Shown here piece after piece: positions 1 to 64,000 of a stretch of DNA of 64,000 nucleotides; positions within the stretch are counted from its first letter, which is position 1; each line of letters opens with the position of its first letter. The translations under genes were made by a program, and so were the position numbers. The notes below the pieces were generated by a model. That model made no database searches, was not told where the DNA came from, and saw only the letters and a program-made list of their open reading frames with translations. The stretch lies in contig LSNL01000006.1 of NCBI GenBank assembly GCA_003056145.1, positions 6,119 to 70,118 of the forward strand, read 5' to 3'. The DNA comes from Parcubacteria group bacterium M10-OD1-1 (GTDB lineage: Bacteria > Patescibacteriota > Minisyncoccia > Moranbacterales > UBA2206).

Positions 1-284
1 CTCATCTTTAAGATTTTAGGTTTACCGACGCTAGGAGGCAGTAAGAAAATTTTGGCTAATGTTTGCGTATATCTGAAGTTTACTTGTAGCGGAGCGGAAA
101 GTAAATTTGGGTGGAGGCTTTTGTATAAAAGCCGTAACCAGATATACGCTGTTAGCTGATGCATTCCTTTTCTTTTGTTTTCTGATAAGAAAACTTATTT
201 TAAAAAATTTTCAAATTTCTTTTTCTGTTTTGGGCGGAGGGCAGAGGGGAATTGAAGGGGTGAATGCCCGTAGCCCAAAACTCC

Positions 285-947
285 TTATTCTTTTACTTTT
301 ATTCCCAAAGAAACTACGTCTTTCATTAATTTTTCAGGTATTGGAGATAAAAGACGTATCTCTTTTTCATAACCTTTTACTATTTCCTCTCCCTCTTTTA
401 TAATTTGATTTAGTGATGGAATTGAATCAATTTCTAAATCAGCTTTTTCGTAGGTCGGCAATTGATTTTTTTGTCTTTTTTCATTTGTTTCAAAATATTT
501 TTTAAAATTGCTTGAATTAACCAAGCCCCAAATTAAACTTTCATAGAAATATACTTCTAAAACGTGTTGAAAATCCCTATGTTTTAATTGTTTCATGCTC
601 ATCACATCGCTACTTTTAGAAATTTTAACAGGCTTGACGGCTCCTCTAGGATTATCATCATTACCTCTTTCAGCCCATTGCTTTTTTAAATTGTTTACTT
701 CTTCGCTAATATCTAATGACTCTTCACTTTCCCAGTTAGTATCCCGAAACATTGTAGTAATAATCTGTAGAGCTAAATTTGGGCGACATGCACCAATACT
801 TGAGGCCCAGTCAATCATTTGGTCAATTGTAGAATCAAGAACAATACTATTAACAATGGCTTCTGAGTTAAATAGACTACGTCTTCTCGGCCACCCCATA
901 TGACCTAAAAGACCGACAACATAATAAAATCCAAAAATTGATGACAT
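285..947 (-). CDS. hypothetical protein (220 aa), no recognisable domain; sits in the accessory region next to the recombinase
   Basis: Long intact ORF, same strand and direction as the neighbouring accessory genes. No family recognised by eye. Confidence 0.4.
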   Translation of the reverse strand: MSSIFGFYYVVGLLGHMGWPRRRSLFNSEAIVNSIVLDSTIDQMIDWASSIGACRPNLALQIITTMFRDTNWESEESLDISEEVNNLKKQWAERGNDDNPRGAVKPVKISKSSDVMSMKQLKHRDFQHVLEVYFYESLIWGLVNSSNFKKYFETNEKRQKNQLPTYEKADLEIDSIPSLNQIIKEGEEIVKGYEKEIRLLSPIPEKLMKDVVSLGIKVKE

Positions 948-1028
948 ATTTTTTAAGTTAATTTATTTGCACTCTCCTTTGCCCCTCTCTATAAAAAGAA
1001 AAATAAAATTTGTTCATTTTTTGCAAAA

Positions 1029-1868
1029 TTATTGTAATTTTTTTATTTTCTTGTTTTGTAAACTTTTTGCATTCTTTGCAGAGATAGCACTCTTTCCTGT
1101 TTTTTGTTCAATATCTTTCCTTGCTTTTTTAGCTGTATCACCACCCTTTTTAGCAATTTTTTTGCTTTCTAAAAAAGTTTTTGGTTGTTTTTCTTTAGAA
1201 ATTTCTGTTGTTGATACTTCAGCAAGCATATTTAAAACTAATTCAAGGTTTGTCATATTATCCCTCAGGTTTTGTTTTTTGAGACTTTTGAATTTTTTGT
1301 AAGACTTAACACTTTTTCCAGACCATGCTTTTGTGATTTCATCAGTCAAAATGGCAAATTCCAAGCCTTCTTTTACTCCTCTTTCTTGCCATTCATCTGT
1401 AAGTTCTTTACGAACTTCAATTGTTTTGAGTCTTTGATTAATCCATTCTTTAGAATATCCCTTTTTGAGATATGTTTGCATAGCCCTATCAATTGCTAAT
1501 TCTGGATCTTCGGTTTCTTCAATCCTTTCATAACCGACTTTTGCTAACCAAAGCTTAAAAGGCTCTGCTTTTGGTGAAGGAATTGACTGAATAAGCCTTA
1601 AAAGTGATTCTGTCTCAGCTACATCTGTAATCCTCATTTTTCCGTCGTTTGCCATTAATTTCAAACGGCTACAATTTGTAGCCACTTCACTACCTTCTTT
1701 TTTTAACCTTGTTTTCAATACACTCCAATATTTTCTTGGGTTTGCACTTTCTGTTAAAATTCCAATAACATCAATGATTGAAAAATACCAAAGTTCTTTA
1801 TTTTCATCCCAATGACGACGAACTTGTTTTTCATGAAAAAGTACAATTGAAGTATCTTTTTTAGTCAT
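1029..1868 (-). CDS. Bro-N / DinD-like (DNA-damage-inducible protein D family) protein with a Lys-rich C-terminal tail
   Basis: N-terminal region (WYFSIIDVIGILTES...YWSVLKTRLKKEG...SRLKL...ITDVAETESLLRLIQSIPSPKAEPFKLWLAKVGYERI) matches the Bro-N/DinD fold pattern typical of phage and mobile-element genes. Confidence 0.6.
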   Translation of the reverse strand: MTKKDTSIVLFHEKQVRRHWDENKELWYFSIIDVIGILTESANPRKYWSVLKTRLKKEGSEVATNCSRLKLMANDGKMRITDVAETESLLRLIQSIPSPKAEPFKLWLAKVGYERIEETEDPELAIDRAMQTYLKKGYSKEWINQRLKTIEVRKELTDEWQERGVKEGLEFAILTDEITKAWSGKSVKSYKKFKSLKKQNLRDNMTNLELVLNMLAEVSTTEISKEKQPKTFLESKKIAKKGGDTAKKARKDIEQKTGKSAISAKNAKSLQNKKIKKLQ

Positions 1869-2260
1869 ATTTTTAAAATATTATTACCTTAATGTTATAC
1901 TTATATTATACTAAAAAACTATGTTTTTACAATTTATGAATAATCATTTTTTGCGGAGGTACGAAGCAAAAAATATCCGCTTATCCCCTTTATAAATAAA
2001 AGAAAAAGAAATTTGAAAATTTTTTAAAACAATTGGGCGATAGCCCAGAAAAGAAAAGGGATATTTCAGCTAACATCAGGATTATGAGAAGTTTTTGCGT
2101 AGCAAAAATTTGGGTGTAAGAAACTGCAAGTTTCTGGAACCTCATAATCCTTGTTATATTTCCCAAAGGGCTAAAATTTAGTGCAACGTTCCGAAGGAAA
2201 ATTTTAGAGTTTTACATTTAAGAACATATATTAAATATCGACCGAAGGGAGTCAATAATT

Positions 2261-2278
2261 AGAAAAGCCCACCAAAAC
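2261..2278. repeat. left arm of a perfect 18-bp inverted repeat (AGAAAAGCCCACCAAAAC)
   Basis: Exact reverse complement of 2698-2715; the pair tightly brackets ORF 2281-2667. Confidence 0.8.
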
Positions 2279-2280
2279 GT

Positions 2281-2667
2281 CTAATTAGATTCCATAACTG
2301 ATTTTAATTTTTGTATAATATCTTCAGTAAATGGATTGCTCAATTCTCCGTTTTCCATCCATTCAAAATATTCCATTTCTGTCTGGCTATCGCTCAATTT
2401 ACAATAAGTATATCTGACATGATAATTGCCATCTAAATCAGTTAATGTGAATATTTTATTTTCTTGAAAATCTACAACTTTATAGAAATCCCAATCAGAA
2501 TTATCTCCTCTATTTTTATATTGAGTTCCAATTTTTGGAGGATATTCTTCTGCAACTTCTTCTGAAATTGAAGGAATCCATAAATGAGTATTTTTGGGAT
2601 TTGTTGTAAATTCAAAAACTTCTTCAATTGGCTTATTTATGATGATTGTGATTTTATTTTCTTGCAT
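2281..2667 (-). CDS. SRPBCC (START/Bet v1/polyketide-cyclase-like) family small protein
   Basis: 128-aa ORF; N-terminus (IIINKPIEEVFEFTTNPKNTHLW) is typical of the SRPBCC/Polyketide_cyc2 family. Confidence 0.55.
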   Translation of the reverse strand: MQENKITIIINKPIEEVFEFTTNPKNTHLWIPSISEEVAEEYPPKIGTQYKNRGDNSDWDFYKVVDFQENKIFTLTDLDGNYHVRYTYCKLSDSQTEMEYFEWMENGELSNPFTEDIIQKLKSVMESN

Positions 2668-2697
2668 ATAAAATATAGAATTTCAAACATATATAAA

Positions 2698-2715
2698 GTT
2701 TTGGTGGGCTTTTCT
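2698..2715. repeat. right arm of the 18-bp inverted repeat (GTTTTGGTGGGCTTTTCT)
   Basis: Reverse complement of 2261-2278. Lies 30 nt upstream of the SRPBCC start codon and ~105 nt from the recombinase start. Confidence 0.8.
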
Positions 2716-2820
2716 TCGTTCTTAAATGTAAAATTGAATATAACTGGTTTTTATCCAAACTCTATGTCCATATTGTAACAATATCTTGTATGTTATGCAA
2801 ACTTTTGTTATTCTTTGGAT

Positions 2821-3636
2821 ATGAGCGATATTTTGGAGAAAACCGACAGATTATTGCGATTACGCAACTATTCTCCCAAAACCCGTAAAGCATACTTGCT
2901 TTACATTAAAGATTATATCGGGTTTGCTAAAAAATCTGGAATCAAAGATAAACAAAAAGCAATTGAGGATTTTTTGCTTGATAAACAGAAAGGCAAACAG
3001 TCCCCACAAACAATCAATCTTGCACTTAGTGCTGTGAAATTTTTGTATGTAGAGGTTTTAAAGAATCCTCAAAAGATTGATCTAAAATTTGCTAAACGAA
3101 GCAAGAAACTGCCGATTGTATTGTCGCGAGCAGAAATTGAGCGGATTATTGAAGTGACTGATAACCCAAAGTATAAACTCATGATATCCCTCGGGTATGC
3201 CTGTGGTATGAGAGTTAGCGAAGTGACAAAACTTCAAGTGGCAGATTTAGACATTGCTGAACTTGTTGTACATATTAAGGGTGCAAAAGGTAAGAAAGAC
3301 AGAATCAGTGTATTACCAGAAAAACTACAAGACGATTTGAGAAATATTATCGCTGGTAAAAAAGTGTATGATTTTATTTTTCCTTCCAATCGTGGAGGTA
3401 ATCTCACAACGACATCTTTGCAAAAAATGTTTCGTAAAAGTTTGGCAAAGGCACAAATTAGCAAGCCTGCAACCTTCCATTCTTTGCGCCATTCATTCGC
3501 TACACATTTGCTGGAAAACGGAACAGATGTGCGATATGTACAAGAATTGCTAGGGCACTCGAATATTCGCACTACGCAAATTTATACACAAGTTACAAAT
3601 CCCAAATTAAAGAATATTAAAAGTCCGCTAAAATAA
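2821..3636 (+). CDS. tyrosine site-specific recombinase / phage-integrase family (XerC/D-like)
   Basis: N-terminal SAM-like core-binding region; C-terminal catalytic region with R...HSLRHSFATHLL...GH...TQIYTQV (R-H-R-H-Y). Likely start is ATG 2821; the ORF track opens at TTG 2815. Confidence 0.85.
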   Translation: MSDILEKTDRLLRLRNYSPKTRKAYLLYIKDYIGFAKKSGIKDKQKAIEDFLLDKQKGKQSPQTINLALSAVKFLYVEVLKNPQKIDLKFAKRSKKLPIVLSRAEIERIIEVTDNPKYKLMISLGYACGMRVSEVTKLQVADLDIAELVVHIKGAKGKKDRISVLPEKLQDDLRNIIAGKKVYDFIFPSNRGGNLTTTSLQKMFRKSLAKAQISKPATFHSLRHSFATHLLENGTDVRYVQELLGHSNIRTTQIYTQVTNPKLKNIKSPLK

Positions 3637-3641
3637 ATCTT

Positions 3642-4553
3642 ATGGAAAATATTTCCGACATTAAAAAAAAATACCGAGACAAATTAGATTCATTAGATCT
3701 AGAAGTTTTAATTGCACACGCAATTGGAAAATCGCGAGAAGTCGTACTCACTCACCCTGAATATATACTAACACCAAATCAAAAATTAAGAATTAATAAC
3801 TATATAGAGAGAAGAATTAAAAACGAACCTGTTGCCTATATTACCAAACATAAGGAATTTTTTGGATTGGATTTTACAGTCACTCCAAACACCCTTATTC
3901 CCCGTCCAGAAACAGAATTGCTTGTAGAAAAAACATTGGAAGAAATTTTAACATTTCACAATCAATCTTCAATAATCAATATCATTGATGTCGGCACTGG
4001 AAGTGGAAATATAATCATTTCAATTGTCGATAACCTAGCTTCTAATTTTCGCAAAAATTATAGATGTAAAGATAAAAATAAAAAAATTAAATTTTATGGA
4101 ATTGATATTTCAAAAGATGCATTACAAGTTGCGAAACAAAATGCAAAAAAAAATAATTTACAAAGTGAAATAAAATTTATTGAATCCAACTTATTGGAAT
4201 ATTTTTTAAAAAATAAAATTTATAAAGTTCATCATCTTATTCTTACTGCAAACCTCCCCTATTTATCCAAAGATATTTATGAGTCATCTATGGTTGATGT
4301 AAAAAAATATGAACCTAAGTCTGCACTCATTAGCAACCAGAATGGACTAAGTCATTATGCAAAACTTATCAGTGAAATAAAAAAACTTAAAAAATATTCT
4401 AAAATAAATTCTATTTCTTGCTTTATAGAAATAAGCCCTGAGCAAAAAAACGAGATTAAAAAAATAATACTAAATTATTTTCCGAAAGGTAAACTAAACT
4501 TTAAAAAAGATTTGTCTGGTAAATGTCGTGTAGTGATTATTAAAATAAATTAA
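3642..4553 (+). CDS. prmC: release-factor glutamine N5-methyltransferase PrmC/HemK
   Basis: FFGLDFTVTPNTLIPRPETE, SAM motif IIDVGTGSGNI, and the (N/D)PPY-type motif as TANLPY. Confidence 0.8.
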   Translation: MENISDIKKKYRDKLDSLDLEVLIAHAIGKSREVVLTHPEYILTPNQKLRINNYIERRIKNEPVAYITKHKEFFGLDFTVTPNTLIPRPETELLVEKTLEEILTFHNQSSIINIIDVGTGSGNIIISIVDNLASNFRKNYRCKDKNKKIKFYGIDISKDALQVAKQNAKKNNLQSEIKFIESNLLEYFLKNKIYKVHHLILTANLPYLSKDIYESSMVDVKKYEPKSALISNQNGLSHYAKLISEIKKLKKYSKINSISCFIEISPEQKNEIKKIILNYFPKGKLNFKKDLSGKCRVVIIKIN

Positions 4554-4595
4554 TCTTAGCTTAGTTAAAATCATTAGGTTGGAATTACCTAGAAT

Positions 4596-4631
4596 AAAGC
4601 AAAAACCGTAAAATTTTACGGTTTTTGCTTT
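4596..4631. terminator. bidirectional rho-independent terminator
   Basis: Perfect palindrome AAAGCAAAAACCGTAAAATTTTACGGTTTTTGCTTT with A/T runs on both sides. Lies between convergent prmC (+) and the lysine-rich gene (-). Confidence 0.7.
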
Positions 4632-4709
4632 ATTTAATAGTAACTTTGTACTAAAAATAATCTTCAACTTAATAATTTTATTATTTCATTGAATCAACTT
4701 TCTAAAAGA

Positions 4710-4937
4710 TTATTTTTTTCGTCTTTTAGCAGTAGTTCTTTTAGCTGGTTTTCTTTTTGTAGTTTTCTTTACAGTTTTTTTAGCTGGTTTTCTTTTTGTA
4801 GTTTTCTTTACAGTTTTTTTAGCTGGTTTTCTTTTTGTAGTTTTCTTTACAACTTTTTTAGCTGGTTTTCTTCTTGTAGTTTTCTTTACAACTTTTTTAG
4901 CTGGTTTTCTTTTTGTAGTTTTCTTTTTAGTTGCCAT
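4710..4937 (-). CDS. lysine-rich histone-H1-like / Hc-like small basic DNA-binding protein (repeat K-R-K-P-A-K-K-x-V-K-K-T-T)
   Basis: Minus-strand ORF of 13-aa basic repeats. Strong SD (GAGGTGA) sits 8 nt upstream of ATG 4937 (MATKKK...). The plus-strand ORF 4689-5036 is a low-complexity mirror artefact. Confidence 0.6.
   Translation of the reverse strand: MATKKKTTKRKPAKKVVKKTTRRKPAKKVVKKTTKRKPAKKTVKKTTKRKPAKKTVKKTTKRKPAKRTTAKRRKK
4735..4930. repeat. about five tandem copies of a 39-nt unit (tagctggttttctttttgtagttttctttacagttttttt)
   Basis: Directly visible tandem periodicity. It encodes the 13-aa basic repeat of the histone-like protein. Confidence 0.85.
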
Positions 4938-5399
4938 AATTATCACCTCGCTTTCTATTTTTATTTTTTTAAACTGAGCTTTGTATTCTCTATTAAGAAT
5001 ATTTTTGTTTTTGTTTTCGACCTATTGTTTATTTAAATTATATCTTATTTGTATTTTATTGCAATAGAAAAATTATCCACAGTTCAAAAAAAGAAACTAA
5101 AGAAATTATTCTTAAAAAAATTTCAGAGAAAAAATATTCTTCAGCTATTTTAATGATTTTTATTTTATATTTTATATTTAATTACTAAAAATTTTAGCTA
5201 CTGCTCAAAAGAACTTTTTATATTAAAACCTAATCTTAATGTTTGTCTAGTTGACGACTTGGCTAACTTTGATAAAATTCACTATAAGAAGCCTCAAAGG
5301 CAATCGCTTCAACGCAAGCACATTAAAAATTCCGTTTTAAACGGCTCAGCTTTCATAGTTGAGAATAATAAACTAAAGATAGAAAGGAAGGTGAAAAAT

Positions 5400-6059
5400 A
5401 TGGAAAATAATGAAGAAAAAAACAAGGATAATTCGAAACAAGAAACAGCAACAACTGATGAAATAACTCGAGGTAATTGGAAAAACTGGCTTCAAGATAA
5501 TTTAAGAATTATTATCAGTGTCCTAATCGTAGTCTTAATCGCTGGAGGAATTTATTCTTATTCTAAAAGATCTGCAACACCAGCTAATAAAGAAGTTACT
5601 CAAAAAAGTGAACACCAGAAAGACAATATCAAAAAAGATGAGAACAATAATACAATCAAAGAAAAAAAGCAAGAAAAGAAATCTACCACTACGAAGAAAA
5701 ATACTGCCGTGAAAAAATCTTCTATTCAGAAGACATCTTCAATTACGACTAGCCAAGAAACTGAGCAATCATTCATTGAAGTAGCTGGTAAAGGAGATAG
5801 TCAAACTACCTTAGCCAGAGCAGCTTTGGCACATTATCTAGAAAAAAATTCTGACTCCAGTTTGACAGCTGAACATAAAATTTATATTGAAGATTATTTA
5901 CGAAAAGCTGTTCATCATCAAGGAAGAATTTACATCGGAACCTCTGTGGAATTTTCTAAAAACTTACTTAAACAAGCCATTGCTAAATCTAAGACTCTGA
6001 CTGCTCATCAATTAAAAAATTTACACCAGTATGCTGTTCGCGTACCATCATTATCCTAA
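5400..6059 (+). CDS. hypothetical membrane-anchored protein (single TM, Lys/Thr-rich linker, conserved C-terminal domain)
   Basis: The ORF track opens at TTG 5259; ATG 5400 preceded by AGGAAGGTG is the more plausible start. TM helix IIISVLIVVLIAGGIY. Confidence 0.45.
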   Translation: MENNEEKNKDNSKQETATTDEITRGNWKNWLQDNLRIIISVLIVVLIAGGIYSYSKRSATPANKEVTQKSEHQKDNIKKDENNNTIKEKKQEKKSTTTKKNTAVKKSSIQKTSSITTSQETEQSFIEVAGKGDSQTTLARAALAHYLEKNSDSSLTAEHKIYIEDYLRKAVHHQGRIYIGTSVEFSKNLLKQAIAKSKTLTAHQLKNLHQYAVRVPSLS

Positions 6060-6145
6060 AATAGAACTTTCAAAGTAACTATTTTAAAAAATAACTCTGT
6101 TGTTCTTTCACTGAAATAAGTATAATATTACTATCTTTCAATAGC

Positions 6146-6174
6146 AAAAGCTCCGATTAAATCGGAGCTTTTGT
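6146..6174. terminator. bidirectional hairpin terminator
   Basis: AAAAGCTCCGATTAAATCGGAGCTTTTG between convergent genes 5400-6059 (+) and 6196-6624 (-). Confidence 0.6.
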
Positions 6175-6195
6175 GTTAAAAAAATAAATCACACC

Positions 6196-6624
6196 TTACC
6201 AAATCTTAACTTCATCACCAATCTTAAAATTATATTGACTGCTATTCTCCGCTTTTATTTCCAAAACTTCTTGAGCCAAAACTGGCGGTTTGATTATTTT
6301 AATTGAATTTTTAGAAACATTTTTAACTAAATAGACTATTCTTCCATTATTAATCCAAATAATATCTAAATTGAACTGCATCTCTTTCATCCAAAAATCA
6401 TAATGACCAGCTTGAGAAAATTTAAAAAGCATCGCGCAATGAGAACAAATATTTTTTCTTCCTCCTAATCCTCTAATTTGTTCTTGCTTGCTTAAGGCGA
6501 CTTTAGCAATAAAAACTTTTCCTTGAATATTAACTATCTTAAAGTAAGAACCATTTAAAAAAATAATAGCAATCAACACAATTAAAATTGTAATGTAATA
6601 TTTTTTTTGTTTCAGGAACGACAT
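6196..6624 (-). CDS. DUF192-family secreted/periplasmic protein
   Basis: N-terminal TM/signal, then RGLGGR...MLFKF...FWMKEM.F.LDIIW pattern typical of DUF192. Confidence 0.55.
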   Translation of the reverse strand: MSFLKQKKYYITILIVLIAIIFLNGSYFKIVNIQGKVFIAKVALSKQEQIRGLGGRKNICSHCAMLFKFSQAGHYDFWMKEMQFNLDIIWINNGRIVYLVKNVSKNSIKIIKPPVLAQEVLEIKAENSSQYNFKIGDEVKIW

Positions 6625-7646
6625 TTTTTTAAATAGTTTATTTTTTTTCTAATTAACACCAGACTTATAATAACAGCCAAGACCGCTAATATGAGAGTAA
6701 TTCCTTTTCCAATCGCTCTAGTATTTAAAGCAATAACCGCAATAATTGAGGTTACAACTAAATAACTATTAACAATTTTTTTCTGTGACCAGCCAAGTTC
6801 CATTAATTTATAATGTAAGTGATTTTTATCAGGTTTAAAAATTGATTTATGGCTTTCAATTCTTTCTCCGATGACCCAAATAAAATCTACCATCGGAATT
6901 ACTAAAACTAAAAGAGCAGTTGCAATTTTTGTTCCAGCGAAAATTGCTAAAACTGCTAAAGAGAATCCCATAAACATAGCTCCAGGAGTCCCTGCTAATA
7001 TTTTAGAAGGGTAAAAATTGAAAATAAAAAAACCTAAGATTGTACCAATTAAAATAACACTAATAATTGCCACTGGAGGTTGATTGACTTCTGGTTTTAA
7101 GCTAAGAAAAAATATCGTGCCTAAGGTAATTAAAGTAATCCCACTCGCCAAACCATCAATTCCATCAGCCCAGTTAATAGCATTCATACTTAAGACTAAC
7201 CATGAAACAACTAAGGCTACAGCTATCAAAACATAGAAACCAGTATCTAAATTTATAATTCCTCCTGTTAAAGGGTTGGTAATATAATAAATTCTTACTC
7301 CCATTATAAAAACAAAAACTGCTAAAGCAATTTGAAAAAATAATTGGGTTTTCCAAAATAGCTCTTTCAAATCATCCCAAATACCAACTATCAACAAAGC
7401 GACTGTACCAAGCATAAAACCAACTAGCTCAGTGGTTAAAACTAAATTTTTATTGAGAAGAATAACTAAATTGAAAACTAACACTAAAGCAATCCCACCA
7501 AATCTTGAAACTCCAATTTGATGAATATGTCTTGAAGAATTTCTATTGTTCCAAATTTTCTTTTTAAATAATTGAACTAATAAAATCATTGTCGCCACTG
7601 AAAGCGCAAAAGAAATAAAGAATGGATTTAAATATTGAGTTATCAT
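6612..7646 (-). CDS. glycosyltransferase family 4 polyprenyl-phosphate sugar-1-P transferase (WecA/Rfe/MraY superfamily, WecA-like)
   Basis: Polytopic membrane protein with IWDDLKEL and NAINWADGIDGLASGI motifs. Lacks the MraY PTMGG signature, so WecA-like is favoured. Confidence 0.75.
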   Translation of the reverse strand: MITQYLNPFFISFALSVATMILLVQLFKKKIWNNRNSSRHIHQIGVSRFGGIALVLVFNLVILLNKNLVLTTELVGFMLGTVALLIVGIWDDLKELFWKTQLFFQIALAVFVFIMGVRIYYITNPLTGGIINLDTGFYVLIAVALVVSWLVLSMNAINWADGIDGLASGITLITLGTIFFLSLKPEVNQPPVAIISVILIGTILGFFIFNFYPSKILAGTPGAMFMGFSLAVLAIFAGTKIATALLVLVIPMVDFIWVIGERIESHKSIFKPDKNHLHYKLMELGWSQKKIVNSYLVVTSIIAVIALNTRAIGKGITLILAVLAVIISLVLIRKKINYLKKCRS

Positions 7647-9334
7647 TTTCTCATTTTTTCAGTTACCCAAAATTCTCCAAAATATTTACCCATAAGAATT
7701 CTAGTTTGTGAATCTATTGATGGCAATGAACCTAAGAAAGGAGCAATAATCGGAACCAAAATCCATTGTAAAAGCATATAGACATTTCTCCAACGAGAAT
7801 ATTTTTTTGGTCTAGGTGGCATTAGTAAAAAACTAAGCGACATAGATACCACTAAACCAGTCATTGCTAAAGTCATCAAATAACGAGTTATCAATGGAAG
7901 ATTATGGGCTAAGACACTTTGATTGAACTGATTGCCTCCGAAAATTAAAGGTAGCCATCCTAAAATAGCTAAAATAACAGAAGCTGTCGCCCAGCTATGA
8001 TGTCCTTCTAACATTTCAAGCGCGACTTTTATTTTTTTCCGCAAACTAATTTTTTTATTAGGTGCCAACGCCCTCATTATAATAGGAAAGTTTTCAATTC
8101 CATATGCCCATCTCCGTTTTTGCTTATATTGATTTTTAATGGTTTTCCAATAGGTTTCTGCTAAAACAGCATCTAATGATATTGGCAAATAAATTGGCTT
8201 GACCTTATAATCTCCATTGTAATAAGAAAAACATTTCCAATAAATTATAGAGTCTTCACTAATCATATTGACTGGCCAAAATCCTACTCGGTAAAGAGTA
8301 TCAAAAGGCTCTGAATGTGAAGAAAAGGTTACCATTCCCTCTGTTCTGGTACTTTGAAAAATATGCCAAAAGCTAGAACCAGTTACAATAACTCTTACGA
8401 AAGCATTAGTATCCCAAAGATTATTATGATACATCGGCAAAGGTTGATAGCTTCTTTGAAGTCGTTTGGGATCGATAATATATTCATAAGTTAAGGCCGC
8501 AAAATACTGTGGATGAGCCACACTATCACAATCAAAATTAGAAAAAATAACTTTTTTAAAATCAACTCTTCTTTCCTTAAGATACTTAACTAATTCCTTA
8601 GCTGCAAAAGTGGCGTTAGATCCCTTAGCTTTCATTTCATTGTCTTTGACAATATGCGTAGTCACAATAAAATCTCTAAAGACACCTTCAAACTTATTTT
8701 TAAGATAATTCACCTTTGCTTCTCTCTGCTCTTTGGGCTCTCTTTCTTCAGTGGCCAAAAGAATTATAAACTGCTGATTAGGAAAATTAGTCTCCATTAA
8801 TGCCTGTAAAGATGGTTCTATAATATCAGCAGGCTCTCCAGCTGTCGGCAACATAACTACATGGATAATTTCTCTCCAATCTAATATTTGATTTTTAATT
8901 TTAGAAATATCTTTTACCTCCTCCAGGTACTTTTCATTTTTAATAATTTCTTTTTTAATAATTTTTTTATCTTTTCTAGTTATCTTTTCATATCCCTGAA
9001 GAGATAGCTGCATATTTTCAATTCTTTTTTGAATAAAAGTGGCGTATTTTTCTGGATGCATTATATTTTGACATCTTTCCCACCAATCAATTGATGAACC
9101 TTCTTTAAGTTTCTTATAACCTTCTACAGAATAATAAGTAATAAAAATCGTTCTATAAATCCAGTAAATATCAAAAGCTATAATAAAAATAGCCACATAG
9201 ACTGGAAAAAGAAAAGAAAAAACAAACATTCCAATTAAAGTGAACCAAGTTAAAATTCCTGGTATCATTTCAAGTGTCCTTTGAATTTTTTTCTCTTTAG
9301 GATTTGTAGTTTTTGGATTTGGAAATTTGAACAT
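7643..9334 (-). CDS. family-2 processive glycosyltransferase (cellulose-synthase-like, Q(K/R)xRW motif)
   Basis: N- and C-terminal TM helices. Cytoplasmic GT-A core with D...DCD and KQKRRWAYG (QxxRW). Overlaps the GT4 gene by 4 nt. Confidence 0.75.
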   Translation of the reverse strand: MFKFPNPKTTNPKEKKIQRTLEMIPGILTWFTLIGMFVFSFLFPVYVAIFIIAFDIYWIYRTIFITYYSVEGYKKLKEGSSIDWWERCQNIMHPEKYATFIQKRIENMQLSLQGYEKITRKDKKIIKKEIIKNEKYLEEVKDISKIKNQILDWREIIHVVMLPTAGEPADIIEPSLQALMETNFPNQQFIILLATEEREPKEQREAKVNYLKNKFEGVFRDFIVTTHIVKDNEMKAKGSNATFAAKELVKYLKERRVDFKKVIFSNFDCDSVAHPQYFAALTYEYIIDPKRLQRSYQPLPMYHNNLWDTNAFVRVIVTGSSFWHIFQSTRTEGMVTFSSHSEPFDTLYRVGFWPVNMISEDSIIYWKCFSYYNGDYKVKPIYLPISLDAVLAETYWKTIKNQYKQKRRWAYGIENFPIIMRALAPNKKISLRKKIKVALEMLEGHHSWATASVILAILGWLPLIFGGNQFNQSVLAHNLPLITRYLMTLAMTGLVVSMSLSFLLMPPRPKKYSRWRNVYMLLQWILVPIIAPFLGSLPSIDSQTRILMGKYFGEFWVTEKMRK

Positions 9335-9377
9335 TTCTAATAACTAAAAAATTAAAATTTAACGCTGATAGATGTTT

Positions 9378-9791
9378 TTAATAATTGATTATAATTATAC
9401 TCAAAGAGGCAATCATAAGACTTATTTGAACCATAAAAGAAGCTAATAGCAAAATATAACTAGCAATTCTTTCTTTATTTTTATAAAAATAAATAGCTAA
9501 AAATAAATTAGTAATAAATACAAATAATCCGATTGAAGATAAAATAAAAATTTGTTTCCAGCTCCCTGTCTTATCAACTCCGAAATAAACATTATAATGC
9601 AAAATGATGTTTCTGTCAACGGAGTGTAAAAAAATAAATATAATAATCCAATTAATTGCATTAGCTAAAATATTCAATGACAGAAGCCAAATTACTATTT
9701 TATTACTCCAAAAGCTATCTCTGAAAAAAAGCTTGGTTTTATGGTTCAAGCTTTTTATAAAATTTTTCTTTTTTCTTTTTTCTTTTGCCAT
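9378..9791 (-). CDS. hypothetical small integral membrane protein (4 TM)
   Basis: Hydrophobic 137-aa ORF directly downstream of the GT2 gene. No family recognised. Confidence 0.4.
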   Translation of the reverse strand: MAKEKRKKKNFIKSLNHKTKLFFRDSFWSNKIVIWLLSLNILANAINWIIIFIFLHSVDRNIILHYNVYFGVDKTGSWKQIFILSSIGLFVFITNLFLAIYFYKNKERIASYILLLASFMVQISLMIASLSIIIINY

Positions 9792-9802
9792 AGTTTTAGC
9801 CT

Positions 9803-10891
9803 TTATTCATTTTTTGGTTTTTCCAAAGTCATTGGTTCAATTTCTTTCTTTTTATCAGTAATTTTAGAAACATCTTTATCAATCTTACTTAATTCCTTAG
9901 AAGCCATATTGAAATGATTAACAGTCGTAGACATACTATTGCCTAATTTTTTCATATATTCTTCAAACACTACTATATGTCGGCCTAATTTTTCTACATT
10001 GCCTCTAATTGATTTAGCACTTTCTTCAATTTGTAAGGCTCTTAATCCTTGTAAAACAGTTTGTAAATAAGCCAAAAAAGAAGTTGGAGAAACAATAATA
10101 ACTTTTTTATCTTTAAAAGCGTAGTCAATTAAATCACGCGTGCTACTTTGAACTGAGCCTATTTTATTAATTAAGAGATCATAATAAATAGCTTCTGACG
10201 GAATAAACATAAAAGCAAAATCCATAGTTCCTTCTCCTGGTTTGATATATTTTGATGTCTCGTCAATTCTATTTTTTAAATCTTGTTTAAATAATTTTTC
10301 TAATCCTTCTCTTTCTTCTGGTTCTCTAGCATTAAGTATCTTTTCATAATTCTCTAAAGAAAATTTAGAATCAATTGGAATAATTTTTTCTTTCACAAAG
10401 ACTACCGCATCTACAATAACACCATCCTTGAAACTATACTGCATTTGATAAGACCTAGGAGGAAGCACATTTTTTAAAGTTTCTTCTAAAAAATATTCCC
10501 CCAGCACTCCTCTCTGTTTTGGATTTTTAAGGATATCCTGAAGATTTTGAAGTTGAGCTGAAAAATTAACTACCTGCTTGTTAGTTTCCTCAATCTTAGA
10601 TAACTTTTCAGTTACCTCCGAAATAGACCTAACCGACTGACTAGCAATCCCTTGGGCCGTTCTCATTGTTTGATTAATCTGGTCTTGAGTTGCCCGATAA
10701 GTTTCTGAAAGTTTACTATCCATATTGTGACGAAGCTCCCTATTTTGTTCTGCCAACATAGACATCCGCTCTAAAATAGCCGTCATTTTATCGTTCTCTT
10801 GATTACTGCTAAGTTTTTTGTTGAGATTAAAAATAACCCAAATAACTCCAAGATTCACCAAAACTAAAACTATTATTGTCAAATAAAGCAT
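9803..10891 (-). CDS. rmuC: DNA recombination protein RmuC
   Basis: N-terminal TM, long coiled coil, C-terminal RmuC region (GVLGEYFLEETLKNVLP...IDSKFSLENY). Confidence 0.75.
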   Translation of the reverse strand: MLYLTIIVLVLVNLGVIWVIFNLNKKLSSNQENDKMTAILERMSMLAEQNRELRHNMDSKLSETYRATQDQINQTMRTAQGIASQSVRSISEVTEKLSKIEETNKQVVNFSAQLQNLQDILKNPKQRGVLGEYFLEETLKNVLPPRSYQMQYSFKDGVIVDAVVFVKEKIIPIDSKFSLENYEKILNAREPEEREGLEKLFKQDLKNRIDETSKYIKPGEGTMDFAFMFIPSEAIYYDLLINKIGSVQSSTRDLIDYAFKDKKVIIVSPTSFLAYLQTVLQGLRALQIEESAKSIRGNVEKLGRHIVVFEEYMKKLGNSMSTTVNHFNMASKELSKIDKDVSKITDKKKEIEPMTLEKPKNE

Positions 10892-10913
10892 CCTCTTATT
10901 AATCTTAAATAAT

Positions 10914-11516
10914 TTAATTCCTCCTATTAGCTATTAACTGACGAAGTCCAGGAATTTTATTGATTACCTCTTCATGTGGACCCTCTAAAAACTCTAAAAT
11001 AAATTTATCTAACATATTTAAGCGATATTTTAATTCATCGGCTGTCATTAAAACAAAATTAATTTCTTTCCCTATTTCTGCTTCTAAATTATTCATTAAA
11101 TTTTTTAGCTTTGCTTTGCTAACTGATTCGCCAACTAAAATCATATCAGCCTTACTTTTCTGGTAATTAATAAAGATTCCACTAATAACTGCCAACTTCA
11201 TATTGCCAATTTTCCCAATCTTAGACAAACTCTTACATTGAGGATAAACATTAGATTTAGCAATTAATTTTTTTAACTCTGGATAAAAATTAAAGTTTTG
11301 ATTAAGCTCATAAAAAATTTTCTTTTTTTTGGTTCTTTTTAAAATAAACTTTATTTTAAATAAGGTTGCAATCTCACTTCTCGTTTTGGAACTTTTTAAC
11401 ATATTTTTCTCCACAATTTCTGAAAAGCTAAAGAGTTGATCAGGATTTTGCAAAAAAAACCTCAATAAACGTGCCTTCTCTTTAGACCCAAAAAGACCTT
11501 CTAAAATATCTGACAT
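10914..11516 (-). CDS. hypothetical protein (200 aa)
   Basis: Intact ORF; N-terminus could be winged-helix-like, but no confident family. Confidence 0.35.
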   Translation of the reverse strand: MSDILEGLFGSKEKARLLRFFLQNPDQLFSFSEIVEKNMLKSSKTRSEIATLFKIKFILKRTKKKKIFYELNQNFNFYPELKKLIAKSNVYPQCKSLSKIGKIGNMKLAVISGIFINYQKSKADMILVGESVSKAKLKNLMNNLEAEIGKEINFVLMTADELKYRLNMLDKFILEFLEGPHEEVINKIPGLRQLIANRRN

Positions 11517-11823
11517 AAATTTAAATAATTAACTTCTTAAAAAATAGGTGGAATATCTTTTCTATCTGATATTCACTTTAGTAGCTTATTTAAGTATAAA
11601 CTGGGAGAAACGAAAAGTAAAGTTAACTTAAAAAACTATTAATTTTATTTTTTAAAACCCTCATTTAAACTTATCTCTGACTAATATTTAATCTCTCTTC
11701 TCTTTTTAATTTTTCTCCACCACATGATTTTATCTAGAGTAATTTATTTAGAAACAACTAATTTGCCCAAGTTAAAACCTGTTTTCATCTCTAATTTTTT
11801 AGTTAAAGTATTTAATTTTGAAA

Positions 11824-13197
11824 TTAAACTGGTTCCCAATCACTTGATTTCCAAGTTTCATCTTGACGGCAAAGAATTTCCTTTATATCACTAGGATTTT
11901 TAATAATACTTTCCACTATTTTTTCCATTCTCATTCCTTGTGAGCCTTTAACTAAAATCACATCTCCTGACTGAATAATTTTTTGTAACTTTTCAATCGC
12001 TTCATTAGGATTTTTATAAGTAAATATTTTTTCTGTAGAAAAATTTAATCTTTTTAACTCTTCTGTTGCAAATTTCATTCTCTGCCCAACTGCCAAAAAA
12101 ATATCGCCTTTATTTTTCAAGAATTCTCTCGCTATTAATTTGTGCTCTGCTTCTGTATCTACTCCCAACTCCAACATATCTCCCAAAACAACAATCCTTC
12201 TATTAGATTTAATTTCTCCTAGAACTTTTAAAGCCGCTTTGGTGGAAACAGGTGAAGCATTATAGGAATCATCAATAATTAAAGTATTATTCATACCTAA
12301 AATTGGCTTCATTCTTCCGCAAGGCATAGAAAAATTTTCCAAAGCTTTTGCTATTTCAACTAAATTCATTTTAAACTCTAATCCTACTGCCACGCCACTA
12401 AGTGCTGCGTAAATATTATGTTTTGCTAAAACATTATTTAATCTCACGGGAATAACCGTTCCTTGATAATTAAGTTTAAAAGATAAACCTTTTACTCTTT
12501 CTATATTTTCTATTTTTTCTGAATAATTATAAAGAACTTCTTCTGCTTTAATATCCGCTTTTTCTGAAAAACCAAAGGTTAAAAAATTAATTTTTTTAGG
12601 ATTATCTTTTTTTTGATCTTGATTCTTAGTAACTAATTTTAAAATTTGAGTATTATCTAGATTAACAATCGCTCTCCTTTTTTTTCTGAGACTTTTAACT
12701 AATTCCCATTTCTCTTTCGCTACTCGATTAACGGTTTTAAAATATTCCAAATGACTACCAGAAATATCAGTAATAACTGCCATTTCACATTTAATGAAAC
12801 TGGCTAAATATTTAATATCTCCTGGATGATCAGCACCCATTTCTAAAATTAAAACATCTGGATAATTTATAGGAAAAATTGCAATTACTAGCCAATAAAA
12901 AAATATTTCCAACCATTTTATAATTGATCGCTCTCCACTTTTAACTCCTAGAATAGTTAATGGCAACCCTATTTCATTATTGTAATTTTTCTCATTTTTT
13001 CTAACTTTAACTTGACCATTTAAGACAGTAAAAATTGCTTCCTTAGCAGAAGTTTTTCCTACTGAACCAGTAATACCAATTACCTTAGGTTGGTATTTTT
13101 TTAAAATTACTATTGCCATAAATCTCAGAATTTTTTCTAAGAGTACTAGCTTTTTTGCTTTTCCTGTTTCTTTGATTATTTTATTTTGAGTTTCCAT
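11824..13197 (-). CDS. murF: UDP-N-acetylmuramoyl-tripeptide--D-alanyl-D-alanine ligase MurF
   Basis: Mur ligase P-loop VIGITGSVGKTSAKE plus middle and C-terminal Mur ligase domains. Position downstream of ftsI fits MurF (or a MurE-like ligase). Confidence 0.75.
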   Translation of the reverse strand: METQNKIIKETGKAKKLVLLEKILRFMAIVILKKYQPKVIGITGSVGKTSAKEAIFTVLNGQVKVRKNEKNYNNEIGLPLTILGVKSGERSIIKWLEIFFYWLVIAIFPINYPDVLILEMGADHPGDIKYLASFIKCEMAVITDISGSHLEYFKTVNRVAKEKWELVKSLRKKRRAIVNLDNTQILKLVTKNQDQKKDNPKKINFLTFGFSEKADIKAEEVLYNYSEKIENIERVKGLSFKLNYQGTVIPVRLNNVLAKHNIYAALSGVAVGLEFKMNLVEIAKALENFSMPCGRMKPILGMNNTLIIDDSYNASPVSTKAALKVLGEIKSNRRIVVLGDMLELGVDTEAEHKLIAREFLKNKGDIFLAVGQRMKFATEELKRLNFSTEKIFTYKNPNEAIEKLQKIIQSGDVILVKGSQGMRMEKIVESIIKNPSDIKEILCRQDETWKSSDWEPV

Positions 13198-15061
13198 TTT
13201 TTTGATTATTATCTTTTTGTTGATTATTGGCTGAATAATATTTTAAAGTATGCGTTCTATTAAATAAAGCTAAATCTTTCTGAGTATATTTTTCAGTTGG
13301 TTGAATACTTTTATAATCTAGTAAAAATTTCATCAATTCTCCAAAAGTTGGAGCTGCACTTGATTCTGCCCATTGAACTGTTTTTGGATCATCCATTCTA
13401 ACTAGAATGACGAATCGAGGATTATTGATAGGAGCAAACCCAGCAAAAGAACCAATGCTTTCCCCTTGAACATAGCCTCTTTTCTTTGAGCTAGCTACTT
13501 GCGCTGTACCAGTTTTTCCTCCTACTAAATAACCTGGAACATCAGCTCTTCTTCCGTGTTCATGAACAACGACACTTCTTAACATTTGAGCAACTTCTTG
13601 AGCTGCTTTTTGCGAAATCACTCTTCTGACTTCTTGAGGTTCAATATATTCATCAGTTCCATCGCTATGAATTATTTTTTCTACTATCTGTGGTTTCATT
13701 AAAATACCTCCGTTAGCAATCGCACTATAAGCGCTGACTAATTGAATTGGTGTCGCAGTTATTCCTTGTCCAAAAGAAGCTGTATAAAATTGAATATTGC
13801 TTCTTAGATTATTTAAATTACTAATATTACCTGCACTTTCCCCTGGCAAAGTTATCTTTGTTAAATTTCCAAAACCAAATCGTTGGACATAATCTCTAAA
13901 ATTTCTATTCCCCAAAAGTTTTTCCACGTAGATAGCTCCAGTATTTAAAGATTTATCTAAAACTTGAGTCATAGTTTGCAATCCATCAGCTTCTAATTCT
14001 GCATTTCTAATTGTATAGCCAGCTTCTGTTACTCTTCCTGTATCGGTATAGGTTGTCTGAGGTGTTATTTTACCATTATCGATAGCAGCTGACATAGTAA
14101 TAGTTTTAAAAATACTTCCACACTCATAAGCATTACTAACAGCTAAGTTTCTAAAATCAGCCATCTCAGATACATTTCTATATTCATTCGGATTAAAATT
14201 TGGATAACTAGCCATTGCTAAAATTCTTCCTGTCTTTGGCTCTTCTACGATAATCGTTCCTCGTTTAGCTTCAAATTTATCAATCGCCCCCTGAAGAATT
14301 CTTTCTGTTTCATATTGGATAGTATGATCAATAGTCAAAACTAAACTATCTCCATTTTTAGCTTGACTTATCTTTCTTTCCCCTGTGGAGATCCAACTGT
14401 CTGAATTATCTTTATTTTGATATAATTCACCTTTCTGACCTTGAAGCTTTGTATTAAAATAAGCTTCAATTCCATAACGCCCTCCTAAACTATGCCCCCT
14501 CCAACCAACAAAACCTAAAACGTTAGAAGCTAATTTATCCGCTGGATAATATCTATATGTTTCATCTGACAAATGAATTCCTTCTAATTTTAAACTATCC
14601 AATTGACTTATGGAGCCTTCAGATAATCGATGTTTTAAAACTTCATAACTATCCTGAGATCTAGAAAGTTTCCTTCTCAAATGATCTTTATTTAAGTCTA
14701 GAATTTTTGCCAATAAATGAGCTTCCAATTCTGGATTTTTAATTTCTCTTGGTACAGCATAAGCCATTTTAGTCTCCTTATTCACAGCAACTAGATAAAC
14801 TCCGCCTTGATCTTGAAGGAAAATTTCCCCTCTCTTAGGAATTAGTTTTTTTAAAATAGAATGCTGATTGTCAGCTAATTCTTGATAATAGCTATGTGCT
14901 AAGACTTGGATAGAATAAAGTTTTAAAACTATTATTCCTGTCACTAAAATTATAACAGCGAATAAAATATAAATTCTAGCATTATCAAATTCATATTGAC
15001 CAATTAATTGAAAAAAATGTTTTATCTTACTTTTCCTTTTCTGAGAGTTTACTGAATTCAT
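13181..15061 (-). CDS. ftsI: peptidoglycan D,D-transpeptidase FtsI (class B PBP)
   Basis: N-terminal TM, PBP dimerisation domain, transpeptidase motifs SIFK (SxxK), SxN and KTGTA. Confidence 0.85.
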   Translation of the reverse strand: MNSVNSQKRKSKIKHFFQLIGQYEFDNARIYILFAVIILVTGIIVLKLYSIQVLAHSYYQELADNQHSILKKLIPKRGEIFLQDQGGVYLVAVNKETKMAYAVPREIKNPELEAHLLAKILDLNKDHLRRKLSRSQDSYEVLKHRLSEGSISQLDSLKLEGIHLSDETYRYYPADKLASNVLGFVGWRGHSLGGRYGIEAYFNTKLQGQKGELYQNKDNSDSWISTGERKISQAKNGDSLVLTIDHTIQYETERILQGAIDKFEAKRGTIIVEEPKTGRILAMASYPNFNPNEYRNVSEMADFRNLAVSNAYECGSIFKTITMSAAIDNGKITPQTTYTDTGRVTEAGYTIRNAELEADGLQTMTQVLDKSLNTGAIYVEKLLGNRNFRDYVQRFGFGNLTKITLPGESAGNISNLNNLRSNIQFYTASFGQGITATPIQLVSAYSAIANGGILMKPQIVEKIIHSDGTDEYIEPQEVRRVISQKAAQEVAQMLRSVVVHEHGRRADVPGYLVGGKTGTAQVASSKKRGYVQGESIGSFAGFAPINNPRFVILVRMDDPKTVQWAESSAAPTFGELMKFLLDYKSIQPTEKYTQKDLALFNRTHTLKYYSANNQQKDNNQKNGNSK

Positions 15062-15104
15062 AATTTCTAACTAATTTTAAAAATAAAACGACTCTTGAAA
15101 ATTT

Positions 15105-15536
15105 CTATTTCATTGCTACCCTTTCATTGATTTCTAAATAAGAGATGTTAGTAGTATTTATTAAATTTAAATTTTGAGTTGTTTTCTCAATCCGATACAT
15201 TGATTTTAACTCTACTTCTTTTATTCTATTTTGTTCTTTAGTTTTTTGAAGTTCCTGAATTTTATTTTGCATATTATTTACTTCATAGCCCATAGAGACT
15301 AAACTATTAACTTGAAATAAATAAAAAGCTCCAAAAATAACCATTGTAGTAATTAAAGCAAAAAAAGAATGCATAAACCCCAGCTTTATACTACCTTTTT
15401 GAGATTCTTGTTCTTTAAATTTTTGAGTAGTTAAATGCCATTTTTGTCTATTAAAAGTTTTTTTCCTAATTCGCTGAAAAACAGCTCTTTGAAAACCATT
15501 GGAATTTAATCTACAGACCGTTATTATTTTTGACAT
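15105..15536 (-). CDS. FtsL-like cell-division protein (TM plus coiled coil)
   Basis: Position between rsmH and ftsI. Single TM followed by a coiled-coil region. Confidence 0.5.
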   Translation of the reverse strand: MSKIITVCRLNSNGFQRAVFQRIRKKTFNRQKWHLTTQKFKEQESQKGSIKLGFMHSFFALITTMVIFGAFYLFQVNSLVSMGYEVNNMQNKIQELQKTKEQNRIKEVELKSMYRIEKTTQNLNLINTTNISYLEINERVAMK

Positions 15537-15612
15537 AAATTTCAGACCCCCTGAAATTTTTTATTCTAATAATTAAATTTTATTTTTTATTTTTAACTCC
15601 TTTTTTATTTTT

Positions 15613-16545
15613 CTATATTTTTTCACAAACTCTTAATTTAGCACTCCTGGATTTAGGATTTTCTAACCTTTCTTTTTCCTTCGGAATAATTGGTTTAGTA
15701 TTAATAATTTCCACAATTGGTTTTTCTCCACAAATACAAACCGGGAAATTTTTCGGACAAATGCATCCCCTAGCATTTTCCCGAAAAATATTCTTGGTAA
15801 TTCTATCTTCCAATGAGTGGAAGGACACTATTGCTAACCGAGCCGTCTTTTTTAATAATTTAATCGCTTCAGGAATAAATTTTTCTAGATTCTCTAATTC
15901 TTGATTGACTTCTATTCTAAGTGCTTGAAAAGTTCTGGTTGCCGGACTAATCTTAGCGTTTCTATATTTCATCGGAACAGCCTCCCTAATTACGGTTACT
16001 AATTCTTTGGTTGTTTTAATTTGTTTTTCTTCTCTTTTTTTAATAATTTTATGAGCTATCAATTTTGCATATCTCTCTTCTCCATAATTCTGAATAATTT
16101 TTCTTAATTTTTCTTCGGAATATCGATTAACTATCTCTTGAGCATTTATTTCGTCATCAATATTGAAACGCATATCCAATGGCTCGTCTTTCAAAAAACT
16201 CATTCCTTTGCCGACTAATTGATCAGTACTCCAACCTAAATCAGCAACAATGGCATCTACTTTTTCTATTTGTAACTCAGCTAAGATATTTTTTAAATTA
16301 GAGAAATTATCGTTAATTAAATCTATTCTATTTTTAAAATTCTCTTGCTCAATTTTTATCTTAAAATTCTTTATGGCTTCTCTATCCGCATCAATAGCTA
16401 TTAACCTCCCTCTCTCACCGATCCTTTTTAATATCTCTCTTGAATATCCTCCCCCTCCAAGAGTAGCATCAACTACCGTAGCTCCTTCTTTTAAATTGAG
16501 GCTATCTATCGCTTCTACTAACAAAACTGATTTATGAATACTCAT
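15613..16545 (-). CDS. rsmH: 16S rRNA (cytosine1402-N4)-methyltransferase RsmH (MraW)
   Basis: N-terminal VLL.E....L......VDATLGGGGYS and characteristic Cys-rich C-terminus. Confidence 0.9.
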   Translation of the reverse strand: MSIHKSVLLVEAIDSLNLKEGATVVDATLGGGGYSREILKRIGERGRLIAIDADREAIKNFKIKIEQENFKNRIDLINDNFSNLKNILAELQIEKVDAIVADLGWSTDQLVGKGMSFLKDEPLDMRFNIDDEINAQEIVNRYSEEKLRKIIQNYGEERYAKLIAHKIIKKREEKQIKTTKELVTVIREAVPMKYRNAKISPATRTFQALRIEVNQELENLEKFIPEAIKLLKKTARLAIVSFHSLEDRITKNIFRENARGCICPKNFPVCICGEKPIVEIINTKPIIPKEKERLENPKSRSAKLRVCEKI

Positions 16546-16568
16546 TCTAATCTATCTAAAAATTATCT

Positions 16569-17003
16569 TTAATAAATTCCTAGTTTACCCAACTGTTCAG
16601 CAATCTCATCAGTATTTTTTTCAGCTTTTCTTTTATAATCATTCCATTTTTTTTCATCCCAAATTTCTAAACGATTATACAGCCCGGCTACTACTATATT
16701 TCTTTTTAAATTAGCATAATCTTTTAAATAATCAGGAATTAAAATCCTTCCTTGTTTATCTACTTCTATATCACAAGCCCCAGCCAACATAAGCCGAACA
16801 AAGCTTCTAGTACTTGCCTCTCCAACAGGCATCGCTCCTAATTTTTCAGCTAATGATTTCCAGATAGACATTGGATAAATAAATAAGCATTTGTCCAAAC
16901 CTCTAGTTACTACCACTTTATTTTTCAATTCATCTCTAAATTTACTTGGAACAGCCAATCTTTTTTTTGGATCAATAGAATGTTGATATTCTCCAATAAA
17001 CAT
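16569..17003 (-). CDS. mraZ: transcriptional regulator MraZ
   Basis: MFIGEYQHSIDPKKRLAVPSKFR, the duplicated MraZ/SpoVT-AbrB-like domain. First gene of the dcw cluster. Confidence 0.9.
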   Translation of the reverse strand: MFIGEYQHSIDPKKRLAVPSKFRDELKNKVVVTRGLDKCLFIYPMSIWKSLAEKLGAMPVGEASTRSFVRLMLAGACDIEVDKQGRILIPDYLKDYANLKRNIVVAGLYNRLEIWDEKKWNDYKRKAEKNTDEIAEQLGKLGIY

Positions 17004-17080
17004 ATCATTTTAAGAATCAACTATTAAATCATTACTTTGACTTCTTATTTTAAAAAATGAGTTACAATTATTCCAAATTT

Positions 17081-17099
17081 ACCACTTTCCCCCACTTTT
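17081..17099 (-). promoter_or_regulatory. possible MraZ operator (GTGG(G) direct repeats at ~10-nt spacing) upstream of mraZ
   Basis: Minus-strand reading AAAAGTGGGGGAAAGTGGT lies 80-95 nt upstream of the mraZ start. MraZ binds GTGGG-like direct repeats in its own promoter. Confidence 0.3.
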
Positions 17100-17227
17100 A
17101 TAAACTTTATTTCTATTTTACTCCACCAGTCTTCATCAGTCAACACATTAAAAATTAAATTAATCATTTAAAAAAATAGCTTAAATAAGCTATTCACTAA
17201 AAAGTTATCCACAACTTTTACACAAAA

Positions 17228-17260
17228 ACAACTCCTTAACAATTAAAGAGTTGTTTTTTA
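17228..17260 (-). terminator. rho-independent terminator of typA
   Basis: AACAACTCCTTAACAATTAAAGAGTTGTTTTTT, an 8-bp stem with a T-run on the transcript strand. Confidence 0.6.
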
Positions 17261-17280
17261 TTCAATAAAAAAGTTTTAAT

Positions 17281-19068
17281 TTATTTTTTTCTAGATGATT
17301 TATTTCTTTCATTTTCGCTCAAGCCCTGCTTTCTAAGACGTACCGATTCTGGTGTAATTTCTAAATATTCATCTTCATTTATAATTTCTAAACCCCGTTC
17401 AATAGAAATAGTAACTGGTGGAATTAATTGAATTGCTTCGTCAGCTCCACTAGATCGCATATTAGAAAGTTGTTTTCCTTTGGTTGGATTAACTGCCATA
17501 TCATTTCCCCTAGTAACATTTCCAATTACCATTCCTTCATAAACTTCTGTCGCTGGCTTAATATAAAGCACTCCTCGTTCTTGTAAATTAGCTAAAGAAA
17601 ATCCCAAAGATTTACCAGTTGTCATAGAAACCATTGAGCCAACTTCTTTTCTTTTTATTTCTCCAACATAAGGTTTAAAACCGATTACTTGCGAACAAAG
17701 AATTCCTTCACCTTTAGTGTCAACTACAAACTGACCTCGATAACCCAATAATCCCCTGGTTGGAATCTCAAAAAGCATCCGAGTTTGTGTTCCAATTGAT
17801 TGCATATCAGTCATAATTCCTTTTCTTTTCCCTAGTGTTTCGATCACTCCTCCTGATAATTCACTTGGAACATCAATTGTCACTTCTTCAAAAGGTTCTG
17901 ATTTCACTCCATCAATTTCTTTAATAATTACTTGTGGTTGAGAAACTTGAATTTCAAAACCTTCCCGTCTCATATTTTCTAATAGAACTGCTATGTGTAA
18001 TTCTCCTCGCCCAGAAACACTAAAATATTCTGAAGTAGAAAAATCAACTTTTAATCCTTTATTAATTTCCAATTCTTTTTCTAGACGTTCCCGGATTTGT
18101 TTTCCCGTTACAAATTTTCCTTCTCGTCCTGCAAAAGGAGAATCATTAACTAAAAATCTCAAAGTAATAGTTGGCTCATCAATAGTAATAACTGGTAAAG
18201 CTTCTTGAGAAGGATCATCACAAAATGTTTCACCTATTTCTACATCAGGAAATCCAGCTAACATTACGATATCTCCAGCTTGAGCTTCATCAACCTCTTC
18301 TCTCGTGACTCCCCTAAAAGTAAAAAGTTTAGTTACTCTACCAGTAGTCGTTTCACCATTAATCTTTTTTAAAGTTATCGATTGCCCTGTTTTAATTATT
18401 CCTTCGTAAATTCTCACTACCGCTAATCGTCCTAAAAAATTGTCATAACCTAAATTAAAAGGCTGAGCGACTAATTTAGCTGAAGAATCACCACCAGCTG
18501 GTGGAATTTTTTCTAAAATAGTGTCTAAAAGCGGATTCATATTTTCACCAGCATCTTCCATATTCAGCTTAGCAACTCCATCCCTTCCAATTGCATAAAC
18601 CGTTGTGAAATCTAGTTGTTCATCATTAGCTCCTAAATCTAAAAATAACTCAAACACTTTTTCTTGCGCCATATCTGGATCAGCCGCTGGTTTATCAATC
18701 TTATTAAGAATAACTATTGGCTTTAAACCTAACTCTAAGGACTTTTTTAAAACAAATCTTGTTTGAGGCATCGGTCCTTCCTGTGCATCTACTACTAAAA
18801 GAACACTATCAATAGAACGCAAAACTCTTTCTACTTCTGAACCAAAATCAGCATGACCCGGAGTATCTACGATATTAATTTTAGTATCTTTATAAAATAA
18901 ACTAGCATTTTTTGAATAAATAGTTATCCCTCTTTCTTTCTCCAATGCATTAACATCCATTGAGACGTTTTCATCGGTTACCATCCCAGTTTGTTTCATG
19001 AGAGCATCTGTAATAGTTGTTTTGCCATGGTCTACATGAGCAATAATAGCAATATTTCTAATTTCCAT
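17281..19068 (-). CDS. typA: translational GTPase TypA/BipA
   Basis: IRNIAIIAHVDHGKTT, DTPGHADF, NKID G-domain, plus EF-G-like domains II-V and BipA C-terminus. Confidence 0.9.
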   Translation of the reverse strand: MEIRNIAIIAHVDHGKTTITDALMKQTGMVTDENVSMDVNALEKERGITIYSKNASLFYKDTKINIVDTPGHADFGSEVERVLRSIDSVLLVVDAQEGPMPQTRFVLKKSLELGLKPIVILNKIDKPAADPDMAQEKVFELFLDLGANDEQLDFTTVYAIGRDGVAKLNMEDAGENMNPLLDTILEKIPPAGGDSSAKLVAQPFNLGYDNFLGRLAVVRIYEGIIKTGQSITLKKINGETTTGRVTKLFTFRGVTREEVDEAQAGDIVMLAGFPDVEIGETFCDDPSQEALPVITIDEPTITLRFLVNDSPFAGREGKFVTGKQIRERLEKELEINKGLKVDFSTSEYFSVSGRGELHIAVLLENMRREGFEIQVSQPQVIIKEIDGVKSEPFEEVTIDVPSELSGGVIETLGKRKGIMTDMQSIGTQTRMLFEIPTRGLLGYRGQFVVDTKGEGILCSQVIGFKPYVGEIKRKEVGSMVSMTTGKSLGFSLANLQERGVLYIKPATEVYEGMVIGNVTRGNDMAVNPTKGKQLSNMRSSGADEAIQLIPPVTISIERGLEIINEDEYLEITPESVRLRKQGLSENERNKSSRKK

Positions 19069-19119
19069 AATTCTAACTCAATTAAATTTATTATAACTTT
19101 ATTTCTCTTACTTTCTAAT

Positions 19120-19151
19120 AAAAAATCCGCTGACACTTCAGCGAGAATTTT
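19120..19151 (-). terminator. rho-independent terminator downstream of the DUF134-like mini-ORF
   Basis: Minus-strand transcript CGCTGAAGTGTCAGCG followed by GATTTTTTATT. Confidence 0.55.
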
Positions 19152-19210
19152 ATAAAAACTGTTTTTCTATAATATCATTAAAAATGTCTTTTGTCAAAAA
19201 TTGTTTGCAA

Positions 19211-19399
19211 TTATTTTTTGACAATTTTTATAGCTTTTCCATTAATCAAAGCATCAGCAATTTTTTTATGAGCCGAGTGTAATATTCGCTGAAAAGTACT
19301 TTGAGATGTTTGCATTTTATCGGCAGCTTCTTGCTGATTTATATCTTCAATATACCTCAAACGATAAGATTCTATTCTTAAACGAAAGTTGCTAACCTC
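19211..19399 (-). pseudogene. DUF134/sigma-70 region-4-like HTH coding remnant or non-ATG-initiated mini-gene (...LRYIEDINQQEAADKMQTSQSTFQRILHSAHKKIADALINGKAIKIVKK)
   Basis: Hand-translated minus-strand frame; absent from the ORF track because it has no upstream ATG. The only in-frame ATG gives 34 aa; TTG is a possible start. Confidence 0.4.
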
Positions 19400-19715
19400 T
19401 ATTTACAGGGCTATAAGAGGCTAGCTATCTGCTTTCTTTTATATTCACTAATTTTTCAACACTTATTTCTCTTCTTTGATTGTCGCTAATTACTCTCTTA
19501 ATATTTTTCTTCCTCTTCAGACGTAACTAATTTATTTTTTGAAGAAATAAATCTACTCCTAACATCTATTATGATTATATACCCATAGCAAATTCTTGTC
19601 GTTAGATTTAATTACACTTATAAATCTAGTAAAAAGCATCCATATAATACAGCTCCTTGCACATTCAATAATATGAATATATAATTACTAATATAACATC
19701 AATATAAAAATAAAA

Positions 19716-20450
19716 ATGGAAGAACAAGCTAACAATGCTAGTGAAAAAATTCAATCACTACGCGAAATGATTCAAAACGCCGAAAAAACTCTCCAAGGGG
19801 CAAAAGCTATGCTTTTACAGCTTGAAGGAAAAAAGAAAGTTGGTCGGAAGAAAAAAGATAACTCTGGTGAAGGAAAAATAGTTGAAGGAACTTTTGACGG
19901 ACAAATTATGATTGGATCAGATGGAAAACAATATCCAGTCCCAGCTAATTATGCATCTAAATCTAAGCTGGTAGAAGGTGATATGTTAAAATTAACTATT
20001 ACCCTAGATGGATTTTTTATCTATAAACAAATTGGGCCAATTGAAAGAAAGGTATTAATTGGTATCGCTAGTTTAGATGCTAACGGAAATTATTTTGTTG
20101 CCTCAGAAGGAAAAGCCTACAAAGTCCTTCTGGCTTCTATTACTTATTTTAAAGTAGAACCAGGAGATGAAGTTACACTAGTTATTCCTAGGGATATTAA
20201 TTCTGATTGGGGAGCTATTGAAAATGTTTTACAAAAATCTAAAGAGTTAACAATAAAAACTGACGATTTTTCTGAATTTAATGATTCTTCTTCGACGAAG
20301 AATTTCTCACCTTCAACAATTACCAGTCCTGACTTTCAAAATCAAACAGAAGAAAAAAAATCTCCTCAACCCATTTCTACTTCCTCAATAGTTGATGAAT
20401 GGGCACCAGACATTGAAGAGTTAAGAAAAGAATTAAGTGATAATAATTAA
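19716..20450 (+). CDS. hypothetical protein with N-terminal coiled coil (244 aa)
   Basis: Intact ORF after a 650-bp AT-rich leader. No family recognised. Confidence 0.45.
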   Translation: MEEQANNASEKIQSLREMIQNAEKTLQGAKAMLLQLEGKKKVGRKKKDNSGEGKIVEGTFDGQIMIGSDGKQYPVPANYASKSKLVEGDMLKLTITLDGFFIYKQIGPIERKVLIGIASLDANGNYFVASEGKAYKVLLASITYFKVEPGDEVTLVIPRDINSDWGAIENVLQKSKELTIKTDDFSEFNDSSSTKNFSPSTITSPDFQNQTEEKKSPQPISTSSIVDEWAPDIEELRKELSDNN

Positions 20451-20463
20451 ACTATTTAAATAA

Positions 20464-21168
20464 ATGAAAATGGAAACTGCAAATCAAAATACAGAACTCA
20501 ATCCAGAAATCAAGGAAGAAGTTTTATTAAAGAAAGATTACTGGCTCGGTATTATCGTTGGATTACTTATTGGTGTAATGTTTATGCCAGTCTTGAAGGT
20601 TATTAAGCCTAATCTTTATTTTCAATTAAGGTTTATTATTATTCCTTTCTTTTTAATCGGTACGCCACTTGGCTTAATAGTTTCTCATAAAATTAGTAAG
20701 CTTAGTAAGAAATTATCGGTCATTTGGCAATTAGCTAAATTTGTCGTAACAGGGATTATGAATGTTCTAGTTGACTTTGGAACTTTAACCATCATAACTA
20801 TTTTATTAAGAAATTACTTCCATATTAATTCAACTGACATTATTCTTAGTTTAGGAATAACAGTTACTTTCTATTCTTTATATAAAGCTACCTCTTTTAC
20901 AGTTTCCAATATCAATAGTTATTTTTGGAATAAATATTGGACTTTTGATAAAAGAGGTGATAATCAATCAGAATTTATTCAATTTTTTATTGTTAGCATT
21001 GTTGGATTTATAATTAATGTGGTAGTGGCTTCGTTTGTTTTCAGTGGTTTCCAACCTTTTGCTGGAATGAACGCTGATCAATGGGGTTTAATTGGTGCAG
21101 CAGCTGGATCAATTGCTGGTCTAGCTTGGAATTTTCTTGGCTATAAATTTATCGTTTTTAAAAAATAA
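20464..21168 (+). CDS. GtrA-family membrane protein (polysaccharide-synthesis flippase-associated)
   Basis: C-terminal four-helix GtrA-like region (FVVTGIMNVLVDFG...WNFLGYKFIVFKK), preceded by two extra TM helices. Confidence 0.55.
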   Translation: MKMETANQNTELNPEIKEEVLLKKDYWLGIIVGLLIGVMFMPVLKVIKPNLYFQLRFIIIPFFLIGTPLGLIVSHKISKLSKKLSVIWQLAKFVVTGIMNVLVDFGTLTIITILLRNYFHINSTDIILSLGITVTFYSLYKATSFTVSNINSYFWNKYWTFDKRGDNQSEFIQFFIVSIVGFIINVVVASFVFSGFQPFAGMNADQWGLIGAAAGSIAGLAWNFLGYKFIVFKK

Positions 21169-21309
21169 TTTTTCTTTTCTCTTTTAAGGTTTAGCTACCT
21201 TCTAAATATTCCCCAGTTTGTTTTCCTGCCACAAATTTTCATCATACAAAGAAGGGATAGCCAAATATTTGGTTATCCCTTTAAATAATATTCTAATCTT
21301 CGAAATATT

Positions 21310-21519
21310 TTATTTCTTATTTTTTTGAATATTTTTGAAAAAAATTTTTTGCTGGTCTATTAGTTCAGCTAATCTTCTTTTAAGATTAGCTAGCCTCTTC
21401 CTGTGATGAAACGGAGTCGCCAAAATTTTTTGACGAACATTATTTATCTCTCTGGAGAGTTTCCCTCTCACTCTCTTCTCCTTCTTGCCAACAACTGAAC
21501 CTAATTTTCCCTGCATCAT
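21310..21519 (-). CDS. hypothetical small basic protein (69 aa)
   Basis: Isolated ORF between convergent genes; hairpin AGGGATAGCCAAATATTTGGTTATCCCT lies downstream. Could be spurious. Confidence 0.3.
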   Translation of the reverse strand: MMQGKLGSVVGKKEKRVRGKLSREINNVRQKILATPFHHRKRLANLKRRLAELIDQQKIFFKNIQKNKK

Positions 21520-21683
21520 AAGTCTCCTGTTTCTTAACCATTTTTTAGCTAGCCTTTAAAGCTAACTTCCTCTTCTTATTTAAGAAATAAAATACTCTAT
21601 CTTTTCAAATTTTATTCTACTGCTCTGAAAAAAATATGTCAAATATTAATTATAATTACTTTTTTTAAGCCTAAGCCATTTTT

Positions 21684-21712
21684 TTGCAAACGAAGATTAG
21701 CAATGCTATAAT
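21684..21712 (+). promoter_or_regulatory. sigma-70-type promoter for dnaX (TTGCAA - 17 bp - TATAAT)
   Basis: Near-consensus -35/-10 hexamers with a 17-bp spacer, ~70 nt upstream of the dnaX ATG. Confidence 0.55.
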
Positions 21713-21784
21713 ATTAATATCAAAAAGCATTAACTTTATATAATCAAAAAGGGGCGCCTTAGGTGCTTTTATTATTTAAAAAAT

Positions 21785-23380
21785 ATGTCAGAAACTTTAT
21801 ATAGAAAATATAGACCAAATAATTTTTCCGAAGTTATCGGGCAAGCTCATATTGTTCGGACGCTTTCTAACTCCATTCAACATCAGCGAATTAGTCAAGC
21901 CTATCTCTTTACTGGACCTAGAGGAACCGGAAAAACTTCAGTGGCTAGAATATTTGCTAAAACAATTAATTGTGAAAATCTGCAAGGAGTTATAACTTGT
22001 GAACAATGTTCTGCTTGTCAACTTATCACTCAAGGTAAAGCCATGGATATAATTGAAATTGACGCTGCCTCTAACACTGGAGTAGATAATATTCGAGATT
22101 TACGAGAAACTATCGCTTTAGCTCCTGCCTCTCTACGTTATAAAGTTTATATTATTGACGAAGTTCATATGTTATCTACTGGTGCTTTTAACGCTCTTCT
22201 AAAAACTTTAGAAGAACCTCCCGCTCATGCTATTTTTATTCTTGCAACTACCGAAATTCATAAAGTTCCAGAAACCATCATTTCTCGTTGTCAAAAATTT
22301 GATTTTTCTCGTCTTTCCTTGCCAAATATCATTGAAAAATTATCTCTCATCGCCAAAAAAGAAAAAATAAAAGTTGAAAAAGACGCGCTTGAAATGATTG
22401 CTCTTGCAGCTGAAGGTGGAATGCGTGATGCCGAATCTCTCTTTGGTCAAATAATTTCTTTAGAAGATAAAAATATTACTCTTCAAGAGGTAGAAGAAAT
22501 TTTAGGCACTACTGATAAAAAAACCGTAGGTGAAATTGCTAAACTAATTATTGAAAAACAATCCACCCTAGCTATTACTAAAATTAATAAATTAGTTGAA
22601 GATGGCTATGATTTACAAATATTTACCAAGGCTCTTATTAATTATTTTCGTCAACTGATGCTTCTAAAAGTGAATGTCACTTTAGAAAAATATCTTCTTT
22701 CGGAAGTTCCTCAAGATCAAATAAAAAAAATGATTAAGTTAGTTCAAGTAGTCGGAATTGATGAAATAATTTTAGTTATTAATTTATTAATCCAAGCTCA
22801 AAAAGAAATTCCTAGTTCTATCCTCCCTCAACTACCGATGGAAATTGCTATTATAAAAGCTACTCATCAATTTCCTGCTCCTGAAAAAGAATTCACTCAA
22901 GAAATTGTTGAAAATAACAAATTGCCAGAAACTCCCCTCAAGACTTCCGCTGTCAATATTGAAGCAGAAGTTTCCTTAAAAGATTCTACCGGCCATTCAA
23001 TTTCTCAGCTTACGCTTGAACAAGTTACAAATAATTGGAAAAAATTATTAGTTGATATTCGTCCTTACAATCATTCTATGTCAGCTTTGCTAATTAGTTG
23101 TCAACCTCAGAAAGTTCAAGCTAATCAAATTACCATTGCTACGCCATATGAGTTTTATTGTGAAAGATTAAACGAAACAAAAAATAAATTGACAATTGAA
23201 GAAGTTTTTAGTAAAATATTACAATGTGCAGTCATAATTAATGTTGTTATTGATAAATCTATTGCTCCTAAAAAAGAAACTACTCCTCTCGGTTCAGAGA
23301 CGCCAAAAACTACCTCTAAGCAAGATTCTCTGCTTAAATCAGCCTTAGAAATTATGGGAGGACAAATAGTAGAAGAATAG
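21785..23380 (+). CDS. dnaX: DNA polymerase III subunit gamma/tau DnaX
   Basis: YRP..F.EVIGQ, Walker A GPRGTGKTS, Zn module CEQCSACQ, DEVHML box, sensor motifs. Confidence 0.9.
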   Translation: MSETLYRKYRPNNFSEVIGQAHIVRTLSNSIQHQRISQAYLFTGPRGTGKTSVARIFAKTINCENLQGVITCEQCSACQLITQGKAMDIIEIDAASNTGVDNIRDLRETIALAPASLRYKVYIIDEVHMLSTGAFNALLKTLEEPPAHAIFILATTEIHKVPETIISRCQKFDFSRLSLPNIIEKLSLIAKKEKIKVEKDALEMIALAAEGGMRDAESLFGQIISLEDKNITLQEVEEILGTTDKKTVGEIAKLIIEKQSTLAITKINKLVEDGYDLQIFTKALINYFRQLMLLKVNVTLEKYLLSEVPQDQIKKMIKLVQVVGIDEIILVINLLIQAQKEIPSSILPQLPMEIAIIKATHQFPAPEKEFTQEIVENNKLPETPLKTSAVNIEAEVSLKDSTGHSISQLTLEQVTNNWKKLLVDIRPYNHSMSALLISCQPQKVQANQITIATPYEFYCERLNETKNKLTIEEVFSKILQCAVIINVVIDKSIAPKKETTPLGSETPKTTSKQDSLLKSALEIMGGQIVEE

Positions 23381-23388
23381 AATAATAT

Positions 23389-23460
23389 TGCCCGGTCGCC
23401 AAGTGGTAAGGCACATGGTTTTGGTCCATGCATTCGGGGGTTCGAATCCCTCCCGGGCAA
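23389..23460 (+). tRNA. tRNA-Gln (anticodon UUG)
   Basis: Hand-folded cloverleaf: acceptor TGCCCGG/CCGGGCA, anticodon stem CATGG/CCATG with loop TTTTGGT, T-arm GGTTCGAATCC. Strong overall similarity to bacterial tRNA-Gln; discriminator A, CCA not encoded. Confidence 0.85.
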
Positions 23461-23555
23461 CAATCAGGCTTTTTTATTGAGCAACCTAGAAAATTCTAGA
23501 AAGTCTAAAAAAGTCATTAAAAAAACAACGTCATTCGCATTGTTCTAAAAATAAT

Positions 23556-24068
23556 TTATTTTTTCTTACTCATCCAAGAAAAATTATAATGATTTATCCT
23601 TTCATTAAAACGCGGGAAAATAATTTTCCAAACCAGATATACGCAGAAAATAGCAATTATCAAACTACCTAAAATATCTTCCGCATGATGCACTCCAACA
23701 AGCACTCTAGCTACACCCACCATGACTGCCACCATAAAAAAAATCCATCCAATTTTTTTTCTAAAAGCATATATCACAGACGCAACCGCACTTAAAATTA
23801 ACATATGGTCCGATGGAAATCCATTATCAGCGTTATGAGAAATAAGTGGAACAAAATGACCCATGACAAACGGACGCGGATCATAAAAAACTAAAGACAA
23901 TAATTTAGCAACTAGATAAGTTGTTGGTAAAGCTATAACTGCGAAAACAAACATTCGTTTGCGCTCCAAAGTAGATAACTTTAAAAAAACCCAAACCGCT
24001 ACTATTAAAGCTACAAAAACCAAGTCTTTAGCTATAAAAATAATAACAATATTTAAAATATTAGACAT
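23556..24068 (-). CDS. PAP2-family phosphatase (undecaprenyl-diphosphatase-like)
   Basis: PAP2 motifs KxxxxxxRP (DPRPF), PSDH, and ARVLVGVHHAED. Confidence 0.7.
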   Translation of the reverse strand: MSNILNIVIIFIAKDLVFVALIVAVWVFLKLSTLERKRMFVFAVIALPTTYLVAKLLSLVFYDPRPFVMGHFVPLISHNADNGFPSDHMLILSAVASVIYAFRKKIGWIFFMVAVMVGVARVLVGVHHAEDILGSLIIAIFCVYLVWKIIFPRFNERINHYNFSWMSKKK

Positions 24069-24175
24069 CTGATTATATTTTTTTATACCACTCGCTAAAT
24101 TACTAACTAATTATATAATGAATAATTAAGTTACACAATTATATTTGGGCTACTCTATTAGCAAAAGTTCTTGAT

Positions 24176-26071
24176 CTATATCATAGCCTTAATAATTTTT
24201 TCTAATTTAGTAGTTGCTACTCCTAAAACACTATCTCCTCCTCCATAATATATAAAAATAGTACCATTTCTGTTAACAATTCCACAAGGAAAAACCACTT
24301 GTGAAACTTGTCCATTTTTTTCATAATCAGTTTCAGGTTCAAAAATAAAATCAGTGGTTCTAGCTAATATTAAGGTAGGATTTTTTAATTGTAATAATAA
24401 AGCACCCACCCTATAAGTACTATCATCAGCTACTCCGTGATAAAATAATAACCAACCATATTTAGTTTTTAAGGGTGGAGCTGTTATTCCTACTTTCTGA
24501 CTATCCCACATTCCAATTCTAGGACCAATAATCGGCGTAAAGCTGTTAATTTTATCAATAGAAAAATTCAATGATTTAATTGGATCCAAACAAATATGGT
24601 TATGAGCTCGATGAAAAACCATATAGTGTCCGTTAACTTTTTCTGGGAGTAAACAAGCATCTTTATTGTCTATTTTCTGAGGCGTGATAATCTCTGGTTT
24701 CTCCCAATTCCACTTTTTAGCTAAAAAATCCTTAACTGTAATATTGGTAACCGCCACTCCTGGTGGATTTACTCCATCGTAAGCCGTATAAAACATATAT
24801 AGCTTACCACCAATTTGAGTAATCCGTGGATCCTCACAACCAGAATTTCCTGGATGAGTTTTCATTTCAAATGATTCTCTCGGAATATAAATTGGAGTTT
24901 CCAATCTTTCTGAAATATTTTCTCCATTTTCAGAACTAGCATAACCCAGAACAGAAGTATCATCCTCTCCCATGGCTCGATAAATAATATGAACCTTTCC
25001 TTCTAATTCAACAGCAGCAGGATTAAACACAGCTTTATTTTCCCACAGATGCTCTTTCTTAGGAGCTAAGATAGGATTATTTCTACTTCGTAAACAAACT
25101 GGTTCTTTTTTTAAACTAGACAACAAATCATCTAAATTAACACTAGCTCGACAACAGGTAGTATCAGTTGCTCCGTAATAAATAACTAATTTTTTATCTG
25201 CAATAAAAGAACCAGAAGGAAAAACTATATTTGGTGCTTGACCAAACTCTTCATAAATTTTTTCTGGAACCAAAAGTGGACCAGAAGTTCTTGCTATTAT
25301 CTTTTTTGGATGCTCTAAATCTAACAATAAAGCTTCCACGCCAAAAATCTTATCTTCGCTAAAATAGTTTTGAATATGTGAATAGATTAATAACCAGCCA
25401 TCTTTAGTTTTGATTGGCACAGCTCCAATTTCTACTTGATCATTTTTACTTCTCTTAAGATCAATTCTATGTTCTTCAATATTTTCATACCATTTTTCCC
25501 AATAATCTGACGACCAAAGTTCTTCTAGCTCATCAAATTCAGCTAAGGCGGTTATAACAGGAGGTTTGTCAGTATTAACACTCAGCATCACAACATATTT
25601 TCCATTTATCTTTTCTGGGAAAAGAACCATTGCTTTAGCATTAAAAGGAGTGACTAAATGTTTAGATTCTATTTTTTTAAAATCTTTAGTTATAGCCACC
25701 GCCACTTTGATACCTTCAGCCGAAAAAGGAAAAACAGAAAGAGCAGTATAAAAAATATAATAAGCATCATCAATTTTTGTAACTCGAGGATCTTCACAAC
25801 CAAATTTTTCCCATTCATATTCTGGCACCACTAGTTGTCGACGTTTTTCAAAATTATGACCGTGAACATCTGAGCTTTCAGTATAGCCAACTGAAGAAAT
25901 GTGTAATTCTTCCCCGTGTACATATTCTATATTAGAAACTGCTCGATAAACAGAACGCACTTTATTTTTATCTTGAATAGGACACCAATTAAAAGCTCCA
26001 AAGGACTCCCAAGGATGATCAGTAATAGGGCTTAATAATGGGTTATGTTTTGATCGTCTAATAACCAGCAT
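24176..26071 (-). CDS. double-module GH130-family glycoside phosphorylase/hydrolase (beta-mannoside phosphorylase-like)
   Basis: Two tandem copies of the GH130/DUF377 pattern: (CEDPRVTKI...YYIFYTA...GWLLIYSHI...IYYGATD) and (AVFNPAAVE...IIYRAMGEDD...CEDPRITQIGGKLYMFYTAYDG...GWLLFYHGV...IYYGGGDS). Confidence 0.7.
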   Translation of the reverse strand: MLVIRRSKHNPLLSPITDHPWESFGAFNWCPIQDKNKVRSVYRAVSNIEYVHGEELHISSVGYTESSDVHGHNFEKRRQLVVPEYEWEKFGCEDPRVTKIDDAYYIFYTALSVFPFSAEGIKVAVAITKDFKKIESKHLVTPFNAKAMVLFPEKINGKYVVMLSVNTDKPPVITALAEFDELEELWSSDYWEKWYENIEEHRIDLKRSKNDQVEIGAVPIKTKDGWLLIYSHIQNYFSEDKIFGVEALLLDLEHPKKIIARTSGPLLVPEKIYEEFGQAPNIVFPSGSFIADKKLVIYYGATDTTCCRASVNLDDLLSSLKKEPVCLRSRNNPILAPKKEHLWENKAVFNPAAVELEGKVHIIYRAMGEDDTSVLGYASSENGENISERLETPIYIPRESFEMKTHPGNSGCEDPRITQIGGKLYMFYTAYDGVNPPGVAVTNITVKDFLAKKWNWEKPEIITPQKIDNKDACLLPEKVNGHYMVFHRAHNHICLDPIKSLNFSIDKINSFTPIIGPRIGMWDSQKVGITAPPLKTKYGWLLFYHGVADDSTYRVGALLLQLKNPTLILARTTDFIFEPETDYEKNGQVSQVVFPCGIVNRNGTIFIYYGGGDSVLGVATTKLEKIIKAMI

Positions 26072-26080
26072 AATTTATTT

Positions 26081-27925
26081 TTAATTTAAATTATTAATTT
26101 TCTCTAATAATGACAGCTCTTCATCAGCTACTTCTTTAGTCAAATCTTCCAAAAATTCATCAATATTTTCCGAAGCTACACACACCACACTATCTGCTCC
26201 TCCATAATAAACAATTAGCATATCATCTTTAATAACTGCTCCACATACATAAACTACGCCTGATTTAGCTCCTTCATTCTCATATTTCTCGGACGGTTCT
26301 AAAACAGGATACAAAGAACGATGTAAAATTTTCTGAGGATTATCATAATCTAAAATCATTGCCCCTACCTTATATCTATTTGGATCTCGTTTATCCATAG
26401 CATGATACAAAATTAACCAACCATATTTAGTTTTTAAAGGTGGAGCCCCTGCCCCTCTAACAACATTGTCCCAGCGATGTTCATCATTGCCTGGACTTTT
26501 TTTACTTTCAATTACAATATCCTGACTATCTAAATCATCTGTGTACTCTATAGCTATTTTTGGCGTAATACTATGCAAAATAGCAAACTTACCATTTATT
26601 TTTTCAGGAAAAATCATCCAATTTTTCTGGATTTCTCCTGGCTTAGAAATTAAAACTGGATGCTTCCATTTCCAAACTTTATTTAAAAAATCTTTAACAC
26701 TAATAGAAGTTAAGGCTACTCCTGGTGGCTCATTACCATTAAAAGAAACATAGGTCATATAAACACGACTTCCAATTTGAGTAATCCGTGGATCTTCACA
26801 ACCAGCCCAACTACCACCCGAAGCGTAAGAGGAAACTACAGTTTTTTTACCTTCAACCTTCCTCAAAGGTTTAGGTGGAGAAAAAATAGGTTGTTTTAAC
26901 CGCTCATCTATTGTAAAACCAGTCCGAGAAGAAGCATAACCAAAAACCGAAATTCCATTTTCCCCAATCGCCCGATATAATAAATGGATTTTATTTTCTA
27001 AGTACAGGGCTGCCGGATTAAAAGTAGCTTCTCTTTCCCATCGATTATTTTTTTTTGGTTTAATTATCGGATTATCAAAATGTTTTTTTAATGGCTTAGC
27101 ATTTTTAGGATAAGCCAATCCACTAGAAACAATGTTGATATTTTTAGAAAAAATTTCGTTCTTAGCAGACACCCAATAAACCAAAAGCGACTCACCAATA
27201 ATAGCAGAACCTAAAAATCTAGTTGGAAATTTTTCTCTATCTACTGTTTCTTCCCAAATTGGAACTTCTGATCTCCAAATAAGATCATACGGCTTATTAA
27301 AAGAAAATAAAGCTACTCCAATTTTAACGGTCGTATTTTTTTCTTTAGTATTTTTACTTTGGTATAGAACCAATATTCCTCTTTCTACCGTTAAAGTACT
27401 AACTACTTCTAAATTGCCTTCATCAAAATGGTTAGCTCTTGGAGATAATAAAGCACCTGATTTATGCCATTGAATTAAATTATTAGAAGCTGTAACATAA
27501 ATTGACTGATGTCCATAATAGGCTAAAAAGTTTTGTTTATACTTATAGTTAGAAACAACTGCAATTGTTTTTGATAATTGAACATTTTTTTCTACTACTT
27601 TAAAATGGAGTAAATCCTTAGATTTAGCAATTCTTATTTGCTCTTGCCTACGAATTATTTGTGAATACATTAAATAATACTCGTTACCATAATAAAAAAA
27701 AGAGAAAGTATTACAATTTAGTAACCGCTCTTTTTTTCCATTCTTAGAAGTTATATCTAATTCATATTTTTTAGAAAAATTAATTCCGTCCTTGCTCTGA
27801 GATAAAAAAATACTCATTCCAAAAATAGTTTTAATACCATAAAGGAGAACTATTCGTTGTTTATAATTAGCAATAGTTAAAGGATACAATTCATGAAAAT
27901 TTTGTTTGTTTTTTGATTTAAACAT
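26081..27925 (-). CDS. GH130-family protein; C-terminal canonical module with a divergent N-terminal beta-propeller-like module
   Basis: C-terminal half ATFNPAALYLENKIHLLYRAIGENG...CEDPRITQIGSRVYMTYVSFNG...GWLILYHAMD...VYYGGADS. Paralogous to the upstream gene. Confidence 0.65.
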   Translation of the reverse strand: MFKSKNKQNFHELYPLTIANYKQRIVLLYGIKTIFGMSIFLSQSKDGINFSKKYELDITSKNGKKERLLNCNTFSFFYYGNEYYLMYSQIIRRQEQIRIAKSKDLLHFKVVEKNVQLSKTIAVVSNYKYKQNFLAYYGHQSIYVTASNNLIQWHKSGALLSPRANHFDEGNLEVVSTLTVERGILVLYQSKNTKEKNTTVKIGVALFSFNKPYDLIWRSEVPIWEETVDREKFPTRFLGSAIIGESLLVYWVSAKNEIFSKNINIVSSGLAYPKNAKPLKKHFDNPIIKPKKNNRWEREATFNPAALYLENKIHLLYRAIGENGISVFGYASSRTGFTIDERLKQPIFSPPKPLRKVEGKKTVVSSYASGGSWAGCEDPRITQIGSRVYMTYVSFNGNEPPGVALTSISVKDFLNKVWKWKHPVLISKPGEIQKNWMIFPEKINGKFAILHSITPKIAIEYTDDLDSQDIVIESKKSPGNDEHRWDNVVRGAGAPPLKTKYGWLILYHAMDKRDPNRYKVGAMILDYDNPQKILHRSLYPVLEPSEKYENEGAKSGVVYVCGAVIKDDMLIVYYGGADSVVCVASENIDEFLEDLTKEVADEELSLLEKINNLN

Positions 27926-27945
27926 ATTTTTTTATTTTTATATTA

Positions 27946-28290
27946 CTAGGAAACCCGCCCATAAGCGTCTTCTATTCTAACAATATCGTTTTCATCAAAA
28001 TCACCAAAAGAAATTTCCAAAATCTGAGAATTATCTTCAGGTGCTTCTATTCGGTGAATTGTTTTTGGAGAAATAAAAAACTCTTCTCCTTCTTGGGCAA
28101 TTTTAACTTTTTCTCCTACCGTAATTCTAGGATGACCAGAAAGAATTACCCAAAATTCACTTCGCTTATGATGATACTGTAAACTTAATTGATGTCCTGC
28201 CTCAACACTAATTATTTTGACCGTAGAAATTTCATTGTGAGTAAATTGGCGAAAGGAGCCCCATGGACGATTATCATTTATAATTTTCAC
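27946..28290 (-). CDS. cupin-domain protein resembling the type II phosphomannose isomerase C-terminal domain
   Basis: Cupin motifs G(X)5HxH(X)3,4E(X)6G-like (EAGHQLSLQYHHKRSEFW) and PKTIHRIE. Confidence 0.6.
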   Translation of the reverse strand: MKIINDNRPWGSFRQFTHNEISTVKIISVEAGHQLSLQYHHKRSEFWVILSGHPRITVGEKVKIAQEGEEFFISPKTIHRIEAPEDNSQILEISFGDFDENDIVRIEDAYGRVS

Positions 28291-28486
28291 TTTTTTATTT
28301 AACTAAGAATTCTATTCTCATTATACCCCTCTTAAAAATAATTGACAAATATTACTTTCTGTTGTTAACCATATTTAATAATTGTTTAATTTTATTTCCT
28401 GGAGAAAAATTTTTTTTTGTGCTAAAATTTAAAGGTTATCTTCTCTAAGGGAAAATAACTTTTTCTAATTAAACTTCACTAATTAA

Positions 28487-29698
28487 ATGAGATTTCATCC
28501 TAAACTTAATTATATTAATGGCAATGTTTCACTTGGTTTTTCTTCTCTTTTTGCTAGTCAAACTATAATGAGAGTAGCAGCTGGATTTTTCGGATTATTT
28601 CTCCCTATCTTTTTATATAAATTATTTAACAATAATTTCGTTTATGTCGCTTACTACTATTTAGCTGGCTATTTTTTTTATGCTCTTTTTGTAGCTTGGG
28701 GAGCTAGTTTTTTAAATAGTTTTGGTTTTCGAAAAGCTTTACAGACTAGTGCTTTTTTTGGAGCACTAATTTATGTAACTCTCTATTTTACTAACGAGAA
28801 AAATTATGTTTATTTACTTTCTCTTAATGTCCTAATAGTAATTCTTTTTAGAATTTCTCATTGGATACCTTACAATGTAGACTTCGCTAAATTTACTGAT
28901 CGCCGAAATAGAGGAAAAGAAGTTAGCCTTTTAGCAGCCACTATTAATATTTCTGGCATTCTTACTCCTTTTATAGCTGGTTTCATTATCGCTAAATTTG
29001 GTTTTGGGACTCTATTTATTTTTGGAGTTTTACTTTATCTAACTTCTTATATCCCCTTAATTACCCTACCGAGAACTCACGAAAAATTTAGCTGGACTTA
29101 CCTAGAAACTTTCCAACAACTTTTTTCCAAAAAGAGAAGAGGAATTATGCTAGCCTTTGCAGCTGACGGAGCTGAAAATGTTGTTGGTTTTATTGTTTGG
29201 CCAATTTTTATCTTTAATCTTCTAAAAGGAAATTATCTTCAAATCGGAACTATTTCTACTGCTATTATTGCCGTCACCGTTGTAATGCAGTTAATAGTTG
29301 GTAAGTATGCTGACAAAAAGAACAATAAAGAAAGAATTCTTAAAATTGGTACTTATCTATATTCTCTTGGTTGGATTATAAAAATATTCATCTTAACTGC
29401 TTTTCAGATTTTTCTGGCCGATGCTTATCATAAATTAATGCGTATTTTTACTAGAACTTCTTTTGATGCCCTGACTTTTGAAATCGCTGCTGACGAAGGA
29501 CATTTTGTAGATGAGTTCTCTGTCTTACATGAAATATCTATTAGTTTAGGAAGAACCCTGATGCTAATAATAATCATCATCGCTTCCACCTTTTTATCCC
29601 TTAACTGGACTTTTGTTTTAGCCGCTATTGCTTCTTTATTACTTAATTCAATTAGAGAGAAAGTAAATATTCCTTCTCGGCTAGTTCCAAAATTATAG
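28487..29698 (+). CDS. MFS-family transporter (probable sugar importer)
   Basis: 12 predicted TM helices. Divergently transcribed from the GH130/cupin genes. Confidence 0.6.
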   Translation: MRFHPKLNYINGNVSLGFSSLFASQTIMRVAAGFFGLFLPIFLYKLFNNNFVYVAYYYLAGYFFYALFVAWGASFLNSFGFRKALQTSAFFGALIYVTLYFTNEKNYVYLLSLNVLIVILFRISHWIPYNVDFAKFTDRRNRGKEVSLLAATINISGILTPFIAGFIIAKFGFGTLFIFGVLLYLTSYIPLITLPRTHEKFSWTYLETFQQLFSKKRRGIMLAFAADGAENVVGFIVWPIFIFNLLKGNYLQIGTISTAIIAVTVVMQLIVGKYADKKNNKERILKIGTYLYSLGWIIKIFILTAFQIFLADAYHKLMRIFTRTSFDALTFEIAADEGHFVDEFSVLHEISISLGRTLMLIIIIIASTFLSLNWTFVLAAIASLLLNSIREKVNIPSRLVPKL

Positions 29699-29791
29699 AT
29701 TAGCTAATTAATTCTTTGAAAAAAAATTTTAGCTAAAAAAATCCCATTTACTAAATGGGATTTTTTATCTTTTTTGTTAATCTTCTACTGA

Positions 29792-30229
29792 CTATTTTAA
29801 GTTAACAGTAGCTCCAGCTTCTTCTAATTTCTTTTTAATTTCCTCAGCTTCTTCTTTAGCTACTTTTTCTTTAATAACTTTTGGAGCTGCATCTACTAAA
29901 TCTTTAGCGTCTTTAAGCCCTAAACCAGTTACTTCCCTAACTACTTTAATAACACTGATTTTTGAAGCTCCAAAGCTAGCTACTTCAATATCAAATTCAC
30001 TTTTTTCTTCTGCTCCACCAGCTTCTCCAGCCTCAGCTGATACTCCACCAGCCACTACCATTGGAGCTGCTGCGCTAACTCCAAATTTCTCTTCCAAAAT
30101 TTTAACTAGTTCTGATAATTCCAAAACACTCATTTTTTCTATTTCCGTTACCAATTTTTGAAATTTTTCAGGAACTACTACTTCTTTTTTTTCCTCTGCT
30201 TCTTTAGCAGTCTTTTTTTCTTCAGTCAT
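29792..30229 (-). CDS. rplL: 50S ribosomal protein L7/L12
   Basis: N-terminal dimerisation helix, Ala/Gly-rich hinge, C-terminal ...[12 protein letters not shown]. Confidence 0.9.
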
Positions 30230-30281
30230 ATTTTTACTTTAATAATTTATTAATTAATATATTAAACTTATATTTAACTTT

Positions 30282-30797
30282 TTATTTAGCTTCTGAAATG
30301 GCTTTTAATACTTGAACAAAACCTCTTAGATTTCCTGCCATTACATTAACTAATCCAGAAATAGGAGCATTTAAAGTTCCTACTAATTTAGCCAGCAACT
30401 CTTCTTTAGATGGAAGTTTAGCTAAAGCCTTTACTTCTTCAGTTAATAAAATTTTCTTTCCCAGCAAGCCTCCGACAATTTTTAAGTTATCATTGGTTTT
30501 TTCCATTTTAGCAATAATCTTAGCGGCTTCCACTTCATCATTAGCCGAAATAGCCACTGCAATCTGTCCTTCCAATTTTCTAGCATCAATTTCAATTTCC
30601 GCATCTTTAAGTGCGATATTCAATAAGGTTTTTTTGAGAACTTTCATCTCTATCCCTTTTTCTCGCAGTTCGCTTCTCAATTCAGTCATATCTTTTACCG
30701 TCAATCCTTTAAAATCTGAAAAAACTACCGCTTTTGAAGCTTTAATTTTTTCTGCTAAATCCTTAATGATTGCTACTTTTTGTTCTTTAGTTTGCAT
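30282..30797 (-). CDS. rplJ: 50S ribosomal protein L10
   Basis: Immediately upstream of rplL; L10 N-terminal pattern KEQKVAIIKDLAEKIKASKAVVF.DFKGLTV. Confidence 0.85.
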   Translation of the reverse strand: MQTKEQKVAIIKDLAEKIKASKAVVFSDFKGLTVKDMTELRSELREKGIEMKVLKKTLLNIALKDAEIEIDARKLEGQIAVAISANDEVEAAKIIAKMEKTNDNLKIVGGLLGKKILLTEEVKALAKLPSKEELLAKLVGTLNAPISGLVNVMAGNLRGFVQVLKAISEAK

Positions 30798-30840
30798 ATA
30801 ATTTTAGTAAAACTTATTTTATAAATATTGTCTTCAAAAT

Positions 30841-30863
30841 AAAAAAACTGCTTCCCGCAGTTT
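30841..30863 (-). terminator. rho-independent terminator of rpsP
   Basis: Minus-strand AAACTGCGGGAAGCAGTTT followed by TTTTTTA. Confidence 0.65.
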
Positions 30864-30980
30864 CATCAAAAAGAAAACTTTAAAGTTTTCAATTCCTACA
30901 CAGGAATTATAAACCTATGATCTGCGGAATTTACGAAGTTCAATTTCGTAAAGTCTTATTCTAATTTAGTATCTTCTACC

Positions 30981-31454
30981 TTAATCTCTTTTACTATCTT
31001 TTACTTCTTTATTTTCTATTTTTTTCTCTTTAGGCGCTACTACTACTTCAGATTTATCAGCTACTTCTGGTTTTTTGATTTCTTCCTTTAATTCTTCTTT
31101 AATATTTTCATTGACCTCCTCTTTGACGTCTCCTGAATTAGTCTGATCGGTTGATGTTTTTTGTTCTTCATCTTTTTTATCAACTTTTTTAGCTGGCAAT
31201 TTAACAGCTCTCTTCTCAACTGAAATTACTCCCTGAGAAACTAACAAATTATGCACAGTGTCTGATACTCCAGCTCCTTGAGCAATCCAAAATTTAATTC
31301 TTTCTTCTTTTAATAAGGCTTGTTTAGAATGAGGATCGTAAGAACCTAAAATCTCTACATGACGTCCTCCTGGTGCCATGGATTTTTCTTGAAGCATTAT
31401 CTTATATTGTGCCTTATTTTTCTTTCCAACTCTAGCAAATCTAATAGTAAGCAT
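30981..31454 (-). CDS. rpsP: 30S ribosomal protein S16 with an extended Lys/Glu-rich C-terminal tail
   Basis: MLTIRFARVGKKNKAQYKI...GRHVEILGSYDP S16 core; 157 aa versus ~80 typical. Confidence 0.85.
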   Translation of the reverse strand: MLTIRFARVGKKNKAQYKIMLQEKSMAPGGRHVEILGSYDPHSKQALLKEERIKFWIAQGAGVSDTVHNLLVSQGVISVEKRAVKLPAKKVDKKDEEQKTSTDQTNSGDVKEEVNENIKEELKEEIKKPEVADKSEVVVAPKEKKIENKEVKDSKRD

Positions 31455-31659
31455 TCTTTTTAAAAAATTAAAACATAATTAGACTAAATTATGTTTACTG
31501 TAAATTACTAAGTAAGTTTATATTAAATAATAAAATCTGTCAACCACTCATATAAATTTACTGTCTTTCTTAATATAAGGTACTTGAAAATTTCCTTCTC
31601 TAATCTAAACTATCCCTAAATATTTTTTGATAAATCATTAAAATAAACTGACTATTTTA

Positions 31660-33996
31660 TCACTTTAAGATTCTTCCTTCTTTTCCAATTTGATTTAATT
31701 TAACAGAAAGAATTTTTGATACTCCGTCTTCTCCCATTGTAACGCCATAAAGCATAGAAGCCTGACGCATAGTTTCTCGATTATGCGTAATAGTAACAAA
31801 TTGAGTGGTTCCTGATAATTCCTGCAAAATTCTTCCAAATCGTTTAGAATTAGCTTCATCTAGAGCAGCTTCTACTTCATCTAAGATTGTAAAAGGAGGC
31901 GGATTGTGAGAAATAATCGCAAAAAGAAGAGCTAAGGAAGTGAGTGACCTTTCTCCTCCAGAAAGAATAGATAAGCTAGAAATTTTCTTGCCAGGAGGTG
32001 AAGCTGAAATATCAATTCCAATTTCTTCTTTACTTTCTTCATTTTCAATTTTATCGTTGTCATCTCTTTGGATATCTTCTTCAATCTCCTGATTTTTATT
32101 CCTAGATTGAGGTTTTTTTATTTTTGTTTTAATAAGTTGAGATTGCCCTCCACCAAAAATAATCTTAAAATACTTAGAAAACTCTTTATTTATCTCTTCA
32201 AAAGTAATTAAGAATTTCTTTTGGATTTTACTATCCATTTCTCCAATAATCTCTTTCAGAGAATTCATCGCTTTTTCTAGATCTTGTGATTCGGTAGTTA
32301 AAAATTCAAATCTTTCATTAACTTCGTTATATTCATCAATAACCATCGGATCAATCCCTCCAATTTGCTCCATTTTACTTTTTAATTTAACAATTTCGCT
32401 TTCCAACCTAAATCTATCTAGCGCTTCTTCATTTGGATTTAATTCTTCAGCTTCTTTTTTAATTTCATTCCTAACTTGATTTCTTAAATCTTCTTCTCTG
32501 ACTTCCTTCCTTGCCAAAGCAATTTTGGCTTCATTAAAATTATCCCTTAATTTATTTAATTCTTCTTGTCTTTGTCGAAGGGTTCTTTCAAGTTCAAAAA
32601 ACTTTTGTCTTTTTTGACGATTAAGTTGATACTCTTTTTGAATTTTTTGCTCAGTAATATTAACTTTTTCTCTTGCTTTTTGACTTCTTTCTTTTAATTG
32701 AATTACTTTTTCCTGTAATTTAATTAGCTCTTGAGAGTTAACTGATGGAATATTGGTTTGAGAAATTTTTTCTTGAGCTTTTTCTTTAGGCAATTCTTCT
32801 ACCTTTCCTTTTTCAATATCATTTTTAAGCGCGTATAATTGTTGTTGGATTACTCGAGCAAACTCTTTTATCTCTTGCAAATCTTCTATTTTTTCTGTTC
32901 TTTCAATTCGTCTAATTAATTTTTCTTGATCTTTCCTGATTTTATCAATATTAACTCGCACATAATTAATATCAACCGCAATACTTTTTATTTTTATCTC
33001 TTCAATAATTTTAATATTTTTCTGCTTTTCTCTTTCAATTTCAATTCTTCCTTCAGTAATAATCGTCTCTCTTTCTAACTGATTGAATTCTTCTCTATTT
33101 TTCTTTTGTTCTCTCTCTAGCTCTTCTTGTTCTTTATTTATTTTTTCTTCTTTCGCTTCTGAAGCTATTTCATCAGTTAACTTATCCACTTCTCTCTGAG
33201 CATTCATCAGCAAAAGTCCACTTTGTTTTTTATTGTCATCAAGTTTTTCTTGTTCTGCTTGAAAATTAAACCATAAGAGAGAGAATAATTTGGTTTGTTT
33301 TTCTACTAAATCAAAAGCTACTTTTTTACTTTGAGAAGCTTTTTTAGCTTGATGTTTTAACATTCGTAAATGCGGTTTAATTTCTTCCGTCAATTCTTTC
33401 ACTCGCAATAAATTTTGTTGTGTAGTTTCTAATTTTCTAATAGCTCGCTCCTTTTTAATTTGATATTGCTTAACACCCGCAGCATCTTCAATAATTCGAC
33501 GACGATCAGCTAAACTAGCATTTAAAATAGAATCGGCCATTCCCTGATTGATAATAGCATAGCTTTCTTTACCAACCCCCGCTTTAGCTAAAATATCTAC
33601 CACATCCTGAAGACGAACCCGAGACTGATTGATTAAATATTCACTTTCTCCTGATCGATATATTTTTCTAGTAACTGCCACCTCGTTAAAATCTAAAGGA
33701 ATTTTTTTGTCACTATTATCTAAATACAAAGTAACCCAAGCACTTCCCAGACGAGCTTTTTTTCCTGATCCCGCAAAAATAATATCTTCTGATTTTTTTC
33801 CTCGTAAATTTTTCATTGATTGCTCTCCCATCACCCACCTCAAAGCATCAGCCACATTGGATTTTCCACTTCCATTCGGACCTACAATAGCTGTAATGCC
33901 GTTAGCTTCATCTTTTTTTTCATCTGTCCAAAAATCAAGCGTGGTTTTTAACGCAAAAGACTTAAATCCAGCTATTTCTAATTTTTTTAATTTCAT
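31660..33996 (-). CDS. smc: SMC-family chromosome-condensation ATPase, short form without a recognisable hinge
   Basis: N-terminal FKSF...GPNGSGKSN...RWVMGEQS...FAGS; C-terminal LSGGERSLTSLALLFAI...ILDEVEAALD. No Gly-rich hinge or CxxC hook between the coiled-coil arms. Confidence 0.75.
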   Translation of the reverse strand: MKLKKLEIAGFKSFALKTTLDFWTDEKKDEANGITAIVGPNGSGKSNVADALRWVMGEQSMKNLRGKKSEDIIFAGSGKKARLGSAWVTLYLDNSDKKIPLDFNEVAVTRKIYRSGESEYLINQSRVRLQDVVDILAKAGVGKESYAIINQGMADSILNASLADRRRIIEDAAGVKQYQIKKERAIRKLETTQQNLLRVKELTEEIKPHLRMLKHQAKKASQSKKVAFDLVEKQTKLFSLLWFNFQAEQEKLDDNKKQSGLLLMNAQREVDKLTDEIASEAKEEKINKEQEELEREQKKNREEFNQLERETIITEGRIEIEREKQKNIKIIEEIKIKSIAVDINYVRVNIDKIRKDQEKLIRRIERTEKIEDLQEIKEFARVIQQQLYALKNDIEKGKVEELPKEKAQEKISQTNIPSVNSQELIKLQEKVIQLKERSQKAREKVNITEQKIQKEYQLNRQKRQKFFELERTLRQRQEELNKLRDNFNEAKIALARKEVREEDLRNQVRNEIKKEAEELNPNEEALDRFRLESEIVKLKSKMEQIGGIDPMVIDEYNEVNERFEFLTTESQDLEKAMNSLKEIIGEMDSKIQKKFLITFEEINKEFSKYFKIIFGGGQSQLIKTKIKKPQSRNKNQEIEEDIQRDDNDKIENEESKEEIGIDISASPPGKKISSLSILSGGERSLTSLALLFAIISHNPPPFTILDEVEAALDEANSKRFGRILQELSGTTQFVTITHNRETMRQASMLYGVTMGEDGVSKILSVKLNQIGKEGRILK

Positions 33997-34189
33997 AAAA
34001 TTTTATCTCTACAGCTCTCTCATTCTATAAGCCCTTAACTGTTTAAGCTCCATATTTTCTTCTGTTTTTTTGACTGTGCTAATTATTTACTTTTAGATAA
34101 TCTATCTTTTTTGTAGTAAAAATAAAAATACCCTGAAAAAACCAGTTTATTTTTTCTCTTGGCTTAATTATACTACATTTTTTCAAAAA

Positions 34190-34216
34190 ATAAAAACCCG
34201 TGTTAAACGGGAATTA
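34190..34216 (-). terminator. rho-independent terminator of rnc
   Basis: Minus-strand CCCGTTTAACACGGG followed by TTTTTATTTTTT. Confidence 0.6.
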
Positions 34217-34240
34217 TTATTCCATTTTTTCCAATTTACA

Positions 34241-34930
34241 TTACCATTCTTTATTTTTCAGACCTTTTTCAGCTGCTTTTCTTTGAGCTTCTTGCTTAGA
34301 GGGACCTTTTCCCGAAGCAATCATATCATCATGAAGAAAAACACCAACTACAAAATTTTTGTCGTGATCTGGTCCAGTTTCTTCTAATACTCTATAAGAC
34401 GGTGTAACCCCAGTTTTTTCTTGAGCTTTTTCTTGAAAACTACTTTTAGGATCAAGATAAGATTTACTTTCAATAATTTCTGGCAATTCTCCAACGATAT
34501 TATTCATTATAAATTTTTTAGCCTCCTGATAACCATTTTCTTCTTGATCTAAATAAATTGCACCTGTTATAGCTTCAAAAGCATTGGCTAAAAGATATTG
34601 TCTAGCTCTCCCTGTATCTTTGGTCTCTCCCTTGCTCATTAAAAGATATTTTTCTACTCCTAATTTTTTAGAAATTTTAGCTAACATTTCTCCGTTAACT
34701 AAAGCGGCTCGCCAATTAGTTAGTTCTCCTTCTGGATTAGGAAATTTTTTATATAAATATTCAGTAACAACAATTTCTAACACAGCATCTCCTAAAAATT
34801 CTAAACGCTCATTGTGATCTAATTTATAATCACGATGCTCGTTCAAATAAGACCGATGAGTAAGCGCCTGCCTTAATAATTCAATATTCCTAAATTTGAC
34901 CCCTATTTTTTGAGCTAATTCTTCAATCAT
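34241..34930 (-). CDS. rnc: ribonuclease III
   Basis: RNase III signature ERLEFLGDAVLE plus C-terminal dsRBD. Confidence 0.9.
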   Translation of the reverse strand: MIEELAQKIGVKFRNIELLRQALTHRSYLNEHRDYKLDHNERLEFLGDAVLEIVVTEYLYKKFPNPEGELTNWRAALVNGEMLAKISKKLGVEKYLLMSKGETKDTGRARQYLLANAFEAITGAIYLDQEENGYQEAKKFIMNNIVGELPEIIESKSYLDPKSSFQEKAQEKTGVTPSYRVLEETGPDHDKNFVVGVFLHDDMIASGKGPSKQEAQRKAAEKGLKNKEW

Positions 34931-34942
34931 ATTGTTATCTAT

Positions 34943-35446
34943 TTATGAATTATTTTTTTCTTTGATTTCTTTTTTTTGACCAGAAATTTTTGGTTGGCGT
35001 TTTTTAGATCTATCATCTTTCATTGGTTCTCCTAATTCTCGATAAATAGTCCCTAAAACTCCATTAACAAACCGCCCAGATGATTCTCCACCAAAAGATT
35101 TAGCCAATTCAATGGCTTCATTGATAGCTACTTTAGGAGGCACCTCACTATAGTCGCCATAAAGGAGTTCATAAATTCCTAAACGCAAAATATTTCTATC
35201 AACAATAGTCACTTGATCTAATGGCCATTCAGGTGCACATTTTTCAATTAATGGATCAATCTGACTAATATTCTTGACTACATTTTCTACTAACGCTAGA
35301 ACGAAAGAATCACTGTCCATTCCTGGACCGAATTCCTTAATGTTTTTTTCAATAATAGTTACTAGATTTTCCTTATTTTTTCCATTAAAATCCCATTCAT
35401 AAAGACATTGCATAGCAATAGAACGAGAAAGATGCCGATTTGCCAT
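34943..35446 (-). CDS. nusB: transcription antitermination factor NusB
   Basis: [20 protein letters not shown]... all-helical NusB fold pattern; Lys-rich C-terminal tail. Confidence 0.8.
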
Positions 35447-35499
35447 TGAATTATATTACCTAGCAAATAAACAGTTTTTCAACTGTAATTTACTAAGAT

Positions 35500-35703
35500 T
35501 TATTTTTGAATCTTTTTATTAATTTTTTTAGTAGTATTAACTACCTCTTTATTCTTATAATATCCGCATTGAGGACAAACGATATGAGGAGCAATTTTAG
35601 CTTTACAATTCGGACAATCAATTAGTTTTTTAGCTTTAAGCTGATGATGAACTCTCGCCCTATCTCGTCTAGCTTTAGTATGGCTCTGTCTTGCTACTGG
35701 CAT
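35500..35703 (-). CDS. rpmF: 50S ribosomal protein L32 (Zn-ribbon form)
   Basis: N-terminal ...SHTKARRDRARVHH... and CPNC...CPQCGYY Zn ribbon. Confidence 0.8.
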   Translation of the reverse strand: MPVARQSHTKARRDRARVHHQLKAKKLIDCPNCKAKIAPHIVCPQCGYYKNKEVVNTTKKINKKIQK

Positions 35704-35830
35704 AAAATTTTCAATTAAATATTTACTAATATTTAATTTATCATTAAATTAGAGTTTTAGCAAGTTGTTAATCTCATCTTTTATTGTAAAATTTGAATAT
35801 CCAGTTTTATGAAGTTTTATTTTATTATAG

Positions 35831-36688
35831 CTAGTTAACTACAAGACATAATTGATTAGGATTTGGGCATTCATATTCTATTGTCCCATCTTGATCTGTT
35901 CGCCAAATTCTTACTCCGTACTCTTTAAGTCTCTTTAAAACCTCTCTAGTTGGATGCCCATAACGATTATTTTTTCCGACTGAAATTACCGCCTCTTGTG
36001 GACTTACTTTTTTCAAAAAGGCTTCGCTAGTGGCATATTTAGACCCATGATGAGCAACTTTCAAAACTTTTGCTGATAAATCTACCCCACTTTGAAAAAT
36101 AGTTGAGTCTTTTTCAGTTGGAAAATCTCCCGTCAAAAGAAAAGAATTTTTACCATAAGTTAATTTAGCTACAATGCTATCAGCATTAGTATCGTGAGAA
36201 TTATTTACCAAAACTTTTCCTGGATAAAGAATAGCTAATTTTGTTTGACCTATTTTTAAAGTTACTCCTCGTTGACCTCTTAAGTGATGAATTTTTTGTT
36301 TTTGCACTGTTCGTAAATATTGTTGGTAAACCGCCGAAGAACTTTTAGCTTCGTTATCAATTTCTACTCCAATTTTATAATGTTTCATTACGCCGATTAA
36401 ACCCGTGATGTGATCCTGATCAGGATGAGTCGCAATGATTACTTCAATTTTCCGATCCCAAAAAGGAATATATTTTCCTAATTCTTCTAATTCTTCTTGT
36501 GAGTTAGGACCGCCATCAATTAAAATTTGATTAGAGCCTTGCTCCATTAAAATTGCATCACCTTGCCCAATATCTAAAAAAAATATTTTTAATTTCTGAT
36601 TTCGTGAAGAAAAAATAATTCCAGCTAAAATAAAACTAACAACTAGCAAACTAAATAGTCCTAGATAAATTATCTTTTTCGCCGACAT
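35831..36688 (-). CDS. stand-alone ComEC-type metallo-beta-lactamase domain protein with its own N-terminal TM anchor
   Basis: DIGQGDAILME...IDGG, HPDQDHITGL, KVAHHGSKYA, NRYGHPT. Overlaps the upstream comEC membrane ORF by 38 nt in a different frame. Confidence 0.7.
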   Translation of the reverse strand: MSAKKIIYLGLFSLLVVSFILAGIIFSSRNQKLKIFFLDIGQGDAILMEQGSNQILIDGGPNSQEELEELGKYIPFWDRKIEVIIATHPDQDHITGLIGVMKHYKIGVEIDNEAKSSSAVYQQYLRTVQKQKIHHLRGQRGVTLKIGQTKLAILYPGKVLVNNSHDTNADSIVAKLTYGKNSFLLTGDFPTEKDSTIFQSGVDLSAKVLKVAHHGSKYATSEAFLKKVSPQEAVISVGKNNRYGHPTREVLKRLKEYGVRIWRTDQDGTIEYECPNPNQLCLVVN

Positions 36689-38138
36689 TTTGATTATTTT
36701 TTCTTTTTATTTGAATAATGGTTATCGTTCCCATTAAAATTATATACCACCCTATTACTTCCCACCAGACAATTTTTAGATTGATAGCTGAATATTTCAA
36801 ACTAGCTAAAAAATTTATTACTAACATCTCATATCTTAAAGGCAAAAAGGCTAGCCAAGCCAAAACCAAAGCTAATGGATAGAAAATAAAACTACCAAGA
36901 ACTGCGAGGAAACCCAATAACATCGTCAAAGGAATAATTGGCAAAATTAAAAGATTAGCCAAAGGAGAGATTAAAGAAAGTTTTTGGAAAACTAAAATAA
37001 TTAAAGGCAACACAAAAATTTGAGCCGAAATAGTTAAAAATAAAATTTCTGCTAAACCAAAGACTTGATGATTTTTTATTAAATAAGTTTGAAAAAATGG
37101 ATAAAGATAAATAATTCCGAGACTAGCTAAAAAAGATAATTGAAAACCTGTATCCCAACGCAACAATAATGGATTAATCAATAGCATTAAATCTGCAGCG
37201 AAAAGAATAGCATTTTTAGAATTAGCTAGTCGTCCATTTTTTATCGCCCAAATTAGTAAAACCCCCATTATGCCCGCTCGCACAGATGAAGAAGAAAGTC
37301 CAGTGATAGTTACGAAAAGAATTATTCCCACAACCGAAAACCAAAAAGCTTGCTGACGCCAAAGTCCTAAAAATATTCCCAACATCATTAAATACTCCGC
37401 AATAATAGTAACATTATAACCACTGACCGCTACAATATGCATCAAACCAGTTTGAGCAAAATTGTGCTTTACTTCCACTGATAAATTATGAGTGCCACCT
37501 AAAATAAGCCCGCTAAGAAGACCAGCTTCAGGAGCAGGAATTAAATTTTCAATCTTTTCATTAAACTTATTTTTTATTTTTATCAATTGGGCGTAAACTA
37601 TATTACCTTCATTAGAATTCATTTTTTTAATCTTAGTTTTCTGACACTGATAAAAAATTTCGTCTTTCGCCAAATACATCCGATAATCAAAATCAGTTTT
37701 GTTATTAGTTGGAGTTTTTAATTGGCATTTAATTTTCAATTCATCTCCATAGTAATAATCTTGGTATCTACCTGTCTGAATTAAAATTTTTCCTACTATT
37801 TTTTTAGACTTAACAATCAAGATTTGTTTTCTATTTTTAATTTGCGGTTCTTGAACAATTATTACTTTACCTGTAAATATTTTTTGGTCATTTTTTAGAT
37901 TAGTAAATTTTGAAAATCTTAAATTAGTTAAAAAAATTCCCGAAAAAAATAACAAAATCAAAAAACCGACTAATTGGATTCTTCTATTTTTATAAAAAAC
38001 ACTCTCTAAAATTATAACCAAAGCTATTAGCAACCAAAGGAAAAATAAACTAATCGTCTTTGGAAAATAAAAAGAAGCTAAAAATATTCCACTGATGAAA
38101 CTTAGTGAGAAAAGAAAAAATAATTTTGCTTTATCCAT
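36651..38138 (-). CDS. comEC: ComEC/Rec2 DNA-uptake channel, membrane portion (DUF4131 plus competence domain)
   Basis: N-terminal TM/OB-like region then the polytopic competence domain (GLMHIVAVSGYNVTII...). The MBL domain is encoded separately. Confidence 0.7.
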   Translation of the reverse strand: MDKAKLFFLFSLSFISGIFLASFYFPKTISLFFLWLLIALVIILESVFYKNRRIQLVGFLILLFFSGIFLTNLRFSKFTNLKNDQKIFTGKVIIVQEPQIKNRKQILIVKSKKIVGKILIQTGRYQDYYYGDELKIKCQLKTPTNNKTDFDYRMYLAKDEIFYQCQKTKIKKMNSNEGNIVYAQLIKIKNKFNEKIENLIPAPEAGLLSGLILGGTHNLSVEVKHNFAQTGLMHIVAVSGYNVTIIAEYLMMLGIFLGLWRQQAFWFSVVGIILFVTITGLSSSSVRAGIMGVLLIWAIKNGRLANSKNAILFAADLMLLINPLLLRWDTGFQLSFLASLGIIYLYPFFQTYLIKNHQVFGLAEILFLTISAQIFVLPLIILVFQKLSLISPLANLLILPIIPLTMLLGFLAVLGSFIFYPLALVLAWLAFLPLRYEMLVINFLASLKYSAINLKIVWWEVIGWYIILMGTITIIQIKRKNNQNVGEKDNLSRTI

Positions 38139-38233
38139 ATTTTTTATTATAGCAAAAATTAGAATAAAAATTAGAATAAAAAAAAGCGATCAATGTAAAA
38201 CATCAATCGCTTCACCTCTGGCTTTTGAGTAAG

Positions 38234-38401
38234 TTAGATAGTTTCTATTTTTTCCTTGAGAATTTTTATTCTCCTCCCGATTTTCTGTAATTCTTTTTTC
38301 AGCTCATCATCTTTAATTTCACTCAGCCCAATACTGGCGCCCATCCCATCGTCCAGCATCATGCTCACTGACAAAACTACCTTATTCTCATCTTCTATCA
38401 T
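38234..38401 (-). CDS. possible 55-aa small ORF translationally coupled (ATGA overlap) to the DUF167 gene
   Basis: Hand-translated MIEDENKVVLSVSMMLDDGMGASIGLSEIKDDELKKELQKIGRRIKILKEKIETI. Its start ATG overlaps the DUF167 TGA stop. Below the ORF-track length cutoff. Confidence 0.3.
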   Translation of the reverse strand: MIEDENKVVLSVSMMLDDGMGASIGLSEIKDDELKKELQKIGRRIKILKEKIETI

Positions 38402-38637
38402 TTTTCTTCCTCCTTTACCTTTAAGATATTGATGATTTTTACGCGAGCGGTTTTACCGCCCACGATACTGACGCAACTCTTAGCAACTTTAAAATATTCA
38501 GCTAATACTTTTATTAGCATACTATTAGCCTTACCGTCAACTGGCGGAGCTGTAATTTTTACTTTATATTCTCCTTCAATTATTTTTTCTACCTGATTTC
38601 TAGCCGAACGGGGAATAACTTTTACATAAACCCTCAT
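38398..38637 (-). CDS. DUF167 / YggU-family (UPF0235) protein
   Basis: RVYVKVIPRSARNQV...APPVDGKANSMLIKVLAEYFKVAKS.V.IV.G.T...K. Confidence 0.65.
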   Translation of the reverse strand: MRVYVKVIPRSARNQVEKIIEGEYKVKITAPPVDGKANSMLIKVLAEYFKVAKSCVSIVGGKTARVKIINILKVKEEEK

Positions 38638-38712
38638 AACTTATTTATTTTTTATCTAGTTTATTCTTTAAATAGAATTTTACGAAAACAGACTTCGTAA
38701 AGTTCTTACATA

Positions 38713-39420
38713 TTAATTATACTTTCTAATTTCTATTTTTTTAAAATTTTTTTGGATGCTCTTTTTAATTTTATCTAAATCTAAACTCTGTCCTTTATTT
38801 TTTTCTTTTAAACTTGGATCTAAAATAGTTCTAGCTCGATATTCTTGTAAATAATAAGCCTGAGCATTTTTAATCCATTGAGCAATTTCTAAAAAATCTT
38901 TCTCAGTGTGCAAACCTGGCACTGCGGTAGTTCTAAATTCATACTGAATACCGCTTTTCATTATTAAATCTACACTTAATTTTATTCTCTCAATATCAAT
39001 TTCAGCCCCAACAGTTTGATTATATTTTTTCGGTTGATTTTTGATATCCATTGCAAAATAATCAACTATTTTTAAATCAATTAGTTTTTTCAAAACATCC
39101 GGACGAGTTCCATTGCTATCTAATTTAACTAGATAGCCTAACTTTTTAATTTTTTTAATAAATTCAATTATATCCACTTGAATAGTTGGTTCTCCACCAG
39201 TAATACATATTCCTTCTAAAGTTTTTTTTCTTTTTTCTAAAAAAGAAAAAAAATCTTTCTCTACATTATAATTTGATGCACTAGTTTGAACAGGAGGGTA
39301 AACTAATTCTGGATTATGACAAAAAGGACACCGAAAATTACATCCAACAGTAAAGACCGTAGTAGCTATTTTTCCTGGATAATCAATTAAAGTTAATTTT
39401 TGATAACTAGCTATTTGCAT
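38713..39420 (-). CDS. nrdG: anaerobic ribonucleoside-triphosphate reductase activating protein (radical SAM) NrdG
   Basis: N-terminal ...LIDYPGKIATTVFTVGCNFRCPFCHN (CxxxCxxC). Positioned downstream of nrdD. Confidence 0.85.
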   Translation of the reverse strand: MQIASYQKLTLIDYPGKIATTVFTVGCNFRCPFCHNPELVYPPVQTSASNYNVEKDFFSFLEKRKKTLEGICITGGEPTIQVDIIEFIKKIKKLGYLVKLDSNGTRPDVLKKLIDLKIVDYFAMDIKNQPKKYNQTVGAEIDIERIKLSVDLIMKSGIQYEFRTTAVPGLHTEKDFLEIAQWIKNAQAYYLQEYRARTILDPSLKEKNKGQSLDLDKIKKSIQKNFKKIEIRKYN

Positions 39421-39552
39421 AAAAATTTATTTTTTAATTACTATTTTTATTAGTTTTACAATCACATCTTTATTTTAGGTTTAAATAAGAAGGCTTAAGG
39501 CGATTTTTTAAAGAAAAACCGCCTTCATTTTTTACTATTCTAAATGCTATCG

Positions 39553-39831
39553 TTAGCAATCTTTACTCTCATTTTTTTCTTCCACTTCAAAGGTTTTTCT
39601 ATCTTTCCATTCTTCAGCTTTCCCTTTATTCCACCTATTTATGGGAGTATGAAAACCAACTACTCGAGAATAGACATCGCACTCTTGATAATTTTCCAAG
39701 ACTGGATTTTTTTCATAACATTCTTTACATTTTATGAAATATTTATCCTCTGATTGAGTAAAATTAACATACTCATCTCCTTTTTTTAATTGTCGTCCAC
39801 AATCACAACAAATCATTTTTTTCTTTTCCAT
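39553..39831 (-). CDS. stand-alone NrdD C-terminal module: Zn ribbon plus glycyl-radical loop (92 aa)
   Basis: CCDCG...CKEC Zn ribbon, then ~18 aa, then SRVVGFHTPINRWNKGKAEEWKDRK, matching the NrdD glycyl-radical consensus (R-V-x-G-[YF]-x-x-P-x-x-x-W-N-x-G-K-x-x-E-x-x-D-R). Separated from nrdD by a 44-nt AT-rich spacer. Confidence 0.65.
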   Translation of the reverse strand: MEKKKMICCDCGRQLKKGDEYVNFTQSEDKYFIKCKECYEKNPVLENYQECDVYSRVVGFHTPINRWNKGKAEEWKDRKTFEVEEKNESKDC

Positions 39832-39875
39832 ATTTTTATTTTAATTTTAATTAATTATATAAACTTTTGATTTTT

Positions 39876-42050
39876 TTACTTAACTTTTTCAAATTTTACT
39901 TTAGACAATTTAATAGCGCATTTAGGACAGGTCCAGTGTTCTCCAGTTAAGTATCCATGCTCTGGGCAAATACTAAAAGTAGGCGTGAATGTGAAATAAG
40001 GGAGACGATAATTATTAGCAATAGTTTTAACTAATTTTTTTACAACCTCGATATCATTAATCTTTTCTCCCAAAAATCCATGCAACACTGTCCCTCCAGT
40101 ATATTTAGTTTGTAAATCATCTTGTAAATCAAGTGCTTCAAAAATATCAGATGTAAAGCCAACTGGCAATTGCGAAGAATTAGTATAATATGGAGCTGCT
40201 CCATTTTTTTTCACCGATTCATCATTAGCAAATTTAATATCTGGATATTTTTTTTGATCTGATTTAGCTAAACGATAAGTAGTTCCTTCGGCAGGAGTAG
40301 CTTCCAAATTATACATATTGTCTGTTTCTTTTTGATACTGAATCATTCTTTTTCTCATATGATTTAAAATCTTCTGAGCTAACTTATTGCCTTTTTTATT
40401 AGCAATACCTACCCCAATAAAATTTTCTAACGCTTCATTCATTCCCAATAAACCAATAGTAGAAAAATGATTCCCCCAATAATTTCCTCTTCTAGCTTTT
40501 ATATCCTTTAAATAATATCGTGAATAAGGATACAAACCTATCTCCGTTAATTTTTCAATAAAAACTCTTTTAGCTTCCAAACTTTCTTTAGCTAAATCCA
40601 TTAGATAATCTAATTTTTGAAAAAAATCTTTTTCGTCCTTAGCTATATAGCCTAGTCTTGGCATATTGATAGTTACCACTCCAATAGAACCAGTCATTGG
40701 ATTAGCTCCAAACAATCCACCCCCTCTTTTATTCAGCTCTCTGTTATCTAAACGAAGCCGACAGCACATACTCCTAGCATCGTCAGGACTCATATCAGAA
40801 TTAACAAAATTAGCAAAATAAGGCATTCCATATTTAGCAGTCATCTCCCAAATCGGATTAAGAGCTGGGTCATTCCAATTAAAATCTTTGGTGATATTGT
40901 ACGTAGGAATTGGAAAAGTAAAAACCCTATTTTGTGCATCACCCTCGCTCATAACTTCCGCGAAAGCCTTATTTATCATATTCATCTCTTTTTGAAATTG
41001 ACTATATTTTTGCTTTAATGGTTTCCCTCCAATAATAATAGATTGATCCTTATAATTAGATGGAACTTGCATATCTAAGGTGATATTAGAAAAAGGAGTT
41101 TGAAAACCAACCCGAGTTGGAACATTCATATTAAAAATAAATTCTTGTAAGGCTTGCTTTACTTCTTCTTGTTTTAATTTGTCAAAATGAACAAAAGGAG
41201 CTAATAGAGTATCAAAATTAGAAAAAGCTTGAGCACCGTTAGCCTCTCCCTGAAGAGTATAAATAAAATTAGTTATTTGTCCTAGAGCACTACGTAAATG
41301 TTTTGGAGGGGCTGAATGAACCTTTCCAGGAACGCCACCAAATCCTTTTATTAATAAATCATGCAAGTCCCAACCGCAACAATAAGCTGCCACCATTTGT
41401 AAATCATGAACATGTAAATCTCCTCCTTCGTGTGCTCGACGAATATCCTTAGTGTACACTTTATTCATCCAATATTTTGAACTTACCGCCGAAGAAATAA
41501 AATTATTAAGACCTTGTAAGGAAAAGCCCATATTAGAGTTTTCTTTTACTTTCCAATCTACTTCTTTAATATAATCATCTACCAAACTAACAGCTTCTTT
41601 TAAAACATCTTTTGTTTCCCTAACTTTTCTGTGTTGCTCACGATAAAGAATATAACCCTTAGCTGTCTTTTCAAAATCTAAAACCATTAAAATCTTTTCT
41701 ACCATATCTTGAATTTCTTCAATTTCTGGTACATAACCTTTATGATAATTTTTATTGAGCCATTGAATTATTTTGACAGTAATTTTTTCTGCTTCTTTTT
41801 GTCCGCCCTCCCCAGCATCATTCAAAGCTTTAAAAACTGCTTTAGTGATTTTTTCAGCTTTAAAGGGAACAGCATACCCACTTCGCTTAATAACTTTCTT
41901 AATCTTACTTTTAATCTTTTTCATCTCTTTTTTTGAAACTTTTAAATTAGCTATCTTAACCTTACTCTGATTTTTCTTTAAACTTTTTTTAACTGGAGTA
42001 ACTTTATTTTTAGCTTTTCCTCTTTTTAGATGTTTGCTTTTCGCTGTCAT
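39876..42050 (-). CDS. nrdD: class III anaerobic ribonucleoside-triphosphate reductase NrdD, C-terminally truncated (ends after its Zn ribbon; no glycyl-radical loop)
   Basis: Lys-rich N-terminal extension, ATP-cone (VIKRSGYAVPFKAEKITKAVFKA), NrdD barrel with catalytic Cys region, C-terminal CPEHG...CPKC Zn ribbon followed by only 13 residues. Confidence 0.85.
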   Translation of the reverse strand: MTAKSKHLKRGKAKNKVTPVKKSLKKNQSKVKIANLKVSKKEMKKIKSKIKKVIKRSGYAVPFKAEKITKAVFKALNDAGEGGQKEAEKITVKIIQWLNKNYHKGYVPEIEEIQDMVEKILMVLDFEKTAKGYILYREQHRKVRETKDVLKEAVSLVDDYIKEVDWKVKENSNMGFSLQGLNNFISSAVSSKYWMNKVYTKDIRRAHEGGDLHVHDLQMVAAYCCGWDLHDLLIKGFGGVPGKVHSAPPKHLRSALGQITNFIYTLQGEANGAQAFSNFDTLLAPFVHFDKLKQEEVKQALQEFIFNMNVPTRVGFQTPFSNITLDMQVPSNYKDQSIIIGGKPLKQKYSQFQKEMNMINKAFAEVMSEGDAQNRVFTFPIPTYNITKDFNWNDPALNPIWEMTAKYGMPYFANFVNSDMSPDDARSMCCRLRLDNRELNKRGGGLFGANPMTGSIGVVTINMPRLGYIAKDEKDFFQKLDYLMDLAKESLEAKRVFIEKLTEIGLYPYSRYYLKDIKARRGNYWGNHFSTIGLLGMNEALENFIGVGIANKKGNKLAQKILNHMRKRMIQYQKETDNMYNLEATPAEGTTYRLAKSDQKKYPDIKFANDESVKKNGAAPYYTNSSQLPVGFTSDIFEALDLQDDLQTKYTGGTVLHGFLGEKINDIEVVKKLVKTIANNYRLPYFTFTPTFSICPEHGYLTGEHWTCPKCAIKLSKVKFEKVK

Positions 42051-42102
42051 ATTTTTTTCTTTTTTATTATTTATATTAAACTATTATTTACTTTTTTATT
42101 TT

Positions 42103-42552
42103 TTATTTATCAAAACTATCCAATTCTTTTTTAAAGCTCTCTATACTACCAAATGACTTATACACACTTGCGAATCTTACATAAGCTACTTCATCTAACT
42201 TTCTAAGTTTTTTAAGAATAATTTTTCCTATTTCTTTAGTAGTAATTTCTGACTTTTCAGTAGTCTGAATAGTATATTCAATATCTCCGATCAGCTTAGC
42301 TATCTTCTCACTAGAAACTGGTCTTTTTTCAAGAGCTTTTTTAATTCCGATTTCAATTTTCTTTTTGTCATAATCTACTTTATTTCTGTTTCTTTTAATA
42401 ACTGACAACCTTAGCAACTCTACTTCTTCATAAGTACTAAATCTAGCATTGCATTTTAAACATTCTCTCCTTCTTCTAGTAATCTTCCCATCATTAGTAT
42501 CACGAGAATCAACTACCTTAGTATCTGAATAATTACAAAATGGACAAATCAT
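42103..42552 (-). CDS. nrdR: transcriptional repressor NrdR
   Basis: MICPFCNYSDTKVVDSRDTNDGKITRRRRECLKCNARFSTYE Zn ribbon plus ATP-cone. Confidence 0.9.
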   Translation of the reverse strand: MICPFCNYSDTKVVDSRDTNDGKITRRRRECLKCNARFSTYEEVELLRLSVIKRNRNKVDYDKKKIEIGIKKALEKRPVSSEKIAKLIGDIEYTIQTTEKSEITTKEIGKIILKKLRKLDEVAYVRFASVYKSFGSIESFKKELDSFDK

Positions 42553-42745
42553 ATTTTTAAATTATTATTAGTTAAAATCATTCAGTAAAACCAGTTTAAC
42601 CCAATATGTTGTATAACTACTAACTATTGTACCACAATTAAAAAATTTGCCAACTGTTTAAAAAGGGTCCATTTTAAGGTCTTTTTTAAACACTTAAAAA
42701 ACCCACCTAGTCAAACTTTGTGAGTTTTTGTTATTTTGAAGAAAG

Positions 42746-43684
42746 TTATTTAATTCGTTGATAATTTTTTAATCGTTCTTGATATTTTTCAAAGACTTGC
42801 GGTCCCTTTGGTTGAGGCAAAAAAACTAAAGCCTTACTGTCAGCCGAAACAGCACTTTCTGGATAATGAGTTCGCGGATCTTTAGCAATTCGTTGGAGTT
42901 GCCATTTTTTTAGTCCATTTTCTAGCCAATCAAAATCCAATATTTTCTCTAAAACTTTTCTAATCTCTGATGTCAATAAACTATCAGTTATCATTTTTAA
43001 ATTGGGAATTTCATCTAGACGGTAGTTTATTTTATAACGCTTAATCCAATTATTTTTTGTTTGGAAAACTTGAAAAGTTTTCCAACCAAAAATTGGAAAT
43101 AAAAAAGAGTATTCTGAGGAAGAAAAAAGATCTTGTAATCCAATTTCCAGATTTTCATCTGTTACATAGTAATTTAAACAAATCCTATCAGTAATTTTTT
43201 TAGCATATCTTCTTCTGCCTAGAATATGCGTTAGAAAGGTAACCAACAATCTGCCAGTAAATAACCTCCCTTTTTGAATAACAATAAATAAATCTAAATC
43301 GCTTTTCTTTTCAGCATTTTTATTTGCTACTCTACCAGTCACCGCTATCATCTTCAGATAAGGAACCAATCTCAACCAACGAACTATTTTTTGAATAATC
43401 CTATATTTTTTTTCGGTTATTTTATTTCTCTTACTTCTTTGAGCAACTAAACTTTTTCTCCCTCTCAGAAAATAAAATCCTTGATTTTCTTCTATCAAAC
43501 CTCTAAGCTTATGATTTTCTAGTTCCTGATAAATTTCTATCAACGAGTACTGATTATTATCCTTAGTATTTTCTTCTCCATCTCGAATTAAATATTTCCA
43601 ACATTCAAAAACCGTTAGTGGCAAATCTAACACATCATAATAAATAATAGTGATAAGAATATTTTTCGTTAAACTTTCTAACAT
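42746..43684 (-). CDS. nucleotidyltransferase-fold (Pol-beta superfamily) domain protein, function unknown
   Basis: GRVANKNAEKKSDLDLFIV matches the minimal NTase G[SG]-x(9-13)-D-x-D motif. Confidence 0.45.
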   Translation of the reverse strand: MLESLTKNILITIIYYDVLDLPLTVFECWKYLIRDGEENTKDNNQYSLIEIYQELENHKLRGLIEENQGFYFLRGRKSLVAQRSKRNKITEKKYRIIQKIVRWLRLVPYLKMIAVTGRVANKNAEKKSDLDLFIVIQKGRLFTGRLLVTFLTHILGRRRYAKKITDRICLNYYVTDENLEIGLQDLFSSSEYSFLFPIFGWKTFQVFQTKNNWIKRYKINYRLDEIPNLKMITDSLLTSEIRKVLEKILDFDWLENGLKKWQLQRIAKDPRTHYPESAVSADSKALVFLPQPKGPQVFEKYQERLKNYQRIK

Positions 43685-43725
43685 CTCTTTAATAAAACAT
43701 TATTTAAGTTTTAATTTGTAGTTTT

Positions 43726-46530
43726 TTACTTTAAGTATTTTCCCGTCCAACTAGCTGGACATCTTTTAACTCCAGCTGGAATTCCTTGATAGACTATTTG
43801 ACCTCCCCCTTCCCCTCCTTCGGGTCCTAAATCAATTAACCAATCACAATATTTAACTAAGTCTAAATTATGTTCTACAATTAAAACCGAGTTGCCTTTT
43901 TCCACTAAAGCATTGAGGACTTCAAGCAATTTTTTAACATCTTCAAAATGAAGACCAATTGTTGGCTCATCTAAGATATATAAAGTTTTACCAGTAGATT
44001 TTCTGGCTAATTCTGTCGCTAATTTAATTCTTTGGGCTTCTCCTCCAGAAAGATTAGTAGCATTTTGTCCTAATTTTAGATAACCCAAACCAACTTCTTC
44101 TAAGGTTCGTAATTTTTCTACAATTAAGAAATTTTTTTTAAAAAAGCGGAGTGCATAAGAAATACTCATATCTAAAACTTCAGCGATATTCACTCCTTGA
44201 TATTCAATATCTAAAGTCTTTTGATTATATCTAGTTCCCTGACAAGTTTCACATTGAATATACATATTAGGTAGTAGATGCATTTCAATTTTTTTCGTTC
44301 CGTCTCCTTGGCAATCATTACAACGACCACCCTTCATATTAAAACTAAACCGACTAGCTGAATACTTTCTTTTCTGAGCCTCTTCCGTAAAAGCAAACAA
44401 TTCTCTAATTAACGAGAAAACTCCAGTGTAAGTAGCTGCATTGGAACGAGGAGTTCTGCCAATAGGAGATTGGTCAATATTAATAACTTTATCAATATTT
44501 TTTAAACCTTTAATTTTTTGGTGTTTTCCTGGGATAGCTTTTGCTCTAAAAAAATGACGAGCCAGTGACTTGGCTAAAATATCCTTAACTAAGGTTGATT
44601 TACCACTACCAGAAACGCCAGTGATAATTACCAATCTTCCAAGTGGAATTCTTACATTAATATTTTTTAAGTTATGTTCTTGAGCTCCAATAATTTCTAA
44701 ATATTTTTTAGCTACCGTTCTAGGTTTCTTTTGGTCAGCTATTTTCTTTCTGCCATTTAGAAATTGAGCGGTCAAAGTCTTAGATTTTTTTAATTTTTTA
44801 ATATCCCCTTCAAAAATTATCTTTCCTCCTTGATCTCCTGCTCCAGGTCCCATATCAATTATCCAATCTGATTTCTCGATAATTTCTCGATCGTGTTCTA
44901 CGACAATTAAAGAATTACCATTTTCTTTTAAAGTTTGAATTGTTTGAATTAATTTTTTAGTGTCCCGACTATGTAAACCAATAGATGGTTCATCTAAGAC
45001 ATAGATAATTCCTGCTAATTCTGAGCCAATTTGAGTCGCTAAACGAATTCTCTGTCCTTCTCCACCAGAAATTGAGTTAGCTCCTCTCGCTAAAGATAAA
45101 TAACCCAAACCAACATTTTGTAGAGCTTCCGCTTTTAAAATCATTTCTTTTAAAAGTGGTGCTACTATTTGTTTTTTAGTAGAAGTAAATTGTTCTTTTC
45201 CTAACTTTTCCAAAAAAATCTTAAAATCCCCGATATTCATTTTTACTAAATCATCTATGGACTTACCTAAAATTAAAACGGTAATATATTCTTTCTTTAG
45301 CCTTTTACCCTGGCACTGAGAACAAGTTTTTTCTAACATATATTTTTCAATTTCTGTCCTTAATGACATAGCTTGAGCTTCATTATATTTTCTTTGGATT
45401 AATTCCAGCACTCCTTCAAAGAAAAGATTGTCTCCTTTTTTTTGAAAACCTCTTAAAATAATTTCTAGATTAGCTGATGAAATTTTTTCCACTGGCTCTG
45501 TTAAAGAAAAACCCCTTTGCTGTCCAATTTTTTCTAAAATATCTAAATAATTTTCTTTTGATCGACCATTGAATTTACTTAACGGCAAAACTGCTCCTTC
45601 TGCTAAAGATAACTTTTTATTAGGTATTATTAAATTTTCGTCTACTTCTTTAACCGCTCCTAGCCCAGAGCAATGCGTACAAGCTCCTTCTGGGCTATTA
45701 AAGGAAAAGCTCTTAGGTGTAATTTCTGAAATTTTGAAATAACAATTACTACAAACAAAATCCTGATTATAGACTCTAGTTTCATTGTTATCAATACAAA
45801 GAGCCATAAAGCCTTTGCCTAATTTAAAAGCCGTTTCAATAGAATCCATTATTCTTTCTTGGTCAGGATTTTTCTTCTTAAAAATAATTCTATCAATAAC
45901 GATTTCTACGCTTCCGCTTAATTCTCCTTCTGGAATTAAAAGAGCTTCCGCAATAAGCATATTTTTTCCACCAATTTTTGCTCGTGCATAACCAAGCTGA
46001 CTAATATTTTTTAAGACTTCTCTAATATTTTTTCCATTTTCTCTTACGCGTGCCAAAATAGCTAATTGAGTGTTATTGGAAAAATTTAAAATTTCTTCCA
46101 AAATTTCTTGCTTATTTTTTTTCGCCATTGGCAAAAGACAATTTGGACAATGAGGTACCCCAATTTTAGCCATTAAAACTCTCAGATAATCATAAATCTC
46201 TGTTAAGGTGCCCACCGTAGATCGAGGACTTTTGCTAACGCTTCGTTGATCAATAGAAATAGTTGGACTTAAATTCTCTATTTTATCTACTTCTGGTTTA
46301 GCAGAAACATTCAAAAATTGTCTGACATAGCTAGACATTCCTTCTAAATAACGTCTATTTCCTTCAGCATAGACGACATCAAAAGCCAAAGTAGATTTTC
46401 CACTACCTGAAAGACCGGTAATCACAACAAACTTATCACGAGGGATAGTAATATTAATATTTTTCAGATTGTTAACTCGTGCTCCACGAATAATTATATT
46501 TTCCCGATTTTTTTTAATTGTTTTCCGCAT
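43726..46530 (-). CDS. uvrA: excinuclease ABC subunit UvrA
   Basis: Two ABC ATPase modules (GLSGSGKST / GVSGSGKST; LSGGE signatures) and Zn-finger CxxC modules; 934 aa. Confidence 0.95.
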
Positions 46531-46697
46531 CTTATAAAGGTTGAAGTGGTATTACTAGGTATTAATGTTACACGAGATTTGAATATTTGGCAAGCTAATA
46601 TCTTTTCACTAATTCTGAACTACTTATAAAATTTTCATCCAATTTTAAAAGCTCCTTTTTAAGGAGCTTTTAAATAGAATCTTAGCTTGAAAACTTT

Positions 46698-47714
46698 TTA
46701 ATTAGAACAACTTTCTCCACCACCTTTATTAGCTGCTTGGCTACCATAGCCAAATCCAGGATTAGGAACAGTAGTAGATAGCTTCTTATTACATTCCGCT
46801 GGAGCTTTTGTAAAAGCTGAGCAAATAGTTTTTAACAAACCTTCAGAACTTCTATTAGTTGGCTTTACTCCTATTTGAGTTCCGTTAATTACTAAAGTTG
46901 GTGAACCCTTAACTTTATATTTTTCATTATCTGATTTATCTATGTTAAAAGTAGGAAATTGACCATTAGACCAAGTATCTTTATTGTTATAGTTAGTTGT
47001 TACTTTAAATTGACTGTCTGCCTTTTTCATACAGTTAGTAATTTTAGAACCATCAATTTTAGCTTCTTTTAAACAATTAGCCTCTGTCCCTTCCCCTTTC
47101 TTCAAGAAACAACCTAAATAGGTTTCTAGCTGAATTGGAAAATCTTTTTTAACACAATATTGTCGCAAATTTTCATCTAATTCCTTCTTTCCATGCATTG
47201 AATAATCAACAAATTTTAAATTAAAATCTATCTTACTTCCTAAATCTTTTAATACTGGCAACAAACCTTTTTCTATTTGAGTTCCATAAGGACAATAACT
47301 CATTACAAACAAATCTACGGTTGGTTTATCACTTTTTGGTGCTTGTTTAGCTGGAGCAGATTTAGCAGCTTGTTTTTTCATTTTTTCCACTTCGGCGATA
47401 TTAATACTTCCTCTAGGAAAGAACTCTTTTCCATCTTTACTCAAATAAGTATTTGCTAACTGATTATTAACTTTGATAGTAATCTTATAAAGACCGTTCT
47501 CATCAGAAATATTTTTTACTTCTGCTTTTTCTCCTGGCTGTAACATATTATTATTAACAAAATCAATCACTTTAGTTTTCGCTTCATTTTTAGTTAATAT
47601 TTTATTTTGAGCAGTTAGCTTAAACTCATTTCTATAAAAAAGATACCCAGCAACAGCTAGAATAATTATTCCAATGGCGATTATAATCGCTACTTTTTTA
47701 TTTTTTTGTTCCAT
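46698..47714 (-). CDS. membrane-anchored DsbA/thioredoxin-fold protein with an atypical CPYG (single-Cys) active-site motif and a Cys-rich C-terminus
   Basis: TM anchor; thioredoxin-like ...FVMSYCPYGTQ... and cis-Pro-region-like SPTLVINGTQIGV. Confidence 0.45.
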   Translation of the reverse strand: MEQKNKKVAIIIAIGIIILAVAGYLFYRNEFKLTAQNKILTKNEAKTKVIDFVNNNMLQPGEKAEVKNISDENGLYKITIKVNNQLANTYLSKDGKEFFPRGSINIAEVEKMKKQAAKSAPAKQAPKSDKPTVDLFVMSYCPYGTQIEKGLLPVLKDLGSKIDFNLKFVDYSMHGKKELDENLRQYCVKKDFPIQLETYLGCFLKKGEGTEANCLKEAKIDGSKITNCMKKADSQFKVTTNYNNKDTWSNGQFPTFNIDKSDNEKYKVKGSPTLVINGTQIGVKPTNRSSEGLLKTICSAFTKAPAECNKKLSTTVPNPGFGYGSQAANKGGGESCSN

Positions 47715-48283
47715 TAATTTTTTTATTATTTTAATTATTAGTTTTGTTATTTTTCAATAAATTCAATAACTTTTTAATTATACAACTTTTTATTTTAAAA
47801 AACAAATTCTAGTCTTGTCTAATACAAAATAAGCCCGAAGGCTTATTTGGCAGAGATAATAACCACAATTTTAGGCACCAGATACAGTTTTTTGAAACTA
47901 GTCCTTACAAAAAATGACAATAGCTCTAAGAAGAAAATAATGGAAATTAAAAAAGAAAATATTTGAAAAAATTAAGTGATTTTATAATAAACTAGTCTAA
48001 ATTGTAAGTTGTGTTTCAGGAGTCATTTGAGAATTAAAATATACTGCATAATTTATGGTCCGTGTCAGGTTTTCTATTCTACACAAACAAGCTCCACTAT
48101 TACAGGCATGCCTCCCAGTTATATCTAGTTTGCTTTATTATTTATATATATTCACTATCTATTTAACAAGAGGTGTATCTTCTTCCAAAACTTTGATACA
48201 CCTCCTGAATAGCTATTCTCTTTTTTTACTAATCATTCAGTATTATCCTCAGAAAACCATTTCGTGAAAATAATCAACTAACC

Positions 48284-50695
48284 CTAGAACCAACTAAATG
48301 GATTATACCAATGAGACTCACTCTGAGTCTTTTGAGGAGCTGAGGTTTTTTCTGATTGAGTAGGAGCAGTAGTTTCTGATTGAGTAGGAGTTGGATTACT
48401 TTCAGTTGTCTGATTACCTTCTGTTTGAGTTTGAGTCTTAGCTGAATTAGCTTGATTGGATTGAGATTGAGTATTACTTTCTGCTGAAGAGGTAGTCTTA
48501 GCTGATGTCTTAGCTGATGTCTTAGCTGATGTCTTAGCTGATGTCTTAGCTGATGATTGAATTGCTAAACCAACCTTGAGATTGCCAGTTTTGATAGTGT
48601 AGTTACCCGCTCTATCATAAGCTTTAACTTTTATAGGATATACTCCAGCTGTAAGATTGCCGGGAAGAGTAAATTCAGGAGTATGATTATTGAAAATCCT
48701 TCCTTGAAAATAAATTTTATATTTTTTTATCTTGTCGTTATCAGTAGCTAAAAACTTGATAGTTTGTCCTTTGTGATAGCTAATCGTAGTTGAAGGGAAT
48801 TGGGAGAAAATTGGTTTGAGAGTATCTGTTCTGACAATAATAGGTTTTGACAATCCTGAAGAATTACCTGCTTGATCATAAACTCTTATGTAATAAGTGT
48901 CTTTGCTAGATCTATTTTTTGGAAGTTTTATCTTCCAACTTCCATCTCTATCTATATCTACTGTTCCTATGCGATGTTTATTACCTTTTTTGTTTTTTCT
49001 ATATAACACAACGGTTCCCTTCTCTGCTTCTGAGTTTGTTCCTCTGAGAGTGGGTTTTCTCTTCTTTGAGAAAATAATGGAATGTTTCTTCTTGTTTAAG
49101 CTAGTACCGTTGTGACTTGATAATTTAATGCTACTTCTTTTACTACTAGGAGCTGTCTTGTCATAAAGAATATTTAAAGTTGTGCTATCACTCTCATAAT
49201 CAATATAGTCTCGGAATTTAACATAGAGCTTTTTATTCCCTTCAGAGTTAAAAGTATATACTTTAGTTTTTTGATATGGTTCCCAAGTGGCTCCAGAGAA
49301 ATCAGAGTTTTCACTAATCATCATATCTTTAGCGTCTGTAGCAGTAAAGTTAAGAGTCACTTGGTTATCTGTTGTAACAGAAGGATAGTTGATGGAAATG
49401 TTTTTTGGACCGAGATGAAAGATAAGAACACGGTTATTAGTATTAGTATCAGAAACAAAAAGCTTGTTATTAATCGCGAAAAGCATTGAAACATTACTTG
49501 TTTTTTTAGCTGATAATCCAACTGAGTTAGTTGTTAAATCAGGTTGTCCTAAGACATAATCAGCGGAAATATCATTGGTAGTAGGAATGTGAGAAAAAAT
49601 AGTTACTCTAGAATTACTCCATTCACCGATAAATATTTTTCCTTGTTGTTCAATAACGCTTTGAGGATATTCCTCGGTTTTTGCCGTTGGACCAGTTAAT
49701 CCTTGATTCGGTGAACCACTTACCATATCTGGTTGACCGATAACCGTATCAGCGGAAGCATCATTAGTAGTAGGAATATGATTATAGATAAGAGTTCTTG
49801 AATTTCCATTATCAGCAATGTATAATTTTCCATCATTATTAATATAAAGACCGCTAGGATCACTTAAAGTTTTAGCACTAACAGTTCCTCCTTGATTAGC
49901 AGAGTTGCTAATCATATCCGGCTGTCCAATCACTACATCAGCGGAAGCATCATTGGTGGTAGGAATGTGATTATAGATAAGAACACGATTATTGCCCCGG
50001 TCAAGAATAAACATTTTACCTTGATATACAAAAACATCGTGAGGATAATCTATCGTATTAGCGTTGGCTGTTGCTTCTCCTTGATTAGTAGAGTTGCTAA
50101 TCATATCCGGCTGTCCAATCACTACATCAGCGGAAGCATCATTGGTAGTAGGAATGTGATTATAGATAAGCACTCTATTATTACCTCCACGGGATGGTCC
50201 ACCTTCCCCATCGCAAATAAATAGTTTTCCTTGATAAACAAAAATCCCAGTTGGACCAAAAAGAGTATTCGCTCCCACACTTCCACCTTGATCGGCATCT
50301 CCACTCGTAAAATCTTTCTGTCCAATAACTACATCAGCGGAAGCATCATTAGTAGTAGGAATGTGATTATAGATAAGCACTCTATTGCTTCTTTCTTCTG
50401 CTATAATTAATTTCGTTCCATCGCTCCAAATTCCTTTAGGAAAATCTATTGTATTCGCTCCAACACTCCCTCCTTGGTTTGCATCGCCACTTGTGAAATT
50501 TGGCTGACCAATTACTACATCCGCATTCTTATCAATTCCAATAGCTTGAGCCGAATTAGTATTAACAAAAGCTAGACCAACGATTAATAATGCTACTCCA
50601 GCAATACTTTTAATTCTTTGGTTTAGTTTTAATTTTGAATTTTGTTCTTCTAAATTGCTAGAATTCAATTTCATTTTTTGCAATACTTTTTTCAT
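48284..50695 (-). CDS. secreted NHL-repeat beta-propeller surface protein (803 aa) with Ig-like region, AKTS repeats, Thr/Ser/Gln-rich tail and C-terminal HWYNPFSWF
   Basis: Signal peptide ...AGVALLIVGLAFVNTNSAQA. Six or more repeats of NRVLIYNHIPTTNDASADVVIGQPD. Confidence 0.7.
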   Translation of the reverse strand: MKKVLQKMKLNSSNLEEQNSKLKLNQRIKSIAGVALLIVGLAFVNTNSAQAIGIDKNADVVIGQPNFTSGDANQGGSVGANTIDFPKGIWSDGTKLIIAEERSNRVLIYNHIPTTNDASADVVIGQKDFTSGDADQGGSVGANTLFGPTGIFVYQGKLFICDGEGGPSRGGNNRVLIYNHIPTTNDASADVVIGQPDMISNSTNQGEATANANTIDYPHDVFVYQGKMFILDRGNNRVLIYNHIPTTNDASADVVIGQPDMISNSANQGGTVSAKTLSDPSGLYINNDGKLYIADNGNSRTLIYNHIPTTNDASADTVIGQPDMVSGSPNQGLTGPTAKTEEYPQSVIEQQGKIFIGEWSNSRVTIFSHIPTTNDISADYVLGQPDLTTNSVGLSAKKTSNVSMLFAINNKLFVSDTNTNNRVLIFHLGPKNISINYPSVTTDNQVTLNFTATDAKDMMISENSDFSGATWEPYQKTKVYTFNSEGNKKLYVKFRDYIDYESDSTTLNILYDKTAPSSKRSSIKLSSHNGTSLNKKKHSIIFSKKRKPTLRGTNSEAEKGTVVLYRKNKKGNKHRIGTVDIDRDGSWKIKLPKNRSSKDTYYIRVYDQAGNSSGLSKPIIVRTDTLKPIFSQFPSTTISYHKGQTIKFLATDNDKIKKYKIYFQGRIFNNHTPEFTLPGNLTAGVYPIKVKAYDRAGNYTIKTGNLKVGLAIQSSAKTSAKTSAKTSAKTSAKTTSSAESNTQSQSNQANSAKTQTQTEGNQTTESNPTPTQSETTAPTQSEKTSAPQKTQSESHWYNPFSWF

Positions 50696-51116
50696 ACTTT
50701 TAGTTTTAGTTTTAAAAATTAATTATCAAAATACCGAAGAAGGACAAATATCTTTAAAAATCTATCCCGACTACGAAGTTAATTACATACCCTTTGAAGA
50801 ATTTTTCTTCAATTATTGATATAATTAATTTGACAAAAAGTCATTTAATTCGCAGTTGATATTTTATTATCTTTATTCTATATATTTTTTAAATTTGAGT
50901 CAAATAAAAAATACTTTTAAATAATTACTTCTATTTTACTCTGCCCCTTTAAGGTTGTCAAATTATTTTTCAGTCTTGTTTCAATATTTTATTTCTGTAT
51001 TCCTTTTTCCATTCCTGCAAAGGCAAAAATCTAGTCACTAAGTCTTGTTTTAGCGTAAAAACTTCTAAATTAGTTTGTTTCTTCAATTATTTTAATCGCA
51101 AAATTTAAAAAATAAT

Positions 51117-51151
51117 AAAAAACCTTGCAAAATAGAATTTCGCAAGGTTTT
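51117..51151 (-). terminator. duplicated copy of the ftsZ terminator hairpin (inside repeat copy 1)
   Basis: AACCTTGCAAAATAGAATTTCGCAAGGTTTT, identical to 58083-58117. Confidence 0.6.
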
Positions 51152-51178
51152 AAAAGTAGCTAAAACATTTAACTAAAT

Positions 51179-51247
51179 TTATTTTCCCATTTTTCTCCGA
51201 ATAAAAGCTGGAATCTCTAACTCATCATCTTCATCATTAAGTTCTTT
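51179..51247 (-). pseudogene. 3'-terminal 23-codon fragment of ftsZ (...DDELEIPAFIRRKMGK*) carried at the end of repeat copy 1
   Basis: Identical to the genuine ftsZ 3' end at 58145-58213. Similarity breaks at 51248. Confidence 0.75.
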
Positions 51248-51440
51248 CCTATGCAAATAAAGTTTCCAAAGTATATATAACCCTTTTTCAATTTTTTAAA
51301 TATATTCTTTTCCTTTAAAATACCGACTGCCCTACAGTATCTTTCTGCTCGGGAAAAACAACTGCCATTTCTTTTTTTAATAATATAACTACCCATGCCC
51401 CCGCTTTGATTCGCATCTCCATTTGTGCACTTTATTAAAA
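51248..51440 (-). pseudogene. degenerate fragment of a second NHL-repeat paralogue (…TNGDANQSGGMGSY…)
   Basis: Diverged but recognisable nucleotide and protein similarity to the GDANQGGSVGAN region of the NHL genes. No intact ORF. Confidence 0.4.
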
Positions 51441-51586
51441 AAATGTACCTTGATTATCAGAACAAATCAATACTATTATACTTTGGCTCGGAAACTTAGC
51501 GCTTTGAGCCAACGCCCTAGAAAACGCCGGAATCAAGAAGCCAGTCAACCAACTATTCCCCCGACAAATCTTTTTTTGAAAACGTT

Positions 51587-53152
51587 TTATTTCAATATTT
51601 TGACAGTTCCTTTTCCCGCATCAACCTCCAACATATCCCCTGTTTGTACAACTCTTGTAGCTACTTTTGTTCCAACGATACAAGGCAATTTAAATTCGCG
51701 ACTAATAATCGCAGCGTGACACGACATTCCGCCTTCATCTGTAATAACCGCCGCCGCTTTTCTAAAAGCCGGAATAAACTCAATTGTTGTCATATAAGTA
51801 ACCAAAATCTCACCTTCTTGTAATTGAGAGACCTTTGAGGCGTCCTCAAGCACTCTCGCCCTAGCTTTTATTTTCCCTGGAGAAGCTGATAACCCTTTAA
51901 ACTCTGTTGTATTAATAATCTTTTCAAACGGACCTGATATATCTTCGTCATTGATTGTTTTCTTAATTTGATCTTTCCCTGTTACTAAATCAAATTTACC
52001 CTGTTTGATTTTGATTATAAAACCGTTTTGTTTGCGTTCTTCTATCTCTTCTTTTGCAATTGTTTTTCCAGACTTAATTGACTGTTCCAGTTCTGTATAT
52101 GAATAAGACAACAAATCGTCTCGAGTTACCTTAAGACGCGACGCTATCTCATCAAGAAGTTTGTTATAGCTTAGTAACGATCGAGTGAAATACCCTTTGG
52201 TCCAATCTCTCATTGCTATAAACTCTGCCAAAGAGTCTATAGCATGCAATACATCCTTTGGAGGATTTAATTCATTAATAATTTTTTGTCTCTGAGTATT
52301 AAGACTATTAAAATTTGCAATAAGCTCTTCCAATTTCTCTTTTGGAGAGGCGTCTTCTGTTACTATCGCTTTTTTAAATGACTCAATCCATTTTTCTCTT
52401 GACCAACCACCACTAACATATTCTGTATTTATCCACTCATATTTCTGGGTATGCTTTTCAAACAACGAATCTTCCTCTGGGTATTTTTTTAGTCCCGCAC
52501 TGATTTCTTCAATAGTTTCATTTTGAAACATTTTCTTTATTTCTTCATCTTCGTATAACCTTGTGGCTATTTGAAAAAAGTTCTTTTGTTCCGTAAAAGC
52601 CACCGTTTCTCCCGTATTAACTAAAAGTGCACTTTTATACATATCAAAATCTCTTCCCTTATTAAGCTCTTGTAGACGGTTTTGTAAGAAAGTAATTATC
52701 TTATAATCTTCATCTATACAAGCCTCTATACCCCATAACTGAACTGTAATAATTGGAGCCACCATCATCGTATTGATAAAATCCTTATACATATACAAGA
52801 CTTCATCATTTGACAAAAGTTTTAAATTTTCTAAATCAATATTAATACATTTAAAGAAAATAGCCCCAAATATCTCATCTGTTCTCCGATGAAAATCTTT
52901 AACAAAATTCGGGTTCTTGTCTATACTGTCTTGAATATCTTTAAATTTTGCACCTGACTTTAACTGACTTTTATCATAAAATACATAACAACCTTTTCCC
53001 GGAACACCAACAACAATTTGGTTATCAAACCAAAAATCTACAGCCGGTGCCCAGCCTTTACTAGACATGCCACGCATAAGAATACTGAAATGATGTAAAC
53101 TTGCATTTCTTCTGTGCGCCCAAAACCAATTTATTTTACCTTGTTCATTCAT
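51587..53152 (-). CDS. PEP-utilising-enzyme phosphohistidine (swivel) domain protein with a ~420-aa N-terminal region (rifampin-phosphotransferase/PEP-synthase-like C-terminal part)
   Basis: C-terminal ...ILVTYMTTIEFIPAFRKAAAVITDEGGMSCHAAIISREFKLPCIVG (GG-x-x-S/T-H-A-A-I-x-x-R-E mobile-domain signature). Confidence 0.7.
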   Translation of the reverse strand: MNEQGKINWFWAHRRNASLHHFSILMRGMSSKGWAPAVDFWFDNQIVVGVPGKGCYVFYDKSQLKSGAKFKDIQDSIDKNPNFVKDFHRRTDEIFGAIFFKCINIDLENLKLLSNDEVLYMYKDFINTMMVAPIITVQLWGIEACIDEDYKIITFLQNRLQELNKGRDFDMYKSALLVNTGETVAFTEQKNFFQIATRLYEDEEIKKMFQNETIEEISAGLKKYPEEDSLFEKHTQKYEWINTEYVSGGWSREKWIESFKKAIVTEDASPKEKLEELIANFNSLNTQRQKIINELNPPKDVLHAIDSLAEFIAMRDWTKGYFTRSLLSYNKLLDEIASRLKVTRDDLLSYSYTELEQSIKSGKTIAKEEIEERKQNGFIIKIKQGKFDLVTGKDQIKKTINDEDISGPFEKIINTTEFKGLSASPGKIKARARVLEDASKVSQLQEGEILVTYMTTIEFIPAFRKAAAVITDEGGMSCHAAIISREFKLPCIVGTKVATRVVQTGDMLEVDAGKGTVKILK

Positions 53153-53158
53153 AATTAA

Positions 53159-54082
53159 TTATTTAAAATTTAATTTACCACTAAACGATTTATTTCCACT
53201 GAAATTCCCTTGAACCTTTATACCATATTTTCCATCCTCTTTTACGTATTCCAATTTAAGTGACTGGGACTCTTTTATAACGCCACCAGTTCTCTCAAAA
53301 AAATCTTCCGCCCTTAATTCCTTTGCTGGTGTCCCGTCCTCAAAAACTAGATACTTTTTTAGTAAACTCATAATTGGAAACGAGTGCGAAATATCAATCT
53401 GTTTATATGACTCATCTTTAGGCTGAAGATTTCCGAGGTCTCTGTTTGAAGCAAGTAGCCCGGTATGTTTCAAAAAACCACTGTATCTTTTAGCCAGTTT
53501 ATCAGCCAGATCTTCATAAGAAGTATGGAATCCTTTCTGCTCAGCCTTCTCCGAATCAAACAGTATCGTCAATACTTTTATATCAATAAAATTTCTAACT
53601 TCCGCTTCTTTTTCTTCCACAGAAAAATCAGGGTGCTCTTGATTAACCTTGTCTCGTATCAACGGCTCTAAAGATTTCTGTAGCTTAACAATGATCTCTA
53701 AATCTTTAGTATCTTGCTCTTTTTCTGCTTCGCCTAAGGGCTGAAAAGGTACCTCAAGTTTCTCCTGTTTACTACTTATATTCTTGTGCCTATGCTCCGT
53801 TGCGGAAACTCTTTCCAAATCTATCGCCGCCGTATCTACAGCTCTTTCAATAGGACTGCTAGAAATATGGACAAGTCCTTTGCCTTCTTGAATACCCATT
53901 TCTTCAAACCCTTTCTCCACAGAAGCACTAAAATGCTGTGCTTTTTCGTTTTTCTCTCCAGAGGCACTGAGTTTTGGACCGTGGCGTTGCAAATAGGTTT
54001 CAAAGATAACTTTTTCGGCATCCTCTTTTTTTTCTGCCACATTCTCTTTCGGTTTATTTAAATTTTCAAAATTCTCTTTCAT
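53159..54082 (-). CDS. hypothetical protein (307 aa) between the ATP-grasp and phosphohistidine-domain ORFs
   Basis: Intact ORF in the same frame as both neighbours. No family recognised. Confidence 0.4.
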   Translation of the reverse strand: MKENFENLNKPKENVAEKKEDAEKVIFETYLQRHGPKLSASGEKNEKAQHFSASVEKGFEEMGIQEGKGLVHISSSPIERAVDTAAIDLERVSATEHRHKNISSKQEKLEVPFQPLGEAEKEQDTKDLEIIVKLQKSLEPLIRDKVNQEHPDFSVEEKEAEVRNFIDIKVLTILFDSEKAEQKGFHTSYEDLADKLAKRYSGFLKHTGLLASNRDLGNLQPKDESYKQIDISHSFPIMSLLKKYLVFEDGTPAKELRAEDFFERTGGVIKESQSLKLEYVKEDGKYGIKVQGNFSGNKSFSGKLNFK

Positions 54083-54085
54083 ATT

Positions 54086-55033
54086 TCAAACATTAAGTGT
54101 TGTTATTGGACGAGATTGCGTAATATAGAAAGTTTCCTGTTCCAGCACCCATTCAATATCGCAAGGAAAACCGTAATGATTTTCTATCAGAATAATAATA
54201 TTTACCAATTCAAGAATCTTATTTTCAGTCAATACTTGTGCTTCAGCTTTTTCTTCCGGAAGTTTTTTCCACTCACAACCACCTCGCTCAGCTCTATACA
54301 ACCCTTTGTTTTGCGTACTCACATTTATATCAGTAATCTGTATCGGTTTTTTCTCAACCACATAATTATCCGGTGTAATCTGACCTGACACAATCGCATC
54401 ACCCAATCCAAACCCTGCCTCAATTACAATTTGATTTTCGTCTTGTATAACCGGATGCACCGAAAACGCAACTCCTGCAGAGTCAGCTTCAATCATTTTT
54501 TGGACAACAACAGCGACAGATATTTTTTGATTATTAAGTTTTTTTTCAAAACGATAAAAAATTGCCCGGACCGTAAAAAGGGACGCCCAACATTTACGTA
54601 CGTTTTCTAAAAATTTATCTTCCGTCGTATTTAGATAACTATCGAGCTGTCCTGCCCACGCAGCAGCCGAACTGTCCTCGGAAGTGGCGGATGAACGTAT
54701 GGCAACATATTTTGCTCCTAATTTTTTAAAATCTTTTTGTATCTCATCTATAACATCTTCTGGAATTTTAGCGTCTAAGATAAGAGACTGGATTTTTTGT
54801 GAGGCTTCTTCAACGGTAGCTATAATATTATGATCTACTTTATTTAGTAAGACTTCTATTTTCGGATTAAGCTCTGCGTCTTCAATAAACTTATCAAATG
54901 CATCAGAAAGCACTACAAAACCAGGAGGCACGGGGATACCAGCTTGTGTCATTTCCCCTAAAGAGGCTCCCTTGCCACCGGCAATTGCCACATCGTCTTT
55001 ACTAAGATTTACAAAATCACGAGTAAATTTCAT
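54086..55033 (-). CDS. PPDK_N-type ATP-grasp (PEP/pyruvate-binding, nucleotide-binding) domain protein; N-terminal part of a PEP-synthase/rifampin-phosphotransferase-like enzyme
   Basis: VAIAGGKGASLGEMTQAGIPVPPGFVV...AIRSSATSEDS...VVVQKMIEADSAGVAFS, typical of the pyruvate phosphate dikinase N-terminal domain. Confidence 0.7.
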   Translation of the reverse strand: MKFTRDFVNLSKDDVAIAGGKGASLGEMTQAGIPVPPGFVVLSDAFDKFIEDAELNPKIEVLLNKVDHNIIATVEEASQKIQSLILDAKIPEDVIDEIQKDFKKLGAKYVAIRSSATSEDSSAAAWAGQLDSYLNTTEDKFLENVRKCWASLFTVRAIFYRFEKKLNNQKISVAVVVQKMIEADSAGVAFSVHPVIQDENQIVIEAGFGLGDAIVSGQITPDNYVVEKKPIQITDINVSTQNKGLYRAERGGCEWKKLPEEKAEAQVLTENKILELVNIIILIENHYGFPCDIEWVLEQETFYITQSRPITTLNV

Positions 55034-55273
55034 ATGTTATATAAAGTATTATACTACACGTTAGTAACTGTTATCCAAGGCTATGCATACTCTCAGTATT
55101 ACTATAAATAATATCTAGTTTGCTTTATTATTTTTATATATTCACTATCTATTTAACAAGAGGTGTACCTTCTTCCAAAACTTTGATACACCTCTTAAAT
55201 AGCTATTCTCTTTTTTTACTAATCATTCAGTATTATCCTCAGAAAACCATTTCGTGAAAATAATCAACTAACC

Positions 55274-57661
55274 CTAGAACCAACTAAATGGATTGTACCA
55301 ATGAGACTCACTCTGAGTCTTTTGAGGAGCTGAGGTTTTTTCTGATTGAGTAGGAGTTGGATTACTTTCAGTTGTCTGATTACCTTCTGTTTGAGTTTGA
55401 GTCTTAGCTGAATTAGCTTGATTGGATTGAGATTGAGTATTACTTTCTGCTGAAGAGGTAGTCTTAGCTGATGTCTTAGCTGATGTCTTAGCTGATGTCT
55501 TAGCTGATGTCTTAGCTGATGATTGAATTGCTAAACCAACCTTGAGATTGCCAGTTTTGATAGTGTAGTTACCCGCTCTATCATAAGCTTTAACTTTTAT
55601 AGGATATACTCCAGCTGTAAGATTGCCGGGAAGAGTAAATTCAGGAGTATGATTATTGAAAATCCTTCCTTGAAAATAAATTTTATATTTTTTTATCTTG
55701 TCGTTATCAGTAGCTAAAAACTTGATAGTTTGTCCTTTGTGATAGCTAATCGTAGTTGAAGGGAATTGGGAGAAAATTGGTTTGAGAGTATCTGTTCTGA
55801 CAATAATAGGTTTTGACAATCCTGAAGAATTACCTGCTTGATCATAAACTCTTATGTAATAAGTGTCTTTGCTAGATCTATTTTTTGGAAGTTTTATCTT
55901 CCAACTTCCATCTCTATCTATATCTACTGTTCCTATGCGATGTTTATTACCTTTTTTGTTTTTTCTATATAACACAACGGTTCCCTTCTCTGCTTCTGAG
56001 TTTGTTCCTCTGAGAGTGGGTTTTCTCTTCTTTGAGAAAATAATGGAATGTTTCTTCTTGTTTAAGCTAGTACCGTTGTGACTTGATAATTTAATGCTAC
56101 TTCTTTTACTACTAGGAGCTGTCTTGTCATAAAGAATATTTAAAGTTGTGCTATCACTCTCATAATCAATATAGTCTCGGAATTTAACATAGAGCTTTTT
56201 ATTCCCTTCAGAGTTAAAAGTATATACTTTAGTTTTTTGATATGGTTCCCAAGTGGCTCCAGAGAAATCAGAGTTTTCACTAATCATCATATCTTTAGCG
56301 TCTGTAGCAGTAAAGTTAAGAGTCACTTGGTTATCTGTTGTAACAGAAGGATAGTTGATGGAAATGTTTTTTGGACCGAGATGAAAGATAAGAACACGGT
56401 TATTAGTATTAGTATCAGAAACAAAAAGCTTGTTATTAATCGCGAAAAGCATTGAAACATTACTTGTTTTTTTAGCTGATAATCCAACTGAGTTAGTTGT
56501 TAAATCAGGTTGTCCTAAGACATAATCAGCGGAAATATCATTGGTAGTAGGAATGTGAGAAAAAATAGTTACTCTAGAATTACTCCATTCACCGATAAAT
56601 ATTTTTCCTTGTTGTTCAATAACGCTTTGAGGATATTCCTCGGTTTTTGCCGTTGGACCAGTTAATCCTTGATTCGGTGAACCACTTACCATATCTGGTT
56701 GACCGATAACCGTATCAGCGGAAGCATCATTAGTAGTAGGAATATGATTATAGATAAGAGTTCTTGAATTTCCATTATCAGCAATGTATAATTTTCCATC
56801 ATTATTAATATAAAGACCGCTAGGATCACTTAAAGTTTTAGCACTAACAGTTCCTCCTTGATTAGCAGAGTTGCTAATCATATCCGGCTGTCCAATCACT
56901 ACATCAGCGGAAGCATCATTGGTGGTAGGAATGTGATTATAGATAAGAACACGATTATTGCCCCGGTCAAGAATAAACATTTTACCTTGATATACAAAAA
57001 CATCGTGAGGATAATCTATCGTATTAGCGTTGGCTGTTGCTTCTCCTTGATTAGTAGAGTTGCTAATCATATCCGGCTGTCCAATCACTACATCAGCGGA
57101 AGCATCATTGGTAGTAGGAATGTGATTATAGATAAGCACTCTATTATTACCTCCACGGGATGGTCCACCTTCCCCATCGCAAATAAATAGTTTTCCTTGA
57201 TAAACAAAAATCCCAGTTGGACCAAAAAGAGTATTCGCTCCCACACTTCCACCTTGATCGGCATCTCCACTCGTAAAATCTTTCTGTCCAATAACTACAT
57301 CAGCGGAAGCATCATTAGTAGTAGGAATGTGATTATAGATAAGCACTCTATTGCTTCTTTCTTCTGCTATAATTAATTTCGTTCCATCGCTCCAAATTCC
57401 TTTAGGAAAATCTATTGTATTCGCTCCAACACTCCCTCCTTGGTTTGCATCGCCACTTGTGAAATTTGGCTGACCAATTACTACATCCGCATTCTTATCA
57501 ATTCCAATAGCTTGAGCCGAATTAGTATTAACAAAAGCTAGACCAACGATTAATAATGCTACTCCAGCAATACTTTTAATTCTTTGGTTTAGTTTTAATT
57601 TTGAATTTTGTTCTTCTAAATTGCTAGAATTCAATTTCATTTTTTGCAATACTTTTTTCAT
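55274..57661 (-). CDS. secreted NHL-repeat beta-propeller surface protein, paralogue (795 aa; 8-aa deletion TTAPTQSE in the C-terminal tail relative to copy 1)
   Basis: Protein identical to 48284-50695 apart from the tail indel. Confidence 0.7.
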   Translation of the reverse strand: MKKVLQKMKLNSSNLEEQNSKLKLNQRIKSIAGVALLIVGLAFVNTNSAQAIGIDKNADVVIGQPNFTSGDANQGGSVGANTIDFPKGIWSDGTKLIIAEERSNRVLIYNHIPTTNDASADVVIGQKDFTSGDADQGGSVGANTLFGPTGIFVYQGKLFICDGEGGPSRGGNNRVLIYNHIPTTNDASADVVIGQPDMISNSTNQGEATANANTIDYPHDVFVYQGKMFILDRGNNRVLIYNHIPTTNDASADVVIGQPDMISNSANQGGTVSAKTLSDPSGLYINNDGKLYIADNGNSRTLIYNHIPTTNDASADTVIGQPDMVSGSPNQGLTGPTAKTEEYPQSVIEQQGKIFIGEWSNSRVTIFSHIPTTNDISADYVLGQPDLTTNSVGLSAKKTSNVSMLFAINNKLFVSDTNTNNRVLIFHLGPKNISINYPSVTTDNQVTLNFTATDAKDMMISENSDFSGATWEPYQKTKVYTFNSEGNKKLYVKFRDYIDYESDSTTLNILYDKTAPSSKRSSIKLSSHNGTSLNKKKHSIIFSKKRKPTLRGTNSEAEKGTVVLYRKNKKGNKHRIGTVDIDRDGSWKIKLPKNRSSKDTYYIRVYDQAGNSSGLSKPIIVRTDTLKPIFSQFPSTTISYHKGQTIKFLATDNDKIKKYKIYFQGRIFNNHTPEFTLPGNLTAGVYPIKVKAYDRAGNYTIKTGNLKVGLAIQSSAKTSAKTSAKTSAKTSAKTTSSAESNTQSQSNQANSAKTQTQTEGNQTTESNPTPTQSEKTSAPQKTQSESHWYNPFSWF

Positions 57662-58082
57662 ACTTTTAGTTTTAGTTTTAAAAATTAATTATCAAAATAC
57701 CGAAGAAGGACAAATATCTTTAAAAATCTATCCCGACTACGAAGTTAATTACATACCCTTTGAAGAATTTTTCTTCAATTATTGATATAATTAATTTGAC
57801 AAAAAGTCATTTAATTCGCAGTTGATATTTTATTATCTTTATTCTATATATTTTTTAAATTTGAGTCAAATAAAAAATACTTTTAAATAATTACTTCTAT
57901 TTTACTCTGCCCCTTTAAGGTTGTCAAATTATTTTTCAGTCTTGTTTCAATATTTTATTTCTGTATTCCTTTTTCCATTCCTGCAAAGGCAAAAATCTAG
58001 TCACTAAGTCTTGTTTTAGCGTAAAAACTTCTAAATTAGTTTGTTTCTTCAATTATTTTAATCGCAAAATTTAAAAAATAAT

Positions 58083-58117
58083 AAAAAACCTTGCAAAATA
58101 GAATTTCGCAAGGTTTT
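58083..58117 (-). terminator. rho-independent terminator of ftsZ
   Basis: Minus-strand CCTTGCGAAATTCTATTTTGCAAGG followed by TTTTTTATT. Confidence 0.65.
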
Positions 58118-58144
58118 AAAAGTAGCTAAAACATTTAACTAAAT

Positions 58145-59371
58145 TTATTTTCCCATTTTTCTCCGAATAAAAGCTGGAATCTCTAACTCATCATCTTCAT
58201 CATTAAGTTCTTTTTCTTTTTGACTTTGAAAAGAACTTTTAGTTGCTTTAGGTGGAACTTTATCTTCAATGATCATACTAGACTCAAATTTTTCTGGAAA
58301 AGTTATTTTTGGTTCAGATTCTATTTCTTGATTTTGATTTTGATCTAATTCCTTTTTTTGAAAATTCTCAGTAGAAATTCTAGATATTTTTTCTAAAGGT
58401 GATTCACTGGCATGATCGCTATCAAATCCAGTTGCCACGACTGTAACTTGAATTTCTCCCTTTTTCACCGCTTCATCAACTACTGCTCCAAAAATAACCT
58501 TAGCATTAGGATCTATAGACTCTGTAATAATATTAGCTGCTTCATTTATTTCTAACATCGTTAAGTCAGTTGAACCACTAACATTAAATAAAACTCCTTT
58601 TGCTCCATCAATAGAAAGTTCTAATAATGGACTATTAATAGCAGCCTTAGCTGCATCAGCAGAACGATTTTCACCTGAGCCAATTCCAATCCCCATTAAA
58701 GCACTTCCGCTATCAGACATAATAGCTTTAACATCGGCAAAATCCACATTAACAATTCCTGGTTTAGTTATTAAATCAGAAATTCCTTGCACGCCTTGTC
58801 TTAAAACATCATCTACTATTTTGAAAGAGTTGATTAAGGTAGTTTTCTTATCAATAACTTGCAATAATCTATCATTAGGAATAGTGATTAAAGTATCCAC
58901 TCTTTCTTTTAGATTTTCTAAAGCTTCTTCGGCAATAGCTCTTCTTTGCGCTCCCTCAAAACCAAAAGGTTTAGTTACAACAGCCACAGTCAAAGCTCCT
59001 GACTCCTTAGCTGTTTCAGCAACAATCGGAGCAGCTCCAGAACCAGTTCCTCCACCAAGCCCACAAGTTACAAAAACCATATCAGCTCCTTTTAAAACTT
59101 CTTGAATTTCGTCACGATTTTCTTCAGCAGCTTGACGCCCAACATCTGGGTTCATTCCAGCACCTAAACCTTTAGTTAAATTTTTTCCAATATGAATTTT
59201 CTCCGCTGCTCTATTATGATGTAAATCTTGAGCATCTGTATTGATAGCCACAAATTCTACGCCCTTCAATTTTGCCTCAATCATCCGACTAATTACATTC
59301 CCTCCGGATCCGCCAACGCCAACTACTTTAATTCTAGCAAAAGTTTCTACTGGTGGTTTTATTTCAGCCAT
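58145..59371 (-). CDS. ftsZ: cell-division GTPase FtsZ
   Basis: GGGTGSG tubulin signature, T7 loop, C-terminal ...DDELEIPAFIRRK peptide. Confidence 0.95.
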   Translation of the reverse strand: MAEIKPPVETFARIKVVGVGGSGGNVISRMIEAKLKGVEFVAINTDAQDLHHNRAAEKIHIGKNLTKGLGAGMNPDVGRQAAEENRDEIQEVLKGADMVFVTCGLGGGTGSGAAPIVAETAKESGALTVAVVTKPFGFEGAQRRAIAEEALENLKERVDTLITIPNDRLLQVIDKKTTLINSFKIVDDVLRQGVQGISDLITKPGIVNVDFADVKAIMSDSGSALMGIGIGSGENRSADAAKAAINSPLLELSIDGAKGVLFNVSGSTDLTMLEINEAANIITESIDPNAKVIFGAVVDEAVKKGEIQVTVVATGFDSDHASESPLEKISRISTENFQKKELDQNQNQEIESEPKITFPEKFESSMIIEDKVPPKATKSSFQSQKEKELNDEDDELEIPAFIRRKMGK

Positions 59372-59597
59372 ATATTTTATAGATATTACGTTGACCCTAA
59401 AAATAAATTCTGATCAACTAAAAATTTTATTTAAACTTAATTACTTTTCAGCCCTTAATTTAACATTTTACTCATTTCTGTTAGTATCTAAATCTACCAT
59501 ATCATTTGGTTATATGTCAAATCAAACTTAAATAGTTATTTTTGTTTTAAATTTATTTTTGTTTTAAATAATTACTGATAAATTAACTTTTTTAAAA

Positions 59598-60848
59598 TTA
59601 AGGCAAAAATTTTCCTAACCATTTTTTAATCTTATTGGTCACTTTTTCTAAATTCAAACCTATAAAGTCACTCCTAGTTTTATTTTTAATTCCAGCACTA
59701 GCATTTTCAATCCCCCAGATTAAAAGACCAATCGCCGTCGCAAAAGAAGGTTCATCTACTTTATCAACTAATCCACCTAGGGTAACCGGAAAACCAGTTT
59801 GAGCCGGCAATCCAAAAATATTTTTTGCTAAATCTACTGCTCCTGGTAATTTAGCTGTTCCTCCAGTTAAAACTACTCCTGCAGGAAGCAATCCGTCTCT
59901 TTTAATAGCTTTCAATTCTTTATTAACTAAAGTAAAAATTTCTTCCAACCGAGCTTCAATTATTTCCGCTACATGGTACCGAGAAACTGTTCCTTCTTCA
60001 TTGCTATCAATTTCAGCTAAATTAATATCTTCTTTTTTACTAATTTCTTTTGGCATCGCATTACCAAATTCTAATTTCACCTTCTCAGCTACATCAATAG
60101 ATGTTCTTAATCCAATCGCGATATCATTAGTAATATGACTACCTCCTACTGGCACTACCGAAGTTAATAACAAATCATTTTCTTCAAAAGCTGAAATAGA
60201 AGTTGTCCCGCCACCAATATCTACTAAAACTACTCCTAATTCTTTTTGTCTTTTAGTCAAAATAGAACGAGCAGAAGCTAAAGAAGTTAAAACAAAATTT
60301 TCAATCCCAATTCTTAATTGATCAAAACACTTAGTTAAATTTTTAATATGTGGCGTTGAACCCTCAATAATCAAAGCTTCTACTTCTAAACGAATTCCGT
60401 TCATTCCTAGAGGATCCTTAATATTTGTCTGCTCATCTAAGGAATAACTTTTTGAAATAATATGAATTATTTCTTTATTAGAAGGTACTGATATGGCTTG
60501 AGCAGCAGAAATAACTCTTTCAATATCTTCTTCAATAACTTCTCCGTCAGCCCTGCCAATCGCAATTACTCCCTTAGAATTTTGAGAAGAAATATGATTA
60601 CCTCCGATACTAACCACCGCTTGATCAATTGTTACTCCAGCTATCCGTTCCGCTTCTTCTAGCGATTCGCTAATCGCCTTAGTAGTTTCTTCAATATCTA
60701 CAATAATTCCTCTCCTCACACCAAAAGACGGAGCAACGCCCACTCCAATAATTCTTGGTTTTTCTTCTGTTGGAATTATTTGTGCAATAATTGTTCTTAT
60801 GCTAGATGAACCAACATCTATACCACAAACAATATCTTTCTTTGACAT
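59598..60848 (-). CDS. ftsA: cell-division protein FtsA
   Basis: Actin-fold motifs (GIDVGSSSIRTII, DIGGGTT); located upstream of ftsZ. Confidence 0.9.
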   Translation of the reverse strand: MSKKDIVCGIDVGSSSIRTIIAQIIPTEEKPRIIGVGVAPSFGVRRGIIVDIEETTKAISESLEEAERIAGVTIDQAVVSIGGNHISSQNSKGVIAIGRADGEVIEEDIERVISAAQAISVPSNKEIIHIISKSYSLDEQTNIKDPLGMNGIRLEVEALIIEGSTPHIKNLTKCFDQLRIGIENFVLTSLASARSILTKRQKELGVVLVDIGGGTTSISAFEENDLLLTSVVPVGGSHITNDIAIGLRTSIDVAEKVKLEFGNAMPKEISKKEDINLAEIDSNEEGTVSRYHVAEIIEARLEEIFTLVNKELKAIKRDGLLPAGVVLTGGTAKLPGAVDLAKNIFGLPAQTGFPVTLGGLVDKVDEPSFATAIGLLIWGIENASAGIKNKTRSDFIGLNLEKVTNKIKKWLGKFLP

Positions 60849-60937
60849 CTAGTAATTTATTTTAATTTTTTATTTTGACTTATTAAAGTATATTATAAAA
60901 ACCGATAAGTAACAACTACCTACTAATTAACTCATTT

Positions 60938-61297
60938 TTATTTAAAAATATACGGAATAAATACGATGCATCCAATCACAATAGCTAAAATAGAAACCAA
61001 CAGAACACTAGCGGCCATTAAATCTTTAGCTAAGCGAGCATAAGGGTGAACTTTCGGTTTTAAAATATCAACTAATCTTTCTAAAACAGTATTTAAAATT
61101 TCCATTATTAATACTCCTCCAATTGTAATAATTAAAACGATAATTTCAAACTGATTAATTTTAAAATAAACAGCCATTAAAACCACTAGGAAGCCTACTG
61201 CTAATTCATTTTGAAAGTTCTTTTCTGATCGTACAATGTATCTTAATCCTCTTAAAGCAAAAGAAAAACTTTTGGAAAACTTTCTAATTCTACTCAT
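60938..61297 (-). CDS. dgkA: diacylglycerol/undecaprenol kinase (DgkA family)
   Basis: 119 aa, three TM helices, SFSFALRGLRY...E N-terminal amphipathic motif typical of prokaryotic DAGK. Confidence 0.7.
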   Translation of the reverse strand: MSRIRKFSKSFSFALRGLRYIVRSEKNFQNELAVGFLVVLMAVYFKINQFEIIVLIITIGGVLIMEILNTVLERLVDILKPKVHPYARLAKDLMAASVLLVSILAIVIGCIVFIPYIFK

Positions 61298-61331
61298 AAA
61301 TTTATTTTCTAGTTTATCAATTTATTTTAAT

Positions 61332-61823
61332 TTAATTAGCCAAAAATAATTTTTCTTTTTTTTCATGGCTATAATTTTTAGCTATCTTTTCTTGAATTTT
61401 AAACATCTCTTTGCTATGTTGATAGCCTAAAAGATGAAGCAATCCGTGAGCGGTTACTTTAGCTAATTCTTCCGCTAAATCAATTTTATTTTTTTGAGAA
61501 TATTCTTTAATATCATTATAACACAAAATTATTTCTCCTAAAAAAATACTTTGAGAAGTAACTTGCAAAGTAGCTTGAGCAAGAGCTTCTCTATTCTTAT
61601 ATTCCGCGAAAGAAAGAACATCTGTTATGCTATCAGTTTTACGATAATTCTTGTTCAACTTTTTAATTTCCTCAGGAGTTACAATAGCTAAACTTAAAGA
61701 AATCTCTTTCTCCTTAAGAGATTTATTTTCCACTGTTTCCAAAGTTGCTTGAAGACATTGGATAAAAAATTCAGATTTTAGCTTAGCCTGAGTTTGATTA
61801 TTAACTTCTATTAAAAAATTCAT
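61332..61823 (-). CDS. ybeY: rRNA maturation endoribonuclease YbeY
   Basis: Zn-binding H-x-x-x-H-x-x-x-x-x-H as HGLLHLLGYQH. Confidence 0.85.
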   Translation of the reverse strand: MNFLIEVNNQTQAKLKSEFFIQCLQATLETVENKSLKEKEISLSLAIVTPEEIKKLNKNYRKTDSITDVLSFAEYKNREALAQATLQVTSQSIFLGEIILCYNDIKEYSQKNKIDLAEELAKVTAHGLLHLLGYQHSKEMFKIQEKIAKNYSHEKKEKLFLAN

Positions 61824-61991
61824 TCTAATTAATTAGTTAGTTCAAAAAATTATACTATTTGGATTTCTATCTTTTTATTATGACTTTTTTTTCTGTTTCT
61901 AGCAAATTATTTTTCTTAAAAAAATTCTTAAAAAAGCGAAATTTAAAAAATTTCGCTTTTTTATTTTTAGCCACTGTGAAAGTTTAAAAAT

Positions 61992-62444
61992 CTACTTTAA
62001 TTCTTCTTCTACGATTTCCTTAACAATTTGACCTTCGGTTTGTCCTTTTAATTTACTAAGTGTCGCTCCAATTACTTTGCCTCTATCGTTAACCGAGGTA
62101 GCTTTCATTTCAATAATAGTTTCTTGAACTTTAGCCCTTACTATTTCTTCGCTTAATTGCTCTGGTAAGTAAGTAGTCAGAATAGAAATTTCTTCTTTTT
62201 CTTTTTCTGCTAAATCACTTCTTCCTCCATCTTCAAATTGTTGCATACTATCTTTCCGTTGTTTAATCGCTCGTGAAACCAAAGTTTGAATTTCTTCATC
62301 AGTTAGACCTTCTTCTCTCTTTTTCTTTTCAATTTCTGTATTTTTAACCATTGAATCTAGCATTCTTAAAACATCTCGTTTTTGAGTATCTCCTGCTTTC
62401 ATAGCTAATTTTAAATCTTCAACTATTTTTTGTTTAAGTAACAT
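61992..62444 (-). CDS. GatB/YqeY-domain protein
   Basis: MLLKQKIVEDLKLAMKAGD..RDVLRML...KN.EIEK pattern of the YqeY family. Confidence 0.7.
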   Translation of the reverse strand: MLLKQKIVEDLKLAMKAGDTQKRDVLRMLDSMVKNTEIEKKKREEGLTDEEIQTLVSRAIKQRKDSMQQFEDGGRSDLAEKEKEEISILTTYLPEQLSEEIVRAKVQETIIEMKATSVNDRGKVIGATLSKLKGQTEGQIVKEIVEEELK

Positions 62445-62506
62445 AAACTAATGATAAATCTATCTAAAATAAGCTAGCTAATCTTATTTTATAAATAATT
62501 TATTTT

Positions 62507-62761
62507 TTATTTTATTAACTTCTTTTTAACATTTCTAAAATTTTCGTCATCAAATTTTCCCATTTTCTTTAATTTATTGACAATTTTTTTAACTTTCTGA
62601 TTATACATAGCTCCTTCTCTCATTTGTCTTTTAGTTTTTGATGCTATTCTAAATCTTGATTTTCGGGCCTGTACCAAAACACCGCTTTGTTGTACTCGGC
62701 GACTAAATCTTCTAATCAAACTCTCAGATGATTCACGGTCTTTTCTTTTTATTTCTATCAT
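62507..62761 (-). CDS. rpsU: 30S ribosomal protein S21
   Basis: M.EIKRKD.ES.ESLIRRFSRRVQQSG.L...R...F...SK.KR. Confidence 0.8.
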   Translation of the reverse strand: MIEIKRKDRESSESLIRRFSRRVQQSGVLVQARKSRFRIASKTKRQMREGAMYNQKVKKIVNKLKKMGKFDDENFRNVKKKLIK

Positions 62762-62816
62762 ATGGAAACCTCCTTTCTAAATTAAATACTCTTTTTTCCT
62801 CTTACAACTAATTAAA

Positions 62817-63164
62817 TTATTTTATTGGGTGAATATCTTCCGTCAATTCTGCTCCTCCGATTAAATGTAAATGGATATGCGGAACTTCTTGTCCTCCCCA
62901 CTTTCCTACCCGAAACAATAGTTTATACCCTTTTTCTGATATGTCAAAACTTCCCGCGATTTTTTTAGCTCTTAAAATCATTTTTCCCATTAATTCAGTG
63001 TCTTTTTCTTCTAAATCATCAATACTAACAATATGTTTTTTAGGGATTATTAAAATATGAATTGGAGCTATTGGATGGGCATCTTCAAAGGCTAAAAGTA
63101 AATCATCTTCATAGATAATCGCAGCAGCTATTTCTTTCTTAATGATTTTACAAAAAATACACAT
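62817..63164 (-). CDS. HIT-family (histidine triad) nucleotide hydrolase
   Basis: MCIFCKII...; H-x-H-x-H-x-x motif as HIHLHLIGG. Confidence 0.8.
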   Translation of the reverse strand: MCIFCKIIKKEIAAAIIYEDDLLLAFEDAHPIAPIHILIIPKKHIVSIDDLEEKDTELMGKMILRAKKIAGSFDISEKGYKLLFRVGKWGGQEVPHIHLHLIGGAELTEDIHPIK

Positions 63165-63169
63165 ATCTA

Positions 63170-64000
63170 TTATTTATTATGATGATAAACCACCACATTA
63201 TCAGTTTTTAATTTCTTTTTTATGATGCTAACTAGTTTATTCATACTAACAGTTTCTTGAACTCCAGTCGCCATATTTTTAACTATTACAGTTTCATCCA
63301 AAGACTCTTTTTGTCCTAAAATTAAAGTAAAGCTAACTTTTAATTTATTGGCTACTTTAAGTTGGGATTTTAAACTCCCTCGTCCAAAACTTTCAGCGAT
63401 TAAAATTCCATTTTTTCCTAACTCAGCAAACAACTTTAAACTTTTTTTCTTAGCTAAGTTACCTAATTGTGCCAAGAAAACTTTCGGTCTTGGTGGTGAA
63501 TAAGATTTAGCTTGTACTCTTTTCATCTCTTCAACAATTCTCTCCATTCCGATAGCAAAACCAATAGCTGGCATTTCATGCCCTCCCATAGATTCAATCA
63601 ATTTATCGTAGCGTCCTCCTCCGCCCAAAGAAAGTTTTTTACCTTCTTCTGAACCAGACCAAATTTCAAAAACAGTTTTAGTATAATAGTCTAGACCTCT
63701 CACTAATTGAGGGTTAATAATGTAAGATAAATCTAACTCATCTAGATATTCCAATAAAGTTTTAAAATGAGTGTGGCAATCTTCACATAAATGACTAATA
63801 GATTGTGGAGCTGAAGCTGATACTTGAGCACATTTATCCTCTTTACAATCTAAAACTCTTAGCGGATTAGTTTTTAGTCTTCGTTTGCAATCTTGACACA
63901 GTTTACTTTTCTTAGATTCTAAATAATTAATCAACAACTCTCTATAATCTTTTCGGCAAGTCGGACATCCAATAGAATTAACTTGAATTTGAATAGATTT
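63170..64000 (-). CDS. hisS: histidine--tRNA ligase, C-terminal ~275 aa (5' end lies beyond the window edge)
   Basis: Class II motif 3 region GGGRYD and C-terminal anticodon-binding domain. The reading frame stays open to coordinate 64000. Confidence 0.8.
   Translation of the reverse strand, partial: KSIQIQVNSIGCPTCRKDYRELLINYLESKKSKLCQDCKRRLKTNPLRVLDCKEDKCAQVSASAPQSISHLCEDCHTHFKTLLEYLDELDLSYIINPQLVRGLDYYTKTVFEIWSGSEEGKKLSLGGGGRYDKLIESMGGHEMPAIGFAIGMERIVEEMKRVQAKSYSPPRPKVFLAQLGNLAKKKSLKLFAELGKNGILIAESFGRGSLKSQLKVANKLKVSFTLILGQKESLDETVIVKNMATGVQETVSMNKLVSIIKKKLKTDNVVVYHHNK

What the first reader, a model, noticed from the sequence alone, without database searches (positions are those of the whole stretch)
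2261..3636. Perfect 18-bp inverted repeats bracket a 455-bp gene-containing segment beside a tyrosine recombinase: candidate invertible or excisable DNA switch
AGAAAAGCCCACCAAAAC at 2261-2278 and its exact reverse complement at 2698-2715 enclose the SRPBCC gene (2281-2667). One arm sits 2 nt beyond its stop and the other 30 nt before its start. A tyrosine recombinase gene begins ~105 nt from the right arm, divergently oriented. A recombinase gene adjacent to inverted repeats flanking a short segment is the signature used to detect phase-variable invertons (fim switch, Bacteroides promoter switches). Here inversion would move the whole ORF relative to an external promoter. Other readings are a tiny TIR-bounded mobile cassette or an operator/terminator pair.
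Basis: partly seen in the sequence, partly recalled or inferred. Interest (0 to 1): 0.6.

Follow-up and report, generated by a model that had tools for sequence, protein, structure and literature searches.

The report
Integron-like gene cassette in CPR bacterium
The inverted repeat is real, but it most likely marks the two ends of an excisable gene cassette next to an integron-like recombinase found across many Candidate Phyla Radiation (CPR) bacteria, a gene-capture system I could not find described, and not an invertible switch.

Summary
The 18-bp perfect inverted repeat (IR; 2261-2278 / 2698-2715) is confirmed. It continues as a second perfect 16-bp block (2210-2225 / 2718-2733) and an 8-bp block (2153-2160 / 2737-2744).

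It is probably not an inversion switch. The region left of the recombinase gene (2821-3636) looks like an integron-type cassette array:
- Every ORF points away from the recombinase.
- Each cassette ends in a conserved, covarying structured element: TAAC, a bulge, a 10-12-bp stem, a three-way junction, then GTTA. These are at 2064-2163 and 50-161.
- Cassette borders fall at TAAC| (2074|2075, 2744|2745).

They extend its recombination hairpin into a ~250-nt structure (z = -11.9).

The same layout recurs next to 56-87%-identical recombinases in about 80 CPR species. Model hits were 58 of 59 upstream and 58 of 59 on one strand, and 45 of 47 cassette ORFs were co-oriented. The same SRPBCC cassette sits in other contexts elsewhere, with homology starting at G|TTATAT and with compensatory arm changes.

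The recombinase is closest to integron integrases but lacks their defining extra domain. I found no literature on this. All mechanism is inferred from sequence.

The parts
2821..3636 (+). Tyrosine recombinase gene (271 aa; an alternative TTG start is at 2815). It is integron-integrase/Xer-like and lacks the IntI-specific additional domain.
   Evidence: Pfam Phage_integrase plus Phage_int_SAM_4. The best NCBIfam hit is TIGR02249 integron integrase at 225 bits, below the 265-bit cut-off and in two stretches. The best PDB hit is VchIntIA 2a3v, E 7e-50, aligned in two pieces that skip its residues ~211-240.
2741..2761 (.). attI-like site: TAAC|TGGTTTTTATCCAAAC. The cassette border lies after C2744. 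The right half-site TTATCCAAAC is repeated directly as TTATGCAAACT at 2793-2803.
   Evidence: Upstream regions of about 58 related loci are conserved from the recombinase ATG up to ...AAC| and diverge to the left of it. Eight independent assemblies have a contig or scaffold break at (T)AAC.
2772..2801 (-). Pc-like promoter pointing into the cassette array (TTTGCA, 18 nt, TGtTACAAT).
   Evidence: A consensus promoter scan only. It lies in the block that is conserved between genomes. Not tested functionally.
2075..2744 (-). Cassette 1 (670 bp): the SRPBCC ORF, its flanking arms and its attC-like element.
   Evidence: The borders are defined by where homology stops: 2074 in 7 loci and 2739-2742 in more than 20 loci. 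The same cassette sits in other contexts, with homology starting at G|TTATAT.
2281..2667 (-). Cargo ORF, 128 aa, SRPBCC/START-like.
   Evidence: Pfam Polyketide_cyc2, E 2e-5, just below the cut-off. 379 homologues were found, the best 120 listed at 69-88% identity, mostly on very short contigs.
2698..2715 (.). In mRNA sense it is the upstream, cargo-specific 'clamp' AGAAAAGCCCACCAAAAC.
   Evidence: A compensatory change in L097: CCCAGC / GCTGGG.
2261..2278 (.). In mRNA sense it reads GTTTTGGTGGGCTTTTCT and sits 2 nt after the stop codon.
2718..2733 (.). Second IR block, right copy. It belongs to the conserved cassette-start module G|TTATATTCAA-TTTTACATTTAAGAAC.
   Evidence: The 26-nt module was found in 29 metagenome contigs behind many different upstream partners.
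2210..2225 (.). Second IR block, left copy (TTTTACATTTAAGAAC on the + strand).
2737..2744 (.). R-box half AATATAAC at the cassette's attI-proximal end. It pairs with 2153-2160.
   Evidence: run of 8. Compensatory GATATAAC / GTTATATC in L098; L101 has GATATAAC but its partner half lies off the contig.
2064..2163 (+). attC-like element of cassette 1. TAAC 2071-2074, bulge, L stem 2078-2088 / 2141-2151, three-way junction with the conserved TTTGGGTG, and own R box GTTATATT 2153-2160.
   Evidence: Covariance model R1: 102 bits, E 2.5e-26. Fold z = -4.4. Covariation across the family.
2161..2209 (+). Extra hairpins in the left half of the extended palindrome: CCCAAAGGG, and a 38-nt hairpin at 2172-2209.
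   Evidence: Predicted in the folds. Conserved in L023, L097 and L101.
61..2074 (-). Cassette 2: a Bro-N/DinD-like gene (1029-1868) and a 220-aa ORF (285-947). It is bracketed by its own ~80-bp IR (150-229 / 1998-2074).
   Evidence: Its start module is joined directly to attI in L028, L030 and L036. It has a - strand terminator at 2047-2034 and a promoter at 1932-1905.
50..161 (+). attC-like element of cassette 2. It has TAAT at 57-60 in place of TAAC, and GTTAGCTGA at 151-159.
   Evidence: R1: 40 bits, E 1.6e-8. Fold z = -5.2.

Best explanation
The IR marks the two ends of a mobile gene cassette in an integron-like platform.

The platform is an ~890-bp module. It holds a recombinase gene that is IntI/Xer-like but lacks the IntI additional domain. 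It also holds an attI-like site whose crossover falls at TAAC|T (2744|2745), and a promoter-like site facing the cassettes.

Cassettes are stacked to the left, all read on the - strand. Each ends, on the side away from attI, in an attC-like element. That element folds on one strand into an R-box stem (TAAC/GTTA), a 2-3-nt bulge, a 10-12-bp L stem and a three-way-junction tip.

The crossover lies inside a much longer palindrome. Integration therefore leaves one half of the palindrome at the cassette's attI-proximal end and the other half next to the element, with the ORF in between.

In an excised circle, or in single-stranded DNA, they would pair into a ~250-nt rod whose large loop is the ORF. 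The 18-bp GC-rich block would act as the clamp that closes that loop.

Shown here: the anatomy, covariation, cassette borders, co-orientation, recurrence across genomes, and the same cassette in different contexts. Inferred: that the recombinase catalyses excision and integration at TAAC, that a folded single strand (the + or 'bottom' strand) is the substrate, and what the long arms are for.
For: 1. A covariance model built from 5 elements found 64 matches in 1.1 Mb searched on both strands. After setting aside the copies in L006, which holds the same DNA as the window, 58 of 59 lie upstream of the recombinase, where only 35.5% of the searched bases lie (P about 3e-25). 58 of 59 are on the recombinase strand (P about 1e-16). 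Arrays reach 5 elements per 10 kb.

2. Covariation: 90.4% of cells are paired, against 36-50% when partners are slid. 23 of 26 pairs show compensatory changes. 301 cells changed on both sides, against 91 +/- 8 in shuffles. TAAC and GTTA are nearly invariant.

3. The unit is the cassette. The ..nnnnTAAC flank of a border is complementary (run of at least 8) to the GTTAnnnn flank of the element to its left in 22 of 55 cases. It matches its own element in 1 of 57 and the right neighbour in 2 of 22.

4. The longest ORF is on the - strand in 45 of 47 inter-element intervals and usually fills the interval. Cargo is diverse: NUDIX, radical SAM, isochorismatase, PPDK, MBL, HNH and others.

5. Borders. 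Homology to other genomes stops at 2739-2742 on the attI side in more than 20 loci, and at 2074 at the start of cassette 2 in 7 loci. The cassette 2 start is fused directly to attI in L028, L030 and L036.

6. The SRPBCC cassette is the second cassette in L098 and sits in other contexts in L097, L100, L101 and L109. Homology starts at G|TTATAT in each locus whose upstream end is present.

7. L023 has the same element but different cargo and different, still complementary, arms.

8. The joined cassette ends fold as ssDNA at -59.9 kcal/mol (z = -11.9). The same length of array DNA gives -34.7 (z = -3.75).

9. The + strand folds better than the - strand in 48 of 57 elements with DNA parameters and 51 of 57 with RNA parameters.

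10. Contigs of three assemblies end at 2744 and one starts at 2741. Six further species' contigs start at (T)AAC|T and one scaffold gap sits there. This is what variable partners on both sides of the crossover would produce.

11. The recombinase is closest to integron integrases.
Against: - No experiment or read-level data shows recombination.
- The recombinase lacks the ~30-residue additional domain that the literature treats as necessary for integron recombination (PMC9668308 and PMC8138268). It scores below the IntI family cut-off.
- The bulged bases sit on the 5' half of the folded strand, next to the crossover. From memory of the VchIntIA-VCR structure, canonical attC sites have them on the other half.
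- In 33 of 55 adjacent pairs the flank complementarity was below 8. This may reflect undetected or degenerate elements, but that was not checked.
- Some SRPBCC homologues sit outside any array with decayed arms (L094, L099).
- Contig breaks could also arise from co-assembled strains that share the module.
- The alignment used for the pair counts was fitted to the model.
Confidence: 0.78

Rival explanations
1. Invertible switch. The recombinase inverts the 419-bp segment between the 18-bp arms and flips the SRPBCC gene relative to an outside promoter.
For: A perfect IR brackets a short segment beside a divergent tyrosine recombinase. The recombinase gives weak hits to tyrosine-type DNA invertase families (60 bits against a cut-off of 221). 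Several assemblies break near the arms, at 2715 and 2741-2744.
Against: - Arm sequences differ between cassettes and share no core.
- The conserved recombinase-associated sites are direct repeats.
- 45 of 47 cassette ORFs are co-oriented.
- All 6 assemblies of this organism and 6 homologous cassettes elsewhere have the same orientation relative to the R boxes and the element.
- The contig breaks fall at the TAAC crossover, not at the inner edges of the IR, where an inversion polymorphism would break a de Bruijn graph.
Confidence: 0.04
2. The arms act mainly in RNA. In the cassette mRNA the 5'-UTR arm (A-tract plus GC stem) pairs with the arm just after the stop codon (GC stem plus U-tract). 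This would form a long-range, terminator-like hairpin that ends transcription or protects both mRNA ends. This could coexist with the DNA role.
For: In every cassette of this backbone family the cargo-hugging IR has the same polarity in mRNA sense: A-tract plus GC stem upstream, GC stem plus T-tract 2-10 nt after the stop. This held for about 7 distinct arm types. The Pc-like promoter would place the upstream arm in the 5' UTR. Cassette 2 begins with an ordinary local terminator, which suggests that cassettes are insulated from one another.
Against: - A hairpin with a loop of 420-2000 nt is kinetically unlikely to act as an intrinsic terminator.
- The attC-like elements fold better on the non-mRNA strand.
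- The 16-bp block and the R box pair as part of the same rod and are explained by DNA recombination.
- There are no transcript data.
Confidence: 0.1
3. The conserved site next to the recombinase is the chromosome's dif site, and the recombinase is the housekeeping Xer. On this view the array is a pile of Xer-exploiting integrated elements (IMEX-like), not a dedicated gene-capture platform.
For: The site resembles dif: ATAA, 7 nt, TTAT, with XerD-arm-like TTATGCAAACT (dif consensus from memory). Some single-Xer systems, such as XerS/difSL, keep dif next to the xer gene (established knowledge). The published classification treats candidate-phyla 'Cand' recombinases as Xer substitutes (PMC8138268). 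CTX-phi-type IMEX elements also use folded ssDNA.
Against: - GC skew keeps its sign across the locus in long contigs, for example L034, L023, L042, L046 and L068.
- The genomic position is not syntenic. prmC is adjacent only here, out of 56 loci with enough downstream sequence.
- One MAG has two such loci, L032 and L069.
- Identity of 80-87% across CPR classes points to horizontal spread.
- The units are single promoterless-looking ORFs, not phage or plasmid genomes.
Confidence: 0.06

Closest known systems
Integrons, especially sedentary chromosomal integrons with homogeneous attC sites such as the Vibrio VCR arrays
   Same: - A tyrosine recombinase gene divergent from a co-oriented array of mostly single-ORF cassettes.
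- An attI-like site and an outward promoter-like site next to the gene.
- Each cassette ends in an imperfect palindromic element with conserved ..AAC / GTT.. boxes, a bulge and a variable tip.
- Borders lie at G|TT (AA|C on the folded strand).
- The box beyond the crossover travels with the cassette.
- The strand complementary to the ORFs folds better.
- Cargo is diverse and accessory.
- Element types are shared between unrelated cargo.
   Different: - The recombinase lacks the IntI additional domain and is only 271 aa.
- The elements are three-way junctions of about 100 nt, embedded in a palindrome of up to ~270 nt, whereas canonical attC sites are 57-141 nt (length range from memory).
- The palindrome extends 45-80 nt beyond the crossover, so each integrated cassette is bracketed by long IRs.
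- A cargo-specific GC-rich IR hugs the ORF.
- The bulge is on the crossover-proximal half.
- The hosts are CPR/Patescibacteria.
- At least some cassettes carry their own promoter and terminator.
Xer/dif recombination and IMEX elements (CTX-phi attP hairpin); 'Cand' subgroup of simple tyrosine recombinases (Smyshlyaev et al. 2021, PMC8138268)
   Same: The recombinase has simple Xer-like domain architecture. The core is dif-like, with ATAA / TTAT arms around a ~7-nt centre. A folded single-stranded hairpin may mimic a duplex site.
   Different: It is not at the replication terminus by GC skew. There are arrays of single-gene cassettes rather than phage genomes. The module is not syntenic between genomes. 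By sequence it is closer to IntI than to XerC, XerD or XerA.
pdif modules of Acinetobacter plasmids
   Same: Discrete gene modules bracketed by inverted recombinase-related sites and found in different contexts.
   Different: pdif modules are bounded by conserved 28-bp XerC/D sites in alternating orientation. Here the bracketing IRs are cassette-specific, and the conserved sites are direct repeats of a folded element.
Invertons (fim switch, Bacteroides promoter switches)
   Same: A tyrosine recombinase gene lies next to a short IR-bracketed segment.
   Different: Invertons use IRs that contain the recombinase core, and both orientations are found. Here the arms have no shared core and the orientation is fixed.

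Membership tests
Integron (as defined for IntegronFinder and in the literature) | An IntI tyrosine recombinase carrying the IntI-specific additional domain around patch III | tested here: not met
   The alignment to VchIntIA (2a3v) is split and skips its residues ~211-240. TIGR02249 scores 225 bits against a cut-off of 265, in two stretches. The domain is called defining or necessary in PMC9668308 and PMC8138268.
Integron | An attI site adjacent to the integrase gene, serving as the insertion point of cassettes | tested here: met
   A conserved block upstream of the gene ends at TAAC|. Different cassettes abut it in different genomes. This is comparative evidence only.
Integron | An array of co-oriented cassettes, each an ORF followed by an attC-type site | tested here: met
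   58 of 59 elements are upstream and on one strand. 45 of 47 ORFs are co-oriented.
Integron | attC architecture: R''-L''...L'-R' with conserved AAC/GTT, extrahelical bases, a variable tip, and a length of about 57-141 nt | tested here: inconclusive
   TAAC/GTTA are nearly invariant. There is a 2-3-nt bulge and a covarying L stem. But the tip is a conserved three-way junction, the bulge is on the other half, and the full palindrome is ~250 nt. The IntegronFinder attC model could not be run.
Integron | The crossover at G|TT moves the distal R-box remainder with the cassette | tested here: met
   Flank complementarity follows the cassette, not the element. Homology starts at G|TTATAT in different contexts.
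Integron | Recombination of the folded bottom strand of attC | not testable with these tools
   There is only an indirect hint: the + (bottom) strand folds better in 48 of 57 elements.
Integron | A Pc promoter driving promoterless cassettes | tested here: inconclusive
   A consensus-type - strand promoter at 2801-2772 lies in the conserved block. There are no expression data, and cassette 2 has its own promoter-like site.
Inverton / phase-variable DNA inversion switch | IRs that contain the recombinase core, and both orientations present in populations or relatives | tested here: not met
   The arms are cassette-specific. Only one orientation is seen in all assemblies and homologous cassettes. 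No read-level test was possible.
Xer/dif chromosome dimer resolution site | The site is located at the replication terminus, where GC skew switches sign | tested here: not met
   GC skew keeps its sign across the locus in most long contigs, within +/-10 kb. The locus is not syntenic.

The most novel reading that the evidence does not exclude
CPR/Patescibacteria carry a previously unrecognised class of integron. It consists of:
- a horizontally spreading ~890-bp module: an attI-like site plus an IntI-like recombinase that works without the 'essential' additional domain;
- long attC sites with a three-way-junction tip;
- cassettes whose cargo ORF is enclosed by a cargo-specific, split-terminator-like inverted repeat.

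That enclosing repeat could be a footprint of how cassettes are made, which is an open question for all integrons. Standard integron finders would miss the system because they require the additional domain.
Probability: 0.55. Interest if true: 0.88.

Novelty: new variant of a known kind. Interest (0 to 1): 0.8.

Why it matters
CPR bacteria have tiny genomes, and how they exchange genes is poorly understood. A gene-capture platform shared at 56-87% recombinase identity across many CPR classes would be a major route of accessory-gene flow in a large part of the bacterial tree. The cargo seen here consists of assorted small enzymes.

It would also show that integron-type cassette recombination does not require the IntI additional domain. 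That would widen the definition of integrons and the search criteria used to find them.

The conserved backbone around unrelated cargo, together with the cargo-hugging inverted repeats, gives a concrete handle on the unsolved question of how cassettes are generated.

In practice, these loci systematically break metagenome assemblies at the TAAC crossover. That affects MAG completeness for CPR genomes.

Tried and rejected
- **Rfam.** Gathering thresholds on the whole window, and E up to 10 on 1-3000, found nothing relevant. The elements are not a described RNA family or ribozyme.
- **Generic scan.** A Python scan for AAC-stem...stem-GTT gave too many false positives in this AT-rich DNA, so I dropped it in favour of a covariance model.
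- **Alignment.** MAFFT misaligned elements with hairpins of different lengths. I solved this by seeding the model with 5 elements of similar length.
- **attI regex.** My first regex was wrong by one position and was corrected.
- **dif/terminus hypothesis.** Tested by GC skew and not supported.
- **Synteny with prmC.** Absent elsewhere.
- **Short contigs.** I asked whether the very short SRPBCC contigs of 665-683 nt are single cassettes or circles. The two I could read (L100, L101) are ordinary fragments that cross cassette borders. One had no DNA available.
- **Inverted copies.** A search for one among all recovered contigs found none.
- **Literature.** Seven searches found no paper on integrons or cassette arrays in CPR. 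The library lacks most subscription journals, so this is not proof of absence.
- I first placed the cassette 1/2 border at 2075|2076. The correct border is 2074|2075 (onwards).
Full report
**1. The observation**

The sequence AGAAAAGCCCACCAAAAC is at 2261-2278 and its exact reverse complement is at 2698-2715. It occurs nowhere else in the window, even with 3 mismatches allowed.

The 128-aa SRPBCC-like ORF (2281-2667, - strand) lies between the arms. One arm is 2 nt past its stop codon and the other 30 nt before its ATG. A tyrosine recombinase gene starts at 2821 (or TTG 2815) on the + strand.

A perfect 18-mer IR within 3 kb appeared in 9 of 200 Markov simulations, so on its own it is only suggestive. 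But the repeat is longer than reported:
- A collinear perfect 16-bp block lies at 2210-2225 / 2718-2733.
- An 8-bp block lies at GTTATATT 2153-2160 / AATATAAC 2737-2744.
- The left half carries two insertions, at 2226-2260 and 2161-2209.

A second, ~80-bp IR (150-229 / 1998-2074) brackets the next two genes: a Bro-N/DinD-like gene at 1029-1868 and a 220-aa ORF at 285-947.

**2. A structured repeat in direct orientation**

Next to each IR pair sits a ~100-nt element, at 50-161 and 2064-2163, both on the + strand. Its layout is TAAC, then a purine, a 2-3-nt bulge, a 10-12-bp stem, AAG, hairpin 1, TTTGGGTG, hairpin 2, GAAC, the returning stem, then T-GTTA. The stems differ between the two copies but stay paired (z = -5.2 and -4.4). 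Rfam has nothing like it.

The same DNA occurs in GCA_003056095.1, which runs 3.2 kb further left. It shows more copies between further - strand genes (SfsA, a serine hydrolase and others).

**3. The recombinase**

- Its best NCBIfam match is 'integron integrase' TIGR02249: 225 bits, cut-off 265, in two stretches. XerA, XerD and XerC follow.
- Its best solved relative is the Vibrio integron integrase VchIntIA (E 7e-50). The alignment is in two pieces that skip VchIntIA residues ~211-240, which is the IntI-specific additional domain.
- The literature calls that domain defining or essential (PMC9668308; PMC8138268).
- Xer-related recombinases of candidate phyla have been grouped as 'Cand' and assumed to replace Xer.

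**4. Related loci**

A scan of one genome per GTDB species returned 80 loci with recombinases that are mostly 56-87% identical. They come from very many CPR classes.

Nucleotide homology between genomes covers only window 2741 to about 3630, that is, the upstream site plus the gene. The neighbouring prmC gene is adjacent in none of 56 other loci. One MAG has two such loci. The ~890-bp module therefore moves, or is moved.

The upstream regions align from the ATG up to a sharp edge at ...yAAC|TnGTTTTTATnCrAAC. This edge has dif-like ATAA / TTAT symmetry and a second direct copy of the arm (TTATGCAAACT). GC skew does not change sign across the locus in long contigs, so this is not a terminus dif site.

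**5. The element family**

A covariance model built from 5 elements found 64 matches in 1.1 Mb on both strands. After setting aside the copies in L006, which duplicates the window, 58 of 59 lie upstream of the recombinase. Only 35.5% of the searched bases lie there (P about 3e-25). 58 of 59 are on its strand (P about 1e-16). Within the 64-kb window only the two elements above match.

On the resulting alignment:
- 90.4% of cells are paired, against 36-50% for slid partners.
- 23 of 26 pairs show compensatory changes.
- TAAC and GTTA are almost invariant.

The alignment is model-fitted, which inflates these pairing figures somewhat. The slide control and the number of different pair types argue for a real structure.

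**6. What the unit is**

- The flank ending in TAAC at each border is complementary (run of at least 8 from AAC/GTT) to the GTTA flank of the element to its left in 22 of 55 cases. It matches its own element in 1 of 57 and the right neighbour in 2 of 22.
- The unit is therefore [element - GTTAnnnn - ORF - nnnnTAAC] on the + strand. On the ORF strand this is a cassette that starts at G|TT and ends with its own element, exactly as in integrons.
- The longest ORF is on the - strand in 45 of 47 intervals and usually fills the interval.
- Cargo is diverse.
- The + strand, which is the bottom strand relative to the ORFs, folds better in 48 of 57 elements with DNA parameters and 51 of 57 with RNA parameters.

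**7. Evidence that the cassettes move**

- Homology of the attI side stops at 2739-2742 in more than 20 loci. Homology of the cassette 2 start stops at 2074 in 7 loci. That start is fused directly to attI in L028, L030 and L036.
- The SRPBCC protein has 379 homologues, the best 120 at 69-88% identity, mostly on very short contigs.
- In L098 the same cassette is second in an array, behind an Ldh_2 cassette and next to a split recombinase gene. In L097, L100, L101 and L109 it has yet other neighbours. In every locus whose upstream end is present, homology begins at G|TTATAT.
- A metagenome scan for the 26-nt cassette-start block found 29 contigs. The block is always preceded by G and has many different upstream partners: attI in the window and L128, and varied element 3' ends elsewhere.
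- Contig ends cluster at the crossover. Three assemblies end at 2744 and one starts at 2741, so they overlap by TAAC. Six other species' contigs start at (T)AAC|T, and one scaffold gap sits there. This is what a de Bruijn graph yields when both sides of a 4-nt shared core have several partners. I read it as population-level cassette turnover, but co-assembled strains could give the same result.

**8.

Joining the two ends of cassette 1 (2690-2744 plus 2075-2285) gives a single-stranded DNA fold of -59.9 kcal/mol (z = -11.9). In it the 18-bp block, the 16-bp block and the R box all pair beneath the element. The same length of contiguous array DNA gives -34.7 (z = -3.75). The IR is therefore a long recombination-site palindrome, split by integration.

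Selection for pairing is visible:
- L097 has CCCAGC / GCTGGG where the window has CCCACC / GGTGGG.
- L098 has GTTATATC / GATATAAC where the window has GTTATATT / AATATAAC.
- L023 has the same element and hairpin but different cargo and different, still complementary, arms.
- L098 also has three uncompensated mismatches, so the constraint is not absolute.

**9. An unexplained layer**

Cassettes that share this backbone carry unrelated cargo, with ORFs of 128, 178, 298, 325, 331 and 433 aa. The backbone is a 5' module, G|TTATATTCAA-TTTTACATTTAAGAAC, and a 3' module, AATTATTGACTCCCTTCGGTCGA...GTTCTTAAATGTAAAA-hairpin-AATATAAC-element.

Between backbone and cargo there is always a cargo-specific perfect IR of 10-18 bp that hugs the ORF. 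In mRNA sense its polarity is always A-tract plus GC stem upstream, and GC stem plus T-tract just after the stop. The 16-bp block and the R box belong to the conserved extended site.

The IR looks like an intrinsic terminator split by the ORF. It could be a GC clamp closing the ORF loop of a rod-like folded cassette. It could be a long-range terminator or a 5'-3' mRNA pairing. Or it could be a footprint of cassette genesis. I cannot decide between these.

**10. Expression context (consensus scans only)**

- A - strand promoter-like site at 2801-2772 in the conserved block points into the array.
- Cassette 2 starts with a - strand terminator (2047-2034) and has its own promoter-like site (1932-1905).

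**11. Verdict**

The inverton reading is not supported. The 'mobile cassette / excisable' reading is supported by comparative evidence.

The system works like an integron but fails one defining membership test, the additional domain. It also differs in site architecture, so I file it as a new variant of a known kind. I found no description of it in the searchable literature. That library is incomplete.

No recombination event has been observed directly, and all mechanism is inferred from sequence.

Noticed in passing
window 4593-4634: A perfect 42-bp palindrome (AATAAAGCAAAAACCGTAAAA / TTTTACGGTTTTTGCTTTATT) lies just after prmC. Two Logan contigs end inside it (4622, 4628). It is probably a bidirectional terminator that also breaks assemblies.
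   Followed up: partly
window 4700-4971: About six tandem copies of a 39-bp unit. On the - strand they encode a 78-aa lysine-rich repeat protein (4710-4946, KKTTKRKPAKK...), which looks histone-like or H1-like. The LSNQ contig ends inside the repeats.
   Followed up: no
window 48121-51247 and 55111-58213: A 3.1-kb direct duplication at 99% identity. Each copy covers an ~800-aa - strand ORF (48284-50695; 55274-57661) with internal 106-bp, 69-bp and 45-bp repeats.
   Followed up: partly
window 231-284: A conserved hairpin, GTTTTGGGCGGAGGGCAGAGGGGAATTGAAGGGGTGAATGCCCGTAGCCCAAAAC, lies just after the stop of the 220-aa ORF. It recurs at 77-93% identity in L027, L054, L080 and L036 behind other cargo. 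Its role is unknown.
   Followed up: no
L097 3940-4000 and 4560-4620; L100 95-125 and 600-640: Some arrays use minimal sites in place of the three-way junction, for example TTTAAC-A-GGGCCC-T-GTG|TTATATT and GCATAAC-A-GGAATTCC-T-GTG|TTAAAT. The covariance model misses them, so element counts are lower bounds.
   Followed up: no
L006 1441-1598, L006 340-422, L014 8900-8965: These are chimeric or truncated elements. In some, the 5' L-stem of one type is joined to the 3' L-stem of another. In others, a 5' half ends at TTTGG|ATAAC and is followed by a new element. This suggests recombination inside elements or secondary sites.
   Followed up: no
L076 (Altiarchaeales MAG, MCBF01000001.1); P0067 and P0103 (labelled Nanoarchaeota): A 60%-identical recombinase with the attI-like site and an element sits on a 1.39-Mb contig labelled archaeal. 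SRPBCC cassette homologues are labelled Nanoarchaeota. This is either cross-domain spread or mis-binning.
   Followed up: no
L098 1633-2509: The recombinase next to an array that carries the SRPBCC cassette is split into two ORFs (155 aa and 99 aa). It may be a decaying platform.
   Followed up: no
L094/L095/L096 and L099: SRPBCC homologues at 83-87% identity sit outside any array. They keep the 18-nt sequence after the stop codon but have a lost or decayed upstream arm and a truncated element. They look like fossilised cassettes.
   Followed up: partly

What the first reader, a model, noticed from the sequence alone, without database searches (positions are those of the whole stretch)
4710..4937. 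Histone-H1/Hc-like lysine-rich protein built from five 39-nt tandem repeats
The minus strand encodes MATKKKTTKRKPAKKVVKKTT(R/K)RKPAKK... with a strong SD (GAGGTGA) and a shared bidirectional terminator. The nucleotide sequence is an almost perfect 39-nt tandem array. It resembles eukaryotic H1 C-terminal tails, chlamydial Hc1/Hc2 and AlgP KPAA-repeat proteins. Tandem coding repeats are slippage-prone, so copy number probably varies between cells or strains, which could modulate nucleoid compaction.
Basis: partly seen in the sequence, partly recalled or inferred. Interest (0 to 1): 0.5.

Follow-up and report, generated by a model that had tools for sequence, protein, structure and literature searches.

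The report
Tiny lysine-rich polycation gene in CPR bacterium
A real gene with a very strong ribosome-binding site, in an uncultivated Moranbacteria-like bacterium, encodes a 75-residue, +40-charged, probably unfolded protein made almost entirely of five copies of a 13-residue lysine-rich unit; relatives carry 22-56-residue versions at the same spot, so it is a fast-evolving micro-protein of the known 'histone-H1-tail-like' kind, most likely a nucleic-acid binder.

Summary
Window 4734-4926 is a 39-nt tandem array (4.9 copies, 96% match, no indels). It lies inside a minus-strand ORF (4710-4937, 75 aa: 32 K, 9 R, no acidic or aromatic residues, net +40).

The minus strand is the coding strand:
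- Codon-usage score is +0.84 bit/codon, against -0.43 for the plus-strand ORF.
- Its SD (GAGGTGAT) is the longest in the 64-kb window.
- It has its own 19-bp terminator hairpin.
- Six syntenic relatives (PrmC 52-55% identical, Moranbacteria-like CPR) carry a small K-rich gene beside prmC and the same membrane-protein gene. Each has a conserved AGGTG SD, an ATGGCA start and its own terminator. Lengths are 22, 31, 31, 43, 55 and 56 aa.

The window's copy is the longest and the only one with a near-perfect DNA array, which points to a recent in-frame expansion.

It fails every membership test tried (Hc2, Burkholderia/Bordetella BpH1-type, AlgP KPAA, Hc1, linker-histone globular domain). It resembles them in composition only.

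Copy-number variation within the species could not be tested, because every short-read assembly breaks inside the array.

DNA/nucleoid binding is inferred, not shown. Verdict: a new member of a known, compositionally defined kind, of moderate to low interest.

The parts
4710..4937 (-). Gene for a 75-aa lysine-rich micro-protein (8.75 kDa, pI about 12, net charge +40.5; 55% K+R, the rest T/A/V/P)
   Evidence: ORF and translation; composition; codon-usage score +0.84 bit/codon versus 0.46+-0.13 for the window's long ORFs; positional orthologs; gene callers picked this strand for the partial copies at contig ends.
4734..4926 (-). 39-nt (13-codon) tandem array, 4.9 copies; unit KK[V/T]VKKTT[K/R]RKPA, built from xxKK / xxKRK / PAKK sub-units
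   Evidence: TRF: 96% matches, no indels; unit-by-unit listing; longest exact internal repeat 74 nt.
4942..4949 (-). Shine-Dalgarno sequence GAGGTGAT, 4 nt upstream of the ATG
   Evidence: Sequence. It is the longest SD complementarity in the window: 8 nt, versus at most 7 for the 47 ORFs of >=150 aa. AGGTG is invariant in all 7 orthologs.
5037..5064 (-). Promoter-like site TTGCAA-16-TATAAT (10 of 12 matches), about 100 nt upstream of the ATG
   Evidence: Consensus scan. Weak evidence: 6 sites found in the region versus 4.6 expected in shuffles.
4593..4634 (.). Perfect 19-bp hairpin with T-rich flanks on both strands; probable bidirectional terminator shared with the convergent prmC
   Evidence: Fold z = -6.3. 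Equivalent hairpins follow every ortholog, and the stem motif AAGCAAAAACC...GGTTTTTGC recurs in L244 and L251.
3642..4553 (+). prmC (release-factor glutamine methyltransferase), the convergent neighbour used as synteny anchor
   Evidence: Pfam PrmC_N + Methyltransf_31; homologs.
5400..6059 (+). Single-pass membrane protein of unknown function (219-aa start; an annotated TTG start at 5259 gives 266 aa), transcribed divergently from the K-rich gene; the pairing is conserved in relatives
   Evidence: orthologs next to the K-rich gene in L244, L249, L251 (the pair is inverted as a block) and L253.

Best explanation
This is a genuine protein-coding gene with a very strong ribosome-binding site and its own terminator. 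Its product is a 75-residue polycation with no predicted secondary structure.

It belongs to a clade-specific family of micro-proteins (22-75 aa, all starting M-A-x-K, about 50-60% K/R, the rest A/V/T/P). The family sits beside prmC and a conserved membrane-protein gene in Moranbacteria-like CPR bacteria.

The most likely mode of action is non-specific electrostatic binding to nucleic acid, chiefly the AT-rich chromosome. That would neutralise charge and compact the nucleoid, as the lysine-rich tails of histone H1, chlamydial Hc2, Bordetella BpH1 and AlgP do.

The window's copy became the longest family member through recent in-frame amplification of a 39-nt unit, by replication slippage or unequal recombination.

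Shown: gene reality, coding strand, positional conservation, length plasticity between species, composition, and lack of a predicted fold. Inferred: high expression, the binding partner (DNA), the compaction role, and the amplification mechanism.
For: - Array and ORF are as described.
- Coding strand: codon score +0.84 versus -0.43 bit/codon. The SD is the longest in the window.
- A terminator hairpin is present and conserved in the orthologs.
- Six relatives carry a K-rich gene of 22-56 aa at the syntenic position, with invariant AGGTG and ATGGCA.
- A strict scan (ATG start, >=45% K/R, no D/E, SD present) finds exactly one such gene in the 64-kb window and one in each syntenic relative. It finds none in the 15 more distant loci or in L245/L246.
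- Net charge +40.5, no acidic or aromatic residues.
- AlphaFold predicts no secondary structure; pTM 0.14.
- Whole-gene self-identity at a 39-nt shift is 0.87. Orthologs reach 0.57-0.69 and 53 compositional analogs mostly 0.45-0.6 (up to 0.76), so the expansion is recent.
- Comparable K-rich repeat proteins bind DNA and vary in length through repeat gain and loss (PMC2848022; PMC9239181).
Against: - There is no expression, proteomic or binding data for this gene or any ortholog.
- There is no detectable homology to any characterised DNA-binding protein.
- The syntenic relative L012 lacks the gene (127-nt spacer), and so does the Moraniibacteriota locus L245 within the 20 kb read, where synteny differs. 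It is therefore dispensable or replaceable.
- A polycation of this kind would bind RNA, ribosomes, polyphosphate or acidic membranes just as readily as DNA.
Confidence: 0.55

Rival explanations
1. It is an RNA- or ribosome-associated polycation, for example an RNA chaperone, a translation repressor or a ribosome-stabilising factor, and not a nucleoid protein.
For: The composition suits RNA as well as DNA. Hc2 is reported to bind RNA and repress translation (PMC2848022). Lysine-rich extensions are common on translation-related and other proteins in this group: L31 tails in L014/L016/L017 and the NrdD N-terminus in this window. The gene lies next to the translation-termination genes prfA and prmC. 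The weak PDB matches are eukaryotic ribosomal protein eL27, but at E>3, so they are not significant.
Against: There is no homology to any ribosomal protein or RNA chaperone. The gene is convergent with prmC and has its own terminator, so it is not co-transcribed with the translation genes. Length varies 3.4-fold between orthologs, which is unusual for a stoichiometric ribosome component.
Confidence: 0.2
2. It binds polyphosphate or another cellular polyanion, organising granules or tethering them to the chromosome as AlgP and PhaF do.
For: AlgP's lysine-rich repeat tail localises to polyP granules and is needed for their spacing (PMC9239181). The charge density here is even higher.
Against: There are no KPAA repeats and no AlgP- or PhaF-like N-terminal domain. 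No polyP or PHA genes were seen near the locus. Whether this organism makes polyP is unknown.
Confidence: 0.1
3. It is an exported or host-directed polycationic peptide (antimicrobial, cell-penetrating or adhesive) used by an episymbiotic CPR cell. The neighbouring membrane protein may be involved.
For: Its size and charge resemble cell-penetrating or antimicrobial peptides. It is conserved in a divergent pairing with a single-pass membrane protein gene.
Against: There is no signal peptide or hydrophobic segment at all; Met is the only L/I/M/F/W/C residue. No transporter or maturation genes are adjacent.
Confidence: 0.05
4. It is not a protein-coding gene on the minus strand. Either it is a non-coding minisatellite, or the plus-strand F/S-rich ORF (4689-5036) is the one translated.
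For: The plus-strand ORF is open for 115 codons. Antisense frames of poly-Lys coding DNA stay open by composition alone.
Against: The plus ORF has a TTG start, no SD, and a codon score of -0.43 bit/codon. Its equivalent frame carries a stop in L249. The K-rich frame keeps its ATG, a strong SD and a terminator in seven lineages while the DNA diverges.
Confidence: 0.03

Closest known systems
Chlamydial histone H1-like protein Hc2 (HctB; Pfam PF07382, NCBIfam NF038052)
   Same: It is lysine-rich and low-complexity, with no acidic residues in the repeat region. It is built from short units of 2-3 basic plus A/V/T/P residues, nested inside a longer tandem DNA repeat whose gain and loss changes protein length in frame (PMC2848022).
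   Different: Hc2 is 165-237 aa, with pentamers nested in 36-aa (108-bp) elements and conserved non-repeat N- and C-terminal flanks. The protein here is 75 aa, has 4-5-4-residue sub-units in a 13-aa (39-bp) element, has no flanks and is 55% K/R. There is no HMM match even at E<=10. The phylum is unrelated.
Bordetella BpH1 and Burkholderia/Ralstonia Hc2-like proteins (NCBIfam NF038053)
   Same: They are stand-alone proteins made almost wholly of lysine-rich repeats. They show size polymorphism through repeat number, and BpH1 is dispensable (PMC2848022). That parallels the absence of this gene from L012.
   Different: BpH1 is 182-206 aa, A/K/P-rich and from high-GC Betaproteobacteria. There is no HMM hit for the window protein. 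Only sub-threshold hits were found to some metagenomic analogs (31.7 bits versus a cut-off of 80).
AlgP / PhaF C-terminal KPAA-repeat domains (Pseudomonas)
   Same: They are disordered tandem repeats rich in K, P and A with histone-H1-tail composition. Peptides bind DNA, and the repeat region is a mutational hot spot (PMC9239181).
   Different: AlgP is 352 aa, with a 124-aa helical N-terminal domain and 4-residue KPAA units. The protein here has no KPAA, no folded domain and 13-residue units.
C-terminal tail of eukaryotic linker histone H1
   Same: The composition (K, A, P, T, V) is similar, the tail is intrinsically disordered, and it is a polycation.
   Different: There is no winged-helix globular domain (no Pfam hit) and no S/TPKK motif. 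The protein is a fraction of the size.
Small stand-alone K/R-rich ORFs of 49-133 aa in environmental metagenomes (e.g. L183, L134, L200; the high-GC family MA[KR]ATTKRKPAKK...)
   Same: They share the exact TTKRKPAKK motif, often at the N-terminus after MAxx, lack acidic residues, are similar in size and have clear SD sequences.
   Different: Their genomic contexts are unrelated; none has the window's flanking genes. Their DNA is diverged and not a near-perfect array. The similarity may be convergent low-complexity sequence, so homology cannot be established.

Membership tests
Hc2 / HctB (PF07382, NF038052) | Match to the curated HMM above its cut-off | tested here: not met
   No hit to PF07382 or NF038052 at E<=1 or, for Pfam, at E<=10.
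Hc2 / HctB (PF07382, NF038052) | 165-237 aa, with conserved non-repeat N- and C-terminal flanks around 36-aa repeat elements made of pentamers (PMC2848022) | tested here: not met
   75 aa; the whole ORF is repeat; the unit is 13 aa, made of 4+5+4 residues.
Hc2 / HctB (PF07382, NF038052) | Evenly spaced pairs of basic residues separated by A/V/T/P, with no acidic residues in the repeat region | tested here: met
   K/R occur in runs of two or three (five at the C-terminus), each run starting every 4-5 residues. The other residues are only T, A, V and P. There is no D or E.
Hc2 / HctB (PF07382, NF038052) | Binds and condenses DNA | not testable with these tools
   Needs EMSA or heterologous expression.
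Burkholderia/Bordetella H1-like protein (NF038053, BpH1) | Match to the NF038053 HMM (cut-off 80 bits); about 180-206 aa | tested here: not met
   No hit for the window protein; length 75 aa.
AlgP / PhaF C-terminal domain | Tandem KPAA (or KPVA, KTAAA) tetrapeptide repeats attached to an N-terminal helical domain (PMC9239181) | tested here: not met
   No KPAA motifs; no additional domain.
Hc1 (HctA) | Conserved N-terminal dimerisation domain followed by a lysine-rich C-terminus (PMC2848022) | tested here: not met
   No non-repeat N-terminal region; no Pfam hit.
Eukaryotic linker histone H1/H5 | Winged-helix globular domain (Pfam Linker_histone) and S/TPKK motifs in the tail | tested here: not met
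   No Pfam hit; no [ST]P[KR][KR] motifs.
Clade-specific K-rich micro-protein beside prmC (family defined here) | Located between prmC and the single-pass membrane-protein / DUF192 / GT4 gene block | tested here: met
   Seen in the window and in L244, L247/L248, L249/L250, L251, L252 and L253.
Clade-specific K-rich micro-protein beside prmC (family defined here) | AGGTG-containing SD, ATGGCA start (M-A-x-K), >=45% K/R, no acidic residues, own hairpin terminator | tested here: met

The most novel reading that the evidence does not exclude
These 22-75-aa polycations could be the main chromosome-neutralising and compacting proteins of ultra-small Moranbacteria-like CPR cells. They would be functional 'bacterial protamines' that standard annotation and trypsin-based proteomics largely miss. 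Their length, and so their compaction strength, would be tuned within populations by in-frame gain and loss of a 39-nt minisatellite, making the gene a contingency locus for nucleoid state. The conserved, divergently transcribed membrane protein might anchor the complex to the envelope.
Probability: 0.12. Interest if true: 0.6.

Novelty: new member of a known kind. Interest (0 to 1): 0.33.

Why it matters
CPR/Patescibacteria have tiny cells and reduced genomes, and little is known about how they package DNA. A conserved micro-protein that is 55% lysine/arginine and has an exceptionally strong ribosome-binding site is a plausible, cheaply testable candidate nucleoid or RNA organiser. The peptides are short enough to synthesise.

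There is also a practical point. Two of the six orthologs had not been called by the gene finder. The full-length window protein, and ten compositionally similar ORFs that I read from metagenome contigs, are absent from a 15-billion-protein collection. HMMER-based searches return essentially nothing useful. This class may therefore be under-recorded.

The biology itself is not a surprise. Lysine-rich repeat proteins with length polymorphism are well known in Chlamydia, Bordetella, Burkholderia and Pseudomonas.

Tried and rejected
- Word-seeded HMMER search with the 75-aa protein: 8000 candidates, none at E<=1e-3. This is uninformative for a low-complexity query.
- Exhaustive phmmer against 1.84 billion representatives: 16 hits, none below 1e-10. 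Most were unrelated proteins that merely have a 13-residue period. Only P0010 and P0013 are K-rich, and both are long multi-domain proteins.
- Exact-sequence look-ups of the protein and of ten analogs: all absent, so no source names could be obtained.
- Broad KPAKK...KPAKK DNA pattern in viral contigs: 97 stretches, in the lysine-rich tails of many unrelated proteins including giant-virus MAGs. The motif is generic and was rejected as evidence of homology.
- Copy number in other assemblies of the same organism: six or more contigs end inside the array or at the terminator palindrome. L243's end is homopolymer-ridden junk. L133 is probably a chimera with an IS630-like gene. No count was possible.
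- Flanking proteins against the 119 metagenome hits: no orthologous locus among them.
- PDB sequence search: nothing significant.
- Literature searches for the assembly and run accessions, and for CPR plus histone H1: nothing.
- Part of the integrase/Bro-N island upstream of prmC: considered and rejected. prmC lies between them, and relatives without the integrase still carry the gene.

Full report
**1. Observation**

The array and the ORF are exactly as described.
- Tandem Repeats Finder gives window 4734-4926 as period 39, 4.9 copies, 96% matches, no indels.
- The minus strand carries ATG at 4937 and TAA ending at 4710. It encodes MATKKKTTKRKPAKKVVKKTTRRKPAKKVVKKTTKRKPAKKTVKKTTKRKPAKKTVKKTTKRKPAKRTTAKRRKK.
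- In 39-nt register the start codon falls inside unit 1, and the last 10 codons look like a decayed unit. The gene therefore consists of repeat and nothing else.
- The units differ only at GTT/ACT (V/T) and AAA/AGA (K/R).
- The SD GAGGTGAT (4942-4949) lies 4 nt before the ATG. The GTG at 4946 that the ORF lister used as a start is part of the SD.
- A perfect 19-bp hairpin (4593-4634) lies between the convergent prmC (3642-4553) and this gene. Its fold z-score is -6.3.

**2. Coding strand**

- A codon-usage log-likelihood built from the window's 31 long ORFs gives +0.84 bit/codon for the K-rich frame. Long ORFs score 0.46 +- 0.13.
- The 115-codon plus-strand F/S-rich ORF scores -0.43. It has a TTG start and no SD.
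- The 8-nt SD complementarity is the longest in the window. The 47 ORFs of >=150 aa reach at most 7 nt, even when the best of all candidate starts is taken.
- In public assemblies the gene caller chose the minus strand for the truncated copies at contig ends.

**3. Organism and strains**

- The window is about 30% GC.
- PrmC's nearest relatives among 5.8 billion proteins are only 55% identical or less. Sources name them Candidatus Moranbacteria, Moraniibacteriota or Parcubacteria. The organism is therefore a Moranbacteria-like CPR bacterium with no sampled sister species.
- Near-identical strains occur in GCA_003056095.1, in three VAP* metagenome assemblies and in four Logan runs.
- Every one of those contigs stops inside the array or at the terminator palindrome. 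The 74-nt exact internal repeat explains this.
- One contig end is junk, and one short contig is probably chimeric.
- The only strain difference seen is K versus R in unit 2 (L001).
- Copy number within the species therefore remains untested. The five-copy count rests on the window's own assembly, plus the concordant order of units in L001.

**4. Relatives**

This is the decisive evidence. I fetched contigs for the closest PrmC homologs. Six syntenic loci hold a small lysine-rich gene beside prmC and the same single-pass membrane-protein / DUF192 / GT4 / RmuC gene block:

| Locus | Length | Sequence |
|---|---|---|
| L244 | 43 aa | MAAKKKAVKKVAKKKVAKKAVKKVAKKKVAKKVTKKKATKKRK |
| L249/L250 | 55 aa | MAVKKVAKKAAKKTVKK... 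|
| L252 | 56 aa | MAVKKAKKKVAKKVVKK... |
| L251 | 31 aa | MAAKKKAAKKKVVKKAKKKVAKKKVAKKKKK |
| L253 | 31 aa (not called by the gene finder) | MAAKRKAAKKTTKKKTAKKTTKKKATKKKKK |
| L247/L248 | 22 aa (not called; opposite orientation) | MAKKKAAKKKVAKKAKKTKKRM |

- All have AGGTG in the SD and an ATGGCA start, both invariant in the DNA alignment.
- The window, L251 and L253 share the upstream motif ATAGAAAG.GAGGTGA.
- Each gene has its own downstream hairpin with a T-run. The stem motif AAGCAAAAACC...GGTTTTTGC recurs in the window, L244 and L251.
- The K-rich gene and the membrane-protein gene are divergent neighbours in the window, L244, L249 and L253. In L251 the pair is inverted as a block.
- The antisense frame equivalent to the window's plus-strand ORF is broken by a stop in L249.
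- A strict scan finds exactly one such gene in the 64-kb window and one in each syntenic relative. It finds none in the 15 more distant loci or in L245/L246.
- The gene is missing from L012, where a 127-nt spacer separates prmC from the membrane-protein gene.
- It is also missing from the sampled region of a 1.27-Mb Moraniibacteriota genome whose synteny differs.

**5. What is special about the window's copy**

It is the longest, and it is the only one whose DNA is a near-perfect array. Its whole-gene self-identity at a 39-nt shift is 0.87. The orthologs reach 0.57-0.69, and the 53 metagenomic analogs mostly 0.45-0.6, up to 0.76. That pattern fits a recent in-frame amplification of a 39-nt unit. 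The mechanism (slippage or unequal recombination) is inferred, not shown.

**6. The protein**

- It is 8.75 kDa, with 32 K, 9 R, 15 T, 7 A, 6 V, 5 P and 1 M. Net charge is +40.5 and pI about 12.
- It has no acidic, aromatic or hydrophobic-core residues, and no signal peptide.
- AlphaFold gives no secondary structure and pTM 0.14.
- Basic residues come in runs of two or three, each run starting every 4-5 residues. The sub-units are VVKK, TTKRK and PAKK. This resembles the charge spacing described for the Hc2 pentamers.

**7. Comparison with known families**

- Pfam and NCBIfam give no hit to Hc2 (PF07382, NF038052), to the Burkholderia/Bordetella H1-like model (NF038053), to Hc1 or to linker histone.
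- There are no KPAA, S/TPKK or AT-hook motifs.
- There is no significant PDB match.
- Some metagenomic analogs get only sub-threshold Hc2 or NF038053 scores.
- The protein therefore fails membership of every named family. It shares their composition, their repeat-driven length plasticity and, by inference, their mode of action (PMC2848022; PMC9239181).

**8. Wider picture**

My own estimate of the chance expectation is only a handful.
- Most matches fall in stand-alone, acid-free K/R-rich ORFs of 49-133 aa, on contigs of 29-70% GC. Many have clear SDs, and the motif often sits at the N-terminus.
- None shares the window's gene context.
- The broader KPAKK motif is generic.
- These hits show that the compositional class is widespread. 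Homology with the window gene cannot be established for such low-complexity sequence.

**9. Verdict**

This is a real gene on the minus strand, conserved by position and evolving fast. It encodes a domain-less polycationic micro-protein and has an exceptionally strong ribosome-binding site.
- The most probable function is non-specific binding of nucleic acid, with the nucleoid as the leading candidate (confidence about 0.55).
- RNA or ribosome binding and polyphosphate binding are live alternatives.
- It is a new member of the known, compositionally defined kind of bacterial H1-tail-like lysine-rich repeat proteins.
The family names were resemblance only. The copy-number and compaction claims remain to be tested.

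Noticed in passing
window 39879-42080 (-): The anaerobic ribonucleotide reductase NrdD (ATP-cone + NRDD domains) carries a lysine-rich N-terminal extension of about 60 aa ahead of the ATP-cone (MTAKSKHLKRGKAKNKVTPVKKSLKK...).
   Followed up: partly
L014 1177-1533, L016 1025-1453, L017 1001-1423: Ribosomal protein L31 in three Parcubacteria/Patescibacteria MAGs has a long lysine-rich C-terminal tail (AAKKPKKQDKKQAKGKKADKKK...). Lysine-rich low-complexity extensions seem common in this group.
   Followed up: no
window 2815-3636 (+) and L244 108-968: A XerC/D-type tyrosine recombinase sits immediately upstream of prmC, where seven of the nine related loci examined have prfA. In the window it is preceded by a Bro-N protein and small ORFs, which suggests an integrated element broke the prfA-prmC linkage.
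   Followed up: partly
window 5259/5400-6059 (+); L244 2631-3290; L249 11936-12598; L251 5009-5584; L253 5563-6192; L012 5129-5791: A conserved single-pass membrane protein of unknown function has a variable low-complexity linker (acidic in L012, K/T-rich in the window) and a conserved C-terminal domain of about 90 aa. It is the divergent neighbour of the K-rich gene. Its start is annotated inconsistently (266 versus 219 aa). The 219-aa ATG has an AAGGTGA SD.
   Followed up: partly
L133 (VAPL010572493.1) 1330-1512: Two perfect copies of the 39-nt unit are fused to GC-richer sequence that contains the start of an IS630-like transposase. This is probably a chimeric metagenome contig and not a paralog.
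   Followed up: partly
L243 (LSNQ01000007.1) 1-870: The contig end upstream of the first repeat unit is homopolymer-rich, low-quality sequence. This is an assembly artefact in GCA_003056095.1.
   Followed up: yes
L124-L242, e.g. L146 4578-4943, L125 394-681, L150 3410-3736: A large high-GC (0.51-0.66) family of 78-127-aa proteins starts MA[KR]ATTKRKPAKK or MVKATTKRKPAKK, with a conserved upstream GGGGAC/GGGAAC SD-like motif. The N-terminal TTKRKPAKK may be a real conserved signature of stand-alone H1-like proteins in soil and peat bacteria.
   Followed up: partly
L247 11257-11325 (+), L253 5023-5118 (-): Two of the six orthologous micro-genes (22 and 31 aa) were not called by the gene finder in the public records. 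Ten analogous K-rich ORFs that I read from metagenome contigs are absent from the 15-billion-protein collection, so this class may be under-recorded.
   Followed up: partly

What the first reader, a model, noticed from the sequence alone, without database searches (positions are those of the whole stretch)
24176..29698. Mannoside-utilisation locus: two ~600-aa double-module GH130 proteins, a PMI-type cupin and a divergent MFS transporter
GH130 enzymes (beta-1,4-mannosylglucose/mannooligosaccharide phosphorylases, beta-1,2-mannosidases) are normally single-domain at ~300-400 aa. Here both paralogues carry two GH130-like modules in tandem; the second gene's N-terminal module is strongly diverged. 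Co-localisation with a mannose-6-P-isomerase-like cupin and a sugar MFS gives a complete uptake-phosphorolysis route. The tandem-module architecture is unusual and could process branched or host-derived mannans.
Basis: partly seen in the sequence, partly recalled or inferred. Interest (0 to 1): 0.55.

Follow-up and report, generated by a model that had tools for sequence, protein, structure and literature searches.

The report
Three-type GH130 mannoside operon in Patescibacteria
Two adjacent genes each encode two beta-mannoside-enzyme (GH130) modules, but only one of the four looks like a normal phosphorylase, and this uncharacterised gene set, usually found with mannose-phosphate enzymes, is conserved in hundreds of tiny-genome Patescibacteria species.

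Summary
Genes A (24176-26071, 631 aa) and B (26081-27925, 614 aa) each hold two GH130 modules, and B's N-module is very diverged but GH130-derived.

The four modules are not equivalent:
- A_C ("type P") has the full beta-1,2-mannoside phosphorylase residue set.
- A_N ("type X") keeps the proton donor and sugar-binding residues. It has lost all three basic phosphate ligands and has an invariant Glu where the mannosidase BT3780 has its candidate base Glu268.
- B_C ("type S") has lost two of the three phosphate ligands.
- B_N has no catalytic residues.

Types S, X and P always travel together. S lies immediately upstream of X-P in 76 of 80 species-level loci, and some proteins fuse S-X-P. At least 532 species genomes, almost all Patescibacteria, encode a relative.

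The cupin (44/80) and a PMM-like HAD-IIB protein (30/80) recur beside the pair. The MFS never does (0/80), so the "uptake" part of the reading is unsupported.

Most likely this is a cytoplasmic beta-1,2-mannoside-processing system feeding fructose-6-P, combining a phosphorylase with a hydrolase-like module. GH130-GH130 fusions are listed in CAZy but uncharacterised, so this is a new variant of a known kind.

The parts
28320..28348 (-). Best sigma-70-like promoter match in the region (TTGTCA-17-TATAAT, 11 of 12), about 30 nt upstream of the cupin start
   Evidence: This is a consensus match only, not shown to be functional.
27946..28290 (-). 114-aa standalone cupin of the type II mannose-6-P isomerase C-terminal type (GTG start); first gene of the apparent operon
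   Evidence: PF01050 86.5 bits, Cupin_2 37.2 bits. Matches only the C-terminal part of TIGR01479 GMP_PMI. Nearest solved structures are ~113-aa cupins, one deposited as mannose-6-phosphate isomerase (7zvm). Found within 5 kb of the GH130 pair in 44 of 80 loci.
27092..27925 (-). B_N (protein B aa 1-278): degenerate, catalytically dead GH130 module
   Evidence: PF04041 47.4 bits. HHalign 99.3-99.7% to the other modules; EDPR is replaced by N73-T74-F-S and the +1-subsite Arg by Gly. Low conservation (0.38 against 0.69 for B_C). Confidently all-beta in the AF2 model. Present in only 27 of 76 type-S genes.
26081..27091 (-). B_C (protein B aa 279-614): 'type S' GH130 module. Keeps the proton donor and beta-1,2 determinants; two of the three basic phosphate ligands are replaced (S452, V489), with an Arg shifted by one position (R490)
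   Evidence: PF04041 146.7 bits; residue tables; best PDB hits 9fj8 and 7fip.
25097..26071 (-). A_N (protein A aa 1-325): 'type X' GH130 module. Keeps proton donor E93-D94, R43, K146 and D303; all three basic phosphate ligands are replaced (S164, Q/H212, S231). Has an invariant E214 at the BT3780 Glu268 position, an invariant D168, and a helical insertion at 182-201
   Evidence: PF04041 152.2 bits; HHalign register; conservation; alignment with BT3780 and 3taw fragments; AF2 secondary structure.
24176..25096 (-). A_C (protein A aa 326-631 plus stop): 'type P' canonical beta-1,2-mannoside phosphorylase-like module
   Evidence: PF04041 198.6 bits. Best PDB hits 7fip (1.3e-57) and 9fj8. R365, E413, D414, K470, D471, H487, R488, G528 and H545 are 80/80 and K526 is K71/R9. 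Same signature as Teth514_1788/1789.
28487..29698 (+). Divergently transcribed 403-aa MFS permease. Listed because the finding included it; the evidence does not tie it to the GH130 genes
   Evidence: MFS_1 48.6 bits only, no sugar-transporter family. No PDB relative at E<=1. Adjacent only in contigs of the same species; 0 of 80 related loci.

Best explanation
The cupin, B and A genes form one operon for a cytoplasmic system that processes beta-1,2-linked mannosides. The system is built from three co-inherited but functionally different GH130 module types, plus one dead module.

- A_C (type P) is a genuine inverting phosphorylase. It releases alpha-mannose-1-phosphate from beta-1,2-manno-oligosaccharides, reversibly.
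- A_N (type X), fused to A_C in a fixed orientation, still binds and protonates the same kind of substrate. [quoted passage not shown] It most likely uses water instead of phosphate, cleaving bonds or chain ends that the phosphorylase cannot.
- B_C (type S) is a third catalytic paralogue with only part of the phosphate site. Its chemistry is unresolved.
- B_N is a non-catalytic appendage. Other lineages replace it with a poly-lysine tail or a membrane anchor.

Mannose-1-P is then taken to mannose-6-P by a PMM-like HAD-IIB enzyme (in the operon in many relatives, elsewhere or absent here) and to fructose-6-P by the cupin.

Shown: domain identities, residue patterns, co-inheritance, fusion, operon layout. 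Inferred: substrate, the hydrolase assignment for A_N, direction of flux, PMI activity of the cupin.
For: Module identity and fold.

Type P has every residue that PMC7660257 and PMC12814180 use to predict a beta-1,2 phosphorylase, invariant in 80/80 modules and identical to Teth514_1788/1789.

Type X: R43, E93, D94, K146, D168, E214 and D303 are 79/79. Position 164 is S/T/A/G and never basic; 212 is H/Q; 231 is S/A/C. The signature persists to ~31% identity and in standalone proteins. E214 shares a column with BT3780 Glu268 in two MAFFT modes, where phosphorylases have an invariant Gly. Cuskin 2015 shows that loss of the basic ligands plus Glu227/Glu268 defines the GH130 hydrolases.

Co-function of A and B: type S is immediately upstream of A in 76/80 loci, and in 68/69 with enough upstream sequence. 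Triple fusions S-X-P exist (P0047, P0048, P0057).

Link to mannose phosphates: cupin in 44/80 and PMM-like in 30/80 loci.

Cytoplasmic location: neither N-terminus has a hydrophobic leader (sequence). The same was noted for GH130 in a Microgenomates genome (PMC7143001).

Operon: 20-nt and 9-nt gaps, a promoter-like site upstream of the cupin, and no terminator-like site between the genes.
Against: - No enzyme of this family has been assayed.
- Type X lacks an acidic residue at the BT3780 Glu227 position (V/A165) and has no signal peptide, unlike the known GH130 hydrolases.
- By overall similarity, type X is nearer the phosphorylases (9fj8 147.7 bits) than the hydrolases (4onz 54.4 bits).
- Cytoplasmic hydrolysis gives up the ATP saving that phosphorolysis offers.
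- No transporter is conserved with the operon, so the source of the substrate is unknown.
- The window itself has no PMM-like gene.
- The HAD-IIB neighbour could be a sugar phosphatase rather than a mutase.
- Whole-protein NCBIfam scores fall below the equivalog cutoffs (431.9 against 450 for beta-1,2-mannobiose phosphorylase).
- I could not inspect model coordinates, so the position of E214 relative to C1 is inferred from alignment only.
Confidence: 0.55

Rival explanations
1. Storage cycle. The operon builds and mobilises an intracellular beta-1,2-mannan reserve, like Leishmania mannogen. Fru-6-P goes to Man-6-P (cupin), then Man-1-P (PMM-like), then to polymer by reverse phosphorolysis (type P) and/or by nucleotide-sugar-dependent transfer (types S or X). 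The same enzymes release Man-1-P again on demand.
For: - No transporter is conserved with the operon.
- All proteins are cytoplasmic.
- Every characterised beta-1,2 GH130 phosphorylase also has weak GDP-Man transferase activity (PMC12814180).
- In the related GT108 family, strict transferases lack the phosphate-pocket Arg, and an R-to-H change abolishes phosphorylase activity (PMC10913872). Types S and X also lack that Arg.
- An RfaE-domain-II-like sugar-phosphate nucleotidyltransferase sits upstream of the PMM-like gene in 25/80 loci, and a ribosome hibernation factor just downstream of A in 27/80 loci.
- GT108 mannogen enzymes are detectable structural relatives (E~1e-9).
Against: - No beta-1,2-mannan has been reported from any Patescibacterium in the library searched.
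- No GDP-mannose pyrophosphorylase is seen in the operon.
- The RfaE-like enzyme's nearest model acts on a beta-heptose-1-P, not alpha-Man-1-P.
- Type X carries a Glu in the nucleophile pocket, which fits water activation better than binding the diphosphate of a nucleotide sugar.
- The HPF, Fmt and Def neighbours may be plain synteny.
Confidence: 0.2
2. All three catalytic modules are phosphorylases that differ only in chain-length or linkage preference, as with Teth514_1788 and Teth514_1789. This is essentially the first reader's reading.
For: - All three keep the proton donor, the Glu/Lys beta-1,2 determinants and the +1-subsite Arg.
- Their best PDB hits are the two Thermoanaerobacter phosphorylases.
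- Two adjacent GH130 phosphorylases with different chain-length specificity are a known arrangement (PMC4264767).
- Type S keeps the His ligand and has an Arg one residue from the lost Lys/Arg position; 7 of 74 type-S modules have the canonical R452 and 7 have K489, and one search shows no module with only one of the two.
Against: - Type X has none of the three basic ligands in 79/79 modules, and a Glu fills the pocket.
- Most type-S modules have Ser/Asn/Gly/Ala and Val/Thr/Ile/Leu at two of the three ligand positions.
- PMC7660257 and PMC4599007 use the R/H pair as the criterion for phosphorylase against hydrolase.
Confidence: 0.08
3. A_N and B_C are pseudo-enzymes: carbohydrate-binding or scaffolding modules that hold the substrate or fix the oligomeric state for the single active phosphorylase module. 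The fusion would be a covalent version of the GH130 homodimer.
For: - GH130 phosphorylases work as dimers or hexamers, and in Uhgb_MS the dimer interface shapes the donor site (PMC12814180).
- The A model has pTM 0.90, which implies a fixed inter-module packing.
- B_N shows that dead GH130 modules are tolerated in this system.
Against: - The proton-donor Asp and all -1/+1 subsite residues are invariant in types X and S (79/79 and 74/74), whereas the truly dead B_N lost them and is poorly conserved.
- Type X also occurs as a standalone ~325-aa protein.
- New invariant acidic residues (E214, D168) suggest a gained function rather than decay.
Confidence: 0.12

Closest known systems
Teth514_1788 / Teth514_1789 (Thermoanaerobacter sp. 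[quoted passage not shown]
   Same: Best sequence and structure matches for A_C, A_N and B_C. A_C shares every catalytic, phosphate-binding and beta-1,2-determinant residue. Both systems have adjacent paralogous GH130 genes, no signal peptides, and a genomic link to mannose-1-P metabolism (PMC4264767).
   Different: The Thermoanaerobacter enzymes are single-module (~300 aa) homodimers, and both are phosphorylases. Their cluster has an ABC importer, a GH5 and a Man-1-P guanylyltransferase. Here the modules are fused, two of the three catalytic types have altered phosphate sites, no transporter is conserved, and the partners are a cupin and a HAD-IIB PMM-like protein.
BT3780 / BACOVA_03624 (Bacteroides GH130 beta-1,2-mannosidases; PDB 5A7V, 3QC2)
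   Same: Like these, type X (A_N) has lost the three basic phosphate ligands. It keeps the proton-donor Asp, the adjacent Glu and the beta-1,2 Lys, and has a Glu in the column of Glu268.
   Different: No acidic residue at the Glu227 column (V/A165). No signal peptide. Much lower overall similarity than to the phosphorylases (54 bits or less against 148). NCBIfam BT3780 model scores 187.6 against a cutoff of 550. Type X is fused to a phosphorylase. This is probably an independent phosphorylase-to-hydrolase-like conversion.
GH130-GH130 bimodular sequences listed in CAZy
   Same: Same two-module architecture. PMC7660257 notes four such sequences in its dataset, among 6 multimodular of 1592 CAZy entries.
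   Different: Those were only counted, not analysed per module or characterised. That paper states the two modules of each fall in the same similarity-network node. Here the two modules have different catalytic signatures and belong to a conserved three-type system.
Leishmania GT108 mannogen enzymes (MTP1-7) and the dual-activity GH130 Uhgb_MS
   Same: Same five-bladed propeller fold (Foldseek E~1e-9). Paralogue sets mix phosphorylase and non-phosphorylase members that act on cytoplasmic beta-1,2-mannan. Loss of the phosphate-pocket Arg goes with loss of phosphorylase activity (PMC10913872; PMC12814180).
   Different: Only 14-19% identity. GT108 strict transferases have His at the Arg position, not Ser/Thr plus a pocket Glu. 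No evidence here for a nucleotide-sugar donor or for a mannan reserve.

Membership tests
GH130 (Pfam PF04041, five-bladed beta-propeller) | Each module scores above the Pfam gathering score | tested here: met
   A_N 152.2, A_C 198.6, B_N 47.4 and B_C 146.7 bits against a cutoff of 26.
GH130 (Pfam PF04041, five-bladed beta-propeller) | GH130 fold | tested here: met
   AF2 models have pLDDT 95 and 88. Foldseek target-normalised TM is 0.90-0.92 to Teth514_1788 for A. B_N on its own was not fold-searched, but HHalign gives 99.3-99.7% and its PDB sequence hits are all GH130.
GH130 (Pfam PF04041, five-bladed beta-propeller) | Catalytic proton-donor Asp (UhgbMP D104 / BT3780 D142) | tested here: met
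   Met for A_N (D94), A_C (D414) and B_C (D378), invariant in 79, 80 and 74 modules. NOT met for B_N, where the aligned residue is T74.
GH130 beta-1,2-mannoside phosphorylase (EC 2.4.1.339/340; Teth514_1788/1789 type) | Basic phosphate ligands: Arg (UhgbMP R168), His (H231) and Lys/Arg (Uhgb_MS R242) | tested here: met
   Met for A_C only: R488 80/80, H545 80/80, K526 K71/R9. Not met for A_N (S/T164, H/Q212, S231). Not met for most B_C (S/N/G/A452; V/T/I/L489; only H508 is kept).
GH130 beta-1,2-mannoside phosphorylase (EC 2.4.1.339/340; Teth514_1788/1789 type) | Beta-1,2 linkage determinants: Glu next to the proton donor, and Lys (BT3780 K199) | tested here: met
   E93/K146, E413/K470 and E377/K434 are invariant. 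Criteria from PMC7660257 and PMC4599007.
GH130 beta-1,2-mannoside phosphorylase (EC 2.4.1.339/340; Teth514_1788/1789 type) | NCBIfam equivalog NF052550 score above its cutoff | tested here: not met
   Protein A 431.9 and protein B 258.1 bits against a cutoff of 450. This model is built for single-module proteins.
GH130 beta-1,2-mannoside phosphorylase (EC 2.4.1.339/340; Teth514_1788/1789 type) | Pi-dependent cleavage of beta-1,2-manno-oligosaccharides and synthesis from alpha-Man-1-P | not testable with these tools
   Needs an enzyme assay.
GH130 beta-1,2-mannosidase (BT3780 type) | Absence of the three basic phosphate ligands | tested here: met
   Met for A_N (type X) in 79/79 modules, except one R at position 212.
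GH130 beta-1,2-mannosidase (BT3780 type) | Glu pair acting as catalytic base (Glu227 and Glu268) | tested here: inconclusive
   The Glu268 column holds E214, invariant in type X. The Glu227 column holds V/A165, not acidic. An invariant D168 lies 3 residues further on, in an extended loop, but its spatial position could not be checked.
GH130 beta-1,2-mannosidase (BT3780 type) | Signal peptide / extracytoplasmic location | tested here: not met
   The N-terminus MLVIRRSKHNPLLSP has no hydrophobic leader. This is by inspection only; no predictor was run.
GH130 beta-1,2-mannosidase (BT3780 type) | NCBIfam equivalog NF058598 above its cutoff | tested here: not met
   187.6 bits against a cutoff of 550, and the best stretch lies in A_C, not A_N.
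Type II phosphomannose isomerase (cupin; C-terminal domain of GMP/PMI) | Match to PF01050 above the gathering score | tested here: met
   86.5 bits against 23.6. The full bifunctional model TIGR01479 scores 85.3 against 373 because the guanylyltransferase part is absent.
Type II phosphomannose isomerase (cupin; C-terminal domain of GMP/PMI) | Man-6-P to Fru-6-P isomerase activity | not testable with these tools
   Only indirect support: co-location with GH130 genes in 44/80 loci and with a PMM-like gene. The nearest solved cupins include one deposited as mannose-6-phosphate isomerase (7zvm).
MFS sugar transporter | Match to a sugar-porter family, or conserved linkage to the sugar-processing genes | tested here: not met
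   Only the generic MFS_1 (48.6 bits) and a weak EntS match. No PDB relative. 0 of 80 related loci have it.

The most novel reading that the evidence does not exclude
Patescibacteria keep an intracellular beta-1,2-mannan (mannogen-like) carbohydrate reserve. It is built and mobilised by the conserved S/X/P GH130 trio together with the cupin PMI and the PMM-like enzyme. The phosphate-site-remodelled modules would act as the synthase or trimming/transglycosylating partners of the phosphorylase. This would be the first such reserve cycle in bacteria and a core energy-buffering pathway of these minimal-genome organisms.
Probability: 0.17. Interest if true: 0.8.

Novelty: new variant of a known kind. 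Interest (0 to 1): 0.55.

Why it matters
Patescibacteria have very small genomes and poorly understood carbon metabolism. Even so, at least 532 species keep about 3.7 kb of GH130 coding sequence in a fixed arrangement, often with mannose-phosphate enzymes. That points to a central sugar pathway nobody has characterised.

For enzymologists, the locus offers a natural, covalently linked pair: a phosphorylase and a sibling module whose phosphate pocket has been rebuilt with a Glu at the hydrolase base position. A third, intermediate variant sits next door. This is a ready-made system for studying how GH130 switches between phosphorolysis, hydrolysis and possibly transfer. It also gives precise mutants to make (E214Q, D94N, D414N, R488A, S452R).

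For annotation, it shows that labelling these proteins 'beta-1,2-mannobiose phosphorylase' or 'GH43/DUF377' hides four different module states.

Tried and rejected
- **GH43/GH32 origin for B_N:** rejected. GH43 scores 17.9 bits, below its cutoff; all PDB hits are GH130; HHalign gives 99%+.
- **MFS as the pathway's importer:** rejected on conservation (0/80) and lack of any sugar-family signal.
- **PAP2/UppP-like and GtrA neighbours as functional partners:** PAP2 appears in 1 of 80 loci. GtrA was not searched in the 80 loci; it is seen only in contigs of the same species. Both treated as coincidental.
- **My first residue mapping for A_N was wrong.** I initially thought the beta-1,2 Lys was lost. 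Counting from the PEKING motif and HHalign corrected it to K146.
- **D168 as the counterpart of BT3780 Glu227:** not supported. Glu227 aligns with V/A165, and Teth514 enzymes also have an Asp in the D168 column.
- **Supplementary residue-equivalence tables** of PMC12814180 and PMC7660257 are not held.
- **Model coordinates are not exposed,** so I could not measure the E214-to-C1 distance or compare the inter-module interface with the Teth514_1788 dimer.
- **Other mannose genes in the window:** scans of 20 other ORFs, plus searches with PMM-like, nucleotidyltransferase and HPF queries, found nothing mannose-related.
- **Literature:** searches linking GH130 to CPR/Patescibacteria found only passing CAZyme counts.

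Full report
**1. What is in the sequence**

The region holds four ORFs exactly as reported:

| Gene | Coordinates | Strand | Length |
|---|---|---|---|
| A | 24176-26071 | - | 631 aa |
| B | 26081-27925 | - | 614 aa |
| Cupin | 27946-28290 | - | 114 aa (GTG start) |
| MFS protein | 28487-29698 | + | 403 aa |

The cupin, B and A are separated by 20 and 9 nt. The best promoter-like match in the region (11 of 12) lies about 30 nt upstream of the cupin, and no terminator-like site separates the three genes. The window is about 30% G+C and otherwise full of housekeeping genes: DnaX, L10, L7/L12, S16, SMC, Mur ligase, UvrA, NrdD and ComEC. Identical copies of A lie on contigs of GCA_003056095.1 and related assemblies. 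The closest named relatives are Candidatus Moraniibacteriota.

**2. The tandem GH130 observation is correct**

- Scanned half by half, all four modules pass the Pfam GH130 threshold of 26 bits: A_N 152, A_C 199, B_N 47 and B_C 147 bits.
- B_N has no BLAST similarity to the others. Profile-profile comparison nevertheless gives 99.3-99.7% probability over 244-261 columns.
- B_N's only sequence hits in the PDB are GH130 proteins, and its GH43 score is below threshold.
- AlphaFold2 models are confident: A has pLDDT 95 and pTM 0.90; B has pLDDT 88 and pTM 0.75.
- Each half of A superposes on Teth514_1788 with target-normalised TM 0.90-0.92 and rmsd 1.8 A. No solved chain spans both modules.
- The pTM of 0.90 implies a fixed packing of the two propellers. 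Whether it copies the GH130 homodimer interface could not be tested.

**3. The four modules are in four different catalytic states**

The literature gives residue criteria in UhgbMP numbering: proton donor D104; phosphate ligands R168 and H231; and the +1 subsite residues, which are E and K in beta-1,2 enzymes (PMC7660257). Uhgb_MS adds K184, R202 and R242 as phosphate-pair ligands (PMC12814180). GH130 hydrolases lack the three basic ligands and use Glu227/Glu268 (PMC4599007).

I mapped these positions by phmmer alignments to solved enzymes, by HHalign between module families and by MAFFT. I then counted them in the top database hits and in 80 species-level loci.

| Module | Proton donor and sugar-binding residues | Phosphate-site positions |
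|---|---|---|
| A_C (type P) | R365, E413-D414, K470-D471, all 80/80 | H487-R488 80/80, K526 K71/R9, G528 80/80, H545 80/80; same as Teth514_1788/1789 |
| A_N (type X) | R43, E93-D94, K146, D303, all 79/79 | Arg position S/T/A/G164; Lys/Arg position H/Q212; His position S/A/C231; new invariants D168 and E214 |
| B_C (type S) | R318, E377-D378, K434 | H508 kept (71/74); Arg position S39/N18/G5/A3 (R in 7); Lys/Arg position V/T/I/L (K in 7); Arg at the next residue (R490, 67/74) |
| B_N | EDPR replaced by N-T-F-S; +1 Arg replaced by Gly | Not applicable; conservation 0.38 against 0.69 for B_C |

Type X also has a 5-residue and a 17-residue insertion. The longer one is helical in the model.

**4. 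Type X resembles the hydrolases at the key position**

The alignments printed for B_N happened to give fragments of BT3780 (5a7v) and 3taw. With a chain offset of 4, Glu227 is the first E of YWGEE and Glu268 is the E of LTECGPP.

- In two MAFFT modes, Glu268 falls in the same column as type X E214. Phosphorylases and type S have an invariant Gly there.
- That column is two residues after the lost Lys/Arg ligand. On a strand it should therefore face the same pocket.
- The Glu227 column is V/A165 in type X, so the match to the hydrolase signature is partial.
- Overall, type X is far closer to the beta-1,2 phosphorylases (148 bits to 9fj8) than to the hydrolases (54 bits or less). An independent conversion from a phosphorylase ancestor is therefore the simplest reading.

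In GT108, the related transferase family, replacing the phosphate-pocket Arg by His abolishes phosphorylase activity. The presence of Arg does not guarantee that activity (PMC10913872). Loss of the Arg therefore argues against phosphorolysis in types X and S, but does not by itself say what they do instead.

**5. The three catalytic types are inherited as a set**

- The database search returned 6998 relatives of A at E<=1e-10; the best are ~630-aa double modules from Moraniibacteriota, Paceibacterota, Campbellbacteria and others. B has a similar family.
- A scan of species-representative genomes found at least 532 genomes with a relative, almost all Patescibacteria.
- In the best 80 loci, a type-S gene lies immediately upstream of A, on the same strand, in 76 loci. 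That is 68 of the 69 loci with at least 1.3 kb of upstream sequence.
- Only 27 of those type-S genes carry B_N.
- Three proteins of 971-996 aa are fusions in the order S-X-P. This is classic evidence that B_C and A act together.
- Type X also occurs as a standalone ~325-aa protein, and once in the order P-X.

**6. Neighbours**

- Within 5 kb of A, the cupin occurs in 44 of 80 loci.
- A HAD-IIB protein that passes the eukaryotic-type PMM model occurs in 30 of 80.
- The MFS occurs in 0 of 80, and the PAP2 gene in 1 of 80.
- The MFS has no sugar-family match and no relative among solved structures.
- An unbiased clustering of neighbours found no recurrent transporter, kinase or GDP-mannose pyrophosphorylase. 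It did find an RfaE-domain-II-like nucleotidyltransferase (25 loci, upstream of the PMM-like gene) and a ribosome hibernation factor (27 loci, just downstream of A), alongside housekeeping genes.
- The window itself has no PMM-like, nucleotidyltransferase or HPF homologue.

**7. Interpretation**

The best-supported reading is a cytoplasmic beta-1,2-mannoside-processing system. Type P phosphorolyses the substrate to alpha-Man-1-P. Type X, covalently attached, most likely hydrolyses what P cannot. Type S contributes a third, unresolved activity. The cupin, with a PMM-like enzyme where present, connects mannose phosphates to fructose-6-P.

This matches the logic proposed for Thermoanaerobacter (PMC4264767), but with different partners and without an importer. 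The lack of any conserved transporter, the reversibility of the phosphorylase, the transferase side-activity of all known beta-1,2 GH130 phosphorylases (PMC12814180) and the Leishmania precedent keep a storage-cycle reading alive. I give it about 0.2.

Two readings are less likely. In one, all modules are ordinary phosphorylases; in the other, X and S are mere scaffolds. The first is disfavoured because the basic ligands are absent in essentially every type X module. The second is disfavoured because the catalytic Asp is invariant in X and S, whereas the truly dead B_N lost it.

**8. Novelty**

GH130-GH130 proteins are listed in CAZy and were counted once (PMC7660257). A Microgenomates genome paper noted two intracellular GH130 enzymes (PMC7143001).

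I found no description of any of the following in the library searched:
- the module-specific catalytic states;
- the S/X/P set and its fusions;
- the conserved operon;
- its spread across Patescibacteria.

It is a new variant of a known enzyme family rather than a new kind of system, and no activity has been measured.

Noticed in passing
P0047 (996 aa), P0048 (971 aa), P0057 (978 aa); not in the window: Triple-module GH130 proteins in the order type S - type X - type P. In effect, B's C-module is fused to the whole of A, without B_N.
   Followed up: yes
L028, L032, L050, L051, L067, L069, L077 and others (type-S genes upstream of A); L047 548-1729 and L073 8864-9967: Where type S lacks the dead B_N module, it carries a 30-125-aa extremely Lys/Arg-rich N-terminal tail (41 of 41 complete ORFs have an extension of at least 30 aa; median K+R fraction 0.43). 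In two Adlerbacteria the extension is a hydrophobic TM-like segment instead. The appendage looks like a localisation device (polyanion or membrane).
   Followed up: partly
e.g. L038 6708-7328, L028 11794-12351: Two further recurrent neighbours of the operon in relatives: an RfaE-domain-II-like adenylyl/cytidylyltransferase upstream of the PMM-like gene (25 of 80 loci), and a ribosome hibernation-promoting factor just downstream of A (27 of 80 loci). Neither is in the window.
   Followed up: partly
P0248, P0253, P0254, P0262, P0270 (about 325 aa); P0242 (645 aa): Type X also exists as a standalone single-module protein with the same signature, and once in reversed order (type P then type X).
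   Followed up: partly
L016, L017, L074 (Omnitrophota), L052 (Planctomycetia), L055 (Bacteroidetes), L006: Some MAGs labelled as non-Patescibacteria carry copies 54-57% identical to A, with the same B-A arrangement. Either contigs are mis-binned or the operon has been transferred. L006 also has a PMT-family mannosyltransferase and a GT2 about 2.5 kb downstream.
   Followed up: no
window 23389-23461 (+): tRNA-Gln (anticodon TTG) between dnaX and the PAP2 gene. The 102-aa ORF listed at 23155-23463 (-) overlaps it and is probably spurious.
   Followed up: yes
window 1029-4553: A BRO-N domain protein, a tyrosine integrase and a PrmC-like/N6 methyltransferase lie together. This could be a remnant of a mobile element.
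   Followed up: no
window 48284-50695 (-): 803-aa protein with NHL repeats and a bacterial Ig-like (Big_13) domain. It lies in the only stretch with positive GC skew and among the higher G+C values (0.344) in the window.
   Followed up: no
window 1-64000: GC skew is negative in 31 of 32 2-kb bins (cumulative -5.96), and most large ORFs are on the minus strand. This fits a single replichore arm.
   Followed up: no
window 6612-9334 (-): A GT4-family (PF00953, MraY/WecA-like) protein and a 563-aa GT2_3 glycosyltransferase are adjacent, and a GtrA-like protein sits at 20464-21168. These are envelope-glycan genes with no shown link to the GH130 operon.
   Followed up: no
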